Source: an uncultured Methylomirabilota bacterium (GTDB taxonomy: Bacteria > Methylomirabilota > Methylomirabilia > Methylomirabilales > 2-02-FULL-66-22). Taken from it: a stretch of 64,000 nt of DNA. The notes beneath the pieces were generated by a model. That model was not told where the DNA came from, did not search any database, and saw nothing but the letters and a program-made list of their open reading frames with translations. Positions 1 to 64,000 of this stretch are shown here, piece by piece; the stretch's first letter is position 1; each line of letters starts with the position of its first letter. Location: the NCBI GenBank assembly GCA_963842855.1, contig CAWJHW010000002.1:203187-267186 (forward strand). Reading direction: 5' to 3'. A program made the translations under genes and the position numbers.

Positions 1-1
1 T

Positions 2-679
2 CCAAAGAAGGCCGTCCTGAATGAGTATCTGGGTTATCTCGAACGGAGAGTCAGGGGGCTGGAGGTGACTCTGGAGATGGGGAAGGAGCTCACCGCCGAA
101 ATGGTGGGAGCTGGGAAGCCGGATGCGGTTATCGTGGCGTCCGGAGCACGTCCGCTCGTTCCCGATTGGAAGGGGATGCAGGAGAGCGGGGCCATTTCCG
201 CTGAAGCCGTCTTCGCTGGGGAAGGAACCGTGGGAAAGCGGGTTCTGGTGGTTGGGGGGAGTGGGATTGGAACGGAGACGGCTGATTACCTGTCGGAGAT
301 GGGGAAAGAGGTCACCGTGGTCGAGATGTTGGGAGAGATCGCCTCGGATTTCGTGATCCACTTGAAATATCACCTTTCGCATCGGCTCGCGGAAAAAGGG
401 GTTACCGTCCTCACCTCCACCAAGGTGAAGGAGCTGGGAAAGGGGTACGCTCTGGTGGAGGACGCCTCAGGAACACGAAAGATCGGGGGATTCGACACCA
501 TCGTGTTGGCCGTGGGCTCGAAACCGGACGACCGTATCGCCAAAGACCTTGAGGGAAAGGTGCCGGAACTCTATGTGATCGGTGACGCCTCCAAGCCGGG
601 GGAGATCCTGCAAGCTGTCTATGGGGCAGAAGAGGCCGCGATCAAGATCGGCTCTCCCGGGAATCGTGTGGGGAATTGA
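2..679 (+). CDS. C-terminal part of an FAD/NAD(P)-binding pyridine-nucleotide oxidoreductase (NADH:flavin oxidoreductase / 2,4-dienoyl-CoA reductase-like); 5' end lies outside the window
   Basis: Frame 2 is open from position 2. Contains a second Rossmann motif VLVVGGSGIGTETA and a C-terminal YVIGDA motif typical of this family. Confidence 0.7.
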   Translation, partial: PKKAVLNEYLGYLERRVRGLEVTLEMGKELTAEMVGAGKPDAVIVASGARPLVPDWKGMQESGAISAEAVFAGEGTVGKRVLVVGGSGIGTETADYLSEMGKEVTVVEMLGEIASDFVIHLKYHLSHRLAEKGVTVLTSTKVKELGKGYALVEDASGTRKIGGFDTIVLAVGSKPDDRIAKDLEGKVPELYVIGDASKPGEILQAVYGAEEAAIKIGSPGNRVGN

Positions 680-838
680 CCCCCATTGCGCTATGCTCCG
701 GCCCCGGAACGGAGGGCTGGCGCATTCGCAACGTTGAGGAGAAGCGATGCGCTCGCTTCCGCCGGATCTCTCGCCGTCCGCCAGAGTACGCTTCCGCATG
801 TTCAAAATTGGATCGGGCTGATTGGAACGGAGTGGAGC

Positions 839-1579
839 ATGGCAGAGCCGAACAGCCGCGTGATCGTCGCCCTGGATGTGCCGACGCTCGACGAGGCGTC
901 GGACCTGGCCCGGCGGCTTGCCCCCCACGTGGCCGCCGTCAAGATCGGCAGCCAGCTCTTCACGGCCGAGGGGCCCCGAGCAGTGCACGCCATGCGCGAC
1001 CTCGGCCTCCGGGTGTTCCTGGACCTGAAGTTCCACGACATTCCCAACACCGTCGCGGGGGCCGTGACCTCGGCGAGGAACCTGGGCGTCTGGATGTTGA
1101 ACGTCCACTGCAGCGGCGGCACCGTCATGATGGCCGAGGCCGCGAAGGCGGCCTCTGTGGCAAACCCAGGGGAACGCCCCCTCGTCCTGGGGGTCACCGT
1201 CCTGACCAGCCTGGACGAGGCGGCCCTCCAGGCGATCCTTGGGACCACCCGGACACTGCGCGAGGAGGTGCAGCACCTGGCGCGACAGGCGCAGGGCGCA
1301 GGGTTGGACGGGGTCGTGGCCTCGCCCCACGAGATCGTTGACATTCGCCAAGCGTGTGGCCCCGCCTTCGTGATCGTGACGCCGGGAGTACGTCCGACCG
1401 ACGCAGACCGAGGTGACCAGCGCCGAGTGATGACGCCCGGTGAAGCCATGTGGGTCGGTGCAGACTACGTGGTCGTGGGACGCCCGATCCTCGCCGCAAA
1501 GGACCCCGTCGAGGCGGCGCAACGGATTGCGGAGGAATGCATGAAGGCGTTACAGGCTACCGGGAGAGTCGCGGGATGA
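839..1579 (+). CDS. pyrF: orotidine 5'-phosphate decarboxylase
   Basis: ATG at 839 inside ORF 686..1579. Motifs VALDV, KIGSQLF, FLDLKFHDIPNTV and VVVGRPI. Adjacent to pyrE. Confidence 0.9.
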   Translation: MAEPNSRVIVALDVPTLDEASDLARRLAPHVAAVKIGSQLFTAEGPRAVHAMRDLGLRVFLDLKFHDIPNTVAGAVTSARNLGVWMLNVHCSGGTVMMAEAAKAASVANPGERPLVLGVTVLTSLDEAALQAILGTTRTLREEVQHLARQAQGAGLDGVVASPHEIVDIRQACGPAFVIVTPGVRPTDADRGDQRRVMTPGEAMWVGADYVVVGRPILAAKDPVEAAQRIAEECMKALQATGRVAG

Positions 1580-1610
1580 AGAGGAAGACGCCGGACCCGG
1601 AGGACGTCGC

Positions 1611-2219
1611 ATGTTGAGTCAAGCCGACCAGAAGCTGGTGGACGATCTCACCGCCATCCAGGCCCTGAAGTTCGGCGAATTCCGCCTGAAGTCCGGCGTG
1701 CTTTCCCCCTTCTACGTGGACCTGCGCGGCATCATCGCCCATCCGCCCATCCTTAAGGCGATCGCCCTCCGCATCCTGGAGGTCCTGCGGCCCCTTCGCT
1801 TCGACCGGATCGCCGGCATCCCGTACGCCGGCCTGCCCATCGCCACGGCCGTCTCGCTGGCGGGGAACCTTCCCATGCTGTATGCTCGGAAAGAGGTGAA
1901 GGAGCACGGCATCCGCCGGGCCATCGAAGGCGCCTTCGCTCCGGGCGACGTGATCGTCCCCATCGACGACGTGATCACCGACGGTGCCAGCAAGTTCGAG
2001 GCGGTGGCGCCACTCATCGAGGCGGGGCTCACGGTGCGGGACTTCGTGATCTTCCTGGATCGGGAGCAGGGTGGCGCCGACAAGCTGAAGGAGAGAGGAT
2101 ACGCGCTCCACAGCGCGTTACGGATCTCCGCCGTCCTGGCATACCTCCGGGATGCCGGTCGCCTTGCGCCCGATCAGTTCCAGCGCTGCATGGATTTCAT
2201 CGCCACGGTTCGCTTCTAG
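1611..2219 (+). CDS. pyrE: orotate phosphoribosyltransferase
   Basis: FGEFRLKSG...SPFYVDLR N-terminus and PRPP loop VIVPIDDVITDGASK. Confidence 0.9.
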   Translation: MLSQADQKLVDDLTAIQALKFGEFRLKSGVLSPFYVDLRGIIAHPPILKAIALRILEVLRPLRFDRIAGIPYAGLPIATAVSLAGNLPMLYARKEVKEHGIRRAIEGAFAPGDVIVPIDDVITDGASKFEAVAPLIEAGLTVRDFVIFLDREQGGADKLKERGYALHSALRISAVLAYLRDAGRLAPDQFQRCMDFIATVRF

Positions 2220-2254
2220 GCGCTGCCGACGGGCAGCGCCGGTTCCCCGTTTAA

Positions 2255-2297
2255 GGTGCAAGGTTCAACGTTGAACATCCAACCCCGAACATCGAAC
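2255..2297. repeat. tandem-word hairpin element (GTTCAAC/GTTGAAC words)
   Basis: Perfect 14-bp palindrome gttcaacgttgaac (2263-2276), followed by 7-nt words gttgaac atccaac cccgaac atcgaac. Fills the pyrE-rarA spacer. Confidence 0.6.
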
Positions 2298-2299
2298 TG

Positions 2300-3626
2300 G
2301 TGATGAGCCAAGAGCTCTTCCCCCGCGAATCTCCGCCGCCCCGAAAGGCAGCGCCCCTGGCCGACCGGATGCGTCCCCGCACGCTGGAGGAGTTCGTCGG
2401 CCAGGCGCATCTTCTGGGCGAGGGGAAGGTGCTCCGCGTGGCCCTGGAGCAGGGGGAGGTCCCATCCTTGATCCTCTGGGGGCCGCCCGGCACGGGCAAG
2501 ACGTCCCTGGCCATGCTCATCGCCAGTCGCGTGAAGGCGGCCTTCACGCCGTTCTCTGCGGTCAGCTCGGGCATCAAGGAGATCAAAGAGGTCATCGGCG
2601 AGGCGGATCGAAGGCTGCGCGGCGCGGGCCAGCGCACCATCCTCTTCGTGGACGAGATCCACCGCTTCAACAAGGCCCAGCAAGACGCCTTCCTCCCCCA
2701 CGTCGAGCGCGGCACCATCACCCTGATCGGCGCCACCACCGAGAACCCTTCCTTCGAGGTGATCGCGCCGCTGCTCTCCCGGGCCAAGGTCGTGGTGCTG
2801 CACCCGCTGTCCGAGGCCGACATCCGGCTGATCGTGGACCGCGCCCTTACGGACACCGAGCGGGGATTGGGGAAGAGCCGGCCTGCAAGTGCCCGAGGAC
2901 GCCCTGGCCGCCATCACCGGCTGGGCCAACGGGGACGCGCGCGCCGCCCTGAATCTCCTGGACCTCTCGGCCCGGCTGGCCCGGGCCTCGGATCAGCCGC
3001 GTGTCATCAGCTTGGCCATCGTCCAGGAAGCGGCGCAGAAGCGGAGCCTCCTCTACGACAAGGCAGGCGAGGAGCATTACAATCTCATCTCGGCCCTGCA
3101 CAAAAGCCTGCGGGGCAGCAATCCCGACGCGGCCCTGTACTGGCTGGCGCGCATGCTGGCCTCGGGCGAGGACCCGCTCTACATCGCCCGGCGCCTGGTC
3201 CGCTTTGCTTCCGAGGACATCGGCAACGCCGATCCATCCGCGCTCTCGTTGGCCGTCGCGGCCAAAGAGGCCTACCACTTTCTGGGGACCCCGGAGGGGG
3301 AGTTGGCTCTGGCCCAGTGCGTGACCTACCTGGCCACGGCGCCCAAGAGTAACGCCGTGTATGCCGCCTTTGGCGAGGCGCAGGCCGACGTGGCTTCCGC
3401 CCCGGCCGAGCCGGTGCCGCTCCACATCCGGAACGCCCCAACCCGATTGATGAAGGAGCTGGGCTACGGCGAGGGCTACAAGTACGCCCACGACTACGAG
3501 GGGGCCTACGCGGAACAGGACTACCTGCCCGAGAGCCTCCGGGGCCGCGTGTACTACCGGCCCACCGACCGAGGCTTGGAGGCGGAGATCCGGAAACGCC
3601 TGGCTGCGTGGCGCCGCCGGACGTGA
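2300..3626 (+). pseudogene. rarA: replication-associated recombination protein A (RarA/MgsA AAA+ ATPase), interrupted by an apparent 1-nt frameshift near 2878
   Basis: The N-terminal half (Walker [10 protein letters not shown], Walker [12 protein letters not shown]) is in frame 2. The C-terminal half ([49 protein letters not shown]) is in frame 3. The total length of 1327 nt is 3n+1. Confidence 0.8.
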
Positions 3627-3929
3627 GCGCTTCCTCGTAAGAATTCCCGCCGCGCGAAGGAGCCCCCGGGGGCGGCCCGAGGCGCAGGGGCGTGCGGGGG
3701 CGGCGGGTCCGGCCCGGAGGTCCGCCGGGGACCCCCTGGGTGGGCGGGCCGACCCTGAGCAAGACCGCCCCACCCCGCCCCTGGCGGGGTACCGTCGCGG
3801 CCCGGTCGTCCGAGGGCTCGCCTCCGGGGCGATGTCACGCGAACCACTGCAACGAGGTACGACGGATCCGTTTTCGTTTCCCTCGGCCCATGAGCGCTGT
3901 CTCTCATCCCCACCATGCGGCTTTTTGCC

Positions 3930-3959
3930 TTGACACTGGTTGTGCACCTTTGATTTGAT
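3930..3959 (+). promoter_or_regulatory. putative sigma70-type promoter upstream of the HU gene
   Basis: Perfect TTGACA at 3930-3935, and an AT-rich tttgat/tgataa -10 candidate 17-18 nt downstream. Confidence 0.3.
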
Positions 3960-4040
3960 AACAGCGACAGGCGTGCTCGCGAGGTTCGTCTTCATGCTCA
4001 TTTCTCGTGTTCCCGTGGAAAACAAGAGAGGAGGCAGCCT

Positions 4041-4313
4041 ATGACGAAGGCGGAGCTGGTGGATCGGATGGCCAAGGATGCCAAGATCAGCAAGAAGGCG
4101 GCCGAGGTGGCACTGAATAGTTTCATGATGGGCGTGCGGGACACGTTGCGGAAGGGGAAGCGGGTGAGCCTGGTCGGGTTCGGGACCTTCGCGGTCGGGT
4201 GCCGGGCGGCGCGGAACGGCCGGAACCCTCAGACGGGCGAGGCTATCAAGATCAAGGCGGCGAAGATCCCGAAGTTCAAGGCGGGAAAAGCCCTGAAGGA
4301 CGCCGTGCGGTAA
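4041..4313 (+). CDS. hup: HU-family nucleoid-associated DNA-binding protein
   Basis: 90 aa, MTKAELV...GFGTF...[10 protein letters not shown] motif. AGGAGG-like RBS upstream. Confidence 0.9.
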
Positions 4314-4362
4314 AACGGCTGGAACGCAAGAAGGCTGCGAAGCTGGGAGGCGAAAAAGAACA

Positions 4363-4409
4363 GAGAGCCCTGGGAAGGCGCATTCCCAGGGCTCTCGTGT
4401 TTTTCTTTG
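4363..4409. terminator. bidirectional rho-independent terminator between HU (+) and ltaE (-)
   Basis: Stem agagccctggga/tcccagggctct with loop aggcgcat, followed by gtgtttttcttt on the + strand and preceded by an A-run (T-run on the - strand). Confidence 0.7.
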
Positions 4410-4419
4410 CGTTGAGGGC

Positions 4420-5469
4420 TCAGCCGAGGATCGCCTTGAGGGCCACCAGCGTCCTGAGAATCCCGGCCCGGTCCAGATCCTTGTGGGTGACCATGCGGAT
4501 GCGATCCTGGCCGATGGCGAAGGCCTTGATCCCTTGCTCCCCGAGCTTCAGGATCAGGCCGGCTGCATCCAGATCCTTCCGATTCACGCTGAAGATCACG
4601 ATGTTCGTCTGGACGAGGTTGAGGTCGATCTGAATCCCCGGCAGCCTTGCCAGTCCATCGGCCAGCACCCGCGCGTTCTCGTGATCCTCCCGCAGCCGAT
4701 CCACCATCGTCTCCAGGGCCACGATGCCCGCCGCGGCCAGGATGCCCGCCTGGCGCATGCCCCCGCCGAGCATCTTCCGCGCCCGCCGGGCGCGGTCAAT
4801 GAAGGCCCGCATCCCCGTGACCACGGATCCGACCGGCGCCCCCAGTCCCTTGGAGAGGCAGAAGGTCACGGAGTCGGCCTGGGCGGCCACCTCGCGTACG
4901 GGGACGCCGGTCGCCACACAGGCGTTGAACACGCGGGCGCCGTCCAGGTGAACAGCCAGCCCGTGCTCGGTCGCGATCCGGTGGATCGCGCGCAGGGTCT
5001 CCAGGGGATACACCGTGCCGCCCCCGCGATTGTGGGTGCTTTCCACGCAGACAAGCGTGTCCTTCGGATGGTGGACATTGGGGGGTCGAATCGCCCGCCT
5101 CACGTCCTCCGGATCCAGGATCCCGTGGCGCCCGTGAAGCGTCCGCGGCTGCACGGCCGAGAGGACCGCCAGGGCGGCCACCTCGTAGTTGAAGATGTGC
5201 GAATTCTCATCCAGGATGATCTCGTCCCCCCGCTGGGTGTGGGCCATCAGGCAGACCTGGTTGCCCATAGTCCCAGAGGTGACGAAGAGGCCCGCCTCCT
5301 TCCCCAACCGCTCGGCCGCAATCGCCTCCAGGCGATTGACCGTCGGGTCCTCGCCGAAGACATCGTCCCCGACTTCCGCCTCGGCCATGGCTCGCCGCAT
5401 CTCGGGCGTCGGCCTGGTCACGGTGTCGCTGCGGAGATCCACCACCTGATCGGGTCGCGTCGCTGCCAT
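4420..5469 (-). CDS. ltaE: low-specificity L-threonine aldolase (PLP-dependent)
   Basis: [11 protein letters not shown]...[12 protein letters not shown]...SGTMGNQ...[10 protein letters not shown] motifs. ATG at 5469 is preceded by GAGGAG. Confidence 0.85.
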
Positions 5470-5536
5470 CACTCGCTCCTCTTCGTACCACGACATGTAC
5501 AGCCTGGAAGCCTCGCAGCTCGTCTCTCGCTCCATC

Positions 5537-6040
5537 TCAGAGCCCCTTCAGGCGTCGCTGCCGCTGCCGTTCCGCCTTAGGCAGGCGCCGGGCAACGCCC
5601 TTGCCCGCCTTGACGGGGCGTTCTTCCTCTTCGCCACCCTTCAGTGAGGTCAATCGGCTTGCCTCGATCCTGGCCATGAACTCCGCGCCGGAAAGGGAGG
5701 CGGCCCCCTGTCGCCGCGCGGCCTCGGCGACCTCGCGATCCGAGCTGACCACCACAGCCCCCTCTCCACCCTCGGCAACCAGCCGCGCGATGACCGAGTC
5801 GGCCGTCTCCCCCCGCTTGGAGTAGTGCACCCCGATGCCGCCGGCGCTCCCGGTCGCTTCCGAGAATCCGCCCTGCTCCCGCCCGTCGAAGACCACGGTG
5901 ACCTTGTGCCCCTTAGCCCGCCGGTACGATTGCAGTTCCCGCAGCAGGGCCTCTCGGCCCGACTGGAGGTCGGCTCGATCCAGCATGGCCAGTTCGGGCC
6001 ACTGCCGGATGACGTTGTACCCGTCAACGATGATCCACAT
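5537..6040 (-). CDS. NYN-domain (YacP/Rae1-like) predicted ribonuclease
   Basis: [11 protein letters not shown]...VVFDG...VVSSD pattern. ATG at 6040. Confidence 0.7.
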
Positions 6041-6049
6041 CTCTCTGGA

Positions 6050-6107
6050 CTGGCAACCTGGCAACTTGGATTCCCTGATTGCCCGGTTGCCTGATTGCCA
6101 GATTGCC
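6050..6107. repeat. tandem-word hairpin element (GGCAAnnn / nnnTTGCC words)
   Basis: Left arm ctggcaacctggcaacttgg, right arm tgattgcccggttgcctgattgccagattgcc. Occupies the whole thiE-NYN spacer and abuts the thiE stop codon. Confidence 0.8.
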
Positions 6108-6784
6108 TAGCCGCCTCGCCGCGCAGCGGCGACGGCGGCGAGGAGCTCGGCGGCGGCTGCGCCAGGGTCCGATACGGCCATCACTGCGGAGATCACGCCG
6201 ACGCCATCGGCACCCGCCGCCATCACATCGGGAATCCGTACGGCGTTGATGCCCCCGATCGCCAGGATCGGAAGGGATGTGATCGCCCGCGCCTGCCGCA
6301 CGATCTCCGTCGTCAGCGGAGGGCCAAACGGAGCTTTCGACGGCGTCTCGAAGATGGGCCCGAGCACGACGAAATCCGCGCCGCCCTCCTCCGCTTCTCG
6401 AACCTCTGCCGGGGAATGGCACGAGACGCCGACGAGTTTGCCGGCTCCCAAGAGATCGCGGGCCTCCCTGGGGGGGAGGCTTCGCCGCGTGAGCTGGACC
6501 CCGTCGGCCGAGAGGGCCAAGGCCACGTCCACCCGATCGTTGACGAGCAACGCCGCGCCGGCCGCCCGAGTCATGGCGAGAACTTTTCCTGCGACATGGT
6601 ACAGGTCCCGGGTGGGAAGATCCTTCTCCCGGAGCTGGACCGCGCGCACTCCGGCCCGGAGGGCCTGCCCCACGACGGTGAGGAGATCGCGGTCACCTAC
6701 CTGGTGCCGATCGGTCACGAGGTACAGGCCCCACTTCCGTGGATTTCGAAATTCGAAATTCGAAATTCGAAATGGGGATTCCAC
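6107..6784 (-). CDS. thiE: thiamine-phosphate synthase
   Basis: LYLVTD, VQLREKD, VNDRVD, GVSCH, GPIF.T.SK and ILAIGGI motifs. The only in-frame start upstream of LYLVTD is GTG at 6784, so the N-terminus is encoded by a repeat; the start is uncertain. Confidence 0.85.
   Translation of the reverse strand: MESPFRISNFEFRNPRKWGLYLVTDRHQVGDRDLLTVVGQALRAGVRAVQLREKDLPTRDLYHVAGKVLAMTRAAGAALLVNDRVDVALALSADGVQLTRRSLPPREARDLLGAGKLVGVSCHSPAEVREAEEGGADFVVLGPIFETPSKAPFGPPLTTEIVRQARAITSLPILAIGGINAVRIPDVMAAGADGVGVISAVMAVSDPGAAAAELLAAVAAARRGG
6743..6773. repeat. self-complementary tandem heptamer array (ATTCGAA x4)
   Basis: atttcgaa attcgaa attcgaa attcgaa at, located at the thiG/thiE junction. Confidence 0.8.
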
Positions 6785-7560
6785 TACTCGATCATCCCCT
6801 CCATCGTCGTAGAGGCAGACGCGTACAGTTTCTTCGGAATCCGGCCCGCCAGGTAGGCCTGCCTCCCCGCCTCCACGGCCTTCCGCATGGCGTCCGCCAT
6901 CATCACGGGATCCTTGGCCCCGGCGATGGCGGTGTTCATCAGAACCCCGTCGGAGCCCAGCTCCATGGCGACGGCGGCGTCCGACGCCGTCCCCACTCCG
7001 GCGTCCACGATGACAGGAACCCGAACCGTCTGGAGGATGATCGTGATGTTGTGGGGGTTCCGGAGTCCCAGTCCCGACCCGATGGGCGCCCCCAGCGGCA
7101 TCACGGCGGCCGCGCCGGCGTCCTCCAGCTTCCTGGCCATCACGGGATCGTCGTTCACGTAGGGAAGGACGATGAAGCCTTCCTTCACCAGGGTCCGGGT
7201 GGCCTTCAACAGTTCCTCGTTGTCGGGGAACAGGGTCCGCTGGTCGCCGATGACCTCCAGCTTGACCATCTCTGGCATCCCCACCTCGCGGGCCAGCCGC
7301 GCGTACTTGCAGGCCTCCTCGGCCGTGTAACAGCCGGCGGTGTTGGGGAGCAGCGTGTACCGCTTGACGTCGATGTAATCCAGGAGCGACTCCTGCTTCC
7401 GGTCCAGGTTCACGCGACGGACCGCCACGGTGACGATCTCCGTCCCCGATGCCTCCAGCGCCTTCTGCATGGTGGAATAGTCGGGATACTTTCCGGTTCC
7501 CACGATGAGGCGCGACTGGAACTCCCTCCCGGCAAACTTCAGCGTTGCACCATCACGCAT
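6784..7560 (-). CDS. thiG: thiazole synthase
   Basis: [37 protein letters not shown] and VIVDAGVG motifs. Confidence 0.95.
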
Positions 7561-7632
7561 GACATACCTCCTCGCCGGGAACGGCTTATCGGGGTTCGAC
7601 CGGACTCTGCCCCTGACCCCCGGCCCTCAGTT

Positions 7633-7833
7633 TCAACCACCCGCCATGATCGTGAGGATCTCGACCGCATCACCCGGCTGCAGGACAACCTCCCCGTACC
7701 GGTCGCGCTTGATGATATCCTCATTCCACTGGACCGCCACGCGCATCGGGTGCAGCCCCAGCTCGTCCAGGAGCTGGCGGATCGAGATCCCCTCCGCGAC
7801 CTCGCGCGTCTTCCCGTTCAACCGAATCTCCAT
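7633..7833 (-). CDS. thiS: sulfur-carrier protein ThiS
   Basis: 66 aa from MEIRLNGK, ending in GG. Lies immediately upstream of thiG. Confidence 0.85.
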   Translation of the reverse strand: MEIRLNGKTREVAEGISIRQLLDELGLHPMRVAVQWNEDIIKRDRYGEVVLQPGDAVEILTIMAGG

Positions 7834-7897
7834 AGCACCTACCCACAACCCGGCGACAGCGACAGGGATATCCGATCCCGCCAGCGGGGGGACTGCC

Positions 7898-7925
7898 CCT
7901 CTCGGCTCTAGGCTCTCGGCTCTCC
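7898..7925. repeat. one-armed tandem-word element (CTCGGCT / GAGAGCC words)
   Basis: cctctcggctctaggctctcggctctcc, in the nudix-thiS spacer. Confidence 0.6.
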
Positions 7926-7926
7926 C

Positions 7927-8373
7927 TCAGACGACACCCATTCGCCGGCCAGCCGCCAACATCCGATTGATCACCTCGGCCGTTCCCCTGGTCATCTCGT
8001 ATCCGGGAAAGTCTTCCGGTGGCACCCAGCGAGCCTCGAGCACCTCGGACGACGGCGCGAGCTCCCCGCTCACCCATCGCGCCAGGTAATCGATGATGAC
8101 ATAATGATATTGGATCCGGCCGGATTCGTCGCGCACCATTCGTTCCACGACCTCGATCACATCCGTCAGATCGACCTCGACCCCGCACTCCTCCCGGATC
8201 TCGCGCTGGGTGGCCGGCCTGAGGCCCTCGCCCAGGTCTACGGCCCCGCCCGGAACCGACCAGAGGCCATAGCTCGGCTCTTTCCCCCGCCTGGCCAGCA
8301 GGACTCGCCCATCCTTGACCACGATGGCGCCCACCGCCACGATCGGCCGATCCGGATACTGTCGCGTCGTCAT
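7927..8373 (-). CDS. NUDIX hydrolase
   Basis: Nudix box GGAVDLGEGLRPATQREIREECGV. It is the first gene after the TPP riboswitch. Confidence 0.85.
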   Translation of the reverse strand: MTTRQYPDRPIVAVGAIVVKDGRVLLARRGKEPSYGLWSVPGGAVDLGEGLRPATQREIREECGVEVDLTDVIEVVERMVRDESGRIQYHYVIIDYLARWVSGELAPSSEVLEARWVPPEDFPGYEMTRGTAEVINRMLAAGRRMGVV

Positions 8374-8379
8374 GCCTTC

Positions 8380-8452
8380 AGAGCCTAGAGTCGAGAGCCG
8401 CGAGCCGAGACCGGAGGACCCCTCGGCTCTCGGTTCTAGGCTCTCGGCTCTC
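8380..8452. repeat. tandem-word hairpin element (GAGAGCC / GGCTCTC words)
   Basis: Left arm gagcctagagtcgagagccgcgagccgaga, loop ccggaggaccc, right arm ctcggctctcggttctaggctctcggctctc. Confidence 0.8.
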
Positions 8453-8491
8453 AGAAAAAGAAACCGCGGCCCCAGAGGGGATGCCGCGGCT
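8452..8491 (-). terminator. intrinsic terminator forming the expression platform of the TPP riboswitch
   Basis: The minus strand reads CCGCGGC-AUCCCCUCUGGG-GCCGCGG followed by UUUCUUUUUCU. Confidence 0.6.
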
Positions 8492-8507
8492 CATTCGCGT
8501 TGCGTGC

Positions 8508-8599
8508 CCGCTTTCCTACGCCGGCATTACCCGGGTCAGGTTCGGAGGGTTGCGCCGTCCAAACAGACGGCGACTCTCAGCGCGCGCTCCCCTAGCGGT
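8508..8599 (-). promoter_or_regulatory. TPP (THI-element) riboswitch aptamer
   Basis: The minus strand reads ACCGCUAGGGGAGCGCGCGCUGAGAGUCGCCGUCUGUUUGGACGGCGCAACCCUCCGAACCUGACCCGGGUAAUGCCGGCGUAGGAAAGCGG. It contains the hallmark GCUGAGA and ACCC..GAACCUGA.CCGG.UAAU.CCGGCGUAGG blocks plus a closing P1 helix. Confidence 0.85.
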
Positions 8600-8605
8600 A
8601 CTCGC

Positions 8606-8634
8606 ATGATATCGGATGTGACCGGAGTTGTCAA
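8606..8634 (-). promoter_or_regulatory. sigma70-type promoter driving the riboswitch-thi operon
   Basis: Minus strand TTGACA (8634-8629), 17-nt spacer, TATCAT (8611-8606). The predicted start falls at the first base of riboswitch P1. Confidence 0.55.
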
Positions 8635-8648
8635 CGGCTGCCGGAGCC

Positions 8649-8690
8649 AATTCTCATTCCGCATTCCACATTCCGAATTCCGCATTTCCG
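8649..8690. repeat. one-armed tandem heptamer array (ATTCCGC words x6)
   Basis: aattctc attccgc attccac attccga attccgc atttccg. Confidence 0.75.
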
Positions 8691-8714
8691 GATGCCCCCT
8701 CTTGGCAGCAGTCC

Positions 8715-8743
8715 TTGGCACGCCCCACCTCCTGGGGTATAGT
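8715..8743 (+). promoter_or_regulatory. putative promoter giving a leaderless transcript of the NFACT gene
   Basis: TTGGCA (8715-8720), 17-nt spacer, TATAGT (8738-8743). The ATG at 8751 lies 7 nt after the -10 hexamer. Confidence 0.4.
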
Positions 8744-8750
8744 CTGCGGC

Positions 8751-10574
8751 ATGGATGCCCTGACGTTTCTGGCCGCCATTCAGGACGCGCGAAACGCGCT
8801 GCTTGCCGCGCGCGTGCAGAGCGTGCAGGCCGCCGGGACACTCGGGCTCTGGATCGAACTGGCGACCCCGGGCGGCCAGGAGACTCTCCTCCTCTCGGCA
8901 AACGATGCCTTCCCACGCGTTTCGCGTGGTGCGGGCCGGCCGGGAAAGGGTGGCCCGGTCTTGCCCCTCGCCGGTGCGGCGCGGCGGGCGCTATCTGGGG
9001 CCAGCCTCCAGGCGGTGATACATCGCGGACTCGATCGCATGGCTGTCCTGGAATTCGCCCCCCCTGAGCCTGCCGCTGGGATTGGATGCCTGCTGGTCGC
9101 CGAGTTGTTCGGACGCCAGCCCAACCTCGTCCTGGTTGAGCGGACGACGGGGCAAATCCTCGAGGCGGCGCGACACTTCCAAGACCCGGACGGGCGAATC
9201 ATAGCCCCGGGCCACACCTACGTGTCACCTCCGGCGCCAGCCCGTCCGGACCCCCGTATCCTGGGATCCGTCGAGGCAATCCGCGCGGCCCTGGAACCGA
9301 GCGTGGCCGCCGGCCTCGCCCTTCCCCTCGCCCTGCGCCAGAGCCTCGCCGGCCTCACGGACCTGTGGGCGCGGGAACTGGCGGCCCGCGCCGGCAACGG
9401 CACGCCAGGGGAGTTGGCGCGAGCCCTTGTGGATCTCCTCCGCGCCGTCGAGAACGGGCCGTGGGAACCGCGCCTGGTGCTGGACGCCGGCGGCCGGCCC
9501 ATTGCCGCCTCGCCCATCCGGCTGCGTCACATCCCGGCCGAGAGGCAGCAGCCGTGTTCCTCTCTGGGCGAGATGGCGGAGCGGCTGGCCAGGCACCTGA
9601 ACTCCCAGCGCGCCCTCGCGGCGCGGCAGACCATGTTGCGACAGGTCCTGCGACGGCTGGAGGTCCGGCTGCGAACCCGCCGGGCCAAGCTCGCCGCCGA
9701 GTCGCTGGAGTTCGGCCGCGCCGATCTCTTGCGCCGGATGGGCGAGATCCTGGTGGCCCACCAGGGCGACATCCCCCGGGGCGCCACCGAGGTGACCCTC
9801 CCGGACCACGCCGCAGGCGTGGCCGATGGACCCGAGGCCACCATCACGATCCCCGTGGATCCGGCGCTCTCGCCGGCAGCCAATGCCGAGCGACTCTTCA
9901 AGGCGGCGCGGCGAGGGAGGCGCGGCTCCGGCCGCGTGGCGGCGCGGTTGGCCGGCACAGAGGCAGAGCTGGGACGGGTTCACGCCTGGAGCAAGCGCGT
10001 GGCCGAGGCTTCCGGCCTGGAGACGCTGGAAGCCATCCGGCAGGAGATGGAGCAGACCCCTCGCCTCCTGGCGCCCAAGGACCGGGCGGCACTCGCCGGG
10101 GCCGGCACGGCGGAGAAGCCCCCTCCACGCACGCCGGGGAGGCGCGCTGGCCCACGCCCTTCCGGCGGCCGCCGAAAGGAAGGGCCGGCGCCGCGCCGGT
10201 TCGTTTCCTCGGATGGATTGCCGATCCTCGTCGGTCGGGACAACGAGGGGAACGACTATCTCACAGTCCACCTCGCCAAATCCCACGACCTCTGGCTGCA
10301 CGTGCAAGGACACGCCGGCTCGCACGTCGTGGTCCGGGTCCCGAACCGCACGGGCAACGTGCCCCGCCGCACCCTGGTCCAGGCGGCGCAACTGGCCGCG
10401 TACTACAGCCAGGCCCGCGACCACGGCAAGGTGGCCGTGGACTATACCCTGCGGAAGTACGTGCACAAGTCGAAGAAGGCCAAGCCCGGCCTCGTGACCA
10501 TCAGCCAGGAGAAGACGATCATCGTGTCCCCGGACAAGTCCCTCGTCCACAAACTAGCCACCCCGGAGGGCTAG
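8751..10574 (+). CDS. NFACT-family protein (FbpA/RqcH-like, NFACT-N plus NFACT-R/DUF814), predicted ribosome quality control factor
   Basis: N-terminal MDALTF...L.GARVQSV; C-terminal ILVGRDNEGNDYLT....DLWLHV.GHAGSHVVV....P...L..AA.LAAYYS. Confidence 0.8.
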   Translation: MDALTFLAAIQDARNALLAARVQSVQAAGTLGLWIELATPGGQETLLLSANDAFPRVSRGAGRPGKGGPVLPLAGAARRALSGASLQAVIHRGLDRMAVLEFAPPEPAAGIGCLLVAELFGRQPNLVLVERTTGQILEAARHFQDPDGRIIAPGHTYVSPPAPARPDPRILGSVEAIRAALEPSVAAGLALPLALRQSLAGLTDLWARELAARAGNGTPGELARALVDLLRAVENGPWEPRLVLDAGGRPIAASPIRLRHIPAERQQPCSSLGEMAERLARHLNSQRALAARQTMLRQVLRRLEVRLRTRRAKLAAESLEFGRADLLRRMGEILVAHQGDIPRGATEVTLPDHAAGVADGPEATITIPVDPALSPAANAERLFKAARRGRRGSGRVAARLAGTEAELGRVHAWSKRVAEASGLETLEAIRQEMEQTPRLLAPKDRAALAGAGTAEKPPPRTPGRRAGPRPSGGRRKEGPAPRRFVSSDGLPILVGRDNEGNDYLTVHLAKSHDLWLHVQGHAGSHVVVRVPNRTGNVPRRTLVQAAQLAAYYSQARDHGKVAVDYTLRKYVHKSKKAKPGLVTISQEKTIIVSPDKSLVHKLATPEG

Positions 10575-10585
10575 CGCCCCCCGGA

Positions 10586-10660
10586 TTTTTGATTGATGAT
10601 TGTGGATTGTTGATTGGCCCTCCGAAAAATCATCAATCGAAAATCACCAATCAACAATCG
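10586..10660. repeat. tandem-word hairpin element (TGATTGn / nCAATCA words)
   Basis: Left arm tttttgattgatgattgtggattgttgattgg, right arm aaaaatcatcaatcgaaaatcaccaatcaacaatcg. Ends 1 nt before the ppx start codon. Confidence 0.8.
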
Positions 10661-10661
10661 C

Positions 10662-11654
10662 ATGACGATGCGCGTCGCCGCCATTGACCTGGGCACCAAC
10701 ACCGTGCGCCTCCTGGTGGCCGAGCCGGACGGAGCCGGAGGCTACCGGCCCATCTTCGCCGCTCAGGAGATCACCCGGCTCGGCCAGGACCTCTTGCCCG
10801 ACCGGACGCTGCAGCCCGAGCCGATCCGCCGAACCCTGGTGGTCCTCCGCCGGTTCCGCCAGGCCGCGGAGGCCCATGCGGCCGGCCGGATCGTCGTGGT
10901 CGGAACGAGCCCCCTCCGGGAGGCGAAGAACCGCGACGCCTTCCTGATCCGCGCCCGCCGCGAGGCCGGACTCGACGTCCAGGTCATCTCGGGAGAGGAG
11001 GAGGCACGGCTCACCCTCCTGGGGGTGCGGGCGGCGCTCCGAATCGGCCGGGGGCACCTCGTCGCCATGGACATCGGGGGCGGAAGCACGGAATTCGTTC
11101 TCGCCGACGGGCCCAACATCATGGGGATGGTCAGCACCGGGTTGGGAGTGGTGAAGCTCACCGAGGCCCACCTGAAAAGCGATCCCCCGCGCCCGCACGA
11201 ACTGGCCGCGGTCCGCGAAACGGTCGCCGCCAGGATAGCGCGCCTCCGCACGCTGGAGTGGCCGGATGCCTTCCGGGACGCTCCGGCGCAGGGGGTGACC
11301 TTCGCCGGCACAGCGGGCACGCTAACGAGCCTCGCGGCCATTGACCTCGCGCTCGATCCGTACGATCCCGATAAGGTGAACGGGCACCGGCTGTCCCGCG
11401 AGCGGGTCGAGGCCCTCTGTCGGGAGCTGGCTGCCCAGCCCTCAGCCCAGCGGCGTAAGGTGCGTGGCTTGGAACCAGCGCGGGCTGACGTGATCGTGGC
11501 CGGGACGCTGGTGTGCCTCGGCGCCATGGACGGTCTGGGCTTCCCGGAACTCACGGTCAGCGATGGAGGCCTGCGCGAGGGCATTCTGCTGGATTTGCTG
11601 ACCCGTCCGGAGGCCCGCCTCCCTTCCGACAGGGCGCCGGACGGAGGCGGCTAA
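10662..11654 (+). CDS. Ppx/GppA-family exopolyphosphatase / guanosine pentaphosphate phosphohydrolase
   Basis: AAIDLGTNTVRLLVAE and DIGGGSTE ASKHA-fold motifs. Confidence 0.85.
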   Translation: MTMRVAAIDLGTNTVRLLVAEPDGAGGYRPIFAAQEITRLGQDLLPDRTLQPEPIRRTLVVLRRFRQAAEAHAAGRIVVVGTSPLREAKNRDAFLIRARREAGLDVQVISGEEEARLTLLGVRAALRIGRGHLVAMDIGGGSTEFVLADGPNIMGMVSTGLGVVKLTEAHLKSDPPRPHELAAVRETVAARIARLRTLEWPDAFRDAPAQGVTFAGTAGTLTSLAAIDLALDPYDPDKVNGHRLSRERVEALCRELAAQPSAQRRKVRGLEPARADVIVAGTLVCLGAMDGLGFPELTVSDGGLREGILLDLLTRPEARLPSDRAPDGGG

Positions 11655-11656
11655 AC

Positions 11657-11685
11657 TTGACAAAGGGAAGTCCTTTTGTTAAACA
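11657..11685 (+). promoter_or_regulatory. putative promoter of the HNH gene
   Basis: TTGACA, 17-nt spacer, TAAACA. Confidence 0.3.
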
Positions 11686-11721
11686 CAACAAACGAACCGT
11701 ACTGGACGACACCATTGCTCT

Positions 11722-12267
11722 ATGGACTCTGCTAAAGTACTGATCCTGAACCAGACCTTCGAGGCGCTGCATGTCTGCAGCGCCCGGAGGGCGGTGATCC
11801 TGCTTTTCATGGGAAAAGCCGAAAGGGTCGAAGACACGTCGCGGGTCATTCGCTCCCCCTCGACGATTCTCCTGCTTCCCTCGGTGATCCGCCTGCATCG
11901 CTTCGTGCGCAAGCCGGAGCAGCCCAGCATTGCCTTCAACAAGAAGAACATCCTCAAGCGGGACGCCCACACCTGCCAGTACTGCGGGCGGAACGGCGGC
12001 GAGCGCATGACCATTGACCATGTGATCCCCAAATCGCAGGGCGGCCGCACGGTGTGGGAGAACGTGGTGAGCGCCTGCCGAGCCTGCAACCTGAAGAAGG
12101 GGAACAAGCCCCTGGACGAGGCGGGGATGCGCCTTCTGCGCAGGCCGACGAAGCCCGTCTCGGCGTTCTACCTCGGGGTCCTGGCGCACGCGTCCTTGCG
12201 CTACGAGAGTTGGCGCAAGTACCTGCCGGTGGATGCGGACGGGCACGTGCTGACGAGTGCACGCTGA
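11722..12267 (+). CDS. HNH endonuclease-family protein
   Basis: CQYCG....T.DHV.P.S.GG...WEN.V.AC..CN..KG motif. Confidence 0.8.
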   Translation: MDSAKVLILNQTFEALHVCSARRAVILLFMGKAERVEDTSRVIRSPSTILLLPSVIRLHRFVRKPEQPSIAFNKKNILKRDAHTCQYCGRNGGERMTIDHVIPKSQGGRTVWENVVSACRACNLKKGNKPLDEAGMRLLRRPTKPVSAFYLGVLAHASLRYESWRKYLPVDADGHVLTSAR

Positions 12268-12280
12268 CAGGAGGTCCGCC

Positions 12281-12640
12281 ATGTGGACGGTGCGGGCATC
12301 GTTCGTCGTCGTGGTTTCATTGTTGGGCCTCGGGGCCCTGGCGTGGCCCCGCGCCCTGGAGGCCGCCCCGGCCGGGCAGGACGCCCTCCACGAGGTCATG
12401 CCAGGGGATAACTTGCACCTGATCGCCGGCTACTACTACGGCGACGCGCGCCAGTGGGAACGCATCTGGCAGGCCAACCGGGACCAGATTTCCAACCCGA
12501 ATCGGATCGAGCGCGGGAGCCTGCTTCACATTCCCGACGCCGTCCCCCCGGACGAATCCTACGCCGATTTCCTGTCCCGCGCCGGCCGGACCGTCCCACC
12601 CGTCGGCGCACCGACGGGTCCGCCGGCCAAGCAGCCCTGA
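12281..12640 (+). CDS. secreted LysM-domain protein
   Basis: AGGAGG RBS, signal peptide, and a LysM core ([30 protein letters not shown]...I.P). Confidence 0.7.
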
Positions 12641-12738
12641 GCGCCGGGGAGAAAACGCACGGACCGGAGCCCGCGAGCGGCCCGCCTGGCGGTTGCGCCG
12701 GGGCCTCCCCGCCGAGCGGCCTGGCCCCGACGGAACCC

Positions 12739-14742
12739 ATGGCTCGATTCAAGCTCGTTTGCGACTACCAGCCACGGGGCGACCAGCCCCGGGCCATCGC
12801 CCAGCTCACCGAGGGCGTGCTGCGCGGAGAGCGGCACCAGGTTCTCCTGGGGGTCACCGGGTCCGGCAAGACCTTCACCATGGCGAACGTCATCGCCAAC
12901 GTGGAGCGCCCGACCCTGATCATCGCCCACAACAAGACGCTGGCGGCGCAACTGTACAACGAGTTCAAGCAGTTCTTCCCCGAAAACGCCACCGAGTACT
13001 TCGTCTCCTACTACGACTACTACCAACCTGAGGCGTACATCCCCCAGACCGACACCTACATCGAGAAAGACTCCCTGATCAACGACCACATCGACAAGCT
13101 CCGCCACTCCGCCACCCGCAGCCTCCTGGAGCGGCGCGACAGCATCATCATCGCATCCGTCTCGTGCATTTACGGCCTGGGATCGCCCGAGGTGTATTAC
13201 GGCATGGTGCTTCTCCTGGAAGAGGGAGGGTCGTGCCCCCGGGATCACATGCTGCGCAAGTTGGTGGAGATCCAGTACCAGCGCAACGACCTCGACCTCC
13301 ACCGGGGGACCTTCCGGGCCCGCGGGGACGTGGTGGAGATCTTCCCGGCTTACGACGACACCGCCGTCCGGGTGGACCTGTTCGGCGACGAGGTGGAAAC
13401 GCTCTGGCAGATCGATCCGCTCACGGGCGAGAAGCTGACGCGTCTGCACCGGGTCCCCATCTATCCCGCCAACCACTACGTCACCCCCGAGGACATGCGG
13501 GAGCGCGCCTTCGCCGGCATCGAGGCGGAGCTGGAAGAGCGGTGTCGCGATCTGGAGGGTGAGCGCAAGCTCCTGGAGGCCCAGCGCCTGCGCCAGCGGA
13601 CGCGCTTCGACCTGGAGATGATGCACGAGATCGGGACGTGCAAGGGGATCGAGAACTACTCCCGGCACCTGTCCGGCCGGGCCCCCGGCGAGCCGCCCCC
13701 GACCCTGATGGACTACCTTCCCCGCGACGCCCTGGTCATCATCGACGAGTCCCACCAGACCGTCCCGCAGGTCCGCGGCATGTACCGCGGCGACCGGTCC
13801 CGCAAGGGGACCCTGGTGGAGTACGGCTTCCGCCTGCCTTCGGCCCTGGACAACCGGCCGCTCACGTTCGAAGAGTTCGAGCGGTGCGTGACCCAGGTCC
13901 TCTACGTCTCCGCCACCCCGGGCCCCTACGAGATGGGCAAGGTCGAGGGGCGCGTGGCGGAGCAGATCATCCGGCCGACCGGCCTGATCGATCCCGAGAT
14001 CGTGGTCCGGCCCATCGCCGGCCAGATCGACGACCTCATCCACGAGATCCGCGAGCGGGCGAAGCGCGACCACCGGATCCTGGTGACGACCCTGACGAAG
14101 CGCATGGCGGAGGAACTCACCGACTACCTGTCGGAGGTGGGAATCCGGGTGCGCTACCTCCACTCCGACATCGACACCCTGCAGCGGAACGAGATCATCC
14201 GGGACCTGCGCCTCAAGAAGTTCGACGTCCTGGTGGGGATCAACCTCCTGCGCGAGGGATTGGACATCCCCGAGGTGTCCCTGGTGGCCATCCTGGATGC
14301 CGACAAGGAGGGGTTCCTGCGGTCGGCCGGCTCCCTGATTCAGACGGCGGGCCGCGCCGCGCGGAACGTCGAAGGCCAGGTCATCCTGTACGCCGACGTC
14401 ATGACCAACTCCATGCGGGAGGCGCTCGCCGAGACCGCCCGCCGGCGGCAGCTCCAGCTGGCCTACAACCAGGAGCACGGCATCACCCCCGAGACGATCA
14501 AGAAGGACATCCAGGACGTCCTGGCGAGCATCTACGAGCGCGACTACTACACCGTCCCGGCCCTGAAGGACGAGGACATCCAGTTCATCCCGCGGGAGGA
14601 GATCCCGGCGCTCATGGCCCAGCTCGACAAGGAGATGCGCGCGGCGGCCAAGCGGCTGGAGTTCGAGAAGGCCGCGGAGCTCCGGGACAAGATCGCCGAA
14701 CTGGAGAAGCGCCGTCTGGGGATCGTGGGCAGCCAGCCATGA
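12739..14742 (+). CDS. uvrB: excinuclease ABC subunit B
   Basis: [41 protein letters not shown] and the UVR domain at the C-terminus. The upstream part of ORF 12454.. is not coding. Confidence 0.97.
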
Positions 14743-16136
14743 AGATACGCGATCCGTGGGCCGCGATACGTGGCAGGCTTCGCATGCTCCGCGACTCCTT
14801 CCGCTACACGCGACACGTTTCACGTTTCACGTGCGTGTTCCTGGCCGCGGCTCTGGGGGCGCTCCTGCCGCCGGTTGCGAGCGCGCAGGCGCCGACCGCC
14901 AGCCTCACCCCGGACAAGGGGCCGACCGTCGGGGGCACGAGGGTGCTCATCGAGATCGACGAGGGCTTGACGCTGGGTTCCGTCCGGGTCGAGTTCGGCG
15001 GTCGGCCCGTCCGCGTGGTCCGCGGCCTCGGCCTCTCGATCGTGGAGGTGATCACCCCGCCAGGAAATCCCGGACCGATTCCCGTCCGCGTGACGTACGG
15101 ACTCTTGATGAAGACTGCGGCCTCGGCCGTCTTCACGTACGTGTCCCCGGCCCCACGCCTGGCCCGACTGGACCCGTCCACGGTCCAGGCCGGATCGGCC
15201 GAGCTCCCCCTCTCGGTGGAGGGCGAAGATTTCACGCCGACTTGCAGCCTGCGCGTCGGAGACACCCTGGTGCCCGCCACGGTCCTGAGCCCGCAGCGCC
15301 TGCAGGTCCGCATCCCGGCCCCCCTCCTGGCCAGAGCCGGTAGCCTGGAGGTGCGGCTGACCGACTCCGCCATGGGGGGCGGCGCGTCCAACGTCATGCC
15401 CCTCGCCGTGGTCAATCCCCCACCCCAGTTGACGGCCGTGGAGGCGCCGCCGCTCAGGGTGGGCGGGCCTGCTGCTGGACCGGTCACGCTGACCGCGCGC
15501 GGCCGCGCATTCCGCCCGGAATCCGTCATCCAGCTCGCAGGCGCCGCCGCAGCAACGCAGTACCGCTCGGACCAGGAGTTGACGGCCGTCATCCCGCCGG
15601 AGCTGCTGGCCAAGCCGGGGGAATTGCCGGTCGTCGTGGTGACCCCCGGCCCCGGCGGGGGGACATCCCGGTCCCTGAGCCTTTCGGTCGTGGCCCCGTT
15701 TCCGGGCCGCTTTCTGGTCTTCACGTCCAACCGACAGGGCGGCCGGAACCACATCTACCTCTTGGACCGTCAGACCGGGCATCTGGACCCGTTGGAGGAA
15801 GCCAACAGCAGCCACGGCACCGACGACTCTCCCTCCATCACCGCCGACGGCCGCCTCATCGTGTTCCAGTCGGACCGCCGCGACGGTCAGTTCCACATCT
15901 TTCTCTTCGATCGGGAAACCCGCCGCCTGGATCCGCTGTCGGAGCTGAATCACCCCACTGCCTTCGACGGTTTCCCGCACATCAGTCCCGACGGCCGCTT
16001 CATTGTGTTCGAATCGGATCGCCTGAACGGGCGACCGAAGATCTTTCTGTTCGATCGGCAGACGCAGAGGCTCTCGGAGCTCCACCAGGCGAACGAGGCC
16101 ACGGCCGACGACGGCCTCGCAGCCATCAGCAACTGA
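14739..16136 (+). CDS. secreted protein with IPT/TIG-like repeats and a TolB-like (PD40) beta-propeller
   Basis: Signal peptide, then repeated P.I..L.P....AG...L.V.G..F modules, then four repeats of DG..IVF.S.R......I.L.D. The ATG overlaps the uvrB stop (ATGA); ATG 14784 is an alternative start. Confidence 0.7.
14811..14838. repeat. short tandem-word element (CACGTTT words)
   Basis: cacgttt cacgttt cacgtgc within the first 35 codons of the IPT/PD40 ORF. Confidence 0.5.
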
Positions 16137-16341
16137 CGGAGGAACAGCCTATCCGCGCAGCACGGAGATTCGCCCGCAGCAGGCCGGCACCGGGCCCCGC
16201 AGGGGGATCCGGGCTCTCCGATCCCGGCCAGCGGGTGGCATCACGCCCGACGCCGGACAAGCCCTTGGCGGGCGGCGGGTGCGACAGTCGTGGCGGGAAT
16301 GACACCAGGGGCTCGGGGACCTTACCAGGGGGGAGGAAACC

Positions 16342-16542
16342 ATGAAGGGCAAGGTGAAGTGGTTCAACGTGACGAAGCGCTTCGGGTTCATCGTGCGGGA
16401 TGACAAGGGTCCGGATGCCTTCGTTCATGCCAGCGACGTGGAAGGCGGGCGGACCCTGCGAGAGGGCGAAACCGTCGAGTTTGAGCTGGGTCAGGACGAC
16501 CGCGGCCGGCCCAAGGCGATCCAGGTCCGGGTCGTCGCCTAG
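16342..16542 (+). CDS. cold-shock protein (CspA family)
   Basis: KGKVKWFN..KRFGFI and DAFVH RNP motifs, 66 aa, GGAGG RBS. About 200 nt of untranslated sequence lies upstream. Confidence 0.95.
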   Translation: MKGKVKWFNVTKRFGFIVRDDKGPDAFVHASDVEGGRTLREGETVEFELGQDDRGRPKAIQVRVVA

Positions 16543-16686
16543 CCCATAGATCAGGCAGTTCATCCGCGCTCCTCCGGACGGCCGCCGGCGGGATGCCGGC
16601 GCTGTCCGGCGGGACGGGAGCCGCATCACGGCAGGCCCTGCTGCATCCGGTGGGAGGCGAAGGCCCCGGCCGCCATCCCGCCAGGC

Positions 16687-19581
16687 ATGGAGAGGAAGCT
16701 GTCTCATATGAGAGAGTCCGCATCCCGAGCCGCCCTGCGCCTGGCTCTCCTGTTCGTCCTCATCTCGGGCCTGTGGGTTCTTTTTTCCGACCTGCTGGTC
16801 AGCTACCCCACCACCGATCCCGCCCTCCTCACGCGGATGCAAACCGTGAAGGGTGGAGCGTTCATCGCCGCCACGGGCGTCCTGCTGTTTCTCCTGTTTC
16901 GTCGGGAGCTCCGGAATCTCGAACGGCGCGATACGCAGATCCGTGACATCGAGCAACATCTGCGCCTGCAGAGCGCGGCGCTGGAATCGGCCGCGAATGC
17001 CGTCGTCATCACCGACCGGGAGGGCCGCATCACCTGGGTCAACCCGGCCTTCACCCGCCTGACCGGCTACACCGCCGCAGAGGCCATCGGCAAAAATCCC
17101 CGCCTCCTCAAGTCCGACAGGCACGATGCGGCCTTCTACCGGACGCTCTGGGAAACCATCCTCTGCGGCCGGGTGTGGCGCGGCGAGCTTGTCAATCGCC
17201 GGAAGGACGGATCGCTATACCTCGAGGAGCAAACCATCACGCCGGTGCTGGACGCGGGCGGGGCCATCAGCCACTTCATTGGCATCAAGCAGGACATCAG
17301 CGAGCGCAAGCAGGCCGAGGGGGCGCTGCGGGAAAGCGAGGAGAAATTCCGGAGCCTCGTCGAGAGCACCAGCGACTGGGTCTGGGAGATCGACGAGAGG
17401 AATCGGTACACCTACGTCAGCCCAAGGATCCGCGACATCCTGGGCTATGCACCCGAAGAAGTGCTGGGCAAGACCCCCTTCGACCTCATGCCCGCAGAGG
17501 AGGCCAGGCGGGCGGCCGAAGCCTTCGCCCCCATCACGGGCCAGATGCGGCCCTTCTTGCTCTTCGATAATGTGAACCTCCACAAGGATGGCCACCGGGT
17601 CGTTCTGGAGACCAGCGGGACGCCGATCTTCGACTCCCAGGGGGTGCTCCGTGGGTATCGCGGGATCGATCGGGATATCACCGAGCGCAAGCGGGCGGAG
17701 GAGGAGCTGCGGGCCCGCACCCAGCAGCTCGAAGCGGTCCGGGCCGTCAGCGCAGAGATCACCCACGAGTTGGATCTCAGGAATCTCCTCCAGCTCGTGG
17801 ACCGGCGCGCGGCGGAGTTGGTGGGGGCCGAGCGGGGGGCCATCCTCCTCTGGGACGAAGCACACCAGCGCCTGGTCCCCCAGGCCTGGCACGGGTACGG
17901 CCCCTGGGTGGGCGACGTCCGTCCCCGGCTGGGTGAAGGGGTGGCCGGCCTCGTCGGGGAGCGGCGGGAAGGGCTGATCGTCAACGATTACCGCAATTCC
18001 CCGCACGCCCACCCGCTCTTCCTGGAGCGTTCCCTGGATGCCGCCGTCCTGTGCGAGCCGCTGCTCTACCGGGATCGCCTCCTGGGGGTGATCCTCCTCG
18101 CCGGCTCGCCGAGCCATCGCCAGTTCTCCAGCGAGGACCAACAGTTGCTCCGCCTCTTCGCCGTCCAGGCAGCCATCGCCATCGAGAACGCTCGGCTGCA
18201 TTCTGCGGCCCTACGCCGCGGGGAGGAACTCGAGGCGCTCCTGCGGGCGACGCGCGCGGTCATGTCCGACCTGGATCTCCAGAGCATCCTGGAGCGGATC
18301 GTGGCCGAGGCCTCCCAGATGACCGGGACCCCGCACGTGACAGTCATGTTGGTGGACAGGGCGGCGAAGGTCCTCCGGGTGGCGGCGCTGATCGGCGACC
18401 CCGTGCCAACGGACTTTGCCATTCCCCTGGGGCAGGACCTGTCGGGCCTCGTGGCGGAGACCGGGCAGCCGTTTTTCAGCGCCGACTCGCCCAACGACCC
18501 CCGCAACCTACTCGCGGCGCGGGATAGGGAGCGCGGCTTTGTCACGTACCTCGGCCTCCCGATCAGGGTCCGGGACGAGGTGCTCGGGGTGCTCACCTTC
18601 GATACGACGACGCCCCGCCGCTACACCCCCGACGAGGTGGCCTACCTGGAGTCGTTCGCCGCCCAGGCCGCCATCGCCATGGAAAAGGCCCGGCTCTACC
18701 AGGAGATCCGCCGGCACGCCGCCACGCTGGAGCAGCGCGTCCGGGATCGCACCCGCGAATTCGAGGAGGCGCGCGCTCAAGCCGAGGGGGCCTCCCGCCA
18801 CAAGTCAGACCTCCTGGCCAACATGTCCCACGAATTGCGGACCCCGCTGAACTCGATCATCGGATTCTCGCAACTCCTCCGGGACCAATACGCGGGCCCC
18901 CTGAGCGAGAAGCAGGTCCGGTACCTCGGGCACATCCACTCCGCGGGCATGCATCTTTTCGAGCTCATCAGCGACATCCTGGACCTCGCCAAGGTGGAGG
19001 CGGGCAAACTCATCCCTCGGTGCGAGGCCTTGCCGGTTGCCGCCACCCTGGAGGACATCTGCGCCATCGCCGATGCGCTCGCCCGCGAAAAGAGCCAGAC
19101 GCTGGAATTCCAGGTTGCGCCCGCCCTTCCGCCCCTCCAAGCTGACCCCGTTCGCTTCAAGCAGATCTGCCTGAACCTGTTGAGCAACGCGGTCAAGTTC
19201 ACCCCGAACGGCGGGCGGATCACGCTCACGGCCCGCCGCGTGGCGCGGCAGTCAGGCGACCTGGCAACCAGGCAATCTGGAGCCTCCCCTGATCGCCCGA
19301 TTGCCCAGGTGCCTGAGTGCCAGGCGGGAGCGGAGTGGCTCGAGATCCGGGTGCAAGATACGGGAATCGGAATCAAGGCCGAGGACCTGCCTCGTCTCTT
19401 CCAGGAGTTCACCCAACTCGAGCAGGCGGCGACCAGAGAGCACAAAGGGACTGGCCTCGGTCTCGCCCTGACCAAGCGGCTGGTCGAGCTTCACGGGGGG
19501 CGGATCTGGGCCGAGTCCGAAGGGGAGAGCCGGGGGAGCGCTTTTATTGTTCTCCTGCCGTTCGAGGGGCCGGCCGCCTGA
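16687..19581 (+). CDS. multi-sensor histidine kinase (TM, PAS x2, GAF x2, HisKA, HATPase_c)
   Basis: H-box SHELRTPLNSI, N-box LLSNAVKFT, G1 DTGIGI, G2 GTGLGLAL; repeated PAS (DITERK) and GAF segments. Confidence 0.9.
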   Translation: MERKLSHMRESASRAALRLALLFVLISGLWVLFSDLLVSYPTTDPALLTRMQTVKGGAFIAATGVLLFLLFRRELRNLERRDTQIRDIEQHLRLQSAALESAANAVVITDREGRITWVNPAFTRLTGYTAAEAIGKNPRLLKSDRHDAAFYRTLWETILCGRVWRGELVNRRKDGSLYLEEQTITPVLDAGGAISHFIGIKQDISERKQAEGALRESEEKFRSLVESTSDWVWEIDERNRYTYVSPRIRDILGYAPEEVLGKTPFDLMPAEEARRAAEAFAPITGQMRPFLLFDNVNLHKDGHRVVLETSGTPIFDSQGVLRGYRGIDRDITERKRAEEELRARTQQLEAVRAVSAEITHELDLRNLLQLVDRRAAELVGAERGAILLWDEAHQRLVPQAWHGYGPWVGDVRPRLGEGVAGLVGERREGLIVNDYRNSPHAHPLFLERSLDAAVLCEPLLYRDRLLGVILLAGSPSHRQFSSEDQQLLRLFAVQAAIAIENARLHSAALRRGEELEALLRATRAVMSDLDLQSILERIVAEASQMTGTPHVTVMLVDRAAKVLRVAALIGDPVPTDFAIPLGQDLSGLVAETGQPFFSADSPNDPRNLLAARDRERGFVTYLGLPIRVRDEVLGVLTFDTTTPRRYTPDEVAYLESFAAQAAIAMEKARLYQEIRRHAATLEQRVRDRTREFEEARAQAEGASRHKSDLLANMSHELRTPLNSIIGFSQLLRDQYAGPLSEKQVRYLGHIHSAGMHLFELISDILDLAKVEAGKLIPRCEALPVAATLEDICAIADALAREKSQTLEFQVAPALPPLQADPVRFKQICLNLLSNAVKFTPNGGRITLTARRVARQSGDLATRQSGASPDRPIAQVPECQAGAEWLEIRVQDTGIGIKAEDLPRLFQEFTQLEQAATREHKGTGLGLALTKRLVELHGGRIWAESEGESRGSAFIVLLPFEGPAA
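19247..19324. repeat. GGCAA-type tandem-word hairpin inserted in frame inside the kinase HATPase_c domain
   Basis: Left arm ggcagtcaggcgacctggcaaccaggcaatctgg, loop agcctcccc, right arm tgatcgcccgattgcccaggtgcctgagtgccagg. Confidence 0.75.
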
Positions 19582-19612
19582 TTGCGGAATGCGAAGTGCG
19601 GAATGCGAAATG
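19582..19612. repeat. one-armed tandem-word element (GCGGAATG words)
   Basis: ttgcggaatgcgaagtgcggaatgcgaaatg, starting 1 nt after the kinase stop codon. Confidence 0.7.
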
Positions 19613-19648
19613 ATGGGAGAGCCAAGCTCCGGCTGAACTCAAGTCGGC

Positions 19649-19674
19649 CATCACCAATCGAAAATCGTCAATCC
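19649..19674. repeat. one-armed tandem-word element (CAATCn words)
   Basis: catcaccaatcgaaaatcgtcaatcc. Overlaps the rluD stop codon at 19668-19670. Confidence 0.6.
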
Positions 19675-20597
19675 GGTATCGGCCCCGAGAGGCCCAGGAA
19701 ATCCTCGGGGATGGGGGCCGAGAACTCGACCCAGGCGCCGGTCGTGGGGTGGTGGAACGCCAGGCGCCAGGCGTGGAGCATCTGGCGATCCGCGCGGGGT
19801 CCATCCGCTGCGGCGCGCCGCCGTTCCCGGCGCCCCCCATAGACCTGATCGCCGATCACCGGATGCCCGATGTGGGCGAGATGCACCCGGATCTGGTGCG
19901 TCCGCCCCGTCTCCAGGTCGAGGGCCAGCACGGTCATTCCCGGCAGCCGTCGGAGGACACGGAAGACGGTCCGCGCCTCGCGGCCGCCCCGGCCCCGGAC
20001 GCCCATCCGCTTCCGGTCGTCCTCCCGCCGGCCGATGGCCGCCTCGATCCGCCCCGAGTCTGGCCGGACCTCCCCGTGCACCAGCGCCAGGTACCGCTTC
20101 TTAACGACCCGCGCCTTGAACTGCCGGCTGAGCGACTGGTGGGCCGACTCCGTCTTGGCGACTACCAGGACGCCGGAAGTGTCGCGGTCTAGGCGGTGGA
20201 CGATCCCCGGGCGCTCCACGCCGCCGATGCCGGGGAGCGTCCCGCAGTGGGCGAGGAGGGCGTGCACCAAGGTGCCGGTGCTTCGTCCGGGGCCCGGATG
20301 GACGACCATCCCGGGTGGTTTGTTCAGGACGATGAGGTCGTCGTCCTCGCGCAGAATGTCGAGGGGGATCGGCTCTGGCGTAAGATCGAGGGGCGTCGCC
20401 GGCGGAACGTGAAGCTGGATCCTCTCACCGGGGCTCACCCGATGGCGCGGCTTCTGCGGGTGGCCGTCCACCCGCACGTGCCCACCCTCGATGAGCCGCT
20501 GCACCCGGGCCCGCGACAGGCCGCTCGCGCGAGCCAGATACGCGTCGAGCCGCTCGCCAGCCTGGGCCTGGGTTACGACGTACTCCCGGATATCCAT
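19668..20597 (-). CDS. rluD: 23S rRNA pseudouridine synthase, RluA/RluD family
   Basis: S4 domain (RLD..L), HRLDRDTSGVLVVAK catalytic motif, and KRY.ALV.G. Confidence 0.9.
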   Translation of the reverse strand: MDIREYVVTQAQAGERLDAYLARASGLSRARVQRLIEGGHVRVDGHPQKPRHRVSPGERIQLHVPPATPLDLTPEPIPLDILREDDDLIVLNKPPGMVVHPGPGRSTGTLVHALLAHCGTLPGIGGVERPGIVHRLDRDTSGVLVVAKTESAHQSLSRQFKARVVKKRYLALVHGEVRPDSGRIEAAIGRREDDRKRMGVRGRGGREARTVFRVLRRLPGMTVLALDLETGRTHQIRVHLAHIGHPVIGDQVYGGRRERRRAAADGPRADRQMLHAWRLAFHHPTTGAWVEFSAPIPEDFLGLSGPIPD

Positions 20598-20630
20598 CGT
20601 CGCCTGTCGGCCGGAGCGCGGATCACCCAA

Positions 20631-20722
20631 CCGTAAAACGTGAAACGTGAGAATGGAAGACCGGACCCGCCCCCTTCACGTTTCACCTTTCACCTTTCAC
20701 GTTTCACGTTTCACGTTTTCCG
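20631..20722. repeat. tandem-word hairpin element (GTGAAAC / GTTTCAC words)
   Basis: Left arm cgtaaaacgtgaaacgtgagaatgg, right arm ttcacgtttcacctttcacctttcacgtttcacgtttcacgttttccg. The right arm contains the lspA stop codon. Confidence 0.8.
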
Positions 20723-21187
20723 TTCGCGCCGCCAGTCCAGGAGCATGTCCAGGATCATGAGGCTCACGCCGACGGAGATGGCGGAATCCGCCACGTTGAA
20801 AGCGGGCCAGTGGTACGGGCCTGCGTGCAGGTCCAGGAAGTCCACCACCATCCCGTAGTACAGGCGGTCGATGAGGTTTCCGACGGCGCCGCCCAGGACG
20901 AGGCCGAGGGCAACCGAGACCAAGCGGTGCGACCGGAGGTAGCGCGTGTGATAGAACACGATCAGGACCACCGCAAGGATGGAGATGAGGATGAAGAGCG
21001 GGTTCCGCACCTCATCCGACAGGGTGGCCAGGAACCCGAAGGCCGCGCCCGGGTTCAGGACGAAGACGATGTCGAAGAACCCGGGGATGACCGGAATCCC
21101 CTGGCCCAGCCGGAGGGTCTGGATGATCACCAGCTTGGTCGCGCGATCCAGCAGGATGATCCCGAGGGCAATCAGGTAGAAACTCAT
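20711..21187 (-). CDS. lspA: lipoprotein signal peptidase II
   Basis: Four TM segments, NPGAAFG and GGAVGNLIDR...VVDF motifs. Lies downstream of ileS. Confidence 0.9.
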   Translation of the reverse strand: MSFYLIALGIILLDRATKLVIIQTLRLGQGIPVIPGFFDIVFVLNPGAAFGFLATLSDEVRNPLFILISILAVVLIVFYHTRYLRSHRLVSVALGLVLGGAVGNLIDRLYYGMVVDFLDLHAGPYHWPAFNVADSAISVGVSLMILDMLLDWRRERKT

Positions 21188-21211
21188 GACCCGGGTCGCC
21201 GATCACCCCAC

Positions 21212-21281
21212 ATTGGTCGTCGGGAATTGGTCATTGGCCATTGGTCATTAGCCATTGCCCTTCGGTCATTGGTCATTGCGT
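21212..21281. repeat. one-armed array of ten tandem heptamers (ATTGGTC words)
   Basis: attggtc gtcggga attggtc attggcc attggtc attagcc attgccc ttcggtc attggtc attgcgt. Spans the ileS stop codon to near the lspA start. Confidence 0.8.
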
Positions 21282-24086
21282 TTCCTGGAGGACGGCCACG
21301 CAGCGGTCGCACAGCTCCGGGTGCGTCGCCGAGGCCCCCACGCTCTCTCGATAGTTCCAGCAGCGCGGACACTTCACGCCCGGGGCTCGCTCCACCCGCA
21401 CCGCGATCGTCTGGCCCGCGGCAGGAACGTCGTAGCGCCGGACCGTCAGGCGCGACACGATGCAGATGGTCTCCAGGTCGTCCCGCCGTGCGGCCAGGAA
21501 GTCAAAATCCGCGGGGGGCACCCCGACCTCGACCGCCGCCTCCTGCGCGCTCCCGATCCGTTTCTCTTTCCGCGCCGTCTCCAGCGCCTTCAGCACCTCG
21601 TCCCGGACCGCCAGCAGTTTCTCCCACTCCTGCGCCAGCGTCTCGTCGGTGAGCTCGCCCCGCACGGCTGGAAACTCGGTGAGGTGGACGCTCGCCGGCT
21701 TGTCCGGCATGGGGAGGTACTGCCAGACCTCGTCCGCGGTGAAGGACAGGACGGGCGCCATGAGCTTCGTGAGGCCCACCAGAATCTCGTGCATGGCCGT
21801 CTGGGCCGAGCGGCGGAGGGGGGAGGCAGGCCCCGAGGTGTACACGCGGTCCTTCAGGACGTCCAGGTAGAAGGCGGAAAGGTCCACGGCGCAGAAGTTG
21901 TGCAGGCTGTGGTACAGGACGTGAAATTCGTAGTCCCGGTAGGCCGCCCGCACCCGCTCCGTCAGCCGCTGCAGGCGGTGCAGGATGAACCGGTCGATGG
22001 GCAGGAGCCGATCCACCGGCACCGCATCCCGGGCGGCATCGAAGTCGCACAGGTTGCCCAGCAGGTAGCGGCAGGTGTTCCGGATGCGGCGGTATCCCTC
22101 GGCGAGGCGCGTCAGGATCTCGTCCGACAGCCGGATGTCGTCCCGGTAATCTTCGGCCGCCACCCAGAGGCGCAGCACCTCGGCCCCGTACTTGCCGATG
22201 ACCTCCTGCGGGGCGATGACGTTTCCCAGGGACTTGGACATCTTGCGGCCCTCGCCGTCCACCACGAACCCGTGGGTGAGGACCGCGCGGTACGGCGCGC
22301 CGCCCTGGACCCCCACGGCCGCCAGCAGCGAGGAGTGGAACCAGCCGCGGTGCTGATCGCTGCCCTCCAGGTACATCTCGGCCGGCCAGCGCTGGTCGGG
22401 CCGAACGCGCAGCACGGCCGCCTGGCTCACCCCCGATTCGAACCAGACGTCGAGGATGTCCATCTCCTTGGTGAATTCCTCGCCCCCGCACTTCGCGCAC
22501 CGGGTCCCCGGCGGCAGGAGGTCCCGCGCGGGGCGCGCGAACCAGACGTCGGCCCCCTCGCGGTCCATGAGGGATGCCACGTGCTCGATCAGGTGGGGCT
22601 CGGCCAGGAGCGCCCCGCATCCCGCGCAGGAGAACACGGCGATGGGGGTGCCCCAGGTCCGCTGGCGCGAGATACACCAGTCCGGCCGGTTGGCGATCAT
22701 GTTGGAGATGCGCTCCTCCCCCCAGGGCGGGATCCACTGCACCTGGCGGATGGCGTCCAGCGTTCGCTGGCGCAGACCGCCCGCCTCCATGGAGATGAAC
22801 CACTGGTTGGTGGCCCGGAAGAGGATCGGGTTCTTGCACCGCCAGCAATGCGGGTAGGAATGTTGGTAATCCTCGGCGTGCAGCAGCCGGCCGTCCGCCC
22901 GCAGCCGCTCGATGATGGCGGCATTGGCGTCCCAGACGCTCATCCCGGCGAACTGTTCCACCTCGGGCACGAACCGGCCCATGTCGTCCACCGGGTTGTA
23001 GACCGGCAGCCCGTGCTTGATCCCGGTGTCGTAGTCGTCGGCGCCGTGCCCGGGGGCCGTGTGGACGCATCCCGTCCCCTGATCCATCGTCACGTACTCC
23101 GCCGTGAAGATGGGCGAGGGCCGGTCCAGCCACGGGTGGCGCGTTGCGAGGCCTGCCAGCTTGGCCCCCGGCGCGCGCAAGAGCACCTCCGGCTCCGGCA
23201 AACGGCACTTCCGGGCGGTCTCGTCCATGAGCTTTTCGGCCGTGATGAAGTGCCGTCCTCCGGAGCGGAAGACGACGTACTCCTCGGTCGGGTGGACCAC
23301 GATGGCCAGGTTCGCCGGCAAGGTCCACGGGGTGGTCGTCCAGATGATCACTGCAATCTGCGCGCCCCGCAGGGCGGGGTCCAGCGTCGCCGGATCCGAC
23401 GTCAGGGGGAAGGCCACGTAGACCGAGGGCGACGTGTGATCCTCATACTCGACCTCGGCTTCGGCCAGCGCCGTGAGGCACGAGGCGCACCAGTGGACCG
23501 GCTTCAGCCCGCGATACACGCCGCCCGTCGCGAAGAACTTCCCCAGCTCGCGCAGGATGTCGGCCTCGTAGCGGTACGCCATGGTGAGGTAGGGATGGTC
23601 CCAGTCCCCCAGGACGCCCAGGCGTTTGAACTCCTCCCGCTGGATGTCAATGAACTTCTGGGCGTAGGCCCGGCACATGCGGCGCTTCTCCAAGACGGGG
23701 ATCCGGGCCGCCTTCGACCCCAGCTCCTTGTCCACCTGGTGCTCGATGGGCAGCCCGTGGCAGTCCCAGCCCGGCACGTACACCGCGTCGAACCCGGACA
23801 TGGACCGCGATTTCACCACCATGTCCTTGAGGATCTTGTTCAGGGCGTGGCCCATGTGGATGTGGCCGTTGGCGTAGGGCGGCCCATCGTGCAGGATCCA
23901 CATCTCCCGGCCTGCCCGCGCCTCGCGGAGCCGCTGATACAGGCCCTCGGCCTCCCACCGGCGGAGGATCTCGGGCTCGCGCTCCGGGAGGTTGGCCCGC
24001 ATCGGGAAGTCGGTCCTGGGAAGATTCAGCGTGGTCTTGTAGTCCATCTCACCATCGGTCCTTCGGAAGAAGCCGGGAACCGCCAT
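21273..24086 (-). CDS. ileS: isoleucine--tRNA ligase
   Basis: 937 aa, HIGH-type motif ([11 protein letters not shown]), KMSKS, and C-terminal zinc-finger cysteines. Confidence 0.97.
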
Positions 24087-24165
24087 GACGCCAAGACCGC
24101 CAATGAGATCCCCTTCCTGGTTCAGTCACAGCGCCCATGGGGCACCAATCCGCCTGAGGCAGATG

Positions 24166-24200
24166 CCGTTGGCACCAACGTTGGTACCCTTGGTACCGGC
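24166..24200. repeat. palindromic word element (TTGGTACC / GGCACCAA)
   Basis: gccgttggcaccaacgttggtacccttggtaccggc with the perfect 10-bp palindrome ccaacgttgg. Lies in the ileS leader. Confidence 0.5.
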
Positions 24201-24204
24201 GGTT

Positions 24205-24229
24205 CAACAAAAAAGCCCCAGGCCGGGGC
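24205..24229 (-). terminator. terminator-like hairpin in the ileS upstream region
   Basis: The minus strand reads GCCCC-GGCCU-GGGGC followed by UUUUUUGUU. Confidence 0.45.
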
Positions 24230-24266
24230 GTTGTACGAGTCATTGCAGATACGGTCTGGAGCCGAA

Positions 24267-24295
24267 AACCTACCAGGGAATCCCACGCCTGTCAA
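24267..24295 (-). promoter_or_regulatory. putative promoter upstream of ileS
   Basis: Minus strand TTGACA (24295-24290), 17-nt spacer, TAGGTT (24272-24267). Confidence 0.35.
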
Positions 24296-24635
24296 CACGG
24301 GCAGGTCGCATGCGGGGACTGAGGATTGGTCGAACCCCCCGAGACCTCGACGCCCGCTCGGCGAAGCGAGCTAGTGTGCTGAGTCAAAAATCTGCGAACA
24401 AATCCAAGGCCTGCGGCGGCACCCCGAGCACGACCGGGCCCGCGGGCCAGCCGGCTTCGGGACGCCGTGGGGAAAATGGACACAGTTGCCTGCTAGCCCT
24501 GCATTCCACGGCGCGACGCGCCCCTCTGGGGCGGTGGCGCCGGAGCAAGGCTGGCCGGTTCTCGACGGAGCCCGGCGCCCGCAGGGGTGTCGCCCCAGGC
24601 CGCCGAATTATTAAGCGAACTTCCAATTCACCACA

Positions 24636-25517
24636 CTAGGTCGTCTGCACCATCACGACGCCCGTCAGGACCAGGACGCCGCCCAGGATCTGGATGGGAT
24701 TCAGGGTCTCCCCCAGAAGGAAGAAGGCCACTACAGCGGCCACCACGATCTCCAGCATGCTGATGATGCCAGCCTGCGTTGGCGGGAGGAACCGCAGTCC
24801 GCTGATGAACAGACCGAAGGGCACCACGGTGCCGATGGTCGCGATCGCCAGGAAGGCCCCCCAGGTCCCGAGGCTGAAACCGTGGGTGAGGAGTCGCCAT
24901 GGAGGCACTATCAGGGACCAGGCGAGGCCGGCAGAGAGATACGCGTACGTCAGGAGCGTCCAGGCGTCCAGTGTCCGGAGGGCCACCCGGCTCGCCAGGA
25001 TGTAAAACGCGAAGGCGCCAGCCCCGCCAAGACCTGCCGCCACACCCAGCAGATTCGGCCGCAGCACCTCGAAGTCATACGCCCGGACCACCAGGGCACA
25101 TCCCAGGAGCGCCAGGGTCATCGCCAGCACGATCCGCCCGCGAAGGGGCTGACGCTGCACCAGGACCGTGTACAGGGCGACCAGAATGGGTGCCTGGTAT
25201 TGGAGGAGAAGGGCCGTGGCCACGCTGGTCAAGTACAAGCACTGGAAGTAGAAGAAGTTGTTGATCGCAAGTCCAACTATCCCGACCGCTACAGCGATCC
25301 AGAGGTCTCGTCCCCCGATTCGTAAACGCGCGGGCCAGAGCAGGCCCAACACGGCGAACAACGTGAGGGTCGCCAGATCCGCCCGGACCACCACCAAGAG
25401 GAAAGGGTCCACGCCGCGATCGCGCAGAAGCATCTTCACCACCGTCGCCATGACGCCCCAGCAACAGGCGGCACTCACCACCATCGCATAGCCACGCCAT
25501 TGCCCGTGCTCGACCAC
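24636..25517 (-). CDS. EamA/DMT-family transporter
   Basis: Ten predicted TM segments in two EamA-like halves. Start is either GTG 25517 or ATG 25484. Confidence 0.8.
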   Translation of the reverse strand: MVEHGQWRGYAMVVSAACCWGVMATVVKMLLRDRGVDPFLLVVVRADLATLTLFAVLGLLWPARLRIGGRDLWIAVAVGIVGLAINNFFYFQCLYLTSVATALLLQYQAPILVALYTVLVQRQPLRGRIVLAMTLALLGCALVVRAYDFEVLRPNLLGVAAGLGGAGAFAFYILASRVALRTLDAWTLLTYAYLSAGLAWSLIVPPWRLLTHGFSLGTWGAFLAIATIGTVVPFGLFISGLRFLPPTQAGIISMLEIVVAAVVAFFLLGETLNPIQILGGVLVLTGVVMVQTT

Positions 25518-25537
25518 TCAATCCTCCTCGGCGTCGT

Positions 25538-25618
25538 GGCAATTTGGCAACCCGGCAATTCGGCAATCTGGCAGTTCCCAGTTGCCAAGCTGCCCGATTG
25601 CCTGATTGCCGAATCGCC
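25538..25618. repeat. tandem-word hairpin element, archetype (5 x GGCAAnnn then 5 x nnnTTGCC)
   Basis: ggcaattt ggcaaccc ggcaattc ggcaatct ggcagttc / ccagttgcc aagctgcc cgattgcc tgattgcc gaatcgcc. Confidence 0.9.
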
Positions 25619-25694
25619 CGAACCTAGCACAGCCGCCCCTTTCCCTCAAGCGCCCGGATTCCCCCGCAGCACGTCAAACGGGCGGGGAATCGTC

Positions 25695-25724
25695 TTGACA
25701 CGTCGCGCGACGCTTGGGTATAGT
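25695..25724 (+). promoter_or_regulatory. sigma70-type promoter of the aminotransferase-serA unit
   Basis: TTGACA (25695-25700), 18-nt spacer, TATAGT (25719-25724). Confidence 0.5.
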
Positions 25725-25852
25725 GCCGTCCGGCCGTTCGCCGCCATGCCACGAAGGCCATCCCGGTTCGCTTCGCGTCCGGGTTTTCCGACGATAGTAC
25801 TCCGCACTCCACGCTTTTCTCATCGCAGCACCCAGGAGGGGGATACGCTGTC

Positions 25853-26980
25853 ATGAAGCGCTACCTGCTCGCCCCGGGCCCCACCCCGATTCCGCCTGAA
25901 GTCCTGCAGGTCATGGCTCAGCCCATCATTCACCACCGGACACCGGAGTACGAGGCCCTCTTTGCCGACGTCCGCCGGGACCTCCGTCTTCTCTTCCAGT
26001 GCAAGAACGAGGTCCTGATGTTCGCCGCCTCGGGGACCGGGGCCATGGAGGGGGCCGTGGTGAACATTCTCTCCCCCGGCGACCAGGTCCTCGTCGTCCG
26101 CGGGGGCAAGTTCGGCGAGCGCTGGGCCGAGGTCTGCGAGGCCTACGGGGTGCGCGTCCTGCCCGTGGACGTGCCTTACGGCAAGAGCGTGGATCCCGCG
26201 GCCGTCGCCTACGCCCTGAAGAGCCAACCGGCCGTCAAAGCCGTCTTCGCCACCCACAGCGAGACCTCCACCGGCGCGGCCCATGACATCCAGGCCGTCG
26301 CCGCCATCGTCCGCGAGAGGGCCGCCATCCTGATCGTGGACGCCGTCACCAGCCTGGGCGTGATGGATCTGCCCATGGACGCCTGGGGCGTGGATATCGT
26401 GGTGGCCGGCTCCCAGAAGGCCCTGATGCTGCCGCCCGGCCTGGCCTTCGCCGCCCTCTCGGACAAAGCCTGGGCCCTGGTGCCGACCGCCCGCCTGCCC
26501 AAGTACTACTTCAACTTCATCGCGGAGCGGAAGGCCATCGAGAAGAATCAGAGCGCCTATACGCCTGCGGTCTCTCTGGTGGTGGGCCTGCGCGAGTCCC
26601 TGCGCCTCATCCTGGCGGAAGGGCTGCCCAATGTCTTCGCCCGGCACGACCGCCTGGCCCGGGCCACCCGCGCCGGCGTCCAGGCCCTGGGACTGGAGCT
26701 GTTCGCCGAGCACCCCGGGTGCGCCTGCACCGCCGTCAAGGCGCCGGCCGGCATCGAGGGCGGCGCTATCGTCAAGGGCTTCCGCCAGCGGGGGATCACC
26801 ATCGCTGGCGGCCAGGGCAGCATGAAGGGGAAGATCTTCCGGATCGCCCATATGGGGTACGTGGATGGCTTCGACGTGTTCACCGCCCTCACGGCCCTGG
26901 AATTCGTTTTGGCCGACCTGGGCTATCCGGTGACATTCGGCGAAGGCATTCGGGCAGCCCAGCAGATCCTGCGGAAATAG
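25853..26980 (+). CDS. class V aminotransferase (serine-glyoxylate / alanine-glyoxylate type; likely the phosphoserine aminotransferase partner of SerA)
   Basis: LL.PGPT.IP..V, HSETSTG and the SQKAL PLP-lysine motif. Lies immediately upstream of serA. Confidence 0.85.
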   Translation: MKRYLLAPGPTPIPPEVLQVMAQPIIHHRTPEYEALFADVRRDLRLLFQCKNEVLMFAASGTGAMEGAVVNILSPGDQVLVVRGGKFGERWAEVCEAYGVRVLPVDVPYGKSVDPAAVAYALKSQPAVKAVFATHSETSTGAAHDIQAVAAIVRERAAILIVDAVTSLGVMDLPMDAWGVDIVVAGSQKALMLPPGLAFAALSDKAWALVPTARLPKYYFNFIAERKAIEKNQSAYTPAVSLVVGLRESLRLILAEGLPNVFARHDRLARATRAGVQALGLELFAEHPGCACTAVKAPAGIEGGAIVKGFRQRGITIAGGQGSMKGKIFRIAHMGYVDGFDVFTALTALEFVLADLGYPVTFGEGIRAAQQILRK

Positions 26981-27019
26981 ATCGGGTCCGCGGCCTGCGG
27001 CCTGACTCGGGGGAACCCC

Positions 27020-28630
27020 ATGACCAATCAATTCGACCTGCCCGTCTGGCGGGCCCGGGTCCTGGTGACCGACAATCTATCCCAGCGGGGCGTGGACCTG
27101 TTGCGCCAGAGTCCCGGCGTCGAGGTCGAGGTCCGGAACAAGCTGTCGCCGGAGGAGTTGAAAGACCTCCTCCGGGACATGGACGCCCTGATCGTGCGGA
27201 GCGCCACGCGGGTCACCGCGGACGTGCTGGCGTCGGCGCCGCGGCTCAAGGTCGTCGGTCGGGCCGGGGTAGGCGTGGACAACGTGGACCGCGAGGCGGC
27301 CACCGCCCGGGGCGTGGTGGTGATGAACACCCCGGGGGGCAACACCATCAGCGCCGCGGAGCACACGCTCTCCATGCTCCTCAGCCTGGCCAAGCACATC
27401 CCCCAAGCCGCCGCCTCCATGAAGGGCGGCAAGTGGGAGAAGAGTAAGTTCCTCAGCGTGGAGGTATCGGGCAAGGTCCTGGGCATCATCGGCCTCGGCC
27501 GCATCGGCACCGAGGTGGCGAAGCGGGCCCGGGCCTTCAACCTGCGGGTCCTCGCCTACGACCCCTTCAGCAGCGCCGAGGCGGCCCAGTCCCTGGGGGT
27601 GGAGCTGGTGGAATTGCCCGACCTGTACCGCCAGTCCGATTTCATCACCATCCACACGCCCCTGACGCCCGAGACGAAGAACCTCATCTGCGCCGCCACC
27701 ATCGGAGAGATGAAGGACGGCGTTCGGATCGTCAACTGCGCCCGCGGCGGCATTGTGAACGAGGCTGACCTGTACGAGGCCCTGCGGAGCGGGAAGGTGG
27801 CGGGCGCGGCCCTGGACGTGTTCGAGAAGGAGCCCATCACGGACAGCCCCTTGCTCTCGCTCCCCAACTTCATCTCGACCCCGCATCTGGGCGCCGCCAG
27901 CGAGGAGGCGCAGGAGGCGGTGGCCGTCGAGATCGCCCAGCAGGTGATCGACTATCTGCAGAAGGGCATCATCCGCAACGCGGTGAACGCGCCCTCGATC
28001 CCGCTGGAGGTGCTGCGCACGCTGCAGCCGTGGCTGACCCTGGCAGAGAAGTTGGGGCGCCTGGCCTCACAGCTTGTCGAGGGGCGCCTGGCGGAGATTC
28101 ACCTGGGGTACCGGGGCGAGATCGCCTCGCTGGACTGCATCCCGCTGACGGTGGCCACGGTCAAGGGGATCCTCGACCCCATCCACGACAGCGTGAACAT
28201 GGTGAACGCCATGGCCATCGCCCGGGGGCGCGGGGTCCGGGTCGTCGAGAGGAAATCCACCGAGGCGACCGACTTCGCCAGCCTGATCACGATCACGCTC
28301 CAGACCGACCGGGCGAGGACCGAAACCGCCGGCACCCTCTTCAGCCGCCAGGACCCCCGCGTGGTGGACATCGACGGGTTCCGGCTGGAAGCCGTCCTGG
28401 ACGGCTACATGCTGGTCTTCTGCAACGTGGACGTGCCGGGGGTCATCGGGCGGATCGGGACCCTCCTCGGCCAGAACCACGTGAACATCGCCGGGATGCA
28501 GCTCGGGCGCGAGAAGCGGGGCGGCCGCGCCGTCTCCATCGTGAACGTGGACGACCCCATCCCGGGTCCGGTGCTGGAGGAGATCCGGCGCATCCCCAAC
28601 ATCGTGTACGCCAAGCTCGTCCGCGTGTAA
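27020..28630 (+). CDS. serA: D-3-phosphoglycerate dehydrogenase (long form with ASB and ACT domains)
   Basis: GIIGLGRIG, NCARGG and TPHLGA motifs, 536 aa, with a C-terminal ACT region. Confidence 0.95.
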   Translation: MTNQFDLPVWRARVLVTDNLSQRGVDLLRQSPGVEVEVRNKLSPEELKDLLRDMDALIVRSATRVTADVLASAPRLKVVGRAGVGVDNVDREAATARGVVVMNTPGGNTISAAEHTLSMLLSLAKHIPQAAASMKGGKWEKSKFLSVEVSGKVLGIIGLGRIGTEVAKRARAFNLRVLAYDPFSSAEAAQSLGVELVELPDLYRQSDFITIHTPLTPETKNLICAATIGEMKDGVRIVNCARGGIVNEADLYEALRSGKVAGAALDVFEKEPITDSPLLSLPNFISTPHLGAASEEAQEAVAVEIAQQVIDYLQKGIIRNAVNAPSIPLEVLRTLQPWLTLAEKLGRLASQLVEGRLAEIHLGYRGEIASLDCIPLTVATVKGILDPIHDSVNMVNAMAIARGRGVRVVERKSTEATDFASLITITLQTDRARTETAGTLFSRQDPRVVDIDGFRLEAVLDGYMLVFCNVDVPGVIGRIGTLLGQNHVNIAGMQLGREKRGGRAVSIVNVDDPIPGPVLEEIRRIPNIVYAKLVRV

Positions 28631-28648
28631 TTCGAAGACGACTATCGC

Positions 28649-28690
28649 CGGGGGCAGGGAGTGTGCTATCCTGCCCCCGCTCGTTTGTGA
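28649..28690 (+). terminator. terminator-like hairpin after serA
   Basis: Stem cgggggcagg/cctgcccccg, followed by ctcgtttgtg (a weak T-tract). Confidence 0.4.
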
Positions 28691-28714
28691 GGCCGTAAGT
28701 TCCGGGTGCAAGCG

Positions 28715-30013
28715 ATGATCCCCCGCACAGCCATTCCGAAGGGCGTCCGCGTGTTCACGCCGGAGGAGACCGCCCAGCGCCGGGCGATCGAGGCGAAGCT
28801 TCTCTCGGTCTTTCAGCGCTGGGGCTTCCGGGAGATCATCACCCCCACCTTCGAGTACCTGGAGGTCTTCGAGGCCCCCACGGGCGAGGATGCCGACGAC
28901 CAGATCTTCAAGTTCGTGGACCGGCAGACCGGGCGCCTGCTGGCCCTGCGGGTGGACATCACCTCCCAGGTGGCCCGGCTGGTGGCCAGCACCATGCGGC
29001 AGGCCCCCCTCCCCCTGCGCCTCGCCTATGCGGCGACCGTGTTCCGCTATCACGAGCCGCGGGCCGGCCGCCAGCGGGAGTTCGAACAGATCGGGGTCGA
29101 GCTGATCGGCCTGGATCTCCCCGAGGCGGACGCCGAGATGATCGCCATGGCCGTGGAGGGATGCCAGGCGGCGGGCCTTCCCGCCTTCCAGATCGACGTG
29201 GGCCAGGTGGAGGTGGTGCGCGGCCTCGTGAACGCGCTCCAGCCTCCGGCGGAATTGCGCCGCCGGCTGATCTCCGCCATCCGGCGCAAGGACGCGCTGG
29301 AACTGGACCTGCTTCTCGCAGAGGTCTCGGCCGACACCGGCCTGCTGGATGCCATCCGGGCGCTCCCGAAACTGTATGGCCGCCGCGAGGTCCTAGACCA
29401 AGCCGAGCGGTTGGCCCTTCCCCCGGCCTCGCGGGCCGCCCTGGCCAATCTGGCCGAGGTGGTGACCATCCTGGAGAACTACGGGCTGGCGGACCAGGTG
29501 ATCCTGGATCTGGCGGAGACCCATGACTTCGAGTATTACAGCGGGGTCGTCTTCGGCGCCTTCGCTCGCGGCTTGGGCTACCAATTGGCCAGCGGCGGCC
29601 GCTACGACCACCTCATCGGGCAATTCGGGTATCCGTGCCCTGCCACCGGCTTCTGCTTCGACCTGGAACGGGTCCTGGCGGCCCTGGCGGCGGCCGAGAC
29701 CCTGCCCCAGGCGTCCGGGCCCGACGTCCTCCTGATCGACTTCAGCCCGGACAAGCAGGCCGCGCACCGCCTGGCCCGCCTGCTGCGGGACCTCGGGTTC
29801 GCGGTCGGTCGCGACATCATCAAGCGGGATCTGGCCGGCTCCCTGGCCTATGCCAGGGCCTCCGCCATCCGGCGGGCCGTTATCCTGGGATCCGCCGACC
29901 AGCCGCCGGAGACCGTGCTCATCCACGATCTGACCACCGAGACGCAGCGCACCCTGCCCCTCGAGACCTTCGTGCGGGCCGTCACCCGGGGGGATTCCCC
30001 ATGGCCAACCTGA
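28715..30013 (+). CDS. hisZ: ATP phosphoribosyltransferase regulatory subunit (HisRS paralogue)
   Basis: P.G.R...P, F.RWGF.EI.TP.FEY, LRVD.T and REF.Q.GVELIG motifs, with no anticodon-binding-type C-terminus. Overlaps purA by 13 nt. Confidence 0.85.
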   Translation: MIPRTAIPKGVRVFTPEETAQRRAIEAKLLSVFQRWGFREIITPTFEYLEVFEAPTGEDADDQIFKFVDRQTGRLLALRVDITSQVARLVASTMRQAPLPLRLAYAATVFRYHEPRAGRQREFEQIGVELIGLDLPEADAEMIAMAVEGCQAAGLPAFQIDVGQVEVVRGLVNALQPPAELRRRLISAIRRKDALELDLLLAEVSADTGLLDAIRALPKLYGRREVLDQAERLALPPASRAALANLAEVVTILENYGLADQVILDLAETHDFEYYSGVVFGAFARGLGYQLASGGRYDHLIGQFGYPCPATGFCFDLERVLAALAAAETLPQASGPDVLLIDFSPDKQAAHRLARLLRDLGFAVGRDIIKRDLAGSLAYARASAIRRAVILGSADQPPETVLIHDLTTETQRTLPLETFVRAVTRGDSPWPT

Positions 30014-31305
30014 TCGTCGTCGGCGCGCAGTGGGGCGACGAGGGCAAAGGCAAGGTCGTCGACATCCTGAGCGAGCGCTTCGACGTCGTCGCCCGGTACC
30101 AGGGAGGCAACAACGCCGGCCACACCGTGGTCGTGGGCGAGGACAAGGTGGTCCTGCACCTGGTGCCCTCCGGCATCCTGCGCAAGGGCAAGATCTGCGT
30201 CCTGGGCAACGGGGTGGTCATCGATCTTGGCGAGCTGATCCACGAGATGGACCAGCTCGAACGGCTGCACGTGCGCTTCGAGGACCACTTCTTCATCAGC
30301 CGGCGGGCCCACCTCGTCCTCCCCTACCACAAGGTGCTGGACGTGGCCAACGAGCAGCGCGCGGCCAAGAAGATCGGGACGACGGGCCGCGGGATCGGCC
30401 CGGCCTACGTGGACAAGATGGCTCGCGTCGGGATCCGCATCGGCGACCTGCACGAGCCGGGCCTGTTCCGGGAGCGCCTCCAGCACAACCTCTTGGAGAA
30501 GCGCGCCCAGTTCCCGGACAACCCCGCCCTGGCGGGGCTGGACCCGGAAACGATCTACATCGAGCACATGAAATACTACGAGCGGATCCGGCACTTCCTG
30601 GTGGATTCGGCCCAGGTCCTCGATCAACTGATCCGGAAGGGGAAGCGCGTCCTCTTCGAGGGCGCCCAGGGCACGCTCCTGGACGTGGACCTGGGGACCT
30701 ATCCCTACGTGACGTCCTCCAGCGCCACGGCCGGCGGCGCCTGCACGGGCACGGGCGTGAGCCCGAAGAAGATCGACGGCATCCTGGGGATCTGCAAGGC
30801 CTACACGACCCGCGTGGGGGAAGGGCCGTTCCCGACGGAACTCGGCGACGCCACCGGTGAGCACCTGCGAACCCGCGGGCAGGAGTTCGGCGCCACCACG
30901 GGCCGGCCCCGCCGGACCGGCTGGTTCGACGCCATCGCCGTCCGCTACGCCGCCCGCGTGAACGGGTTGGACGCCTTGGCACTGATGAAGCTGGACATCC
31001 TGGACGAACTGGATCCCATCCTGGTGTGCACCGGCTACCGCTATCGGGGCGAACTCCTCACCGAGTTTCCCAACGAGACGGACATCCTGACGGAATGCCA
31101 GCCGGCCTACAAACCGCTCCCCGGCTGGCTCCAGAGCACGGTCGGCACGCTCGAGGAAGCGAAATTGCCGCCCGCCTGCCGGGCCTACATCCGCCATCTC
31201 GAGGCCATCGTGGGTGTCCCCATCACTCTCGTCTCCACCGGTCCGCGCCGCGACCAGACCATCGCCCGCCCCAACGCGCAGTGGCAGGCGTGGGGCCTGG
31301 CCTGA
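30001..31305 (+). CDS. purA: adenylosuccinate synthetase
   Basis: VVGAQWGDEGKGKVVD, GGNNAGHTV, GTTGRGIGPAY and GTGPFPTE-type motifs. Confidence 0.97.
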   Translation: MANLIVVGAQWGDEGKGKVVDILSERFDVVARYQGGNNAGHTVVVGEDKVVLHLVPSGILRKGKICVLGNGVVIDLGELIHEMDQLERLHVRFEDHFFISRRAHLVLPYHKVLDVANEQRAAKKIGTTGRGIGPAYVDKMARVGIRIGDLHEPGLFRERLQHNLLEKRAQFPDNPALAGLDPETIYIEHMKYYERIRHFLVDSAQVLDQLIRKGKRVLFEGAQGTLLDVDLGTYPYVTSSSATAGGACTGTGVSPKKIDGILGICKAYTTRVGEGPFPTELGDATGEHLRTRGQEFGATTGRPRRTGWFDAIAVRYAARVNGLDALALMKLDILDELDPILVCTGYRYRGELLTEFPNETDILTECQPAYKPLPGWLQSTVGTLEEAKLPPACRAYIRHLEAIVGVPITLVSTGPRRDQTIARPNAQWQAWGLA

Positions 31306-31311
31306 GCGCCA

Positions 31312-31393
31312 CAATGCGGGGTGCGGAATTCGGAATGCGGAATGCGAGGTCAAGGGAGCCATTGATTCGTCAATCCGCATTTCGCATTCCACA
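31312..31393. repeat. tandem-word hairpin element (GCGGAAT / ATTCCGC words)
   Basis: Left arm caatgcggggtgcggaattcggaatgcggaatgcgagg, right arm aatccgcatttcgcattccaca. It is the last such element before a 25-kb stretch without them. Confidence 0.8.
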
Positions 31394-31496
31394 GTCATCG
31401 CTCGGGTTACGGGTTGCGCTTTGACTCGATGGGGGCTAGGAAGTATAATCCGCCCGTCGCCTTTCGCCTCGCGCCTCCCACCTCACGGTTCTAGGA

Positions 31497-31537
31497 GACC
31501 CCGTAGCTCAACAGGCAAAGTATCGGCCTTTTGAGCC
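31497..31537 (+). pseudogene. 5' half of a tRNA-Lys(UUU) gene (acceptor to anticodon stem), truncated
   Basis: 36/41 identical to the 5' half of the intact tRNA-Lys at 34526. Similarity stops right after the anticodon loop. Confidence 0.6.
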
Positions 31538-31555
31538 CCACCACGAAACAGAACG

Positions 31556-31596
31556 CCTCGGTAAGTAGCGAATTTGCCGAGGGGTTTTTGCTTTTA
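31556..31596 (+). terminator. rho-independent terminator-like hairpin at the island edge
   Basis: Stem cctcgg...ccgagg, followed by ggtttttgctttt. Confidence 0.5.
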
Positions 31597-31640
31597 ATTT
31601 CGCCTGACATGGAGTAGTTTTGGGTCGTTTCCAGACGCTC

Positions 31641-31666
31641 GCGGGCATATTCTCGGGCATATCTCG
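31641..31666 (+). promoter_or_regulatory. tandem 12-13 nt direct repeat upstream of the AbiJ-like gene (possible operator)
   Basis: cgggcatattct cgggcatatctc, 15 nt upstream of the GTG start. Confidence 0.3.
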
Positions 31667-31680
31667 GAGAGGACAGCGCA

Positions 31681-32457
31681 GTGGAGAAATTTCACGAACG
31701 GTTCGGAATCGAGGTAGGAGTCGAAGAGGCGAGACGACGGTTTTTCAATCGAGCCTACAATCAGGTGTTTGACCACATTGATACGTGGTCTGAGGATAAT
31801 GAGAAGATCAAACGCGAGATAGCCACGGGCCTGGGAGAGAAATACACCCCGGGGTTTACGGTTGACTATTATCTGAAGAATGATTTCCATAGAGCATTAC
31901 TAGCTCTTGAGTGCTTCTATTGGGCCGTAGACGACTTTGTTCGTAGCAGCCTAGATGAGACAATCCCTGGGCTTCTCGCCGAGTCTGAGGTGGACCTTGG
32001 CATCCGATGGGAGAATGGACGTTTTATACCTGCCGGGGCAGAAATACTCGATGAGCGGCTGGTTAACGATCAACTCCGGTGGTTGAGCAAGAGCGGATAC
32101 GAAAGTGTCCTTCAGCCCTTCCAGAAAGGCCTTGAGCATTTGGTCCACGCCACGAAGCGACCGGAATTATTGGCTGACGTTATCACCGATATGTATGAGG
32201 CCCTTGAGGCACTGGCCAAGATCATCACCGGACGCCCGGACAGGGACCTGTCGGCAAACAGGGAACTGTTCATCACCAAGGTGAAGGTTTCGGAGGCGTA
32301 CAAAAAACTGCTCCGTGAATACGTCGACTACGCAAACCAGTTCCGTCACGGAGCGATAGAAGGCAAGCCGAAGCCGGCACTCTCCGAACGTGAAGTCGAA
32401 TCCTTCATATACCTGACAGGATTATTCATCAGGTTGGCGATGGATGTAGAGAAGTAG
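31681..32457 (+). CDS. AbiJ-like protein with a C-terminal HEPN-type domain (predicted abortive-infection RNase)
   Basis: The C-terminal pattern E.LEALAKIITG...(30 aa)...YANQFRHGA....L...E..F.. matches my memory of the AbiJ-NTD4/HEPN family. Lower-GC gene; GTG start with a GGAGAGGA RBS. Confidence 0.5.
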   Translation: MEKFHERFGIEVGVEEARRRFFNRAYNQVFDHIDTWSEDNEKIKREIATGLGEKYTPGFTVDYYLKNDFHRALLALECFYWAVDDFVRSSLDETIPGLLAESEVDLGIRWENGRFIPAGAEILDERLVNDQLRWLSKSGYESVLQPFQKGLEHLVHATKRPELLADVITDMYEALEALAKIITGRPDRDLSANRELFITKVKVSEAYKKLLREYVDYANQFRHGAIEGKPKPALSEREVESFIYLTGLFIRLAMDVEK

Positions 32458-32475
32458 TAACTTCTACGGGTGGGC

Positions 32476-32580
32476 ATGGCCATGCCGTGGTGGTATCCGA
32501 TTGTCCGCGACCTCATTATCGCACTTCTTGGTGCAGGGTTTATCGGACTCTCATTCAAACAGGTGAACTTTTTGGAGTAG
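32476..32580 (+). CDS. possible 34-aa single-TM peptide
   Basis: MAMPWWYPIVRDLIIALLGAGFIGLSFKQVNFLE. Below the ORF-track cutoff and without a clear RBS. Confidence 0.15.
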   Translation: MAMPWWYPIVRDLIIALLGAGFIGLSFKQVNFLE

Positions 32581-33125
32581 CAGGTTCGTGTTCTGAAAGA
32601 CAGTGGCAGGCTCTCCTGACTGGAGCGGACGCCCTGAAGGCACACACAGATCAATTCCTGGGGCTTTTTGATCGTTTGGCTCCTGACAAACTCGTAACAG
32701 GTATCGGACTCCTGTTCGAGGCTAAGTGCGTGACTTACCGGCGTGGCCCAAGCAATTCTTCGTGGGGGAGCCTGGCCTTCGTGGCGCCCCATGTCCCCCG
32801 CCGCCGAGCTTGGCCCAGAAGTGGAACCGCGCCCTCGCGGAATCAAGATGTTAGACCATAAATGGAGTCCGGTACCGTTTTCGCAAGCTGCATCGTCCGC
32901 GCCGTCATGGGGCCCTATAAGCCGAGAGCGGAGGACATGATGTGCGCGCAGCGCCGGGCCATTCTACAGTGAGCATTCTCAAGTTAGAACACGTCACCGG
33001 GTCGGGCCTGCTCCCGAGGTTCGAGAACGAGGGCCTCAAGCGGGCCGTGGCGTCGGAGTTGTGGCCGAGGAATTGACCTGAGATGGGGGCAGACAATTCG
33101 CGAAGGGCGAAGGTAGGGTGAGACC

Positions 33126-33311
33126 ATGAAGCCTGCAGCGCGGATCGCCACGATCTTTCTCGCTCTGGTGGCACTCGGCCACCTCCTCCGCCTGGCGTTC
33201 CAGGTGGAAGTGGTCACAGGTGGTGTGGTTGTACCCCTGTGGGCCAGCGCTCTGGCGTGCATCGTCACAGGCGGGCTGGCCGTACTACTGTGGCGCGAGA
33301 GCAGGCAGTAA
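33126..33311 (+). CDS. small two-TM membrane protein
   Basis: 61 aa with two hydrophobic helices. GGTAGGGTGAG lies upstream. Confidence 0.4.
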   Translation: MKPAARIATIFLALVALGHLLRLAFQVEVVTGGVVVPLWASALACIVTGGLAVLLWRESRQ

Positions 33312-33654
33312 GGTTGGCTGCGCCCCTCCGCCCAACTCGTCGGTGACGTCTGGGCCGCGATGTTTGTGGCGGACGACGTGCCTGCGCCCGAGCCGGGTAC
33401 GCTGAAGAGGCTGACGTCCTTTGGGGCGACGGCTGTAAATGGGGGACAGTCATTGCAATTATGATTTTCTGTCGTCCCTGGTGTTCGGCACCTTTTTCCT
33501 GACGCAATGCCGACTAGGTTGGCGCGGCGCGGGCTGCTGACGCGGGGCTGAGGTGGCCCGGGTCTGGTGCAACCAGGTCGAAGCGTGGATGCGCTTGACC
33601 AATCGAACATTTCGAGCTACGGTCCCCACTTGCGAAGAGGAGATGTGATCCGCG

Positions 33655-34392
33655 ATGGAGATCCAAGAAGGAATTCAGGGGAACGCGTTATTGCGGCGCC
33701 TGGAGGAGGATGGTGCCGTTGCGTATGCGAACCGGATTCCAGCCGGATTCAAACTGAAATCGGTTCCCGTGCAGCCGGATTTGCGGTTTGGTGTCGCGGC
33801 CCACGAGGAAATCGAAGACAACTGCGAGGGGCACTTTCTGCTTCCATCCGGCAAGCATACCAACGTCTTCATTCAGGTGTCGCTGGGCCTGCGGTTTGTC
33901 GGGACGAGCAAAGCCGTCGGCTTCACGCTGTACAAGCTCCTGCGGGAAGCTGGGTTGCTCGATCAGATTGACGTGATCATCGGGCCACCGGTCGGTGCCC
34001 TACCCGTCGTGACGGCGCTGCAGTACGCCATTGACTCCTCGAAGATTGAGGCGATGTACCTAGATCGCGCCGCCGAGGGGAAATTCCGACTCGGGCGCGG
34101 CTTCCAACTGACGGGGGACAAGCGTATCCTGCTGGTCGATGACGTCTTTACGACCGGCGGTTCCCTGCGGAAGGCCATTGCCGCCTGCAATGAATGCGTC
34201 CGCGAAGGCGGCGAGGAGTGCAACTTTATCGGGGCCGCCGTCGTGTTGAACCGCGTGAGCGATCCAGAGGCGTTCCGGCTCGCCACGGTTACCATGCCAC
34301 TCGTCGCGGCAGTCAACTATCCGCTGCGAGATTGGGACGAATCGACATGTCCGTATTGCGCCCGGAATGTGCCGTTGTTCGCAGTCCAGTAG
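33655..34392 (+). CDS. type I phosphoribosyltransferase, OPRT-like paralogue with an N-terminal extension
   Basis: GHFLLPSGKHTNVF, PRPP loop ILLVDDVFTTGGSL, and C-terminal W....CPYC..N.P. Confidence 0.75.
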   Translation: MEIQEGIQGNALLRRLEEDGAVAYANRIPAGFKLKSVPVQPDLRFGVAAHEEIEDNCEGHFLLPSGKHTNVFIQVSLGLRFVGTSKAVGFTLYKLLREAGLLDQIDVIIGPPVGALPVVTALQYAIDSSKIEAMYLDRAAEGKFRLGRGFQLTGDKRILLVDDVFTTGGSLRKAIAACNECVREGGEECNFIGAAVVLNRVSDPEAFRLATVTMPLVAAVNYPLRDWDESTCPYCARNVPLFAVQ

Positions 34393-34525
34393 TCGTCGCG
34401 CGAACCCGTCCTGCAGAAAGCGGGGGGTGTGCGAGCGACCCGGATGCCGGCGGGCACATTTTCGGGCAGACCCGCCACTTCTGCGCTTGCCCCCGACACA
34501 CCAACTGCGCTAAACTCCGGCCCTC

Positions 34526-34601
34526 GACCCGGTAGCTCAACTGGCAGAGTACCGGCCTTTTAAGCCGGGTGTTCTGGGTTCGACTCCCAGCCGGGTCACC
34601 A
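34526..34601 (+). tRNA. tRNA-Lys (anticodon UUU)
   Basis: Manual cloverleaf: acceptor gacccgg/ccgggtc, D arm gctc..gagt, anticodon stem ccggc/gccgg with loop cttttaa, T arm ctggg-ttcgact-cccag, encoded CCA. Confidence 0.95.
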
Positions 34602-35009
34602 CATCATTTCTCGCCTGACAGGCCGTTCCCCGAGGGCCGCCTGCTTCCGTTGCCTCCCTCGAAGGACACGTTCCCAGGCGTAACGTCACATACATCTCAC
34701 CCCCCTCGATCCCACTCCCTAAGCGGTGTGCCGGACCGACATCGGATTGTGCCGTCGCCGGACATGAAATGTATCAACTTGGCACACACCGCATGAGCAA
34801 TATTTCTCGGGCTCCCTCCTCGATTGCTTGGATAACCTATCGAACTTAGGCCGGATTCCCAGCGGCCGGCGTTCTGGTACAGCGAGGAGAGCCGCCTTGG
34901 AATGGTCGTTGCACCGCGCAGGTAGGCGCCCGTCGGTCGCAGCATTCTCGGATTCGGTGGCCGCTCGTAGAGAACGGGCACCGCCCTCCCTCGAACAGGA
35001 GGTATAGAG

Positions 35010-35150
35010 ATGTTTAAGGTTCTGTTCCTCCTAGCGCTCTTCGGAGTCATGTACGTGGATATCATCGAGCTACTCGAAAAGTGTAAGCATCCCCACACCG
35101 ATACTGGGCAGGAGGTTCACCTGGAGTATCAAGAGTCCTTCGGACGTTAG
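35010..35150 (+). CDS. possible 46-aa peptide with a hydrophobic N-terminus, ending at the IS boundary
   Basis: Strong AGGAGG RBS 7 nt upstream of the ATG. The stop TAG coincides with the first bases of the IS5-family element. Confidence 0.25.
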   Translation: MFKVLFLLALFGVMYVDIIELLEKCKHPHTDTGQEVHLEYQESFGR

Positions 35151-36488
35151 CAGGATGCGGAAAAACTCGCTCTTTCCCTCTTCCCAATCGGTACTGATCG
35201 AGTATGATGCGCCTCGAGCGATGAACCCAGCAAAGGAGGCGCAGCATGCGAGGGACTGACACCCAGCAGGCGGCGATGTTCAGCTACCTCTCCCCGGAGC
35301 AGCGGGTGCCCCCGGACCATCCGCTCCGGCCGATCCGGGCCATGGCCGAGACGGTCCTGAAGGGGCTCTCCCCGCAGTTTACAAACCTGTACTCCCACAC
35401 CGGCCGCCCCTCGATCCCCCCAGAGAAGCTCCTCCGGGCCCTGCTCCTGCAGGTGCTCTACACCGTGCGGAGCGAGCGACTCCTGATGGAGCAGCTCGAC
35501 TACAACCTCCTCTTCCGCTGGTTCGTCGGCCTGAACCTGGACGACCCGATCTGGGACGTCACCGTCTTCACCAAGAACCGGGAGCGCCTCCTGGAGGGCG
35601 ACATCGCCCAGGCCTTCTTCGACCAGGTCCTTGCCCAGGCGCGGGCCCACGCCCTCCTCTCGGATGAGCATTTCACCGTGGACGGGACCTTGATCGAGGC
35701 CTGGGCGGGCCAGAAGAGCTTCCAGCCCAAGCAGGCCAGCCCCACTCAACCCCCCGACGACCCCGGCAACCCCACCGTGGACTTCCGGGGGGAGCGCCGC
35801 TCCAACGCCACCCACGCCTCGACGACGGACCCCGAGGCCCGGCTCTACAAGAAGGCACAGGGCCGGGAGGCGAAACTCTGCTACCAGGGCCACCTCCTCA
35901 TGGAGAACCGGCATGGCCTGGCGGTGGCGACCCAGACCACCTGTGCCACCGGGATGGCCGAGCGGGAGGCGGCCCTCTACATGACCACGAGCTGCGGCGG
36001 GCGCCGGCGCATCACCGTGGGCGGGGACAAGGCGTACGATACCCAGCCGTTCGTCATCACCTGCCGGACCTTCCGGATCACCCCGCATGTGGCCCAGCGG
36101 AAGGACGCGAGTGCCATCGATCGCCGCACCACCTGCCATCCGGGCTATGCCCTGAGCCAGCGGGCCCGGAAACGGGTCGAGGAGATCTTCGGCTGGCTGA
36201 AGACGGTCGGGGGTCTCCGGAAGACGCGCTACCGGGGCGTGCGACGGGTCGGGTGGATGCTCACCTTTGCCACGGCGGTCTACAACCTGGTTCGCATCCG
36301 GAACCTGGTGGAGGCTCTCGGATGAAGTCCAGCCGGAGGGGCGTGCGGAAGTCGAGCGAGACCCCGAGGAGCCTGCAACCGGGGGTGTGGCCAGCAGTTT
36401 GGTACCCCTTAGGTACTCCATCCGACGTCCCTAGTGTGTTCCGAACATCAGTTGTGACCTTTGAATCAAGTTTTTCCGCAGCCTGCTA
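35148..36488 (+). mobile_element. IS5-family insertion sequence (1341 bp)
   Basis: Terminal inverted repeats tagcaggAtgcggaaaaactCg and tagcaggCtgcggaaaaactTg (20/22), enclosing a single DDE transposase ORF. Confidence 0.85.
35246..36325 (+). CDS. IS5-family DDE transposase
   Basis: N-terminal LL.A.LLQ.LY..S.R.L.E.L.YNLLFRWF.GL block; C-terminal GDKAYD and VE..FGWLK....LR..RYRG. Confidence 0.9.
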   Translation: MRGTDTQQAAMFSYLSPEQRVPPDHPLRPIRAMAETVLKGLSPQFTNLYSHTGRPSIPPEKLLRALLLQVLYTVRSERLLMEQLDYNLLFRWFVGLNLDDPIWDVTVFTKNRERLLEGDIAQAFFDQVLAQARAHALLSDEHFTVDGTLIEAWAGQKSFQPKQASPTQPPDDPGNPTVDFRGERRSNATHASTTDPEARLYKKAQGREAKLCYQGHLLMENRHGLAVATQTTCATGMAEREAALYMTTSCGGRRRITVGGDKAYDTQPFVITCRTFRITPHVAQRKDASAIDRRTTCHPGYALSQRARKRVEEIFGWLKTVGGLRKTRYRGVRRVGWMLTFATAVYNLVRIRNLVEALG

Positions 36489-36789
36489 GGGCTGCTGGTC
36501 CGTAGAAGAGCCTGCCTTTTGAATGAGCTGGCCGCGCCTCTGGGGGCACCGCCCGCCATTCCCGATATCAGGCGTCAGCCTCTTACTACGCAGCGCGGAA
36601 TAATGGCTCCACTGTTCCCCGCGCTGCTTCGTTCGCGGGGAAGGCCCTCGCCCTTGCACGGGACCCGCGGCAAGGGCTCAGCCCTCCCCCCGGACCCTAC
36701 CGAGAGGGGCGGACCGCCGCCCCTCGTCGGACTCTCCCCCGGACTGTGCGGTCCGGGAGGGACTGTCGCCTATTTTGCGCACCGCACAG

Positions 36790-36830
36790 TAAGCCGGCTG
36801 TTCTGGGTTCGACTCCCAGCCGGGTCACCA
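36790..36830 (+). repeat. duplicated 3' half of tRNA-Lys (att-like direct repeat)
   Basis: taagccggCtgttctgggttcgactcccagccgggtcacca is 40/41 identical to 34561-34601. Similarity continues into catcatt beyond the CCA end. Confidence 0.85.
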
Positions 36831-37273
36831 AACACATCATTCCCCAAGAAGCGACTCACACGTGGCCCTCCTTTCATCTCCGATCCTGAACGCCACGGTC
36901 CAAGCGCCAGCGGCGTCTCAGCCTGCCGACGCGGTCTGGAACATCCCGGCGTCTCCTTCGAAAAGTGAAACCCGCCAAAGAGAGAGGACAAGAAAGTAAT
37001 TCTACCCCGTCAACTACCACTACGATGGAGCCGGAAGCCGTGCCGGGAGAGGCGCTCTCCGGAACGCGGGCAATGCACCACCACAGGACGCTTCGGCGTC
37101 ACTCACAGGAGGAGTTTCCCCTGACACCGAAGAAACGGCCGGGTCCCCCATTACGCGTCAACTCTGTCCCTTATTACCTCAGTATGAAGGGCCTGGATAT
37201 ATATCGAAAGGAATAGCAAATTATATCCTTTGGTGAATTGTGCGCTTTGGGGAAAGTCATCAAAATATGTGAC

Positions 37274-37603
37274 ATGATCACCGAGAGCGCACCGAATCTC
37301 ACCGAGAGACGCCGGGCGATCCGGCTTCCGATGACACTTCCCGTGCAACTGGAAGAGGGGGCCGGCATCACCCGCGACGTCAGCCTCTCGGGGGTATTCT
37401 TCGAAACGGAGCAACCGTTCTCCTCCAAAGGGCCAATTATCTTTACCTTGGTGTTCGAAGGCAGGTCCTGGAGCCGCCCGATTCGCCTCAAGTGCGACGG
37501 GCAAGTTGTGCGGGTCGAGCCAAGCAACGGGAAAGCAGGCGTAGCCGCCACCATCTCATCGTATGGGTTTGTTACACAAGAATTATCTACGCTCACGGAA
37601 TGA
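37274..37603 (+). CDS. PilZ-domain protein
   Basis: RRRAIR...DVSLSGVFF motifs. Confidence 0.75.
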   Translation: MITESAPNLTERRRAIRLPMTLPVQLEEGAGITRDVSLSGVFFETEQPFSSKGPIIFTLVFEGRSWSRPIRLKCDGQVVRVEPSNGKAGVAATISSYGFVTQELSTLTE

Positions 37604-37708
37604 GACTGCCTGCGTCCCGCTCGGTGAGGGGCTGCGTAAGTGCCTGAGAGGGGCGCCACCCTCCGGCATCGCCTTCTCGAAATACCCTTCGCCACCGAGG
37701 GGGACCGT

Positions 37709-38005
37709 ATGGCAGACGAAGGCAGGTCGTTGACGGCCCAGCCGACCAGAGACACGCTTCGGTGCCTGATCATCGTGGCGCGAGACGAGACTGACCTCTG
37801 GCACTATATGGCGCGAGACTTCGGCGAGTTCAAGGGGTTGCAGGTCATCCTCGACCGACGACAGCGGGAACGGCGGCAGCAAGTCCAGAGGTATCAACCG
37901 GAGCGGCGCAGGGAAGAACGCCGCCGCCCGCCGACCATGGATGAGGATCTCCGGCGCCAGCCGTTTGTGATTGTCCTGGGGCAGCAAGCAGCGCTCGAAG
38001 GCTGA
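37709..38005 (+). CDS. hypothetical protein (Arg-rich, LIIVARDE...VILDRRQRERR type)
   Basis: GAGGGGG RBS and coding-like composition. No assignable domain. Confidence 0.45.
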   Translation: MADEGRSLTAQPTRDTLRCLIIVARDETDLWHYMARDFGEFKGLQVILDRRQRERRQQVQRYQPERRREERRRPPTMDEDLRRQPFVIVLGQQAALEG

Positions 38006-38282
38006 CTGCCCGCGCCCAGTCGAGCCTCGCGGGGTTAGGTGGTGTTACGTGGGGGAAGCACCACCGGAAGTAGCAACCACCACAGCAGAGCATCTCACGG
38101 GTGGCGAGACCGCCTCCGCGCTCGCGGTGTGGAGCGTCTCCCCTAAATTCCGCCTCTCAGCCAGCTCCAGAAAAGTGAGCATCCTTCGCACCGGAGCTTT
38201 CTGTCTGGCCTCGACGTCCGCGGGACCCAGCTTGCGTGATGGACGCGACGCGGTGTAAACTCAAAACTAATGGAGGCTGCCC

Positions 38283-38957
38283 ATGGCCATCTCACCGGCA
38301 CGGCGCAGGTTCCCCCGGTACCCGGCGCAGTTCCCGCTCCTCCACAAGCCAATAGCCCCCGTGCCAGCCCGAGCCGGAGCAGGCTGGACCCGCAACCTGA
38401 GCGAAGGGGGCGCCTGTGTGGAACTGGCCGACTGCCTCCGAGCCCAGGCTCCCCTCCGCCTCTACCTCCGGACGGACCGCGGGGCCATCGAGATAGAGGC
38501 GCAGGTGGCCTGGGCCGGGGAGGCCCGCCTGGCGGGGGGTGGCGTCCCCCATGGGGTGGCCTTCACGCAGATCGCCCCCGACCAGCGCCAGGCACTCGGG
38601 GACCTCGTCCGCCGCCGGGGAGAGAGGAGGTACGCGGAGGTCCGTTTCCCCTTCGAAGTCGCCGTCACGTGTCACCGGAAGGGGGAGCCGGCTAGGGCCT
38701 CCCTCCAAGGAGTGACGGGGGATGTCAGTCGCGAGGGCCTCCTGCTGCTCCTCCCCGCGGTTCTTCCGTCGGGCTCGGCGCTGGATCTCACCCTGCATAC
38801 CCCCAGTGGGCCGCTCATGGCGGAGGGGCAGATCGCCTGGGTGGAGCCGCCAGGGGGACAGGTGCTTGGGCCGCCGTTTCGGCACGGCGTGCGGTTCACA
38901 GCCGTCGGCTGGTCCACGTTGCTGTCCCTGGGTTTCTTGCTGACGGTGCCGCCCTAG
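38283..38957 (+). CDS. tandem PilZ-domain protein
   Basis: Two RxxxR / (D/N)xSxxG pairs: RRRFPRY...NLSEGG and RRYAEVR...DVSREG. Confidence 0.75.
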   Translation: MAISPARRRFPRYPAQFPLLHKPIAPVPARAGAGWTRNLSEGGACVELADCLRAQAPLRLYLRTDRGAIEIEAQVAWAGEARLAGGGVPHGVAFTQIAPDQRQALGDLVRRRGERRYAEVRFPFEVAVTCHRKGEPARASLQGVTGDVSREGLLLLLPAVLPSGSALDLTLHTPSGPLMAEGQIAWVEPPGGQVLGPPFRHGVRFTAVGWSTLLSLGFLLTVPP

Positions 38958-39111
38958 GGGTTCTCACGGCTCCTCCTCAGCAGGGGAGGCGGCAATCTGG
39001 CGCGCTGAGGCTCTCCGCCAACCATTGTCCTGCCCCAATCTGTCGCGGCTGTCCCGGCTTGAACTTCCTCCGCTACTCCGGGCCTCGATCAGGATGCCGT
39101 GCGCTTCATTT

Positions 39112-39521
39112 TCAGCCGGCAACCGGCCAGGCAAGTTTCGCGATCACCTTCCGGGCAACGAAGACACCCATTGGGTAGGCCTGTAGCCGCATGGGGGCCA
39201 AGAATTTTCTGGGGAAGATCTTGCGCCCTGTAACAACTGGCATGCGAGCCTGGAATCTCTTGGGCTCCCCCCAAAGCCCGACGTGGTCATTTGTCCGGGT
39301 CCGCCGAGGAGGGCAGCAATCGCACGATCCAGTCGGGGTCCCAGAGGCATCCGACAACATGAAGGTGCCAGGGTCGGTAATCTACCCTGTCGAGCGCTTC
39401 TTCCACACGAGCGCTTCTTCCACTTGACAGGATCTGGTACCGCTGATAACGTTCCACGAGTTTCGCGATTGCGCATCGGCCATTCGGCACTGTCCTCGCG
39501 GAAAGCCTCCTGGGCGGTCAC
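39112..39521 (-). pseudogene. possible frameshifted gene remnant (unidentified family)
   Basis: Three consecutive minus-strand frames each give protein-like stretches (AIAKLVERYQRYQIL.., WHLHVVGCLWDPDWIV.., HVGLWGEPKRFQARMPVVTGRKIF..KVIAKLAW), but there is no continuous ORF. Confidence 0.2.
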
Positions 39522-39553
39522 GAGACCCTCAACTGTAGAGTACGGGATCTGTC

Positions 39554-40738
39554 ATGACACACGGGTTTTCCATAGTCCTCTTCGCCGTCACGTTCGGCGC
39601 TACCCTCGCGTCGATCCTCTATCTCGCCTTGGCCACCTGCAAAGTGACCTTCTATGAGAACCATCACCACCGCAAGCACTATCCTCAGCCAGGGAGTCCG
39701 AACCTCAGCCCTGTGACGGTGCTGAAGCCCATCTGCGGGCCGGACCCCAATCTGTATGAAAACCTCCGCTCTTTCTGCCAACAAGCCTATCCGCACTATC
39801 AGGTTTTGTTCGGAGTGTCCGATGCGGCCGATCCGGCAATCACCATTATCGAGCGAGTGATTGCGGACTTTCCGAATCTGGACCTGGGACTCGTCGTGGA
39901 CGACCGTCTTATCGGAACGAACTTCAAGGTCGGCAGTCTGGCCAACATGCTCGGCCTAGCCAAGTACGACATTCTGGTGATTGCCGACAGTGACATGCGT
40001 GTTCAGCCGGACTACCTGGGGTCAATCGTCGCACCCTTCGAGGATCCAGAGGTCGGTGCGGTCACATGCCTCTACAAGGGGTGCCCTGTGGGCGGTTTGG
40101 CTTCGGCGATCGCTGCCATGTTCATCAACGAATGGTTCCTGCCCTCGGTACTGGTTGCGCTGACCTTCGAGAAGCTCCGCTATTGTTTCGGAGCGTCGAT
40201 GGCCGTTCGGAGGGAGGCATTGGATGCGATCGGCGGGTTCGAGGCCCTGGCGGATGACCTGGCGGATGACTACATGCTCGGGAAACTGCTCAGTGAGCGA
40301 GGGTACAAGATCCACCTCGCGCCCTACCTCGTCGAAAACGTGGTATTGGAGCCGGATCTCAAGAGGCTGTTTCTGCATGAATTGCGATGGGCCCGAACGG
40401 TCCGCTCCGTGCGACCGGTAGGCTACGCCTTCTCGTTCGTTGCCTACCCGCTGCCCATGTCCATGCTCTTCCTCTTGGTGACCCGGTTTGCGACACTCGG
40501 TGTCGTGGCGGTCGCGCTCACCCTCGGACTTCGAGTTCTCCTGCACTATGCGGTGCGGGTCGCGTTCCGCCTTTCCTCCCCTGCCATGCCGTGGCTCATC
40601 CCAATTCGGGACAGCCTGGCCTTCCTCGTCTGGTGCGTAAGCTTCCTGGGCCGCAATGTCCAGTGGAGAAACGGAAGGTTCTCGCTCGACTCCGACGGCC
40701 GGCTAACCGTCGTCGAGGGAAGGCTCAATCTGTCATGA
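39554..40738 (+). CDS. hpnI: hopanoid-associated glycosyltransferase HpnI (GT2/GT21-like)
   Basis: VTVLKPICG.DPNLYENLRSFC.Q.YP..Q.LFGV, DSDM and LRWARTVR motifs. Lies in a syntenic block with hpnJ and hpnK. Confidence 0.8.
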   Translation: MTHGFSIVLFAVTFGATLASILYLALATCKVTFYENHHHRKHYPQPGSPNLSPVTVLKPICGPDPNLYENLRSFCQQAYPHYQVLFGVSDAADPAITIIERVIADFPNLDLGLVVDDRLIGTNFKVGSLANMLGLAKYDILVIADSDMRVQPDYLGSIVAPFEDPEVGAVTCLYKGCPVGGLASAIAAMFINEWFLPSVLVALTFEKLRYCFGASMAVRREALDAIGGFEALADDLADDYMLGKLLSERGYKIHLAPYLVENVVLEPDLKRLFLHELRWARTVRSVRPVGYAFSFVAYPLPMSMLFLLVTRFATLGVVAVALTLGLRVLLHYAVRVAFRLSSPAMPWLIPIRDSLAFLVWCVSFLGRNVQWRNGRFSLDSDGRLTVVEGRLNLS

Positions 40739-42156
40739 GAACTCTGTTCCTGAATCCGCCTTCGTTCGCCGGCTTCGACGGCGGAGCCGGATCGAGATAC
40801 CAGGCGAAACGCGAGATCCGCTCCTTCTGGTACCCGACCTGGCTGGCCCAGCCTGCCGCCCTGGTGGCCGACAGTCAATTGATCGACGCCCCGCCACGCG
40901 ACCTTTCGCTGGAGGACATCCTGCCGCTGGCCGCGGACTACGAACTAGCCATTCTCCACACCAGCACGCCGTCTTTCGCGTCGGACATCAAGGTCGCCGG
41001 GGCGCTCAAGCAGGCGAACCCAAAGCTCATGATCGGTCTCATCGGCGCCCACGTCGCGGTCCTGCCCGAGGCGTCGCTGGCTGCCGCTCCAGCCGTTGAC
41101 TTCGTCGCCCGCAACGAGTTCGACTACACCATCCAAGAGGTGGCCGAGGGCCGGCCGTGGGAGATCATCGACGGCATCAGTTATCGTCGCGATGGGCGGG
41201 TCGTGCACACCCGTGACCGCGCCATGCTGGAGGACATGGACCGCCTGCCATCGGTGATCGACGTCTACAAGCGCGACCTTCGCATCGAGGACTACTTCAT
41301 CGGGTACCTGCTGCACCCGTATCTCTCGCTCTATACCGGCCGCGGGTGCAAGTCCCGCTGCACCTTCTGCCTCTGGCCGCAGACCATCGCCGGCCATCGC
41401 TACCGCACCCGCAGCCCCGAGGTCGTCGCGCAGGAGATCGCGACCGCCAGGCGCTGTTTCCCCCAGGTCAAGGAATTCTTCTTTGACGACGACACCTTCA
41501 CGGATGACGCAGGGCGCGCAGAGGCCATCGCCCGGCTGCTCGGCAAGCTCGGCGTGACGTGGTCCTGCAACGCCAAGGCCAACGTCCGGCGTGAGACGCT
41601 CGAGGTCCTGAAGGACAACGGCCTGCGGCTCCTGCTTGTCGGGTACGAAGCGGGCAGCCAGAAGATTCTCGTGAATATCAAGAAGGGAGTGCGGATCGAG
41701 GCTGCGCGCCGGTTCACGGCGGACTGCCATAAGCTCGGCATCACGATACACGGGACCTTCGTCCTCGGCCTGCCCGGCGAAACCCGCGAAACGATCGAGG
41801 AGACTATCCGTTTCGCCCAAGAGATCAACCCGCACACGCTCCAGGTGTCGCTGGCCGCGGCGTACCCGGGAACGGCGCTGTACCGCCAAGCGTCCGAGAA
41901 CGGCTGGCTGCGCCAGGTTCCGGATTCCCTCGTCACGGGAGACGGGATTCAGGTCAGCTCCCTGGAATATCCCCACCTGAGCCACCGGGAGATCTTTGAG
42001 GCGCTGGAAAATTTCTACCGGCGCTTCTACTTCCGCCCGCGGAAGATCGCGCAGATCTCGTGGGAGATGCTGAAGAGCTGGGAGATGACGAAACGACGCC
42101 TCCGGGAGGGGGTGGAGTTCCTGCGGTTTCTCGGTGCGCGGGAAGATGGGGCGTGA
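40735..42156 (+). CDS. hpnJ: hopanoid-associated B12-binding radical SAM protein HpnJ
   Basis: The N-terminus MRTLFLNPPSFAGFDGGAGSRYQAKREIRSFWYPTWLAQPAA matches my memory of HpnJ. Radical SAM cysteines CKSRCTFC. ATGA overlap with hpnI. Confidence 0.85.
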   Translation: MRTLFLNPPSFAGFDGGAGSRYQAKREIRSFWYPTWLAQPAALVADSQLIDAPPRDLSLEDILPLAADYELAILHTSTPSFASDIKVAGALKQANPKLMIGLIGAHVAVLPEASLAAAPAVDFVARNEFDYTIQEVAEGRPWEIIDGISYRRDGRVVHTRDRAMLEDMDRLPSVIDVYKRDLRIEDYFIGYLLHPYLSLYTGRGCKSRCTFCLWPQTIAGHRYRTRSPEVVAQEIATARRCFPQVKEFFFDDDTFTDDAGRAEAIARLLGKLGVTWSCNAKANVRRETLEVLKDNGLRLLLVGYEAGSQKILVNIKKGVRIEAARRFTADCHKLGITIHGTFVLGLPGETRETIEETIRFAQEINPHTLQVSLAAAYPGTALYRQASENGWLRQVPDSLVTGDGIQVSSLEYPHLSHREIFEALENFYRRFYFRPRKIAQISWEMLKSWEMTKRRLREGVEFLRFLGAREDGA

Positions 42157-43016
42157 AGCGGCTGATCGTGACCGGCGATGACTTCGGACTGTCGGTACCG
42201 GTCAATGCGGCCATCGAAAGGGCTCACCAGAACGGAATCCTGACCACGGCAAGCCTCATGGTAAGCGGCGCCGCGGCCGCCGACGCCGTAGGCCGAGCGC
42301 GACGCCTTCCGGGCCTGAAGGTCGGCTTGCACCTTGTGCTGGTCTGCGGGCGCCCGGTCCTCCCCCCGGCGGATGTCCCCGGTCTGGTGGACGCGAACGG
42401 CAATTTGCCTGGAGACCTGCTCCGCGCGGGGGTCCGCTTCTTCTTCCGGCCCGCGGTGCGCCGGCAACTGGAAGCGGAGATCCGCGCCCAGTTCGAGGCC
42501 TTCCGGGCCACCGGCCTTTCCCTGGATCACGTGAATGCGCACAACCACATCCAGCTGCATCCGACCGTGTGTGCGCTCATCCTCAAGGTGGGACGGGACT
42601 ACGGGTTGTCGGCCGTGCGGGTTCCCTACGAGCCCCTGCTTCCCTCCTGGCGGGCCTCGCGCGAAGGGCTCCTCCGCCGTCTCGGCGCCTGGATCTTGCT
42701 CGGCCCCTGGGTGCGGATGATGGTCAGCGCCCTGCGTCGGGCGAAGCTTCAGCACAATGATTTTATCTTCGGGATGCGGGACACCGGGCGGATGGGCGCG
42801 GACCGAGTCCTCGCGCTGGTCTCCCGGTTGCCCGAGGGGGTCACGGAGATCTACTTCCACCCCGCCGTGCGGAAATCGCCCGAGACCCTCTGGCCGGAAC
42901 ATTACCGCTGCGAGGCGGAGCTGGAGGCCCTGACCAGTCCCGCGGTCGCGGCTTCCCTCAAGGCGTTCGGCATTCGCCGGATCAGCTTCAGTGATCTCGC
43001 CGCTCTGCCCACCTGA
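42153..43016 (+). CDS. hpnK: hopanoid-associated YdjC-like deacetylase HpnK
   Basis: RLIVTGDDFGLS..VN.AI..AH..GILT.ASLMV and GLHLVL motifs. GTGA overlap with hpnJ. Confidence 0.8.
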   Translation: MKRLIVTGDDFGLSVPVNAAIERAHQNGILTTASLMVSGAAAADAVGRARRLPGLKVGLHLVLVCGRPVLPPADVPGLVDANGNLPGDLLRAGVRFFFRPAVRRQLEAEIRAQFEAFRATGLSLDHVNAHNHIQLHPTVCALILKVGRDYGLSAVRVPYEPLLPSWRASREGLLRRLGAWILLGPWVRMMVSALRRAKLQHNDFIFGMRDTGRMGADRVLALVSRLPEGVTEIYFHPAVRKSPETLWPEHYRCEAELEALTSPAVAASLKAFGIRRISFSDLAALPT

Positions 43017-43067
43017 CGAGGTGCGGGCCCCTCCGTACCGGAGGCGCCCAGGCAACCGGGACGATAC

Positions 43068-44201
43068 ATGACGGACCCCGCAACGCATCCTGAAGTCATT
43101 TCGCAGCCCGCCCGTGCCCCCAGCCGGCGTCCCAGTCTGATCCGGCAGGTGCTGGCCGAGGGCGGCCCGGGATTCTGCCAGTTCGCGATCAACAACGGCT
43201 GCAACGCCGGCTGCGATTTCTGCAGCTTCAACCTGGATGCCCTGCCGAGGAAAGATTGGGTGTTCGCCCCACTGGCCAAGGCCGGCGCCGCCATCGACAT
43301 CCTCGCGGCACACGGCGTTCGCTACCTGGTCGTCACGGGCGGCGAGCCCATGCTGCACCCGGACCTGTACGGGATCCTCGCCCACGCGCGGGGACGCGGC
43401 ATGGTCGTCATCCTCGTCACCAACGGCTCCCGACTGGACGCCGAGAATATCCAGCGCCTGAAGGAGTGCGGGGTTTCCAGCGTCATCATCTCGATCGATG
43501 CGGCTTCGGCGGCCCGTCACGAGGCGCACCGGAGGCTCCCGAAGGTCTGTGAACGGATCCGAAAAGCCAACGCGCTGCTGAAGGAGCGGAGGATCCAGAG
43601 CACCGCCTCGGTCACCATGAGCCGCCTGATCGACGATTACGGCGCGCTCCCGGCGTTTCTCAAAGACCTGGGGTTCGAGGCGGTGACCTTCTCCTACCCC
43701 TTGACCAGGCTCAACTCCAGCTTCCTGGGCCATGCCGATTCCCCGCTCGTCACCTACGACCCGGAGGAACTGTTTCGGGCGTTCGAGGAGGTCAAGCGCG
43801 TCAAACGGCAGATGCGTGTCGTCAATCCCACGGCGTCTCTCGAGGAGATGCAGCGCTTCCTGCGGAAAGAGCCCCAGCGGTTCCCCTGTCTCGGGGGCTT
43901 CAAGTACTTTTACCTGGACTGGAATTTTCTCCTCTGGCGCTGCCACTTCTGGGAAGAGCCCATGTGCTCGATCTTCGACTTCGACGATTCACGCCGCATT
44001 CGCGATGGCTGCACCCGCTGCATGATCGACTGCTACCGGGACGCCTCGGTGATGCAGCACGTTGGGGTGTCGCTCCATGACTCGGTGACCCATCTGCGCC
44101 ACGGTCGCTGGCGCGCCGCCGCCGAGGCGCTGTTCAACAGGACCGTGCTGGACTCCCTGAAGTCCGTCTGTGAGGGACGCGGCTGGATCAACCGGCTCTG
44201 A
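43068..44201 (+). CDS. radical SAM protein of unassigned function, with a Cys-rich C-terminal region
   Basis: CNAGCDFC cluster motif, GGEPMLHPD, and C-terminal cysteines (CLGG..., WRCHF, CTRCMIDC). Confidence 0.8.
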   Translation: MTDPATHPEVISQPARAPSRRPSLIRQVLAEGGPGFCQFAINNGCNAGCDFCSFNLDALPRKDWVFAPLAKAGAAIDILAAHGVRYLVVTGGEPMLHPDLYGILAHARGRGMVVILVTNGSRLDAENIQRLKECGVSSVIISIDAASAARHEAHRRLPKVCERIRKANALLKERRIQSTASVTMSRLIDDYGALPAFLKDLGFEAVTFSYPLTRLNSSFLGHADSPLVTYDPEELFRAFEEVKRVKRQMRVVNPTASLEEMQRFLRKEPQRFPCLGGFKYFYLDWNFLLWRCHFWEEPMCSIFDFDDSRRIRDGCTRCMIDCYRDASVMQHVGVSLHDSVTHLRHGRWRAAAEALFNRTVLDSLKSVCEGRGWINRL

Positions 44202-44204
44202 GAC

Positions 44205-45293
44205 ATGAATGACCCAAACCGCCGCACGGCCATGACTGCCTCCCGCGATTACGCGACCCCTGCGGTCCCCGGCTCCACGCCGAATGGGGGATCAAGGCCC
44301 ACGGGCGCGGCTCTCCCGAGGACACTGAGCATCAAATTCGGCCTGGCGGCCGCGGCCGGCTTGCTCGTGATCATCGGGCTGGTCGTGCATCAGGGCCTGC
44401 TCCAGGTGGGCAAGACGCTGGGGAGTGCCGGGTGGGGGCTCGGGCTGGTTTGCCTGCTGCATCTGCCGCCGCTCGTCTGCTCCAGCCTGGCCTGGCGGGT
44501 GCTGTTGAGCCGCCACTGGCCAAAGGCGACTTGGCTGTTCATCGGGGCCCGCTGGATACGCGAGGCCGTGAATACCCTGCTGCCCGTGGCCCAGATCGGG
44601 GGCGAGGTGGCGGGCGCCCGCGTGCTGACCTTCTATGGCGCCAGTCCCGCCCTGGGCGGCGCCAGCGTCGTGGTGGACTTGACGCTGGAGGTCCTGACCC
44701 AATTCGTGTTCACATTGCTGGGGCTGGCATTCCTGGTGGGATCTGGCCGCTACGACGGGACCGTGCGGGCCCTCGCCATCGGGCTGGTGACCGTCGTGCC
44801 CATGCTGCTTGGGTTTGTCCTGGCCCAGCGCTGGGGTCTCTTCAGTCTGCTGGAGCGCCTGCTCCGACGAATCGCGGACAAGAGGCCTGGCCTCGGCTTC
44901 GCCGGACTCACCGGCCTGCACGACGCGATCCAGGGACTGTATGGCCACTTCCGCAGCGTGGTCTCAAGCGGCAGCCTGCACCTCCTCTCCTGGTTGCTGA
45001 CCTCTGCGGAGGTTTGGCTGGCGCTCCTGCTGATGGGTCATCCGGTGAGCTTCCAGCAGGCGCTCGTGCTGCTGAGCTTGGGCCACGCCATACGGAGCGC
45101 GGCCTTCCTGATTCCGAGTGGATTGGGTGCCCAGGAGGCCGGCTTCATGGTGTTGGGCGCGATGTACGGCTTGCCGCCGGGAGTCGGATTGGCCGTGTCC
45201 CTTGCGATTCGTCTTCGCGAAGTCGTGCTGGGCGTGCCGGCGTTGGTGGTCTGGCCGTTCCTGGAGGGCCGACGGGTCCTGGCGAACCGGTAG
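44205..45293 (+). CDS. UPF0104/LPG-synthase-TM-family membrane protein (HpnL-like)
   Basis: Polytopic protein with W...L, R.....N.L.P.....GE..R and GLG.QE motifs. Its position after hpnK fits HpnL. Confidence 0.65.
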   Translation: MNDPNRRTAMTASRDYATPAVPGSTPNGGSRPTGAALPRTLSIKFGLAAAAGLLVIIGLVVHQGLLQVGKTLGSAGWGLGLVCLLHLPPLVCSSLAWRVLLSRHWPKATWLFIGARWIREAVNTLLPVAQIGGEVAGARVLTFYGASPALGGASVVVDLTLEVLTQFVFTLLGLAFLVGSGRYDGTVRALAIGLVTVVPMLLGFVLAQRWGLFSLLERLLRRIADKRPGLGFAGLTGLHDAIQGLYGHFRSVVSSGSLHLLSWLLTSAEVWLALLLMGHPVSFQQALVLLSLGHAIRSAAFLIPSGLGAQEAGFMVLGAMYGLPPGVGLAVSLAIRLREVVLGVPALVVWPFLEGRRVLANR

Positions 45294-45418
45294 CAGGATC
45301 GGATGGCCCTTTCTTTGCCCGGTGCGGCCGGAAACTCCGGTACCGTTGAAAAGGTCTGGAGGAAGGCTTCCGGCCGTCGTCGTCATTGAAGACATCACCT
45401 CGAAAATAGCATAGGCCC

Positions 45419-46411
45419 ATGTCCAGCTCGCTCTTGCTCGTTGTTTTCATCATCGTGGTGGCCCTCATCTTCGACTACATCAACGGGTTCCACGACGCCG
45501 CCAACTCCATCGCCACCGTCGTTTCCACCCGCGTGCTCTCCCCCATGCAGGCCGTAGCCTGGGCCGCCTTCTTCAACTTCGTGGCGGCCTTCGGTTTCGG
45601 GGTGAGCGTGGCCACGACGATCGGCAAAGGGGTCGTGAATCCGGTCGTGGTGGACCGGTGGTTGATCCTCGCCGGATTAACGGGGGCGATCCTGTGGAAC
45701 CTGATAACCTGGTATTTGGGGCTCCCCACCAGCTCCTCGCATGCCCTCATCGGGGGCATCGTCGGCGCTGCCGTGGTCAAGGCCGGCTTCGGGTCCCTGA
45801 TTCCCTCGGGCCTGGGAAAGATCCTGACGTTCATCGTTGTGTCACCCCTCCTCGGGATGGGGGTTGGCTTCCTGCTCATGGCGAGCGTCCACCGCATCTT
45901 TCATCGGGTCTCTCCGGGCCAGGTGGACGGGTTGTTCCGTCGCCTGCAATTGCTTTCCGCCGCCGCTTACAGCCTGGGACACGGCACCAACGACGCCCAG
46001 AAGACCATGGGGATCATCGCCATCCTGCTCTACTCCGCCGGCTATCTGGGCCCCCAATTCTATGTCCCATTCTGGGTCATCCTGGCAGCCCACGCGGCCA
46101 TCGGCCTCGGCACCCTGGCCGGCGGTTGGCGCATCGTGAAGACCATGGGCATGCGGCTCACCAAGCTTAAGCCCGTGGGTGGCTTTTGCGCGGAGGTCTC
46201 TGCCGCCCTGATGCTGATCGGGACTGCGGTCGGCGGCATCCCGGTGAGCACCACGCATACCATCGCCGGCTCCATCATGGGCGTCGGTGCAACCTACCGC
46301 CTCTCGGCCGTGCGTTGGGGGGTGGCCGTGCGAATCGTCTGGGCCTGGATCCTCACCATTCCCCTGTCAGCCCTCATCGCCGGGCTGACCTGGCTGGTCC
46401 TGCCCCATTGA
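45419..46411 (+). CDS. pit: PiT-family inorganic phosphate transporter
   Basis: DY.NGFHDAANSIAT and GHG.NDAQKTMG signature repeats. Confidence 0.9.
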   Translation: MSSSLLLVVFIIVVALIFDYINGFHDAANSIATVVSTRVLSPMQAVAWAAFFNFVAAFGFGVSVATTIGKGVVNPVVVDRWLILAGLTGAILWNLITWYLGLPTSSSHALIGGIVGAAVVKAGFGSLIPSGLGKILTFIVVSPLLGMGVGFLLMASVHRIFHRVSPGQVDGLFRRLQLLSAAAYSLGHGTNDAQKTMGIIAILLYSAGYLGPQFYVPFWVILAAHAAIGLGTLAGGWRIVKTMGMRLTKLKPVGGFCAEVSAALMLIGTAVGGIPVSTTHTIAGSIMGVGATYRLSAVRWGVAVRIVWAWILTIPLSALIAGLTWLVLPH

Positions 46412-46565
46412 GCAGGAGAGATCGCAGGCGGCGATCTCAAACCCTCCGGGTGGAACTCTTCCTCCAGCCTTCGGGATCTGCATCCCACGCCGCGAGATGA
46501 TTTCCGTACTTGACTTCAGGGTCCGGGCGGCGTAGAAGGCGAGGAGTCGGCGAGGTCTTTCCCCC

Positions 46566-46955
46566 ATGCTGTGTCGAAGGCTTCGAATTCGGCCCTGGCG
46601 GGGCATAGTCCCTGCCTTGGTCGCCTGTCTTGCCCTCATCGGTGGACTTGCCGTCATCCCCGCCACCTGGCCTGAGGAAGAAACTCCCTCTCTGACGCCG
46701 ACGAGCCACGACCTCCCCCTGACCGCCCTTGCGGAGAGCGCCGGCGTCCGCGTCGAGAAGCAGGCCCAATCCCATCGGCCCTTCATCAAGAAGCCGGACC
46801 GCAGCACCCGACTCTTTTCTCCCGAAAGGGGTCTGAGCCTCCGACCCTGGAACCCGACCCTGCGGGTCTTCCGCGCGCTTCCGCGGCGCAGCCTCTACGC
46901 AGCGCGAAGCCGACCCGGTTCCCCTGACGATCCCAGCGATCCGCTTCTCTCCTGA
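46566..46955 (+). CDS. hypothetical protein with an N-terminal anchor (weak call)
   Basis: ORF with a hydrophobic N-terminus; the rest is low complexity. Confidence 0.2.
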   Translation: MLCRRLRIRPWRGIVPALVACLALIGGLAVIPATWPEEETPSLTPTSHDLPLTALAESAGVRVEKQAQSHRPFIKKPDRSTRLFSPERGLSLRPWNPTLRVFRALPRRSLYAARSRPGSPDDPSDPLLS

Positions 46956-47036
46956 TCCGAGACATTCACTCTTGTGAGCTCAACCGGGCGGGAGTCCGCA
47001 TCCCCCGGGTCGGGCGTCCCTTCATGGAGGGAAGTC

Positions 47037-47246
47037 ATGGCTGAAGAAACTGCGCGGAAGGATCACGGTCCAAGGAAGCGATTCACCAAAGGGCAGGCTG
47101 TCGGTGTGATGGTGACCGGCGGCCTCCTGCTCGTCGTTCCCTGGTTCATCCCGAGCGAGCAGGGCTCGACCCTGCAGGTCGTGAAGACGGCTATCTCGCT
47201 CGCGGGGTTCGTCGGCCTGTGCGTGGGGTCGTATTACCGACCATAG
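47037..47246 (+). CDS. small membrane protein
   Basis: GGAGGG RBS; 69 aa with two hydrophobic segments. Confidence 0.4.
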   Translation: MAEETARKDHGPRKRFTKGQAVGVMVTGGLLLVVPWFIPSEQGSTLQVVKTAISLAGFVGLCVGSYYRP

Positions 47247-47348
47247 GAGAGGCGAGAACCGTCGTGAATGACCGCAGCCCGCGCTGAGCCACGCGGGCTG
47301 CGGCTTTTCCGGAGGAATCAAATGCCGAGGGGGATGTGGGCTCGGGTC

Positions 47349-47723
47349 CTACTTCGCGCCGCCCGGACGTCCTCTGTCGAGTTCCGGGGGCCACTGGTGG
47401 GCCTGCATGTCTATCCGCCCGTCCAGAAGGAACTGCACTCCCTCGCGCTCCAGGAGTCGGCGCTGCGCACCGGGGTCGCCAATCCGGAAGTGCGGGCTGC
47501 AGGATCCGCCCTGCTGGACGACCCGGTGGCAGGGGACACGGGACCCGTGGGGATTGTCGTGCATCGCCCACCCCACGGTGCGGGCCGCGCGTGGCGCCCC
47601 AAGCATTCGTGCGATCTGGCCGTACGTGGCCACCTTTCCCCGGGGAATGCGGGCCACCAGGGCGTACACCCGGTCGAAAAAGCAGCTGGCCCTTTCTTCG
47701 CCCCGACTCCCCGCGCGCTCCAC
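47349..47723 (-). CDS. MGMT-family (methylated-DNA--protein-cysteine methyltransferase DNA-binding domain) protein
   Basis: IP.GKV.TYGQIA and VPCHRVV motifs. Confidence 0.8.
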   Translation of the reverse strand: MERAGSRGEERASCFFDRVYALVARIPRGKVATYGQIARMLGAPRAARTVGWAMHDNPHGSRVPCHRVVQQGGSCSPHFRIGDPGAQRRLLEREGVQFLLDGRIDMQAHQWPPELDRGRPGGAK

Positions 47724-47758
47724 GTCCGGCGGGCCGCTCTTCCCATCACGCGCATGGC

Positions 47759-48739
47759 TTACCCTCGCGTCAGGATCTCCCGGACCCGCGCTGCGATCTT
47801 CTTGCTTTCGGGATCCTCGGCGACAAGGTCGATCTGCTCTGGCCCTCCGGCGCCGAGGCCGATCTGGACGGCGCGCGCGATCTGCTCCTGGTCGAAGACC
47901 CGTCCGCGCGAGATCGTCGCATTCCCCCCGTGCATCCGCAGGATGGCCACACCGACCGCATCCATCGCCACTCGGTCCGTGCCCAGGATCATCACCTCTG
48001 GCTTGACCAGGGTGCCGCCTTCCGGCCCCCCATCCGTGAACGCCTCCAGGCCGTCCATGGCCACCATCGCCGGGCGATAAAGCTGGTTGATCTCGGCGAT
48101 CATCCGGCGCTGGTGTGAGGAGCCGTGCAGTTCCCCCATGTAGTTGTAGTTGTCGCGGGGCGAGTACTTCGCCACCATCCCGACGGAGTTCTTCAACGAC
48201 AGCGTGAAGTGGCCGCCGTAGCGGTGCGTCTTGAGGCAGGAGGTCTGAACCAGGAGGTCGGCTTCCTGGAGGAGCCGGGGGAACAGCACTCCCTTCGCCC
48301 AGTGGCTCCCGCTCAGGCGCTCCTCGACCCAGCCCTCCATCGGCGTCTCGTCCAGGACCACCGCTCGGAAGCCCATCTGCTTCGCCTGGGCGAAGAGCCC
48401 CTTCTGCTCCATCACCTTGCCCGTGTTCCCCATGCCGCTGTGATCGGCAACGCTGATCTCACCCGCACCGGCGGCCTGGAAATGCCGGACCAGAGCGCTC
48501 AGCGTGTCCATGTGGGTGGAGGCGGGGAACGCATCGGCGCTGTTGAAGTTGGGCTTGATGACCACGCGCTTGCCCCGCGCGGCGGCCAATCCCAAGACCG
48601 CCATGCCGCGCCGGATGCCCTCTTCCCGGTTCGTGGTGCGTATCAGGTACACCGGGGACGTGGCCGCCCTGGCGCCTCCTGCCAGAACGGTCGCCGCCAC
48701 GCCCGCCTTGAGGAGTTCCCTGCGCGTCAGATGCCGCAT
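47759..48739 (-). CDS. DUF362-domain protein with a twin-arginine signal
   Basis: MRHLTRRELLKAG...A signal and the IKPN..S block. GGAGG RBS before ATG 48739. Confidence 0.75.
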   Translation of the reverse strand: MRHLTRRELLKAGVAATVLAGGARAATSPVYLIRTTNREEGIRRGMAVLGLAAARGKRVVIKPNFNSADAFPASTHMDTLSALVRHFQAAGAGEISVADHSGMGNTGKVMEQKGLFAQAKQMGFRAVVLDETPMEGWVEERLSGSHWAKGVLFPRLLQEADLLVQTSCLKTHRYGGHFTLSLKNSVGMVAKYSPRDNYNYMGELHGSSHQRRMIAEINQLYRPAMVAMDGLEAFTDGGPEGGTLVKPEVMILGTDRVAMDAVGVAILRMHGGNATISRGRVFDQEQIARAVQIGLGAGGPEQIDLVAEDPESKKIAARVREILTRG

Positions 48740-49067
48740 ATGCTTCCCCTCCCCAACTTTCGAGGATCGGATCTTCCTCGGTGTCTTTGCAGGATTCCGC
48801 GTCAAATCGCTTTCCCCTGCAGCGCCCCGACGATCCCGACGCTCTCCCGGCCGCCAGTGGCACCGGCCACGAGAGCTTTCGAGGACAGTATCCGGGTCAA
48901 CCGTGTGAAGTCAAGGTGGCGGCGGAGTTCAATGACACAGCGGTTGACCAGCAAGGGGGCGAGGAGAGTGTCTTGAGATGCCCCTCACGAGTGGAGCCAC
49001 ACGACTGGCATTTACTCTCCGCATCCTATTTCTGCTCGCCCAACCTTCGAAGCACCAAACCCCGAAC

Positions 49068-49102
49068 GCAAGAAATGCAAAAGCCACCCGTGTGGGTGGC
49101 TT
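49068..49102 (-). terminator. terminator-like hairpin after tRNA-Asp
   Basis: The minus strand reads aagccaccc-acac-gggtggctt followed by ttgcatttctt. Confidence 0.45.
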
Positions 49103-49114
49103 GAGTGGGATTGC

Positions 49115-49191
49115 TGGCGGGGCCGACGGGACTCGAACCCGCGACCTCCGGCGTGACAGGCCGGCGTTCTAGCCAACTGAACTACGACCCC
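49115..49191 (-). tRNA. tRNA-Asp (anticodon GUC)
   Basis: Manual cloverleaf on the minus strand: GGGGTCG acceptor, anticodon stem CCGGC/GCCGG with loop CTGTCAC, T arm GCGGG-TTCGAGT-CCCGT, encoded CCA. Confidence 0.95.
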
Positions 49192-49815
49192 GTTTTTTCA
49201 GACAGAACCCGTCGAGAGACCAGGAACTTCCAAGACGGGGTAGCATTGTTACCACGACGCCCTGACGTTTGCAAGCACTTCCTGGACGCTTCTATGAAGT
49301 GAACAGGCTTGGATGACACTTTCGGAATCCTGGTGTGGACAGGACTTGCCCCATGCAATGGGAGGTGATCCACGTCTACTCTCTTTCTCAGGAGCAGACA
49401 GTCCGTCGGCGGCACGCGTGGTTCACGGGGGCGGAGCGGCTGAAAAGCGTCACCCTCCTGGGCACGAAGCGACGGACTCGTGGATTCGAGCCCCGCCCTG
49501 CTCCCCGGGCAGGACTCGAATTGACGGGCTGAGATTTCGCGCACGTTGGATTCCCGTCCCGCCTGCGGAGGTAGTTCACCCAAGGGCCTGCCCGGAGTTG
49601 ACCTCGAGTTAAGCCCCACGGCTCAAAACGATGTCCTCCGCAAAAACTCCGTTCGTTCTGGCCTTGCCCGCTAAATTCCGCTGAAAGGCACCGTTTAGCG
49701 TTACTGTATCGTGCTCTTGCGGGCCACAGCCGGGAAGTCCTCGCGGAGGAGGATCCCTGCCGTCGCCTCATCCATGACCGGGAGGTCATCCATGCGCAGC
49801 AGCCGGACGACGCGC

Positions 49816-51063
49816 TCAGGGCGATGGGGGTGCAAGACTGGGTGCCCGGTCGGAACGCGCCCGCCCGCGCTTCCACATCAGGCCCAGTCCCACGATGCAG
49901 GCCAATCCCACCCCGCCCCCCGCCGCGTACGCGGCAGCCACCCCGAACCACTCCGCGATCGTCCCGACGAAGAGGGACCCGATGGGGGTGACGCCAACCC
50001 AGACGAAGGCGAAGAGGCTCATGATCCGGCCGCGCATCCGATCCGGGACCACCATCTGGAGCGTGGTGTTGGAACTTGCCAAGAACACAATCTGCGAGAG
50101 CCCCACCAGGGTCAGGACGATCATGGCGGCCCAGAAGTTCCGGATCCCGGCGAGCAGTAGTGTGAGGCTCGAGGCAATGACGGCGCAGCCGATGATAAGG
50201 GAGAGAGAAGGTCGGCCTTTCACCAGCGTCCCCAGGGTCAGCGCCCCGATGATCGCCCCCGTGCCCAGGGCCGCCATGAGGAGGCCGAACCCGTGCGCTC
50301 CCACGTGGAGGACGTCTCGCGCCAGGAGGGGAACCATGACGGTGTGGTTGATGACGAAGAGGCTGACGGTCAAGAGCAGGCTCAGGACCAGGGCCACGAG
50401 CGGCATGTGGACCGCGTAGCGGATGCCGGCCGCGATCTCCTCGCGGACGGTGGTGCCCTTCTCGTGGCGCGGCACGCCTTCGGCCCGCATGGCCAGCAGG
50501 GCGAGGATTACGGCCACGAAGCTCAGCCCGTTGAGGCCGAAGGCGGGGGCAACGCCGTACCGGTCCACCAGGAGACCGGCGACGGCGGGTCCCACCATTC
50601 GGGCGCCGTTGACCATGGCGGAATTCAGGGCGATGGCATTCGTGAGGTCGTCCTTGCCCGCCATCTCCACGACGAACGACTGCCGCGTGGGCATGTCGAG
50701 GGTGTTGGCCAGGCCATAGCAAGTGGCCAGGATCGCCACGTGCCAGTAGCGCACGTGACCCGTCCAGGCGAGGAAGGCCAGGACGAACGCTTGGCACATG
50801 AGCGCCGTCTGCGTCGCGATGATGACGCGGCGCTTGGGCAACCGGTCGGCGATGGCCCCGGCGACGAAGGAGAGGCACAGCATGGGGCCATATTGCAGCG
50901 CGCTGATGAGCCCCAGCCTGAACGGAGAGTTGGTCAGCTCGAGGACCAGCCATGACTGCGCCACACTCTGCATCCAGGTGCCAATCTGCGAGATGAGCTG
51001 CCCAGAGATGAAGAGGCGGAAGTCGCGATGGTTGAGAGCGCGGAGGCCGGCTGGGAATCGCAT
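49816..51063 (-). CDS. MFS transporter (EntS/MFS_3-like)
   Basis: 12 TM segments. The N-terminus LRALNHRDFRLFISGQLISQIGTWMQ..A..W is typical of this subfamily. Confidence 0.85.
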   Translation of the reverse strand: MRFPAGLRALNHRDFRLFISGQLISQIGTWMQSVAQSWLVLELTNSPFRLGLISALQYGPMLCLSFVAGAIADRLPKRRVIIATQTALMCQAFVLAFLAWTGHVRYWHVAILATCYGLANTLDMPTRQSFVVEMAGKDDLTNAIALNSAMVNGARMVGPAVAGLLVDRYGVAPAFGLNGLSFVAVILALLAMRAEGVPRHEKGTTVREEIAAGIRYAVHMPLVALVLSLLLTVSLFVINHTVMVPLLARDVLHVGAHGFGLLMAALGTGAIIGALTLGTLVKGRPSLSLIIGCAVIASSLTLLLAGIRNFWAAMIVLTLVGLSQIVFLASSNTTLQMVVPDRMRGRIMSLFAFVWVGVTPIGSLFVGTIAEWFGVAAAYAAGGGVGLACIVGLGLMWKRGRARSDRAPSLAPPSP

Positions 51064-51380
51064 GGGTCGGTCTGCCGTGACGCGGCAGGATCCTCCGTTA
51101 GAACCCGATACTGGTCATGAGTGCATTCGAAGAGAGGGGCGCAAATCAACGGCCAGACGGCCCTTTCTGCTCGGTAGGAACTTTAGCGGAGCAGCATTCC
51201 CGCGGAATGTGGGGAGGTGCCGGCAGGCGCCGAGCGAGCCTATCGGAGGAGTCACCCAGTGTCAACCGTAAACGGCCCCCGTTCCAAGTGACACGAGGGG
51301 CGCAGGAGACAATCAGGGCGTGACAAGACATGGGACAGGATGCCTGCAGAGATCGTCACCGACGTCGCAACCTTATACCT

Positions 51381-51413
51381 ATAGGGGACGTTGCAACCTT
51401 ATTAACCTTGTGA
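51381..51413. repeat. left inverted repeat flanking the RAYT-like gene (REP-like, contains palindrome GTTGCAAC)
   Basis: ataggggacgttgcaaccttattaaccttgtga. A degenerate extra copy gacgtcgcaaccttata lies at 51361-51377. Confidence 0.8.
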
Positions 51414-51429
51414 TACCCTCCGAATCGCC

Positions 51430-52434
51430 ATGCCGCGTGGCCCACGCCTCGATGCCTCCGGGGTCCTCCACCACGTAGTGGCCCGGGGACTGGATCGACA
51501 GACGATCTTCCGGGACGACCGAGATCGAGACGAATTCGTGCGCCGGGTGGCAGGCCTGGTCGAGGTAGGGGCGCTCACGGTCTACGCGTGGGCCCTCCTC
51601 CCAAACCATTTCCATCTCTTGGTCCGGACGGGCGCCCGCCCCCTCGCCCGGAGCATGCGGTCCCTCCTCACGGGGTACGCGGGTGTCTTCAACCGCCGCC
51701 ATAGGCGGACCGGCCACCTCTTCCAGAACCGGTACAAGTCCATCGTCGTCGAGGAGGAGCCCTATTTTCTCGAACTGGTCCGCTACCTCCACCTGAATCC
51801 GCTCCGGCCCGGGGTCGTGCCAGGCCTCCGTGCCCTCGCGAAGTACGCCTACTGCGGCCACGCGGCCCTTTGTGGGATTCGGGAGATTCCGTGGCAGGAT
51901 ACCACTACCGTACTGGGCCGCTTCAGCCGGCAGGCGAGGCGGGCTGAAGCTCAGTATCGCGCCTTCGTCACCGCGGGAGTGCCTCAGGGCCGCCGTCCGG
52001 ACCTTCAGGGAGGCGGACTCCTGCGGAGTGTGGGCGGTTGGCTGGCGGTGGAGGCCCTCCGCCGGGGCCGGGAGGCGTACGCCGCCGACGAACGAGTTTT
52101 GGGCGGGACGGAGTTCGTCGAGACATTGCGGGCGGAGGCGGAGCGTACCGAGCGGCGGCGCGCCCGGTTTGACGCGCGAACGCCCGACCTCGCCACACTC
52201 CTCCGCCAGGTCGCTGCGACAGCACATGTCCCCCCGGCCGCCCTGACGGGTGGTGGGCGGTCCCGCACCCTCGCCCGGGCCCGCGATGGGCTCGCGTACC
52301 TCTGGGTGGAGGTCCTCGGGCGGAGCGGCCGCAGCCTGGCCCGGGCGCTGGCCCTCCAGCCCATGTCGGTGTACCGGGCCGCCCGGCGCGGGCGAGACCA
52401 TCGGGTAGAGTGGGATCGTTTGGTGCCACGGTAA
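51430..52434 (+). CDS. REP-associated tyrosine transposase-like protein (Y1 HUH, IS200-like fold) with a C-terminal helix-turn-helix extension
   Basis: HUH motif LPNHFHLLV and catalytic-Tyr region GHLFQNRYKS. Flanked by inverted repeats. Confidence 0.8.
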   Translation: MPRGPRLDASGVLHHVVARGLDRQTIFRDDRDRDEFVRRVAGLVEVGALTVYAWALLPNHFHLLVRTGARPLARSMRSLLTGYAGVFNRRHRRTGHLFQNRYKSIVVEEEPYFLELVRYLHLNPLRPGVVPGLRALAKYAYCGHAALCGIREIPWQDTTTVLGRFSRQARRAEAQYRAFVTAGVPQGRRPDLQGGGLLRSVGGWLAVEALRRGREAYAADERVLGGTEFVETLRAEAERTERRRARFDARTPDLATLLRQVAATAHVPPAALTGGGRSRTLARARDGLAYLWVEVLGRSGRSLARALALQPMSVYRAARRGRDHRVEWDRLVPR

Positions 52435-52464
52435 TAAGGTTAATAAAGTTGCAACGTCCCCTAT
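52432..52464. repeat. right inverted repeat flanking the RAYT-like gene
   Basis: The reverse complement ataggggacgttgcaactttattaaccttatta matches the left copy at about 30/33. Overlaps the RAYT stop codon. Confidence 0.8.
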
Positions 52465-52479
52465 TCAGGAGGGAGGCAC

Positions 52480-53265
52480 ATGAGCGATCCGTCCGCGCGG
52501 CAGTTTGTCCACTGGAGCGCAGAACAGGGCTTGGCCACGCTGCTCGTGGACCGGCCGCCCCTGAACGCCCTCTCGTACCAGGCCAAAGAGGAAATCGCCG
52601 CCTGCCTGGAAGAGGTCGCGGGGGATGCGACGGTGCGCTGCCTCATCGTCTACGGCGCCGGCGGGCGGGCCTTTTCCGTCGGCTCGGACATCAAGGAGTT
52701 TCCCGAGGTGACGGCGCGGCGGCTCGGCCGGCAGCGCGCCGCCCATGAGCACGGGGTGTACAACCGGCTGGACTTCTTCCCCATCCCGACCATCGCCGCC
52801 ATCGAAGGCCACTGCCTGGGGGGCGGTCTGGAGTTGGCCCTGGCGTGCGATTTGCGCGTGGCCAGCGAAACGTCCAGGCTGGGCCTCCCCGAGGTGGCGC
52901 TGGGGGTGTTCCCTGCGGGCGGCGGCACGGAGCGCCTGCCCCGGCTGATCGGCGAGGCCCGCGCCCGCGAGCTGATCTACACCGGCCAGCCGGTGGACGC
53001 CGCCGAGGCGTGGCGGATCGGTCTGGTCAACCGGCTGGCCCCCGAGGGCCAGGCCCTCGCGGTGGCGCAGGAGCTGGGGCGGACGATCGCGGCCAGGCCC
53101 GCGGGAGCGCTGCGCACAGTCAAAGCCGTCATGGATCGCGGGCTCGCCATGGATCTCCTGCAGGCGCAGCAGGTCGCCATCGACGCCATCGGCGAACTGT
53201 TCCAGTCCGATGCCCTGCGGGAAGGGGTGACGGCGTTCCTCGAGAAGCGTGCGCCGAGGTTCTGA
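52480..53265 (+). CDS. enoyl-CoA hydratase/isomerase (crotonase family)
   Basis: RP..LNAL, GAGGRAFSVGSDI, GGGLELAL.CD and EA...GLVN motifs. Confidence 0.9.
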   Translation: MSDPSARQFVHWSAEQGLATLLVDRPPLNALSYQAKEEIAACLEEVAGDATVRCLIVYGAGGRAFSVGSDIKEFPEVTARRLGRQRAAHEHGVYNRLDFFPIPTIAAIEGHCLGGGLELALACDLRVASETSRLGLPEVALGVFPAGGGTERLPRLIGEARARELIYTGQPVDAAEAWRIGLVNRLAPEGQALAVAQELGRTIAARPAGALRTVKAVMDRGLAMDLLQAQQVAIDAIGELFQSDALREGVTAFLEKRAPRF

Positions 53266-53289
53266 GATGCCAGGAGGTGTTGCCGCAGG

Positions 53290-54162
53290 ATGGAACGTCG
53301 GGTAACCTGGCTTCAGGGGGTTCTGGGCCTCGGCCCGGGACGCATCCTGGACACCCTTGTCTTTCGTCCCCCGCATTCGCGAAAGGCGCCCGATTCGGCC
53401 CGACCTATGGGGGGGGCGCCGGCGACGTCCGGGCAGCCCGCCGAGGAGGCGAAGGATGCCAGGCTCGCCGATGTGGTCGCGGATATGGAGCGGGCCCGCG
53501 TGGACGCGAGCCTGGTGGTCCTCCACGAGGAGACGGACGACTTCTCCTGCCTTACCGCGCAACACCCGGGCCGTCTCTTCGGCCTGGCCCACTACGACTC
53601 GCTCTCGCCGCGCCGGGGACTGGAACGAGTGCGGGGTCTCTGCGACGACCATCCCGATCTGATCCTGGGGGTGACGAGCGGGATGCCCCGTTTTGGCCAG
53701 GACCCGCGGCTCAGGGAATTTGTCCCGCTCTACGAGTTCTGCATCGAGCGGGACCTGCCGGTCCAGTTCGATGCGGCGGAGGACGCGACCGGCGAGCGGG
53801 CCGCGCCGCCCGTGGCCTTCGGCGTCCTGGCGAAAACGTATCCACGGCTGAAAGTGGTGTGCCGCGATACCGGGAGCTGGCGTGGGGAGGCGCTCGCACT
53901 CCTCCACCGATTCCCCAACCTGTTCCTGCAAGTGGATGGGCCCTCCCTCCACCCCCTGCTCCGCGCGGCCGGCAGCCGCAAGCTGGTGTTCGGAAGTGAC
54001 TGGCGGGGCCGGGAGGCCAGGTACTTCGAGCGGGTGGAGGCCGTGCGTCGATTGCCGTGGCGGCACCGGCAGAACGTGGGCTGGCGCACCGCCGTCCGCG
54101 TCTACGGCCCGCGGCTCCTCTCCCGTCCGGCCCCCTTTGACTCGCAGCCATCACCGAGGTAA
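53290..54162 (+). CDS. amidohydrolase-2-like TIM-barrel protein (divergent)
   Basis: C-terminal VFGSDW and overall spacing resemble amidohydrolase 2. The N-terminal metal-site region is not obvious and the start is uncertain. Confidence 0.5.
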   Translation: MERRVTWLQGVLGLGPGRILDTLVFRPPHSRKAPDSARPMGGAPATSGQPAEEAKDARLADVVADMERARVDASLVVLHEETDDFSCLTAQHPGRLFGLAHYDSLSPRRGLERVRGLCDDHPDLILGVTSGMPRFGQDPRLREFVPLYEFCIERDLPVQFDAAEDATGERAAPPVAFGVLAKTYPRLKVVCRDTGSWRGEALALLHRFPNLFLQVDGPSLHPLLRAAGSRKLVFGSDWRGREARYFERVEAVRRLPWRHRQNVGWRTAVRVYGPRLLSRPAPFDSQPSPR

Positions 54163-54167
54163 AGAGT

Positions 54168-55628
54168 ATGCGCATCCTGCTGGCGTCTCCCGAGGTCGCC
54201 CCCTTCGCCAAGACCGGGGGTCTGGCCGACGTGGCGGGCGCCTTGCCCAAGGCCCTGGCGAAGATGGGGCACGACGTCCGGGTCGTCCTCCCCAAGCACC
54301 GGATGGTGGATGCCGCGAAGCATGGCCTGCGCCCGCGGCTGGCCTCGCTTCCTGTGCCGATGGCGGGCCGGATGGAGCAGGCTACCGTTTGGGAGGGGGC
54401 CATCGATTCCGCCCCGGTATATTTCGTCCAGCATGACGGCTACTACGACCGGGAGGCCCTCTACCAGACCAAGGAGGGGGACTACCCGGACAACCCCGAG
54501 CGGTTCGCCTTCTTCTCGCGGGCCATCCTGGAGATGATCCGGCCGCTGGATTTTGTTCCCGAGATCTTCCACTGCAACGACTGGCAGACCGGACTGGTCC
54601 CGACGTATCTCCGCACCACGCTCCAGGGGGTGCGCCAACTCCAGACGGCGGGCGTCCTGTTCACGGTCCACAACCTGGGATACCAGGGGCTGTTCCCGCC
54701 CGAGGCCCTGGCCGCCGCCAATCTGGGCCACGAGCTCTTCAACCCCTTCGGCATCGAGTTCTACGGGAAGGTGAACTTCCTGAAGGCGGGCCTGGTCTTC
54801 GCCGACCTCATCAACACCGTCAGCCGCAAGTACAGCCAGGAGATCCAGACGGAGGAGTTCGGCCACGGCCTGGAGGGCGTCCTGCGCGCCCGGGCCAAAG
54901 ATGTCCACGGCATCCTGAACGGCATCGACTACGACGAGTGGCACCCCACCCGGGATGCGTTCATCGCAGCCACGTTCTCGCGGGACGACCCTGCCGGGAA
55001 GGCGACCTGCAAGGCGGATCTCCAGCGGGCCTTCGGCCTGCCCCAGCGACCCGACGCCCCGCTCCTCGCCGTGATCTCGCGCCTGACGCCGCAGAAGGGC
55101 ATGGACCTCATGGCCAAAGCGCTGGACGCCCTGCCGGACCTGGATGCGCAGTTCGTCCTCCTCGGAACCGGGGACGCGGACCTGCACCAGGCCTTCCAAA
55201 GCGCCAGGGCACGACACCCGAGGCGGATCGGTTTGAAGCTGGGCTTCGATGTGGCCCTGTCCCACAAGATCGAGGCCGGGGCCGACATGTTCCTCATGCC
55301 CTCGCGGTACGAGCCCTGCGGCCTGAACCAGATGTACAGTCTGGCCTACGGGACGGTTCCCGTCGTCCGGGCCACGGGTGGCCTGGACGACACCATCCAG
55401 CCCTTCGATCCGGCCACGGGCGAAGGGACAGGATTCAAGTTCGCCGCGGCGACCTCCCAGGCGTTGCTGGAGACGCTGCGCACGGCCGTGGCGCTGTACC
55501 GGCAGCCCGATCGCTGGCGCCGCCTGGTCCGAAACGGCATGGCCTGCGACTTCTCCTGGGACCGATCCGCCACGGAGTACGTAGCGCTCTATCAACAGAT
55601 CGTCGCCCGGCGCACTGGAAGAGGCTGA
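54168..55628 (+). CDS. glgA: glycogen synthase (ADP-glucose type)
   Basis: E..PFAKTGGLADV, HCNDWQTGL, SR...QKG and PSR.EPCGL.QMY motifs. Confidence 0.95.
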   Translation: MRILLASPEVAPFAKTGGLADVAGALPKALAKMGHDVRVVLPKHRMVDAAKHGLRPRLASLPVPMAGRMEQATVWEGAIDSAPVYFVQHDGYYDREALYQTKEGDYPDNPERFAFFSRAILEMIRPLDFVPEIFHCNDWQTGLVPTYLRTTLQGVRQLQTAGVLFTVHNLGYQGLFPPEALAAANLGHELFNPFGIEFYGKVNFLKAGLVFADLINTVSRKYSQEIQTEEFGHGLEGVLRARAKDVHGILNGIDYDEWHPTRDAFIAATFSRDDPAGKATCKADLQRAFGLPQRPDAPLLAVISRLTPQKGMDLMAKALDALPDLDAQFVLLGTGDADLHQAFQSARARHPRRIGLKLGFDVALSHKIEAGADMFLMPSRYEPCGLNQMYSLAYGTVPVVRATGGLDDTIQPFDPATGEGTGFKFAAATSQALLETLRTAVALYRQPDRWRRLVRNGMACDFSWDRSATEYVALYQQIVARRTGRG

Positions 55629-55829
55629 GACCGGGAATCGGGCGGTCTGGCGACTCGCTATCTCCAGTCGTCCATCAGGTAATCGCGAGACTTCGTCGTC
55701 ACGGGGAGCGAACTGGTCGTTGACGGTGGCGTGACCGGCCGGTGAACCTGGAGGCGTTCCGGGGGGACAGGGGCGAAGCGCCCACGAGGCACCGGACGGC
55801 AAACCGGTGTCCGTGGCGCCAGCGTTCAG

Positions 55830-56099
55830 TCAGATGGTGGGAATGATGCCCCGCAGGCCTTCCAGGCGGGCGTACCCATCCCGGAGGCTCACCTGCGCCT
55901 GCAGGCCGAAACCGGCCCAGTACCGGACGATGGCCTGGGCCAGGCAGCGCTCGCTGCAAATGCTCGGGGTGCAGCTCGCCGGGTCGCCGGCCCGGGGGAC
56001 GGCGCTTCCGCAGACGCGACAGAGGCCGGGGAACTCCTCCGGCGTCGGCAGCGTGGACGCCCCGACCTCGTCCTCCACCTCGACCTTGACGGGCATCAT
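55830..56099 (-). CDS. hypothetical Cys-containing 89-aa protein
   Basis: ATG-ATG start after GGGAGAGAG; coding-like composition; no recognised domain. Confidence 0.3.
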   Translation of the reverse strand: MMPVKVEVEDEVGASTLPTPEEFPGLCRVCGSAVPRAGDPASCTPSICSERCLAQAIVRYWAGFGLQAQVSLRDGYARLEGLRGIIPTI

Positions 56100-56502
56100 C
56101 TCTCTCCCGACAGGATGATCCGATCTCCCCTGGCAGGTTGCGCGTCGCGTGCAGGAACGGAGACGTTCAGGGCCTCTCCGGCCAGGGGGTGGTTGAAATT
56201 CGGGGTGTGGATGCCCCGGGGCGTGTGATGCTTCGTCAGGATCGTCCCCGGGTCCCCCGCCATACGGCACCTCGGCGGTCACCCAACGCCCAGAGAAACG
56301 AAGCCCCCAAAGACCCTAGAGAGTCTTTGGGGGGTACTGCGCCGCGCAAAAACCGTCTATGGGCTTCGGGATCCGGCCCTCCGGATAACGCACGGTAGGC
56401 GAATGGGGACATTGTGTCAAGCAATTTCGGCGATGCCTTTCGGGTGGTGTGCCACGCCGAGGGCGCGATCCGTGCGGCCCGCCGGGTGGGGAACGGGGGG
56501 AG

Positions 56503-56958
56503 TTAGGCGGGATGCTCCCGGGCCCCCCGCCAGGTGACGACGCGTTCGGGAATGATCCGGACCAACGGGTTCTCCCCGAAGCCGGGCATCGTCCGGTACT
56601 GCGGGTACTTCTCACGAAGCAGAGCGTGGGCGCGATCCTGCTCCGAGCCCCCCTCCAGAATGTCCCCCCGGCCCGTGATCAGCACGTAGCAGAGGCGCCC
56701 CCAGTCCTCCTCGTAGTGGTCCACCACCAGGCTCACCCTCGAATTCTCGTGCAGGTTCTTCAGCCGGCGAAGCACGGACGGCGCCACTCGCTTCGGCTTG
56801 GCGTCGATCGGAGAATACAGGCAGGTCCCGTCGAAGACGAAGCACACGGGGATGACGTGGGGCTCGCCATCGGCCGAGGCGGTGGCCAGGTGCCCCACCC
56901 TCGCTTGTTGCAGGAACGCGCGGTCCCCGGGAAGAATTTCCAGCACGATTGATTCCAC
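56503..56958 (-). CDS. pyridoxamine 5'-phosphate oxidase-family (PPOX-class, probably F420- or FMN-dependent) protein
   Basis: A.L.....GHLAT...DG.PHV.PV.F split-barrel signature. Last gene of the F420 operon. Start is GTG 56958, or TTG 56985 inside the repeat. Confidence 0.7.
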   Translation of the reverse strand: MESIVLEILPGDRAFLQQARVGHLATASADGEPHVIPVCFVFDGTCLYSPIDAKPKRVAPSVLRRLKNLHENSRVSLVVDHYEEDWGRLCYVLITGRGDILEGGSEQDRAHALLREKYPQYRTMPGFGENPLVRIIPERVVTWRGAREHPA

Positions 56959-56959
56959 T

Positions 56960-57037
56960 GAAAACCGACCACGGACAACCGACAACCGGGCAGCGCCCTT
57001 CCGATTTCAATCGGCCGGCTGTTGGTGGTCGGTGGCC
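56960..57037. repeat. tandem-word hairpin element (CAACCGA / TCGGTTG words)
   Basis: Left arm gaaaaccgaccacggacaaccgacaaccgg, right arm ccggctgttggtggtcggtgg, with an inner mini-hairpin ccgatttcaatcgg. Confidence 0.75.
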
Positions 57038-57171
57038 AATTTTCCAATGCTGCCCAGGTGGCTCAGGCCCAGGCGCCGGCGACCTATTTCCCGCACCTCC
57101 GCCACCCTGGTTATCGCCGCCGAGGCCTCGGCCGGGCCGGCGCACACAAGGCCGAAGGGGGCCTGCGTCGT

Positions 57172-58596
57172 CTATCGGAAAAGGTCCCGGTCGGGCGAGC
57201 GGACCAGGGATCGGGCGTGGCCCTCGCCCGATCGGAAGCGGTAGCCGCGGATCAGGACGACGGGGATGCGCTCCAGCTTGCCCATGAGCAGCCCGGCTGC
57301 CGCCGCCAGCTCGTCCGCCACCGCCAGCTCCGTCACGCGCAGCAGGTGGCCGTGCGGATCCTGCTGGCCGATGTAACTCAGGAGCGGGCTCAGGCCGGCC
57401 GCCCCGATGGCCACGTTGGTCAGTCCCTCGCGCCAGGGACGGCCGAAGGTGTCGGACACGATCACACCCACCTCGGCGCCGTGCCGGTCCTCCAGGGCCT
57501 TGCGCAGTCGCGCCGCCGACCCATCCGGGTCCACCGGCAAAAGCGAGACCCGATCCTCCCCGGGAACGTTGGAGGCGTCCACCCCGGCGTTGGCGCAGAT
57601 GAAGCCGTGCGTCGTCTCGGCGATGATCACCCCCCGGTCCATCCGGACGATCCGCCGCGACTCTCGCAGGACCACTTCGATCTGCCGGGGATCCTTGCCC
57701 CAGGTCTCGGCGAACTCCCGGGCCAGCCCCGAGGGAACGACCTCCTTGAGCGACACCACCCGGCCCTCGGCCTTCGACAGGACTTTCTGTGCGACCACCA
57801 GAACATCCCCGGTGGCGAGGCCGACCCCCGCGCGCTCTGCAGCCTCGAGGATCAGACGGGCCAGATCGTCCCCCTCGGCCACCTCGGGAATGCCCGGGAG
57901 TCCCACCGCGGAGAGGGCCGGATTGCCGGGCGCTGCCAGGCGGTCCACCACCAGCGTTCCGAGCGCGGCGCGCGTCCTCGTCTCCCCGGGAAGCGCCAGG
58001 AACGCCCCCAGGTCCTCGGGCTCGTCGATGTCCACCGCCAGGCGGGCCACTCGGAGCATCCCCCAGCCAAGCCCCCGCGCCTCGGCCTCGCCCTTGTGCT
58101 TCCTGAAGCTGTCGAAACCGAACCGTGATGGGATGGCCTGGGGCGGCCGCCGCCAGATGGCGTTGGTCCCCTTCTCGTCCCGCGACGGCACCAAGAGGAC
58201 AGGCCGATCGGATTCACCCGCGGCCGACAGGACGGCGGCGATATCCTCCGTGCGAACGGCCGGGATGTCTGCGGGGATGGTCAGCACGGCCTCGAAACCC
58301 ATCTCGGCCAAAGCGCCCGAGGCGGCGTCCACCGAGCGACTTTCGGATCGCTGCTCCTGCTCGGGGAGGACCGTCCCTCCGTGCGCCCTGGCGATCCCCA
58401 TCGCCTCGGTGTCCGTCGTGGCCACAAAGACCCCGTCCACGAGGTTCCCGACCGCCGGCATGACGGCCGCCAGGACATCCTCCAGCATGAGGAGCGAGAG
58501 TCGCTGTCGGGCGGGCTGGTCCAGGAGGGCGGCCAGTCGTCCCTTCGCTCGGGCCGTGGACTTGACGGGGATGAGGATCGCGGTCCGCGGTCTCAC
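57172..58596 (-). CDS. fused CofC (2-phospho-L-lactate/PEP guanylyltransferase, FbiD-like) and CofE (F420-0:gamma-glutamyl ligase)
   Basis: The N-terminal roughly 210 aa read AILIPVK....AKGRL...L; the C-terminal roughly 250 aa read V.AQK..SKAEGR, ANAG.D.SN and SD..GRPWR.G..N.AIG. Confidence 0.85.
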   Translation of the reverse strand: MRPRTAILIPVKSTARAKGRLAALLDQPARQRLSLLMLEDVLAAVMPAVGNLVDGVFVATTDTEAMGIARAHGGTVLPEQEQRSESRSVDAASGALAEMGFEAVLTIPADIPAVRTEDIAAVLSAAGESDRPVLLVPSRDEKGTNAIWRRPPQAIPSRFGFDSFRKHKGEAEARGLGWGMLRVARLAVDIDEPEDLGAFLALPGETRTRAALGTLVVDRLAAPGNPALSAVGLPGIPEVAEGDDLARLILEAAERAGVGLATGDVLVVAQKVLSKAEGRVVSLKEVVPSGLAREFAETWGKDPRQIEVVLRESRRIVRMDRGVIIAETTHGFICANAGVDASNVPGEDRVSLLPVDPDGSAARLRKALEDRHGAEVGVIVSDTFGRPWREGLTNVAIGAAGLSPLLSYIGQQDPHGHLLRVTELAVADELAAAAGLLMGKLERIPVVLIRGYRFRSGEGHARSLVRSPDRDLFR

Positions 58597-59543
58597 AGCG
58601 CCTCCAGGAACTTCAACACCATCCGGGCCACGTGACGCTTCTCCTCGGGGCCGCGCATCACGATCGCTCCCGCCAGAACGCGAACGCCCAGGGCTTCGAT
58701 GCCAGCCGTCTCGCCCGCGTCCGCCGTGTCAATCAGCATCCCGTCCAGGCCATTCAGGGCAGAGTGATAGAGACGTGCCACCCCGAGGGGCGACACCTCG
58801 ACCTTGGCCCAGCGCAGGAACTTGTCGGTCGGTCCCTTCAGGGACTGGCCCCCGACCACGGGGCTCACCGCGACGACGGGTACCTGGACGGCGCGCAGGG
58901 CCTCGCGGATTCCCGGAACGGCCAGGATGGGCCCGATGCTGGCCACCGGATTGCTGGGCGCCAGGAAGATGGCCTCGGCCTCCCGGATGGCCGCCAGGAC
59001 CTCCGGGGTCGGGCGGGCGCGAGCGCTTCCCTGAAACTCGATTCCCCGGATCTCGTCGGCCGCTCTTCGCCGCACCAGGTACTCCTGGAAATGCATCGCG
59101 TGAACGGGACCATTGCCGACCAGGATGTAGGTCATGACCGGATCGTCGGTCATGGGCAGGATCCGCGCCCGGACGCCCAGGGCGCAGCGGATGGCGTCGG
59201 CGACCTCGGTCGGCCGTCGCCCCTGTCGCAAGGCCTGGGTGCGGAAGATGTGCGTCCCGAGATCCCGATCGCCCAGATTGAACCAGACAGGCCGGCCGTA
59301 TCGTTCCAGGACCTTCATGCACTCGAAGGTGTCCCCGGCGAACCCCCACCCCCTCTCCGAGTCCACGAGACCCGCCAGGGTGTACGTGACGATGTCGGGA
59401 TCCGGGCTGATCCGGAGCCCGTGCATCTCGATGTCGTCGCCGGTGTTGACGATGGCACAGAGAGACTCCTCGCCTACCTCCTGCGCCAGCCCCCACAGGA
59501 ACTTCGACCCGCCGACACCCCCGGCCAAAACCACGATGCGCAT
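58593..59543 (-). CDS. cofD: 2-phospho-L-lactate transferase (FbiA/CofD)
   Basis: VVLAGGVGGSKF..GL and NTGDD....GL.ISPD.D motifs. 4-nt overlap with the cofC::cofE start. Confidence 0.9.
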   Translation of the reverse strand: MRIVVLAGGVGGSKFLWGLAQEVGEESLCAIVNTGDDIEMHGLRISPDPDIVTYTLAGLVDSERGWGFAGDTFECMKVLERYGRPVWFNLGDRDLGTHIFRTQALRQGRRPTEVADAIRCALGVRARILPMTDDPVMTYILVGNGPVHAMHFQEYLVRRRAADEIRGIEFQGSARARPTPEVLAAIREAEAIFLAPSNPVASIGPILAVPGIREALRAVQVPVVAVSPVVGGQSLKGPTDKFLRWAKVEVSPLGVARLYHSALNGLDGMLIDTADAGETAGIEALGVRVLAGAIVMRGPEEKRHVARMVLKFLEAL

Positions 59544-59553
59544 GATCTTTCCT

Positions 59554-59635
59554 GGGCAATCCGGCAATCGGGCAACTCGGCAAACAGGAAATCCGGGTTC
59601 CTGAGACCTCCAAATCGCCCGATCGCCAGATTGCC
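59554..59635. repeat. tandem-word hairpin element (GGCAAnnn / nnnTCGCC-TTGCC words)
   Basis: Left arm gggcaatccggcaatcgggcaactcggcaaacagg, right arm aaatcgcccgatcgccagattgcc. Abuts the npdG stop codon with the same cagattgccTAG junction seen at thiE. Confidence 0.8.
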
Positions 59636-60300
59636 TAGTTGTCTTTCACCGTCTCAGAGATGCCGGTGATCCGGATTCCCGCGCCGCTGGCCCTGTAGCG
59701 CCGGTTGATCCCCAGCAGGAGAATCGTGAGGCTTTCGACCGCCCTGGCATTCCGCGCCGGCCCGGCGTCCACGCCGCGGAAGCCCAGCAACTCGGCCAGT
59801 CTGATCGCCTCCTGGCGGGCGCCGGCGTCGTCGCCGCAGACCAGGACGTCGCACGCACCCGCTTCTCCATGCTCCAGGTGGACGTGGGAGATGTTCTGGA
59901 AGGCCGCCACCACCCGCGTCTCGAGCCCGAGGAGCGTTTGCGCCTCCTCCGTGGCCGATCCCCCCAGCGGGACCCGCAGGTGCCGCGGCTTCTCGGGATC
60001 CACGGGGACCGTGACGTCCACCAGGACCTTCCCCCGAACCGCCTCCTGGATGTCCTTGAGGGTCGCTTCATGCGCGGCGTAGGGGACCGTGAGGACGACG
60101 ATCTCCCCGGACGCCGCGGCCTCGCGGTTCAGCATCCCGGTGGCGGCCGCACGCCCCGCCGCCCTGCTGATGGCCTCGGCCGCATTCACGGCGCGCTCCA
60201 TCACGCGCGAGCCGATGATCACCTCCTGGCCCGCGCGCGCCCAGCCCAGGGCCAGGCCGTACCCCTCCCTGCCGGTTCCCCCGATCACGGCGATCCGCAT
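59635..60300 (-). CDS. npdG: NADPH-dependent F420 reductase
   Basis: MRIAVIGGTG..G..LA......G..V.IGSR Rossmann N-terminus and family length; sits within the F420 operon. Confidence 0.8.
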   Translation of the reverse strand: MRIAVIGGTGREGYGLALGWARAGQEVIIGSRVMERAVNAAEAISRAAGRAAATGMLNREAAASGEIVVLTVPYAAHEATLKDIQEAVRGKVLVDVTVPVDPEKPRHLRVPLGGSATEEAQTLLGLETRVVAAFQNISHVHLEHGEAGACDVLVCGDDAGARQEAIRLAELLGFRGVDAGPARNARAVESLTILLLGINRRYRASGAGIRITGISETVKDN

Positions 60301-60347
60301 CCCGGCGTCTCCTAATACCTCAACCCGTTGTCTTCATCGGCACATTT

Positions 60348-60431
60348 CAATGACCAAATCCCAATGTCCAATGACCAATGCGTTCTCGGTTCCCGTTGGT
60401 CATTGGTCATTCGCCGGTCATTGGTCATTCC
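60348..60431. repeat. tandem-word hairpin element (GACCAAT / ATTGGTC words)
   Basis: Left arm caatgaccaaatcccaatgtccaatgaccaatgcg, right arm gttggtcattggtcattcgccggtcattggtcattcc. The right arm encodes the last codons and stop of cofH. Confidence 0.85.
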
Positions 60432-61581
60432 GGGGAAAGACCTTGAGCAGCCGGTACGTCGTATTGCGCTCGGCCGGGATTCGGTGGAGCTCCCAGATCC
60501 ACCGGTGAAACTCCTCAGGCGGCAGATACTCGCCGGCCGTGGCCCCGGCCAGCCGCGAGATGTTCTCCTCCATCAGGGTGCCGCTGTAGTCGTTGGCCCC
60601 CGCCTGGAGGCACCGCTGCGACAGCTCGCGTCCCAGCTTCACCCATGAGACCTGGATGTTGTCGATGGCGCCCTGGAGCATCAGGCGGGCCAGGGCGTGC
60701 ACCTTCAGGTGTTCCTCGGTCGTCGGGCCGGGCCGGGACTTTCCCTCCTGGAAGAGGTGCGTGTTGAAGTGGACGAAGCCGAGCGGCACGAACTCCGTGA
60801 ACCCGCCCGTCTCCTTCTGGATGTCCCGCAGGAGGCAGAGCTGGTCAACCCAGTGGACCGGCCGCTCGACGTGGCCGTACATCATGGTCGAGGTGGTCGG
60901 GATGCCCAGGCGGTGGGCCGTGGTGATGACGTCCACCCACTGCTGCACCGTCACCTTCTTCCGCGACAGGAGCTGGCGGACGTTATCATCCAAAATCTCG
61001 GCCGCCGTGCCGGGCAGGCTCCCCAGGCCTTCGGCCTTCAGCATGGTGAGGTAGTCGGCGAGCGGCAGCCCCGTCTTCTCCACGCCGTACACCACCTCCA
61101 TGGGCGAGAAGGCGTGGATGTGGATCCCGGGCGCGGCCTGCTTGATCGCTCGCAGGATGTCCCGGTAGTGCGTGCCGTCCAGCTCGCGGGGCAGGCCTCC
61201 CTGCACGCAGATCTCGGTGGCGCCGCGGTCCCACGCCTCGACCGCTCTCCTCGCGATCTCTTCGAAGGACAGGTCGTAGGCGTCGGGGGCGTTCGGCCCC
61301 GTGCTGAACGCGCAGAACTTGCAGCCGATGATGCAGATGTTGGTGAAGTTGATGTTCCGGTTGACCACGTAGGTGACGATATCCCCCACGCGACGGCGGC
61401 GCACCTCATCCGCCACGGCCGCCAGCGCATTCACCGAGTCGGCTCCCATCTCCGCCAGGGCCAGCCCCTCGGCGTGGGTGAGCTCCCGTCCCTCCAGCGC
61501 CCGATCCAGGATGCGCGCGATGGCGGGGGGAACGGCTCGAACCTCAGCGTCTGTACCGCGCGGCAAGACGGTCGTCTCCAT
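60418..61581 (-). CDS. cofH: FO synthase subunit 2 (radical SAM)
   Basis: NINFTNIC..GC.FCAF cluster motif, family-typical length, and adjacency to cofG. Confidence 0.9.
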   Translation of the reverse strand: METTVLPRGTDAEVRAVPPAIARILDRALEGRELTHAEGLALAEMGADSVNALAAVADEVRRRRVGDIVTYVVNRNINFTNICIIGCKFCAFSTGPNAPDAYDLSFEEIARRAVEAWDRGATEICVQGGLPRELDGTHYRDILRAIKQAAPGIHIHAFSPMEVVYGVEKTGLPLADYLTMLKAEGLGSLPGTAAEILDDNVRQLLSRKKVTVQQWVDVITTAHRLGIPTTSTMMYGHVERPVHWVDQLCLLRDIQKETGGFTEFVPLGFVHFNTHLFQEGKSRPGPTTEEHLKVHALARLMLQGAIDNIQVSWVKLGRELSQRCLQAGANDYSGTLMEENISRLAGATAGEYLPPEEFHRWIWELHRIPAERNTTYRLLKVFPRNDQ

Positions 61582-61597
61582 GGGAACTCCCTTCAAT

Positions 61598-61658
61598 GGA
61601 AAACGGACAACCGCCGGTTCACAATCGGTCGGCTGCCGGTCGTCGGTTATCGGTTCTC
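61598..61658. repeat. tandem-word hairpin element (GGACAAC / TCGGT words)
   Basis: Left arm ggaaaacggacaaccgccggttcacaa, right arm tcggtcggctgccggtcgtcggttatcggttctc. Contains the cofG stop codon. Confidence 0.7.
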
Positions 61659-62882
61659 ACATGCCAAGGACGGTCTCGGCTCGTGGCTCTCGGCTCTCCC
61701 GTCGGGAACCAAGCCATCGCCGTCCGCGGACGCGCGGATGCGCTCGGCCAGCTCGGGAGGCAGGTACTCGCGGCCATACAGGATGTACTCAGGATACACT
61801 GGCAAGCGCTGGCGCAGAAGAAATCCTCGGTCTTCCGTGACCGCCCGCAGGGCCGCGAGGTGCGGCCAGGGGGCCTCCGGATTGATGAAGTCCCGCGTGA
61901 GGGGAGAAACCCCGCCCCAATCGTTGATCCCGGCGTCGAGGAGCCGTCCGAACTCCTGCGTCAGGTTGGGCGGCGCTTGGAGGTTCATGAACGGGCCCAG
62001 GATCAGTCGCGCCACGGCCGTGGTCCGGAGCATGTCTTCCGGCGTGGGCTCCGGCTGGTCGCGCATGGGGATGGTCGGCTTCACCCGGAAGTTCTGGACG
62101 ATGACCTCTTGGATGTGGCCGTACCGCTCGTGCAGGCCCCGAATGGCGAGGAGAGAGTCCACGCGCTCTTCGCCCGTCTCGCCGATGCCGACGAGGATGC
62201 CTGTGGTGAACGGGATCTTCAGCCGGCCGGCCACTTCCATGACGCGAAGACGCACCCGAGGATGCTTCGTCACGGCTCCGTGGTGCGGCCCGCCCGCCAG
62301 GAGCAGGCGGGGGCTCGCCGATTCCAGCATGAGGCCCATGCTCGCGTTCACGGCCCTCAGGGCGCGGAGGTCCGGCTCGCTCATCACCCCCGGATTCGCG
62401 TGGGGAAAGAGGGGCGAGCGGTCGAGCACCAGCCCGCAGGCCGCCCGCAGGTATTCCAGGGTCCGCCGGTAGCCCAACCCCCGCAGGATCGCCCGCGCCC
62501 CGGGAAACACGGCCTCGGGCGCATCCCCCAGGCTGAAGAGCGCCTCGGTGCAGCCGAGCCGGGCCCCTTCCCCCACCACGGCCAGCACCTGCTCCGGCGT
62601 CATGATCCAGCCATCTGGGTCCTCCGGATCCCGCCGGAATGTGCAATACCCGCAACGGTCCCGGCAGAGGTTCGTCAGGGGCAGGAACACCTTGCGGGAG
62701 TACGTGATGGTCTTTCCCTTCCCTCGGTTTCGCAGGGCCGCCGCCGCCGCGAGCAGCGGGTCGAGTGGCGCCGAGGGTTCGAGGAAACGGATCGCCGCCT
62801 CGCGGGAGAGCCCCCGCCCGGCCGCAGCATCATCCAGCGCACCCGTGAGCGACCGATCCCGCACGGAGCCCACAACCATCAT
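61647..62882 (-). CDS. cofG: FO synthase subunit 1 (radical SAM)
   Basis: VF.PLTNLCRDRCGYCTF motif. ATG-ATG start at 62882. The longer ORF to 63521 overlaps the PPIase gene and is not used. Confidence 0.9.
   Translation of the reverse strand: MMVVGSVRDRSLTGALDDAAAGRGLSREAAIRFLEPSAPLDPLLAAAAALRNRGKGKTITYSRKVFLPLTNLCRDRCGYCTFRRDPEDPDGWIMTPEQVLAVVGEGARLGCTEALFSLGDAPEAVFPGARAILRGLGYRRTLEYLRAACGLVLDRSPLFPHANPGVMSEPDLRALRAVNASMGLMLESASPRLLLAGGPHHGAVTKHPRVRLRVMEVAGRLKIPFTTGILVGIGETGEERVDSLLAIRGLHERYGHIQEVIVQNFRVKPTIPMRDQPEPTPEDMLRTTAVARLILGPFMNLQAPPNLTQEFGRLLDAGINDWGGVSPLTRDFINPEAPWPHLAALRAVTEDRGFLLRQRLPVYPEYILYGREYLPPELAERIRASADGDGLVPDGRAESHEPRPSLACENR
61671..61706. repeat. one-armed tandem-word element (CTCGGCT words) inside the cofG 3' end
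   Basis: cggtctcggctcgtggctctcggctctcccgtcggg, which encodes ...PDGRAESHEPRP. Confidence 0.6.
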
Positions 62883-62941
62883 GCCATTCGACCCCACAGA
62901 TGTCCGTCGTCCGGTTTGTCTTCCCACGCAACGGGTTAAAG

Positions 62942-63559
62942 CTACGGCTTCCCTCGGGAAATGACGACCTCGTTCAGCACCACGTCCTTCAGGGGGCGAT
63001 CGTTCGGCCCCCGGGGGACGCTCCCGATCGCCACGACCACATCCTGCCCCTGGACGACCTCGCCGAAGACCGAGTGCCGGTTGTCCAGGTGCGGGGTGGG
63101 AACCGTGGTGATGAAGAACTGGCTCCCATTGGTGTTGGGACCGGCGTTGGCCATGGACAGGATCCCCGGCTTGTTGTGCCGGAGATCGGGGCTGAATTCG
63201 TCGTCGAACTTGTAGCCCGGTCCGCCCCTCCCGGTCCCCAGCGGGTCCCCGCCCTGGATCATGAAGTTGGGAATGACCCGATGGAAAATCGTCCCATTGT
63301 ACAGCGGGCGCTTCACCTGCTTCCCCGTCTTCGGATCGGTCCACTCCTTCGTGCCCGTGGCCAAGCCGACGAAATTCTCGACCGTCCTCGGGGCCTTGTC
63401 CTCGTCCAGCCGGACCACGATGTTCCCCAGGCTCGTCTTGAACGTCGCATACAAGGGTCCGCTCACCTTTTTCTCTTTTTCTGCGGCACCGGCCCACCCA
63501 AGCGACGCGACGAGCAGGCACCCAGTGAGGATAATGCGTCCGAGGGGTTGAAACGACAT
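62942..63559 (-). CDS. secreted cyclophilin-type peptidyl-prolyl cis-trans isomerase
   Basis: Signal peptide; FHRVI.NFMIQGGDP and NGSQFFIT motifs. Confidence 0.9.
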   Translation of the reverse strand: MSFQPLGRIILTGCLLVASLGWAGAAEKEKKVSGPLYATFKTSLGNIVVRLDEDKAPRTVENFVGLATGTKEWTDPKTGKQVKRPLYNGTIFHRVIPNFMIQGGDPLGTGRGGPGYKFDDEFSPDLRHNKPGILSMANAGPNTNGSQFFITTVPTPHLDNRHSVFGEVVQGQDVVVAIGSVPRGPNDRPLKDVVLNEVVISRGKP

Positions 63560-63616
63560 GACGTGTCTCCGCCGGGCGCTCGCCCGGAACCCTGGGGAGG
63601 CGCGCTCTCGCGGCGC

Positions 63617-64000
63617 CTAGCCCTCGCCCTCCGGCGAAGTGTAGTTCCTCAGGCCGAGCGTCTCATAGATCCTCAGCGTGGCCTTCGACCGGTTCAGCGT
63701 GTAAAAGTGGACGCCCCGCACCCCGTGATCGATGAGGTCCCTCACCTGCTCCGTCGCCCAGTGAATGCCGACGCGCTCCACGTACTCGTCGTCCTTCGCC
63801 CGGACGAGCGACCTCGTCAATCGCGCGGGAAACCTCGCCCCGAGAGCCAGCTCGGCCATCCGGACCATGCCCCGAATGGACGTGACCGGCATGAGGCCCG
63901 CGATGATCGGGACCCGGATGCCCGCGATCTCGCACCGCTCGCAGAAATCGTAGAAATCGCGATTGTCGAAGAAGAGCTGGGTGCAGATGTAGTCCGCCCC
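63617..64000 (-). CDS. metF: methylenetetrahydrofolate reductase, C-terminal part (5' end outside the window)
   Basis: The frame is open to the window edge. TQLFFD...F..F...C...GI.VPI..G.MP and GVRGVHFYTLN motifs. Confidence 0.85.
   Translation of the reverse strand, partial: GADYICTQLFFDNRDFYDFCERCEIAGIRVPIIAGLMPVTSIRGMVRMAELALGARFPARLTRSLVRAKDDEYVERVGIHWATEQVRDLIDHGVRGVHFYTLNRSKATLRIYETLGLRNYTSPEGEG

What the first reader, a model, noticed from the sequence alone, without database searches (positions are those of the whole stretch)
19243..19330. A word-hairpin element inserted in frame inside the ATP-binding domain of a histidine kinase
The kinase reads ...LLSNAVKFTPNGGRITLTARRV[ARQSGDLATRQSGASPDRPIAQVPECQAGA]EWLEIRVQDTGIGI.... 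The bracketed residues (about 29) are encoded by a GGCAA-type element: left arm ggcagtcaggcgacctggcaaccaggcaatctgg, loop agcctcccc, right arm tgatcgcccgattgcccaggtgcctgagtgccagg. In typical HATPase_c domains only a short turn separates the strand after the N-box from the strand preceding the DxGxG box. This therefore looks like a repeat insertion that preserved the reading frame and added a surface loop. In-frame palindromic-element insertions are established for Rickettsia palindromic elements. Here the inserted unit belongs to the otherwise intergenic family described above.
Basis: partly seen in the sequence, partly recalled or inferred. Interest (0 to 1): 0.65.

Follow-up and report, generated by a model that had tools for sequence, protein, structure and literature searches.

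The report
Swappable repeat hairpin inside a kinase gene
A 75-base hairpin built from repeated 8-letter DNA words sits in frame in a floppy surface loop of a bacterial sensor kinase, and near-identical relatives carry completely different word hairpins at exactly the same spot, so this loop is a long-occupied, fast-turnover docking site for such repeats rather than a one-off insertion.

Summary
Window 19247-19321 holds four GGCAAYCN words, a 7-nt loop and four inverse words. It is in frame in the HATPase_c domain of a PAS-PAS-GAF-GAF-HisKA histidine kinase (16687-19581). It folds as one hairpin (-45.7 kcal/mol, z -4.3, 0 of 200 shuffles). Three other copies of the same word family in the window lie in intergenic spacers. 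The segment adds about 29 residues between two adjacent beta-strands, and AlphaFold models it as disordered.

This is not a unique recent insertion into a short turn. Syntenic orthologues that are 93-96% identical outside the segment carry unrelated word hairpins at the same place (GGGGAGCA 8-mers; GCGGAAG/ATTCCGC 7-mers). A 70%-identical orthologue has TGGTCAAN words. Dozens of related kinases carry still other words. Distant paralogues share the window's word and its loop sequence.

My reading is a permissive loop that acts as a hypervariable cassette site for short-tandem-repeat hairpins. I think it is tolerated rather than functional. It changes by word slippage and by wholesale replacement; the replacement mechanism is inferred, not shown. 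The closest precedents are repeats in cyanobacterial RNase P RNA, inverted heptamer arrays in Xanthomonas, and in-frame palindromic elements in Rickettsia. I rate it a new variant of a known kind.

The parts
16687..19581 (+). Histidine kinase gene (PAS-PAS-GAF-GAF-HisKA-HATPase_c), 964 aa. Database copies start 7 codons later (957 aa).
   Evidence: ORF; Pfam domains; 100% match P0001; conserved synteny CSD-HK-RluD-LspA-IleRS.
19186..19203 (+). N-box codons (NAVKFT).
   Evidence: Motif position; conserved in all relatives.
19237..19338 (+). Hypervariable cassette, 34 codons (RVARQSGDLATRQSGASPDRPIAQVPECQAGAEW). It lies between the conserved ...ITLTAR and LEIRVQD. It is non-homologous among orthologues that are 93-96% identical outside this segment.
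   Evidence: Alignment. Identity inside is 23-42% against 93-96% outside, and this is the only such island in the 2.9-kb CDS. Disordered loop in the AlphaFold model.
19247..19280 (+). Left arm: four 8-nt words, GGCAGTCA GGCGACCT GGCAACCA GGCAATCT, plus GG.
19281..19287 (+). Hairpin loop. The centre reads GGAGCCTCCCC, which is shared with paralogues L167 and L168.
19288..19321 (+). Right arm: four inverse words (GATCGCC, GATTGCC, AGGTGCC, GAGTGCC) at 8-nt period.
19339..19374 (+). Strand and G1 box codons (LEIRVQDTGIGI).
6050..6108 (.). Intergenic GGCAAYC word hairpin. It lies between the ThiE stop (which it overlaps) and the start of a YacP-like NYN gene.
   Evidence: z -2.7.
25537..25621 (.). 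Intergenic GGCAAYC word hairpin between divergent genes.
   Evidence: z -5.7.
59555..59643 (.). Intergenic GGCAAYC word hairpin in a spacer between two minus-strand genes. Its right arm overlaps the upstream stop codon.
   Evidence: z -5.1.

Best explanation
The element is an in-frame member of a class of short-tandem-repeat hairpins: tandem 7- or 8-nt words, a short loop, then the inverse words. These hairpins litter the spacers of this Methylomirabilota (NC10) genome.

This copy sits in a structurally permissive beta-hairpin turn of the kinase ATP-binding domain, where it encodes a disordered surface loop with no conserved sequence.

The site is old and hypervariable. Across a large clade of PAS/GAF kinases the same turn holds word hairpins of many different word families.

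Shown:
- The content changes by gain and loss of words in frame-preserving steps.
- The content also changes by wholesale replacement of one hairpin by an unrelated one, on a time scale shorter than about 5% nucleotide divergence.
- Purifying selection keeps the frame open.

Inferred:
- The hairpin is tolerated rather than used.
- Replacement happens either by recombination between kinase alleles or paralogues through the highly conserved N-box and G1-box flanks, or by break repair at the hairpin that copies from other arrays.
For: Family membership and hairpin quality.

Permissive loop:
- Typical kinases have 33-36 aa from the N-box to the G1 box; here there are 63.
- The AlphaFold model has strands at 161-170 and 200-208 with pLDDT below 50 between them.
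- The fold matches GacS, HK853 and RetS.

Replacement:
- The syntenic orthologues L001, L084, L085 and L086 are 93-96% identical outside 19237-19338 and 23-42% identical inside. Three unrelated word types are present.
- L002 has TGGTCAAN words.
- Among protein pairs with at least 90% identical catalytic flanks, only 49% share a related insert.

Many other word hairpins sit at the same turn in metagenome relatives. Fourteen distinct loci (15 listed rows; L002 and L003 are identical) score z <= -2, and the strongest reaches -7.4.

Slippage: L087 equals L084 minus 24 nt, which is three 8-mers.

Cassette sharing between paralogues: the window, L167 and L168 align in register and share the loop GGAGCCTCCCC.

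Open-frame selection: word 3 of the right arm in the TGGTCAA type reads CGA, not TGA, in L002. All TGGTCAA-type peptides have Arg at that position.

Generality: a second in-frame site, the N-terminus of the neighbouring TIG/PD40 gene, also carries different word arrays in the same near-identical strains.

Loss is tolerated: L089 has a nearly empty site of 40 aa.
Against: - No donor for any replacement was identified, so neither proposed replacement mechanism is demonstrated.
- About half of the long inserts are still strongly hairpin-forming, and the window copy is as stable as the intergenic copies. A purely neutral, decaying element would be expected to look worse.
- The neighbouring intergenic hairpins keep their word across the same strains and vary only in copy number. 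The kinase site therefore turns over faster than its surroundings, which a general mutational process alone does not explain.
- With only four DNA sequences of the GGCAAYC type, the covariation test had little power.
Confidence: 0.68

Rival explanations
1. The hairpin is a selected nucleic-acid structure inside the coding region. As RNA it would pause ribosomes between the N-box and the G1 box, or be cut by RNase III to set kinase mRNA levels. As DNA it would form a cruciform or a protein-binding site. Any word will do as long as a long stem forms, which would explain why the content changes but a hairpin persists.
For: - A hairpin is present at the same turn in many diverged kinases with unrelated words, and z reaches -7.
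- The window copy is as stable as the intergenic copies.
- The stems often extend into the conserved Ala-Arg and Gly-Glu codons.
- Word hairpins elsewhere lie in operon spacers, as expected for RNA-level elements.
Against: - There is no excess of compensatory change in the GGCAAYC type: 74.6% of cells paired, shuffles do as well, 91 of 500 for the covariation score.
- Many long inserts have z near 0, or have one-armed or non-complementary arrays, such as L101, L130, L096 and L104.
- Some relatives have an almost empty site: L089 and P0044.
- Arm complementarity is only 74%.
Confidence: 0.15
2. The variable loop is selected at the protein level. A hypervariable surface tag on the catalytic domain would insulate the many paralogous kinases from one another or tune partner contacts. 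The repeat hairpin would be merely the generator of variation.
For: - The clade holds many paralogues with very similar catalytic cores (60-86% identity) but very different loops.
- Turnover is faster here than in the adjacent intergenic hairpins.
Against: - The loop is predicted to be disordered.
- The peptides are simply what the words encode in three frames and show no conserved motif beyond that.
- The loop can be nearly absent (L089).
- The kinase is cytoplasmic, so no obvious diversifying pressure exists. No interaction data are available.
Confidence: 0.07
3. The word array is a contingency locus. Slippage by one 7- or 8-nt unit would shift the frame and switch off the G1, F and G2 boxes, giving phase-variable kinase activity.
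For: - The unit lengths are not multiples of three.
- Copy-number changes do occur (L087 against L084; the intergenic arrays).
- Some relatives have near-perfect arrays (L090, L091, L094).
Against: - In the window copy no two adjacent words are identical, so slippage should be rare.
- TRF did not even call it as a tandem repeat.
- The observed length variant differs by 24 nt and stays in frame.
- All full-length cluster members are in frame.
Confidence: 0.04
4. This is the first reader's reading: a recent, lineage-specific insertion of a mobile palindromic element into a kinase that previously had a short turn.
For: - The element belongs to a dispersed family in the same genome.
- Ordinary kinases have a short turn at this position.
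Against: - All close orthologues and most clade members already have a 20-40 aa segment here.
- Orthologues at 93-96% identity outside the segment carry other hairpins, not an empty site.
- The same cassette, including its loop, is found in distant paralogues.
Confidence: 0.04

Closest known systems
STRR (short tandemly repeated repetitive) heptamers in helix P12 of cyanobacterial RNase P RNA (Vioque 1997, Nucleic Acids Res 25:3471). The title is cited in PMC2858038 ref B108. The details are from my own memory, because the paper was not held.
   Same: Tandem short words form both arms of a hairpin inside a functional gene, at a structurally permissive spot. As I recall the paper, closely related strains carry unrelated repeats at the same site, and the repeats are dispensable for activity. 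That is the same pattern.
   Different: The host there is an RNA gene, so the stem is part of the product. Here the host is a protein-coding gene, so the frame must stay open and the product is a disordered peptide loop. The phylum differs (Methylomirabilota, not heterocystous cyanobacteria). Here 8-nt words occur as well as 7-nt words, and the same cassettes are shared among paralogues.
Paired, convergent GGGAATC heptamer arrays of Xanthomonas and GGGGA(T/C)T arrays of Nostoc (Rehm et al. 2015, PMC4692102).
   Same: Tandem heptamer words occur as inverted pairs able to form stem-loops. They lie mostly between co-oriented ORFs. Length varies between related genomes while the type is preserved. 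This matches the intergenic hairpins of this window.
   Different: That paper describes one dominant G-rich word per genome and proposes G-quadruplex formation. It reports under-representation in coding regions. Here there are many word families in 64 kb, and the copy at issue is in frame.
Rickettsia palindromic elements (RPE).
   Same: A palindromic repeat is inserted in frame, adds a surface segment and is tolerated by the host protein.
   Different: RPEs are 100-150 bp elements with a family-wide conserved sequence, scattered over many unrelated genes. They are stable once inserted. Here the unit is a word array with no conserved element sequence, the same site is reused, and the content is replaced.
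REP / REPIN elements (PMC3116915, PMC3733652; listed).
   Same: Short intergenic hairpin-forming repeats in operon spacers.
   Different: REPs have one conserved sequence per family, recognised by a RAYT transposase. Word hairpins have no shared sequence beyond the local word. No RAYT gene was looked for or seen.
23S rRNA intervening sequences that carry a PF05635 gene (established knowledge, from memory).
   Same: In the relatives L001, L084 and L002, a PF05635 gene lies in the loop of a GATTNNN/NNNAATC word hairpin just downstream of the kinase. This is a long stem with a gene in its loop, as in rRNA intervening sequences.
   Different: It is not in rRNA. The kinase hairpin has only a 7-nt loop. 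The link to the kinase element is by architecture only.

Membership tests
GGCAAYCN word-hairpin family of this window | Left arm of tandem 8-nt words matching GGCAAYC. | tested here: met
   Four words at 19247, 19255, 19263 and 19271 with 1, 1, 0 and 0 mismatches.
GGCAAYCN word-hairpin family of this window | Right arm of the inverse words at the same period, after a short loop, giving one long stem. | tested here: met
   Arms of 34 nt with 7 nt between them, 74% complementary. Single hairpin, z -4.3.
GGCAAYCN word-hairpin family of this window | Location in a spacer between genes. | tested here: not met
   The three other copies are in spacers. This one is in frame in the kinase.
Heptamer/octamer tandem-repeat inverted pairs (STRR-like; Xanthomonas type) | Unit of 7 (or 6-9) nt repeated head to tail, with a convergent second array nearby. 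| tested here: met
   8-nt unit here. 7-nt units in sister cassettes and in neighbouring spacers. Description of the class in PMC4692102.
Heptamer/octamer tandem-repeat inverted pairs (STRR-like; Xanthomonas type) | Copy number varies between close relatives while the site is kept. | tested here: met
   Intergenic arrays. Kinase cassette: L087 against L084, 24 nt.
Rickettsia palindromic elements | A conserved element sequence of about 100-150 bp shared by all copies. | tested here: not met
   Copies of the window family share only the word. Their loops and lengths differ. Sister cassettes are unrelated in sequence. No RPE sequence was compared directly.
Rickettsia palindromic elements | In-frame insertion in many unrelated protein genes. 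| tested here: inconclusive
   Within the 64-kb window I found one hairpin in frame, plus word arrays at the N-termini of the TIG/PD40 gene and possibly ThiE. The idealised-peptide search found only tiny domain-less ORFs. The whole genome was not available.
Histidine kinase HATPase_c domain | N-box, G1 (DxGxG) and G2 (GxGLG) motifs, and the Bergerat fold. | tested here: met
   Pfam PF02518 at 1.2e-26. Motifs. Foldseek top hits GacS, HK853 and RetS.
Phase-variable simple-sequence contingency locus | Near-perfect repeats whose unit changes produce frameshift on/off variants in the population. | tested here: not met
   The words are degenerate and TRF did not call them. All full-length variants seen are in frame.
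Structured RNA under selection | Compensatory base changes that preserve pairs. | tested here: inconclusive
   Four sequences of one type: 4 pairs with double changes, no better than shuffles. Rfam gives no match at this place.

The most novel reading that the evidence does not exclude
Replacement of one word hairpin by an unrelated one at a fixed site is an active, hairpin-directed process rather than ordinary recombination. For example, breaks or nicks at an extruded hairpin could be repaired by templated copying from other arrays. Alternatively, an intervening-sequence-like element could invade hairpin tips, possibly linked to the PF05635 four-helix-bundle genes that sit in word-hairpin loops next door. 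Such a process would make chosen loops of kinases, signal-peptide N-termini and RNA helices hypervariable across several phyla.
Probability: 0.12. Interest if true: 0.85.

Novelty: new variant of a known kind. Interest (0 to 1): 0.66.

Why it matters
Short heptamer and octamer repeat arrays have been known in bacteria since about 1990, yet how they arise, spread and get replaced is still unexplained. Rehm et al. 2015 state that no detailed literature on heptameric repeats existed.

This case gives that question a tractable system.
- It offers a single, exactly defined site in a conserved protein domain.
- Near-identical strains carry three unrelated hairpins at that site.
- Many paralogues act as natural replicates.
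- The reading frame records which changes are allowed.

It also matters for practice.
- A kinase ATP-binding domain tolerates 20-40 residues of arbitrary, repeat-encoded sequence at this turn. That is useful for annotation, for domain boundaries and for engineering insertion points.
- Alignment-based trees and recombination tests on such kinases should mask this segment.

Tried and rejected
It returned only ordinary kinases without the insert. I used these as a length baseline only, and no organism names were obtained for insert-bearing relatives.
2. Whole-window repeat finder with seed 8 missed the kinase element. TRF also did not call it, because its words are degenerate. My own array scan uses an ORF-span measure that is unreliable in this 66% GC sequence, so I checked the coding status of individual arrays by hand and with Pfam.
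It found only 34-72 aa domain-less ORFs, which are miscalled intergenic arrays. It did not even recover the known kinase copies. It therefore cannot exclude degenerate in-frame copies in other proteins.
4. The covariation test was inconclusive with four sequences.
5. Vioque 1997 could not be read. Two papers that cite it gave only the title.
6. Literature searches for Methylomirabilis repeats and small dispersed repeats found nothing specific.
7. Gene conversion from a paralogue: I looked for tracts. L084 shows extra divergence in the 40 nt to the left of the cassette. However, the same PPEG variant occurs with other cassette types, so this is not diagnostic.
8. Assembly artefact is rejected, because the same segment appears in many independent assemblies.
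9. Chance palindrome is rejected.
Full report
**1. What is at the coordinates**

The window is 66% G+C. Members of the kinase's 90%-identity cluster are labelled Candidatus Methylomirabilota. More distant homologues are labelled NC10 or Methylomirabilis.

ORF 16687-19581 (+) encodes a 964-aa histidine kinase with two PAS domains, two GAF domains, HisKA and HATPase_c.

Inside HATPase_c the DNA at 19247-19321 reads as follows:
- four words, GGCAGTCA GGCGACCT GGCAACCA GGCAATCT, followed by GG;
- seven further bases;
- four inverse words, GATCGCC, GATTGCC, AGGTGCC and GAGTGCC, at the same 8-nt period.

The arms are 34 nt each and 74% complementary. The core is 75 nt, which is 25 codons.

The 83-nt stretch 19243-19325 folds as a single hairpin of -45.7 kcal/mol. 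Its z-score is -4.31, and none of 200 dinucleotide shuffles folds as well.

The two-word pattern is nine-fold enriched in the window (28 hits against 3.2 expected). The hits fall in four clusters: this one, 6050-6108, 25537-25621 and 59555-59643. The other three lie in short spacers between genes and fold comparably, with z from -2.7 to -5.7.

**2. The wider repeat class**

Tandem Repeats Finder shows that the window is full of 7- and 8-nt word arrays with many different words: TTCGAAA, CTCTCGG, CATTCCG, GATTGTT, TGCGGAA, TTCACGT, CATTGGT, AATGCGG, CAATGAC and GGCAATC. Many are paired with an inverse array to give a hairpin. They sit mostly in spacers between co-oriented genes, often touching a stop or start codon.

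This matches the little-studied class of heptamer repeat pairs described for Xanthomonas and Nostoc (PMC4692102) and the cyanobacterial STRR repeats.

**3. Where the element lies in the protein**

- In more than 100 ordinary kinases fetched as controls, the N-box Asn to the end of the G1 box spans 33-36 residues, with a mode of 34. Here the span is 63.
- The Pfam domain match covers 141 residues on 109 profile positions.
- PDB kinases align in two blocks that skip the segment.
- The AlphaFold model of the catalytic core has strands at query residues 161-170 (GRITLTARRV) and 200-208 (WLEIRVQDT). Residues 172-197 between them have pLDDT below 50. The only other low-confidence stretch is the ATP lid.
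- Foldseek returns GacS, ZraS, HK853 and RetS as best matches.

**4. The decisive comparison**

Every close homologue has a segment of 20-40 residues at the same place, but with a different peptide.

I fetched DNA for syntenic orthologues that share the gene order CSD, kinase, RluD, LspA, IleRS. Results:

| Locus | Identity to the window outside 19237-19338 | Identity inside | Words in the segment |
|---|---|---|---|
| L001 | 93.4% | 23% | GCGGAAG / ATTCCGC-like 7-mers |
| L084 | 95.2% | 42% | GGGGAGCA / TGCTCCCC 8-mers |
| L085 | 96.3% | 37% | GGGGAGCA / TGCTCCCC 8-mers |
| L086 | 95.1% | 41% | GGGGAGCA / TGCTCCCC 8-mers |
| L002 | 70.5% | 26% | TGGTCAAN / NTTGACCA 8-mers |

This segment is the only such island in the 2.9-kb gene.

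Within single 90%-identity protein clusters, three unrelated loop types coexist. Over 83 relatives, only 49% of pairs with at least 90% identical catalytic flanks share a related insert.

**5. The same turn carries word hairpins across a large kinase clade**

Metagenome relatives found with clade-specific motifs include many in-frame hairpins with yet other words:
- AGAAGGC (L090, z -7.4)
- GGGTCTA (L094, z -7.0)
- GAGTGCT (L113, z -5.5)
- TGGTCAAT (L091, z -5.7)
- GTTCAGA (L105)
- GTTTCGA (L098)
- GTCCGAG (L100)

Fourteen distinct loci have z <= -2 (15 listed rows; L002 and L003 are identical). Others look decayed or partial. L101 has only a left array. L130 has two non-complementary arrays. 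L096 and L104 have z near 0. L089 has an almost empty site of 40 aa.

**6. How the segment changes**

Shown:
- *Word-number change that keeps the frame.* L087 equals L084 minus 24 nt, which is three 8-mers.
- *Wholesale replacement.* See section 4.
- *Selection for an open frame.* In TGGTCAA-type cassettes the third word of the right arm would read TGA in the frame used. In L002 it reads CGA, and every TGGTCAA-type peptide has Arg at that position.

Also shown is that some cassettes are shared by distant paralogues. The window, L167 (a 1224-aa kinase) and L168 (a 913-aa kinase in a kinase-regulator cluster) align in register over all eight words and share the loop GGAGCCTCCCC. Their flanks are only 71-76% identical, and 44-57% at third codon positions. 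The cassette phylogeny therefore disagrees with the gene phylogeny in both directions.

Inferred: replacement uses the very conserved N-box and G1-box DNA as recombination flanks (allelic or paralogous conversion), and/or repair of breaks at the hairpin. I found no donor.

Two observations bear on this.
- The neighbouring intergenic hairpins (RluD-LspA and LspA-IleRS) keep their word in the same strains and vary only in copy number. The kinase site therefore turns over faster, which fits conversion among paralogues.
- A second in-frame site shows the same behaviour in a gene that I did not check for paralogues. This is the N-terminal 40 codons of the adjacent TIG/PD40 gene. The window has CACGTTT words where L001, L084 and L085 have TTCTGCC/TTCCGCC words. 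Identity there is 37-43%, against 91-98% for the rest of the gene. That fits a general, site-reusing replacement process.

**7. Is the hairpin used?**

The structure test on the four GGCAAYC-type sequences shows the register is right: 74.6% of cells are paired, against 21-45% when the partner is slid. There is no excess of compensatory change over shuffles. The power of this test is low.

Against a function:
- decayed and one-armed examples exist;
- near-empty sites exist;
- the peptide is disordered and unconserved.

Still unexplained:
- the good stability of the window copy;
- the persistence of hairpins at this turn.

I put 0.68 on 'tolerated repeat hairpin in a permissive, hypervariable loop'. 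I put 0.15 on a selected RNA or DNA structure.

**8. Comparison with what is known**

- *STRR in RNase P RNA.* The closest precedent in behaviour is the STRR repeats that lengthen helix P12 of RNase P RNA in heterocystous cyanobacteria. As I recall the paper, closely related strains carry unrelated repeats at that helix. The title is cited, and the paper was not readable.
- *Xanthomonas arrays.* The closest in anatomy are the inverted GGGAATC array pairs of Xanthomonas.
- *Rickettsia palindromic elements.* These share the outcome, an in-frame palindrome in a surface loop. They fail the membership test, because this family has no conserved element sequence and its content is replaced at a reused site.

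I found no report of such hairpins in frame in a kinase domain, or in Methylomirabilota. I rate the finding a new variant of a known kind.

**9. Limits**

- Only 64 kb of the genome was available.
- Relatives with inserts come from metagenomes without taxonomy.
- The replacement mechanism, and any function, remain inference.

Noticed in passing
window 14744-14866 (N-terminus of the TIG/PD40 gene 14739-16136, + strand); L001 1054-1180, L084 553-680, L085 554-680: This is a second in-frame hypervariable island. The first ~40 codons hold CACGTTT words in the window but TTCTGCC/TTCCGCC words in three strains. Those strains are 91-98% identical over the rest of the gene, and identity in the island is 37-43%.
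   Followed up: partly
L001 5863-6391, L084 5371-5900, L002 5858-6210; window 19583-19612 and 19650-19670: A PF05635 (23S rRNA intervening-sequence protein, four-helix bundle) gene lies in the loop of a GATTNNN / NNNAATC word hairpin between the kinase and RluD in some strains. The window, L085 and L086 lack the gene. They have a TGCGGAA array plus a right-arm remnant instead.
   Followed up: partly
window 7899-7924, 8380-8452, 61674-61698: The NUDIX gene 7927-8373 (-) is bracketed by arrays of the same word (CTCTCGG / GAGAGCC). One array lies just past its stop, and a full hairpin lies just before its start. The same word recurs at 61674.
   Followed up: no
window 8496-8603 (-): A TPP riboswitch (Rfam RF00059, 67.7 bits) is flanked on both sides by word arrays (8422-8452 and 8655-8686).
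   Followed up: no
window 6745-6773: Four TTCGAAA words lie between the only in-frame start codon (GTG at 6784) and the conserved LYLVTDR motif of ThiE (6110-6784, -). The array may therefore be translated as an N-terminal extension (FRISNFEFRN).
   Followed up: partly
window 21211-21278; L085 6981-7064; L086 4873-4921: The ATTGGTC array in the LspA-IleRS spacer differs by 7 nt and by 42 nt between strains that are about 95% identical. This is plain copy-number variation with the word kept.
   Followed up: yes
proteins P0152, P0163, P0166: Perfect GGCAATC-type octamer arrays, translated as (RQSGNQAI)n in tiny miscalled ORFs, occur in records named Aeromonas salmonicida, Burkholderia glumae and Treponema sp. 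This word is therefore not confined to one phylum.
   Followed up: no
L130 and L101 (kinase loop): L130 has GAATTCA words on the left and GCAATCC words on the right, and the two arrays are not complementary. L101 has only a left CAACGTG/CAACGTC array. These may be intermediates of replacement or of decay.
   Followed up: no
L089 (kinase loop): This relative keeps LEIRVQDTGIGI but has only 40 aa from the N-box to the G1 box (AVDHGETGGPW). The site is nearly empty, so the long loop is dispensable.
   Followed up: partly

Follow-up and report, generated by a model that had tools for sequence, protein, structure and literature searches.

Paired tandem-heptamer hairpins at gene boundaries in Methylomirabilota and their relation to the intergenic heptamer repeats of bacteria

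Heptamer repeats and related elements in other bacteria

Among the periodic repeats of intergenic DNA, tandem heptamers were reported to be the most abundant in a survey of 7,006 prokaryotic genomes, and no function has been assigned to them (bioRxiv 10.1101/309039). Genomes of Xanthomonas carry 70-75 convergent pairs of GGGAATC heptamer arrays that are capable of forming stem-loops; their copy number varies between related species, the single or paired type is kept and no function has been assigned (Rehm et al. 2015, PMC4692102). Geobacter metallireducens possesses several classes of paired tandem sites built of octa-, nona- or heptanucleotides, with words such as GTTGCTYN (x4), TCTCCGTS[Y] (x3) and MTYCTGA (x5). 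These sites mostly form opposite-strand pairs at variable distance, occur also inside operons (between proB and proA), are absent from the sister species, have IS elements at fixed distances and were annotated as putative sites of the global regulators IHF/HU (Aklujkar et al. 2009, PMC2700814). Simpler arrays are known as well: the TAACTGA repeats of Beggiatoaceae stand just upstream of start codons (PMC4679880), and removal of heptamer repeats in Nostoc altered reporter output (bioRxiv 10.1101/2022.06.06.494920).

We analysed a window of 64,000 nt (the whole stretch presented here) from an uncultured Methylomirabilota bacterium, in which a first-pass annotation had noticed hairpins made of short tandem words and had been unable to place their architecture. 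This architecture can be placed, since the same construction has been published for Xanthomonas (PMC4692102) and for Geobacter metallireducens (PMC2700814), and may be compared with the survey of prokaryotic genomes (bioRxiv 10.1101/309039). The elements belong to the widespread and unexplained "intergenic heptamer repeats" of bacteria and are not a new kind of element; they are the Methylomirabilota version of the heptamer repeats of Xanthomonas, Geobacter metallireducens and cyanobacteria. In the literature we found no accepted family name or mechanism for such inverted tandem repeats.

As in Xanthomonas, the words are tandem 7-mers, lie mostly between genes near the ends of open reading frames and place the G-rich array first. 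The features that characterize convergent pairs are found here, namely a 7-nt iteration above chance, arrays on opposite strands, a position at ORF ends and variation in copy number. However, the Xanthomonas study considered one word per genome, picked for its G-quadruplex potential, whereas at least ten families coexist here, and it contains no stop-codon anchoring, word turnover at fixed sites or in-frame copies, all of which are present in our data. GGG runs occur in none of the window's words, and G3 tracts with their G-quadruplex potential are a trait of the GGGAATC subfamily rather than of the architecture. The elements resemble those of G. metallireducens in their several word classes, their opposite-strand pairs at variable spacing and their presence within operons, but no IS element lies at a fixed distance from the arrays of the window; the G. 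metallireducens study included no evolutionary or positional analysis. With the cyanobacterial STRR and the TAACTGA repeats they share contiguous 7-nt intergenic words beside start or stop codons, a trait of many phyla to which no function has been assigned. Those repeats are mostly direct arrays, with few inverted pairs reported in Nostoc, whereas the elements of the window are inverted; TAACTGA adjoins start codons and the window elements begin at stop codons. The STRR2 word, which we take to be TTGGTCA, would correspond to the ATTGGTC word of the window.

Other repeats are similar in setting rather than in unit. A REP unit is one conserved palindrome of 20-40 nt per family, with a GTAG/CGTC head and a link to RAYT transposases, and REP-type elements stabilise mRNA and affect upstream translation. 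Like REP, BIME and REPIN elements, the repeats described here are abundant hairpins that lie outside genes, at cistron 3' ends within operons, and show a mosaic arrangement, but their unit is a word of 7-8 nt and they lack the GTAG head. REP/BIME/REPIN elements are the best functional analogy. Rickettsia palindromic elements are families of 100-150 nt with conserved sequence, and they are in-frame repeat DNA tolerated inside protein-coding genes. The tandem repeats of Borgs are perfect direct repeats whose ORF-internal units are multiples of 3 (PMC9879509). Both resemble the present elements in that in-frame repeat DNA is tolerated within genes in low-complexity loops, and both differ from them in that ours consist of 7-nt words in inverted arms.

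Abundance, folding and placement in the window

The general plan of an element is a 5' array of 3-10 G-rich words of 7-8 nt, a spacer of 1-62 nt (median 24) and a 3' array of the complementary word. The recurrence of such arrays across the window, as first described, is real: at the sites first listed, TRF detected 21 arrays with a period of 6-9 and at least 2.9 copies, against 1.3 expected (mean of 40 Markov-2 simulations, maximum 4). A strict self-match detector with a mismatch score of -3 returned only 4 arrays and was replaced by TRF and simulations because it was too stringent for degenerate words. Ten loci are long two-armed hairpins with z-scores from -2.9 to -6.0 (starting at 6050, 8380, 10584, 19247, 20631, 25538, 31312, 56960, 59554 and 60348), and single arrays with no partner start at 6743, 7898, 8649, 14811, 19582, 21211 and 61671. 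Three weak items at 2255-2297, 19649-19674 and 24166-24200 were left out of the element count. The lower GC content noted for the elements was also borne out, as most listed loci range from 0.26 to 0.64 against 0.67 for the window, and array GC averages 0.064 under that of its own locus when all loci are considered. The elements are not an assembly artefact, since more than ten assemblies made independently for this species of Methylomirabilota (NC10), from JGI, ENA, NCBI and Logan, contain identical copies. Loci from many phyla, 1.83 Mb in total, gave 204 arrays of period 7 against 12 expected (17-fold), and period 5 showed no excess in the same loci. An inverted partner was present for 108 of 280 arrays, compared with 4-15 in controls, and the same spacer-filling anatomy was observed at an Acidobacteriota locus (L052).

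The element at 25538-25618 has the architecture originally described: five GGCAAYYN words, a short loop and five NRRTTGCC words. Its predicted fold has an energy of -44.2 kcal/mol (z = -6.0), and none of 200 dinucleotide shuffles was equally stable. It separates divergent genes and precedes the start of an EamA-type transporter gene by 20 nt and the -35 box in the conserved promoter of an aminotransferase gene by about 75 nt. Words of this family combine a conserved core, GGCAA, with variable spacer positions, YYN. Three further two-armed copies exist. The copy at 6050-6108 (z -4.3) fills the thiE-yacP spacer, and its sense (-) strand starts with TAGGCAATCTGGC, in which TAG is the stop codon of thiE. 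The copy at 59554-59635 (z -5.0) fills the npdG-cofD spacer, starts on a TAG stop codon, has its opening 13-mer in common with the 6050 element and has one more 8-nt word in its right arm in sister strains. Finally, the copy at 19247-19324 (+ strand, z -2.9) lies in frame within a histidine-kinase ORF, where it is translated as RQSGDLATRQSGASPDRPIAQVPECQAGA in the HATPase_c loop.

The remaining families show the same variety of settings. The two-armed GAGAGCC/GGCTCTC element at 8380-8452 (4.4 + 4.4 words, z -5.6) separates the aptamer of a TPP riboswitch from the first thi operon gene, and single GGCTCTC arrays are found 1 nt past the stop codon of a NUDIX gene (7898-7925, family D10) and within the final codons of a radical-SAM (cofG-like) gene (61671-61706). 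The order of variant words is common to the three GGCTCTC arrays at 7898, 8428 and 61674, which are 89-93% identical. In some sister strains the 61671 array lacks 14 nt, or two words, and the length of the C-terminal tail is thereby altered (416 vs 424 aa). A two-armed GCGGAAT/ATTCCGC element at 31312-31393 (z -4.9) begins 6 nt past the stop codon of adenylosuccinate synthetase; a single ATTCCGC-type array (8649-8690, family D13) is flanked by two divergent promoter-like sites, and a single GCGGAAT array (19582-19612, + strand) is located immediately 3' of the histidine-kinase stop codon. The GATTGNN/NNCAATC element at 10584-10660 (z -2.9) starts 9 nt past the stop codon of an NFACT/RqcH-like gene. 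The element in the lspA-rluD spacer (20631-20722, z -4.2) pairs 2.7 GTGAAAC words with 6.3 GTTTCAC words in at least four registers; its first word contains the TGA stop codon of lspA, and sister strains have one word fewer. A short GTTTCAC array of 2.7 words (14811-14838, family D11) is found downstream of uvrB. The ileS-lspA spacer is filled by a single array of 9.7 degenerate ATTGGTC words (21211-21281), which contains the ileS stop codon TGA in its first word and forms no hairpin (z -1.0); among relatives, this junction presents the same word in L002, other words in L003 and L004, and no element in L001. The GACCAAT/ATTGGTC element of the cofH-npdG spacer (60348-60431, z -3.3) runs over the final codons and stop codon of the gene upstream. 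Elements of the CAACCGA/TCGGTTG type are located at 56960-57037 (z -3.3) and, as a weak two-armed form with a marginal z of -1.7, at 61598-61658 over the upstream stop codon in the cofG-cofH spacer. At the thiG/thiE junction, a perfect array of 4.1 copies of the self-complementary word TTCGAAA is present (6743-6773).

The first-pass annotation had placed almost all copies at gene boundaries, and this is correct for most of them but not for 19247-19324. An element was found in 13 of the 29 spacers at 1-31.4 kb and 56.9-64 kb, and junctions of the thi and F420 operons are occupied; the non-coding DNA between 31.4 and 56.9 kb, 7.8 kb in all, contains no array. The placement is anchored to stop codons: 39 of 65 measured distances to the nearest stop codon are within -20 to +16 nt and 21 arrays overlap the stop, and on the start-codon side the median distance is 64 nt. 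In the window, 12 of the 16 stop-flanked elements lie within -14 to +10 nt. Two ideas about the period of 7 nt were rejected. Arrays that supply stop codons in all three frames, as a cause of periods that are not multiples of 3, yielded a weak trend only (12 vs 4 in the antisense control), in a test that is partly circular because stop-overlapping arrays already contain a stop; this idea leaves the absence of period-5 enrichment unexplained, as does escape from mismatch repair.

Several described classes were excluded by the first-pass annotation and remained so. The elements are not CRISPR arrays, as their 7-8-nt units are contiguous and have no spacers. Rfam, searched at gathering thresholds and at a permissive E <= 0.1, gave no match to any element; only two tRNAs and the TPP riboswitch were recovered. 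They are not REP or BIME sequences: only words of 7-8 nt are common to copies, and GTAG/CTAC was found at no element end. Nor are they MITEs, as members of a word family have unrelated loops and unrelated flanks. No RAYT (Y1 transposase) gene was found among the proteins scanned in the window (about 50 of 57, covering 64 kb of the genome). Readings as DnaA boxes, Chi sites, uptake sequences, attC sites or CsrA targets were dropped because of the many words per genome and the syntenic housekeeping-gene setting.

Turnover of words at fixed sites

Sister strains were compared over 20.5 kb at 99.5% identity, where 96 SNPs and a single indel were found, the latter being one 7-nt word of the GTTTCAC array. 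Three more indels were found over a further 9 kb: one of 14 nt spans two words, one of 8 nt corresponds to a single octamer word, and one of 3 nt is in coding sequence. The elements had been suggested to result from slippage plus inversion, and the slippage part is supported by these data, with three of four indels representing whole-word changes inside arrays. The number of words varies between sister strains; the presence or absence of an element never does. At greater distance, seven of eight orthologous junctions have elements in at least two of five related genomes, mostly with unrelated words, and some close relatives have no element at the same junction and no visible replacement. No target-site duplication was found between filled and empty orthologous junctions, whose flanks are too diverged to show one.

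The HATPase_c loop of the histidine kinase also records this turnover. Its homologues contain in-frame hairpins made of more than ten different words, and most inserts form one left-right stem, with z mostly between -1.5 and -6; one insert (L117) folds no better than its shuffles. Each clade has words of its own, which recur with single-base changes in sister clades, and homologues that lack the insert are basal. In one homologue (L108), the 7-nt words generate a super-period of 21 nt, or seven residues.

The two arms have a consensus word in common but differ in copy number and can pair in several registers. G exceeds C in the 5' arm of 36 of 41 pairs. Permuting the word order in one arm lowered the best-register match in none of the 41 pairs (p <= 0.05); this absence of mirror symmetry rejects a recent inverted duplication and position-specific pairing. 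Arms of the GAAGGCA family present a systematic one-mismatch asymmetry, which is conserved in 8 copies from 5 genomes. Words are also re-used: five locus pairs of the window have an identical word (null mean 0.16) and 11 have words at most one base apart (null mean 1.06). This vocabulary is common to the window and to related genomes, where the same word can occur in different copy number (window vs L002; window vs L092 vs L096), and multi-word mosaic blocks occur.

Possible origins of the elements

On balance, we lean towards near-neutral or selfish repeat hairpins that are driven by slippage, whose words are copied between loci and which are tolerated at gene ends in a REP-like manner, rather than towards a dedicated regulator. 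A lineage-specific repeat-generating process would be the source. Slipped-strand mispairing adds and removes whole words in each arm separately, as the sister strains show. Over longer times the word at a site is replaced, but the arms keep complementary consensus words, so that the hairpin architecture outlives its sequence. The common vocabulary suggests that a genome copies words, and even runs of variant words, from one locus to another, and the observed positions suggest that elements survive only where they do little harm, on or after stop codons, in cistron spacers and in permissive protein loops. Once transcribed, the imperfect stem-loop would act as an intercistronic hairpin of the REP/BIME type and not as a terminator. 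This explanation has its difficulties. Local slippage cannot produce the re-use of words between loci and across phyla, and the 5'-G-rich polarity, the GAAGGCA arm asymmetry and the period-7 excess without a period-5 excess are all unaccounted for. Retention of the insert across the histidine-kinase clade and the array-free region at 31.4-56.9 kb could reflect selection or a targeted process.

Selection on RNA is a possible alternative, although we judge it unlikely: the transcribed hairpins would be kept because they shield upstream cistrons against 3' exonucleases, define where the RNA is processed, conceal its C-rich parts from Rho, or adjust how translation ends and restarts at the borders of cistrons. 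Anchoring at stop codons, the filling of operon spacers and an architecture kept under sequence turnover are consistent with such roles. Among stop-adjacent arrays, a purine-rich sense strand is the commoner case (31 vs 10), and stop codons in all three frames are more frequent than in the antisense control (12 vs 4); unpaired arrays between co-directional genes show the same purine richness (25 vs 11, p 0.03); with the G-rich arm first, the C-rich arm would never be single-stranded in the nascent transcript. However, G.U wobble pairs, expected under selection at the RNA level, showed no sense-strand excess (29 vs 41), folding energy was not lower on the sense strand (the sense was more stable in 7 of 20 inserts), and base pairs are not conserved by position. 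Moreover, close relatives can lack the element, and some elements lie in divergent promoter regions or within an ORF.

It is doubtful that the elements are non-autonomous mobile DNA, in which each word family would be MITE- or REPIN-like and its arms would serve as serial binding sites for a cognate transposase, itself encoded at another place in the genome. Re-use of words, three copies with the same variant-word order, the conserved arm asymmetry, mosaic blocks, differences in presence between species at the same junctions and the IS elements near Geobacter sites (PMC2700814) all point in this direction. Yet only words are common to copies, with no conserved termini, internal sequence or discrete length, and no target-site duplication was seen in the diverged flanks. 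Sister strains vary in word number alone, the words of the histidine-kinase loop follow the protein tree, as fits evolution in place, and no array lies within 3.8 kb of the only transposase gene of the window (IS5-like, 35246-36325).

Also rather improbable is an unrecognised copy-and-write system, in which a trans-acting enzyme with a small genome-specific vocabulary of 7-8 nt would install word arrays. Such an enzyme might resemble a transposase or a recombinase, or it might copy a short template over and over, as a polymerase or reverse transcriptase, and it would target stop codons, existing hairpins and permissive loops with the G-rich arm first. If true, this would explain the words common to loci and phyla, word switches at a site, the conserved arm asymmetry and the dominance of period 7.

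We consider it more improbable still that proteins with a specificity for one word, binding DNA or RNA, use the arrays as runs of binding sites; IHF/HU-type factors were guessed for Geobacter, and a partner was proposed in Nostoc. The conserved core with variable spacer positions in GGCAA+YYN, arms that share a consensus word and not mirror symmetry, a vocabulary conserved across related genomes and the changed reporter output in Nostoc (bioRxiv 10.1101/2022.06.06.494920) would fit such sites. Against this stand the at least ten word families in 64 kb, the replacement of words at orthologous junctions beside housekeeping genes, the element within a coding loop, and the fact that contiguous sites of 7-8 bp face different sides of the DNA helix. 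Finally, ordinary intrinsic terminators and assembly artefacts are refuted: the elements are hairpins at gene ends and the sole canonical terminator at 4-24 kb (4363-4396) has one GAGAGCC word in its stem, but all 11 hairpins lack a transcriptionally downstream U-tract, a terminator scan picked up no element, most elements lie inside operons, and the independent assemblies agree.

The preferred reading, slippage-driven hairpins tolerated at gene ends, bears on a repeat class that is reported as the most abundant of its kind in prokaryotes and whose origin and role are openly described as unexplained. Stop anchoring, G-to-C polarity, whole-word slippage and a re-used vocabulary constrain any mechanism and make the puzzle testable, and the histidine-kinase loop, where the hairpin is kept while its words are fully replaced, amounts to a natural covariation experiment. 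The elements also shift the ends of genes, through C-terminal tails and stop codons inside arrays, and mislead the calling of start codons. In high-GC uncultured phyla, annotation is likely to confuse them with terminators or small RNAs.

Composition of the tandem-word elements

The focus element at 25538-25618 consists, as the first-pass annotation described it, of five GGCAAYYN words, a short loop and five words of the inverse type, with a folding energy of -44.2 kcal/mol (z = -6.0 relative to dinucleotide shuffles). Across the window, TRF detected 21 arrays with a period of 6-9 and 2.9 or more copies, whereas 40 second-order Markov simulations averaged 1.3 and never exceeded 4. Every one of these arrays fell at a previously listed site, although three of the listed elements (2255, 19649 and 24166) were too weak to count. 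Ten loci form clear two-armed hairpins (z from -2.9 to -6.0), one further locus is marginal and seven arrays lack a partner arm. The period is 7 in most arrays and otherwise 8, and GC content averages 0.064 below that of the arrays' own loci, in agreement with the impression that the elements are less GC-rich than their flanks.

The two arms are separated by 1-62 nt (median 24) and can pair in several registers, each word typically contributing 5-6 pairs and a mismatch. We rejected the possibility that the arms are mirror copies of each other: shuffling the word order in one arm never reduced the best-register match (0/41 pairs at p ≤ 0.05). Complementarity therefore stems from a common consensus word. 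The two-armed elements present a G-to-C polarity: in 36 of 41 pairs the 5' arm is the G-rich one, and in 30 of 41 it exceeds the 3' arm in purine content (p = 0.004). This polarity is identical on either strand, so neither the direction of transcription nor that of replication can by itself account for it.

We covered 64 kb of the source genome and compared it with short contigs of its relatives. The closest genomes are Methylomirabilota (NC10) MAGs (79-86% IleS identity). The gene content is of the housekeeping type (ileS, lspA, rluD, uvrB, serA, hisZ), with an F420 operon and a thi operon preceded by a TPP riboswitch. An assembly artefact, which the annotation had raised as a possible refutation, is excluded because the same elements are present on contigs of 98.6-99.5% nucleotide identity from JGI, ENA, NCBI (GCA_050011115.1) and Logan assemblies. 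A rarA/mgsA-like gene (2300-3626) is split over two frames, with the AAA domain in 2300-3352 and AAA_assoc_2 and MgsA_C in 2889-3626; it is either a frameshifted pseudogene or the product of a sequencing error near 2850-2900.

Anchoring at stop codons

Sixteen elements in the window face the 3' end of a gene, and 12 of them lie within -14 to +10 nt of its stop codon. At several sites the stop codon is inside the element, as for ileS (...CAA TGA CCAATGACC) and lspA (...ACG TGA AACGTG), and an identical 13-mer, TAGGCAATCTGGC, whose TAG is the stop codon, opens the two GGCAA elements at 6050 (thiE stop) and 59554 (npdG-cofD spacer). When the survey is widened to an NC10-like set, 39 of the 65 distances on the stop side are between -20 and +16 nt, with the stop itself overlapped in 21 cases, whereas the median distance on the start side is 64 nt; stop codons are exact and gene starts, from our codon-bias caller, approximate. 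Within operons, an element takes up nearly all of the spacer in which it lies. The proposed location at gene boundaries holds for most sites, but the element at 19247-19324 lies in frame within a histidine-kinase ORF. The focus element is an exception to stop-codon anchoring: it is flanked by divergent genes and precedes one of their start codons by 20 nt. Downstream, a promoter-like TTGACA-N17-TATAGT (25694-25722) precedes an aminotransferase gene and is conserved in three loci from other genomes (L001, L003 and L004). The window, L003 and L004 have GGGGAATCGTC ahead of it, L001 being without that upstream stretch; the promoter's surroundings, tandem-word element included, are not conserved among the four.

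No arrays were found in 31.4-56.9 kb despite 7.8 kb of non-coding DNA there: 0/18 spacers bear elements, compared to 13/29 elsewhere in the window (Fisher p = 6e-4). Part of this region has a lower GC content and an IS5-like transposase adjoining tRNA-Lys. Every sister-strain contig stops near 33.6 kb, which marks the onset of a variable region. The tRNA-Lys gene (34526-34601) is followed by the IS5-like DDE transposase gene (35246-36325) and by a second, 98% identical copy of its last 41 nt (36790-36830), which ARAGORN miscalls as tRNA-Asn(att). Adjoining this copy is a non-coding segment of ~212-230 nt with internal GC-rich hairpins (36580-36791), without Rfam match. It is 97% identical to L108 2407-2618, from a genome whose kinase domain is just 52% identical, and 82% identical to L004 8143-8373, at another locus. 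This segment possibly represents one end of an integrative element or a structured RNA of no known family.

Turnover and re-use of words

Synteny is kept among relatives and the elements are not. In the ileS-lspA spacer, the window and L002 have ATTGGTC, L003 has the nonamer pair CCACAGATT/AATCTGTGG, L004 has CGTTCAA and L001 has no element; the lspA-rluD spacer carries GTGAAAC in the window, L092 and L096, AACGCAAAT in L001, CAGCCGT in L004 and none in L002 and L003. L002 has another, conventional repeat with palindrome GGGTACCCAGCGCTAGCGCTGGGT at two junctions (the serA-hisZ spacer and upstream of ileS), so tandem-word elements coexist with other small repeat families.

Between strains, 20.5 kb presented 96 SNPs and a single indel, in which a GTTTCAC array lost one 7-nt word. 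A further 9 kb presented three indels: one 3-nt coding indel, an 8-nt indel corresponding to one octamer word in a single arm, and a 14-nt indel corresponding to two words of a GGCTCTC array (61647-61706; compared in L171-L176). The latter affects the last codons of a radical-SAM cofG-like gene, whose C-terminal tail differs accordingly between sister strains (416 vs 424 residues). The gain and loss of whole words by slipped-strand events, with each arm changing independently, is therefore seen directly.

The HATPase_c loop of histidine kinases (between ..TLTARRV and EWLEIRVxDTGIGI) contains in-frame inserts of 51-201 nt with more than ten different words among homologues, such as GGCAAYYN, GCGGAAT, GAAGGCA, GGGGAGCAGA, GAACCGG, ATGGTCAA, CGACGAC, GGATTTNG, GGTTCAT, GCAGGAY and GTCCGAG. 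Most form one left-right hairpin (z mostly from -1.5 to -6); the insert of L117 folds no better than shuffles. In a tree of the domain built without the insert, homologues lacking it are basal, and one or more separate gains are indicated. Each clade has words of its own; those of sister clades differ by single bases (GAAGGCA, GCAGGCA, GCGGGCA), with the partner arms altered to match. Since the hairpins are kept despite these changes, the architecture is held at the nucleic-acid level while sequence and encoded peptide are replaced. In L108 (6340-6533) the insert has reached a length of 201 nt and contains over 16 heptamers; since three words span 21 nt, the protein has a 7-residue repeat, EGRRQKA. 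Long mosaics also directly follow histidine-kinase stop codons (L098 773-3737, L102 5377-5469, L108 9063-9303, L159 424-500) as consecutive blocks of differing words (GTGAAAC, GGGGAGCA, AGGCAGA, GCGGATT), all with a purine-rich sense strand; L108 in addition has a duplicated composite unit of ~110 nt.

Words are re-used between loci and genomes. Five locus pairs in the window have an identical word (null mean 0.16) and 11 have words at most one base apart (null mean 1.06). GTGAAAC, GAAGGCA and GCGGAAT are common to relatives, and a few words were found again in Acidobacteriota, Nitrospirota and one gammaproteobacterium. Some loci are mosaics of several word blocks. Three GGCTCTC arrays have a common order of variant words (89-93% identity), and the GAAGGCA family presents the same arm-to-arm difference in 8 copies drawn from 5 genomes. 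This vocabulary cannot be explained by local slippage alone, and the common words, variant order and arm asymmetry therefore suggest some form of inter-locus copying.

Classification and possible function

Over loci totalling 1.83 Mb from a wide range of phyla, arrays of period 7 numbered 204 against 12 expected, with smaller excesses at periods 8 (46 vs 7.7), 6 (45 vs 7.7) and 9 (30 vs 6.3) and none at period 5 (8 vs 5.7). An inverted partner accompanies 39% of period 7-9 arrays vs 1-5% in controls. One Acidobacteriota locus presents six two-armed elements, each built from a different word, spanning successive operon spacers from stop codon to next start. The annotation had placed the elements in no named family, but their architecture is already in the literature, as convergent GGGAATC pairs in Xanthomonas (PMC4692102), as paired tandem sites of several octa-, nona- and heptanucleotide classes in Geobacter metallireducens (PMC2700814), and in a survey that found heptamers to be the most abundant intergenic periodic repeat, with "no clear clue" to function (bioRxiv 10.1101/309039). 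TAACTGA repeats are described in Beggiatoaceae (PMC4679880), and heptamer repeats of Nostoc have effects on a reporter (bioRxiv 10.1101/2022.06.06.494920). We place the elements in this known class, itself unnamed and unexplained.

No hairpin is followed by a U-tract in the direction of transcription, as had been suspected for most of them, and a terminator scan picked up no tandem-word hairpin. It returned one canonical bidirectional terminator (4363-4396), which ends the thi operon (4363-8603) and has one GAGAGCC word within its stem. Headed by the TPP riboswitch (8496-8603, minus strand), this operon comprises NUDIX, thiS, thiG, thiE, a YacP-like NYN gene and a beta-eliminating lyase. The stretch separating the aptamer from the first start codon, where an expression platform would be expected, contains the tandem-word hairpin at 8380-8452.

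Among the rival explanations, we rank selected RNA elements first, followed by mobile DNA and, last, protein-binding arrays. The suggested search of Rfam gave no match to the elements, even at E ≤ 0.1. The sense strand had neither an excess of G.U pairs (29 vs 41 in histidine-kinase inserts) nor a lower folding energy. These tests therefore give no support to RNA-level selection, which may still be acting. On the sense strand, arrays next to stop codons are rich in purines (31 vs 10), and stop codons occur in all three of their frames more often than in an antisense control (12 vs 4, a partly circular comparison); a similar but weaker trend holds for unpaired arrays. We infer that the transcribed stem-loop would behave in a REP-like manner and that these elements probably survive only in places where they are harmless.
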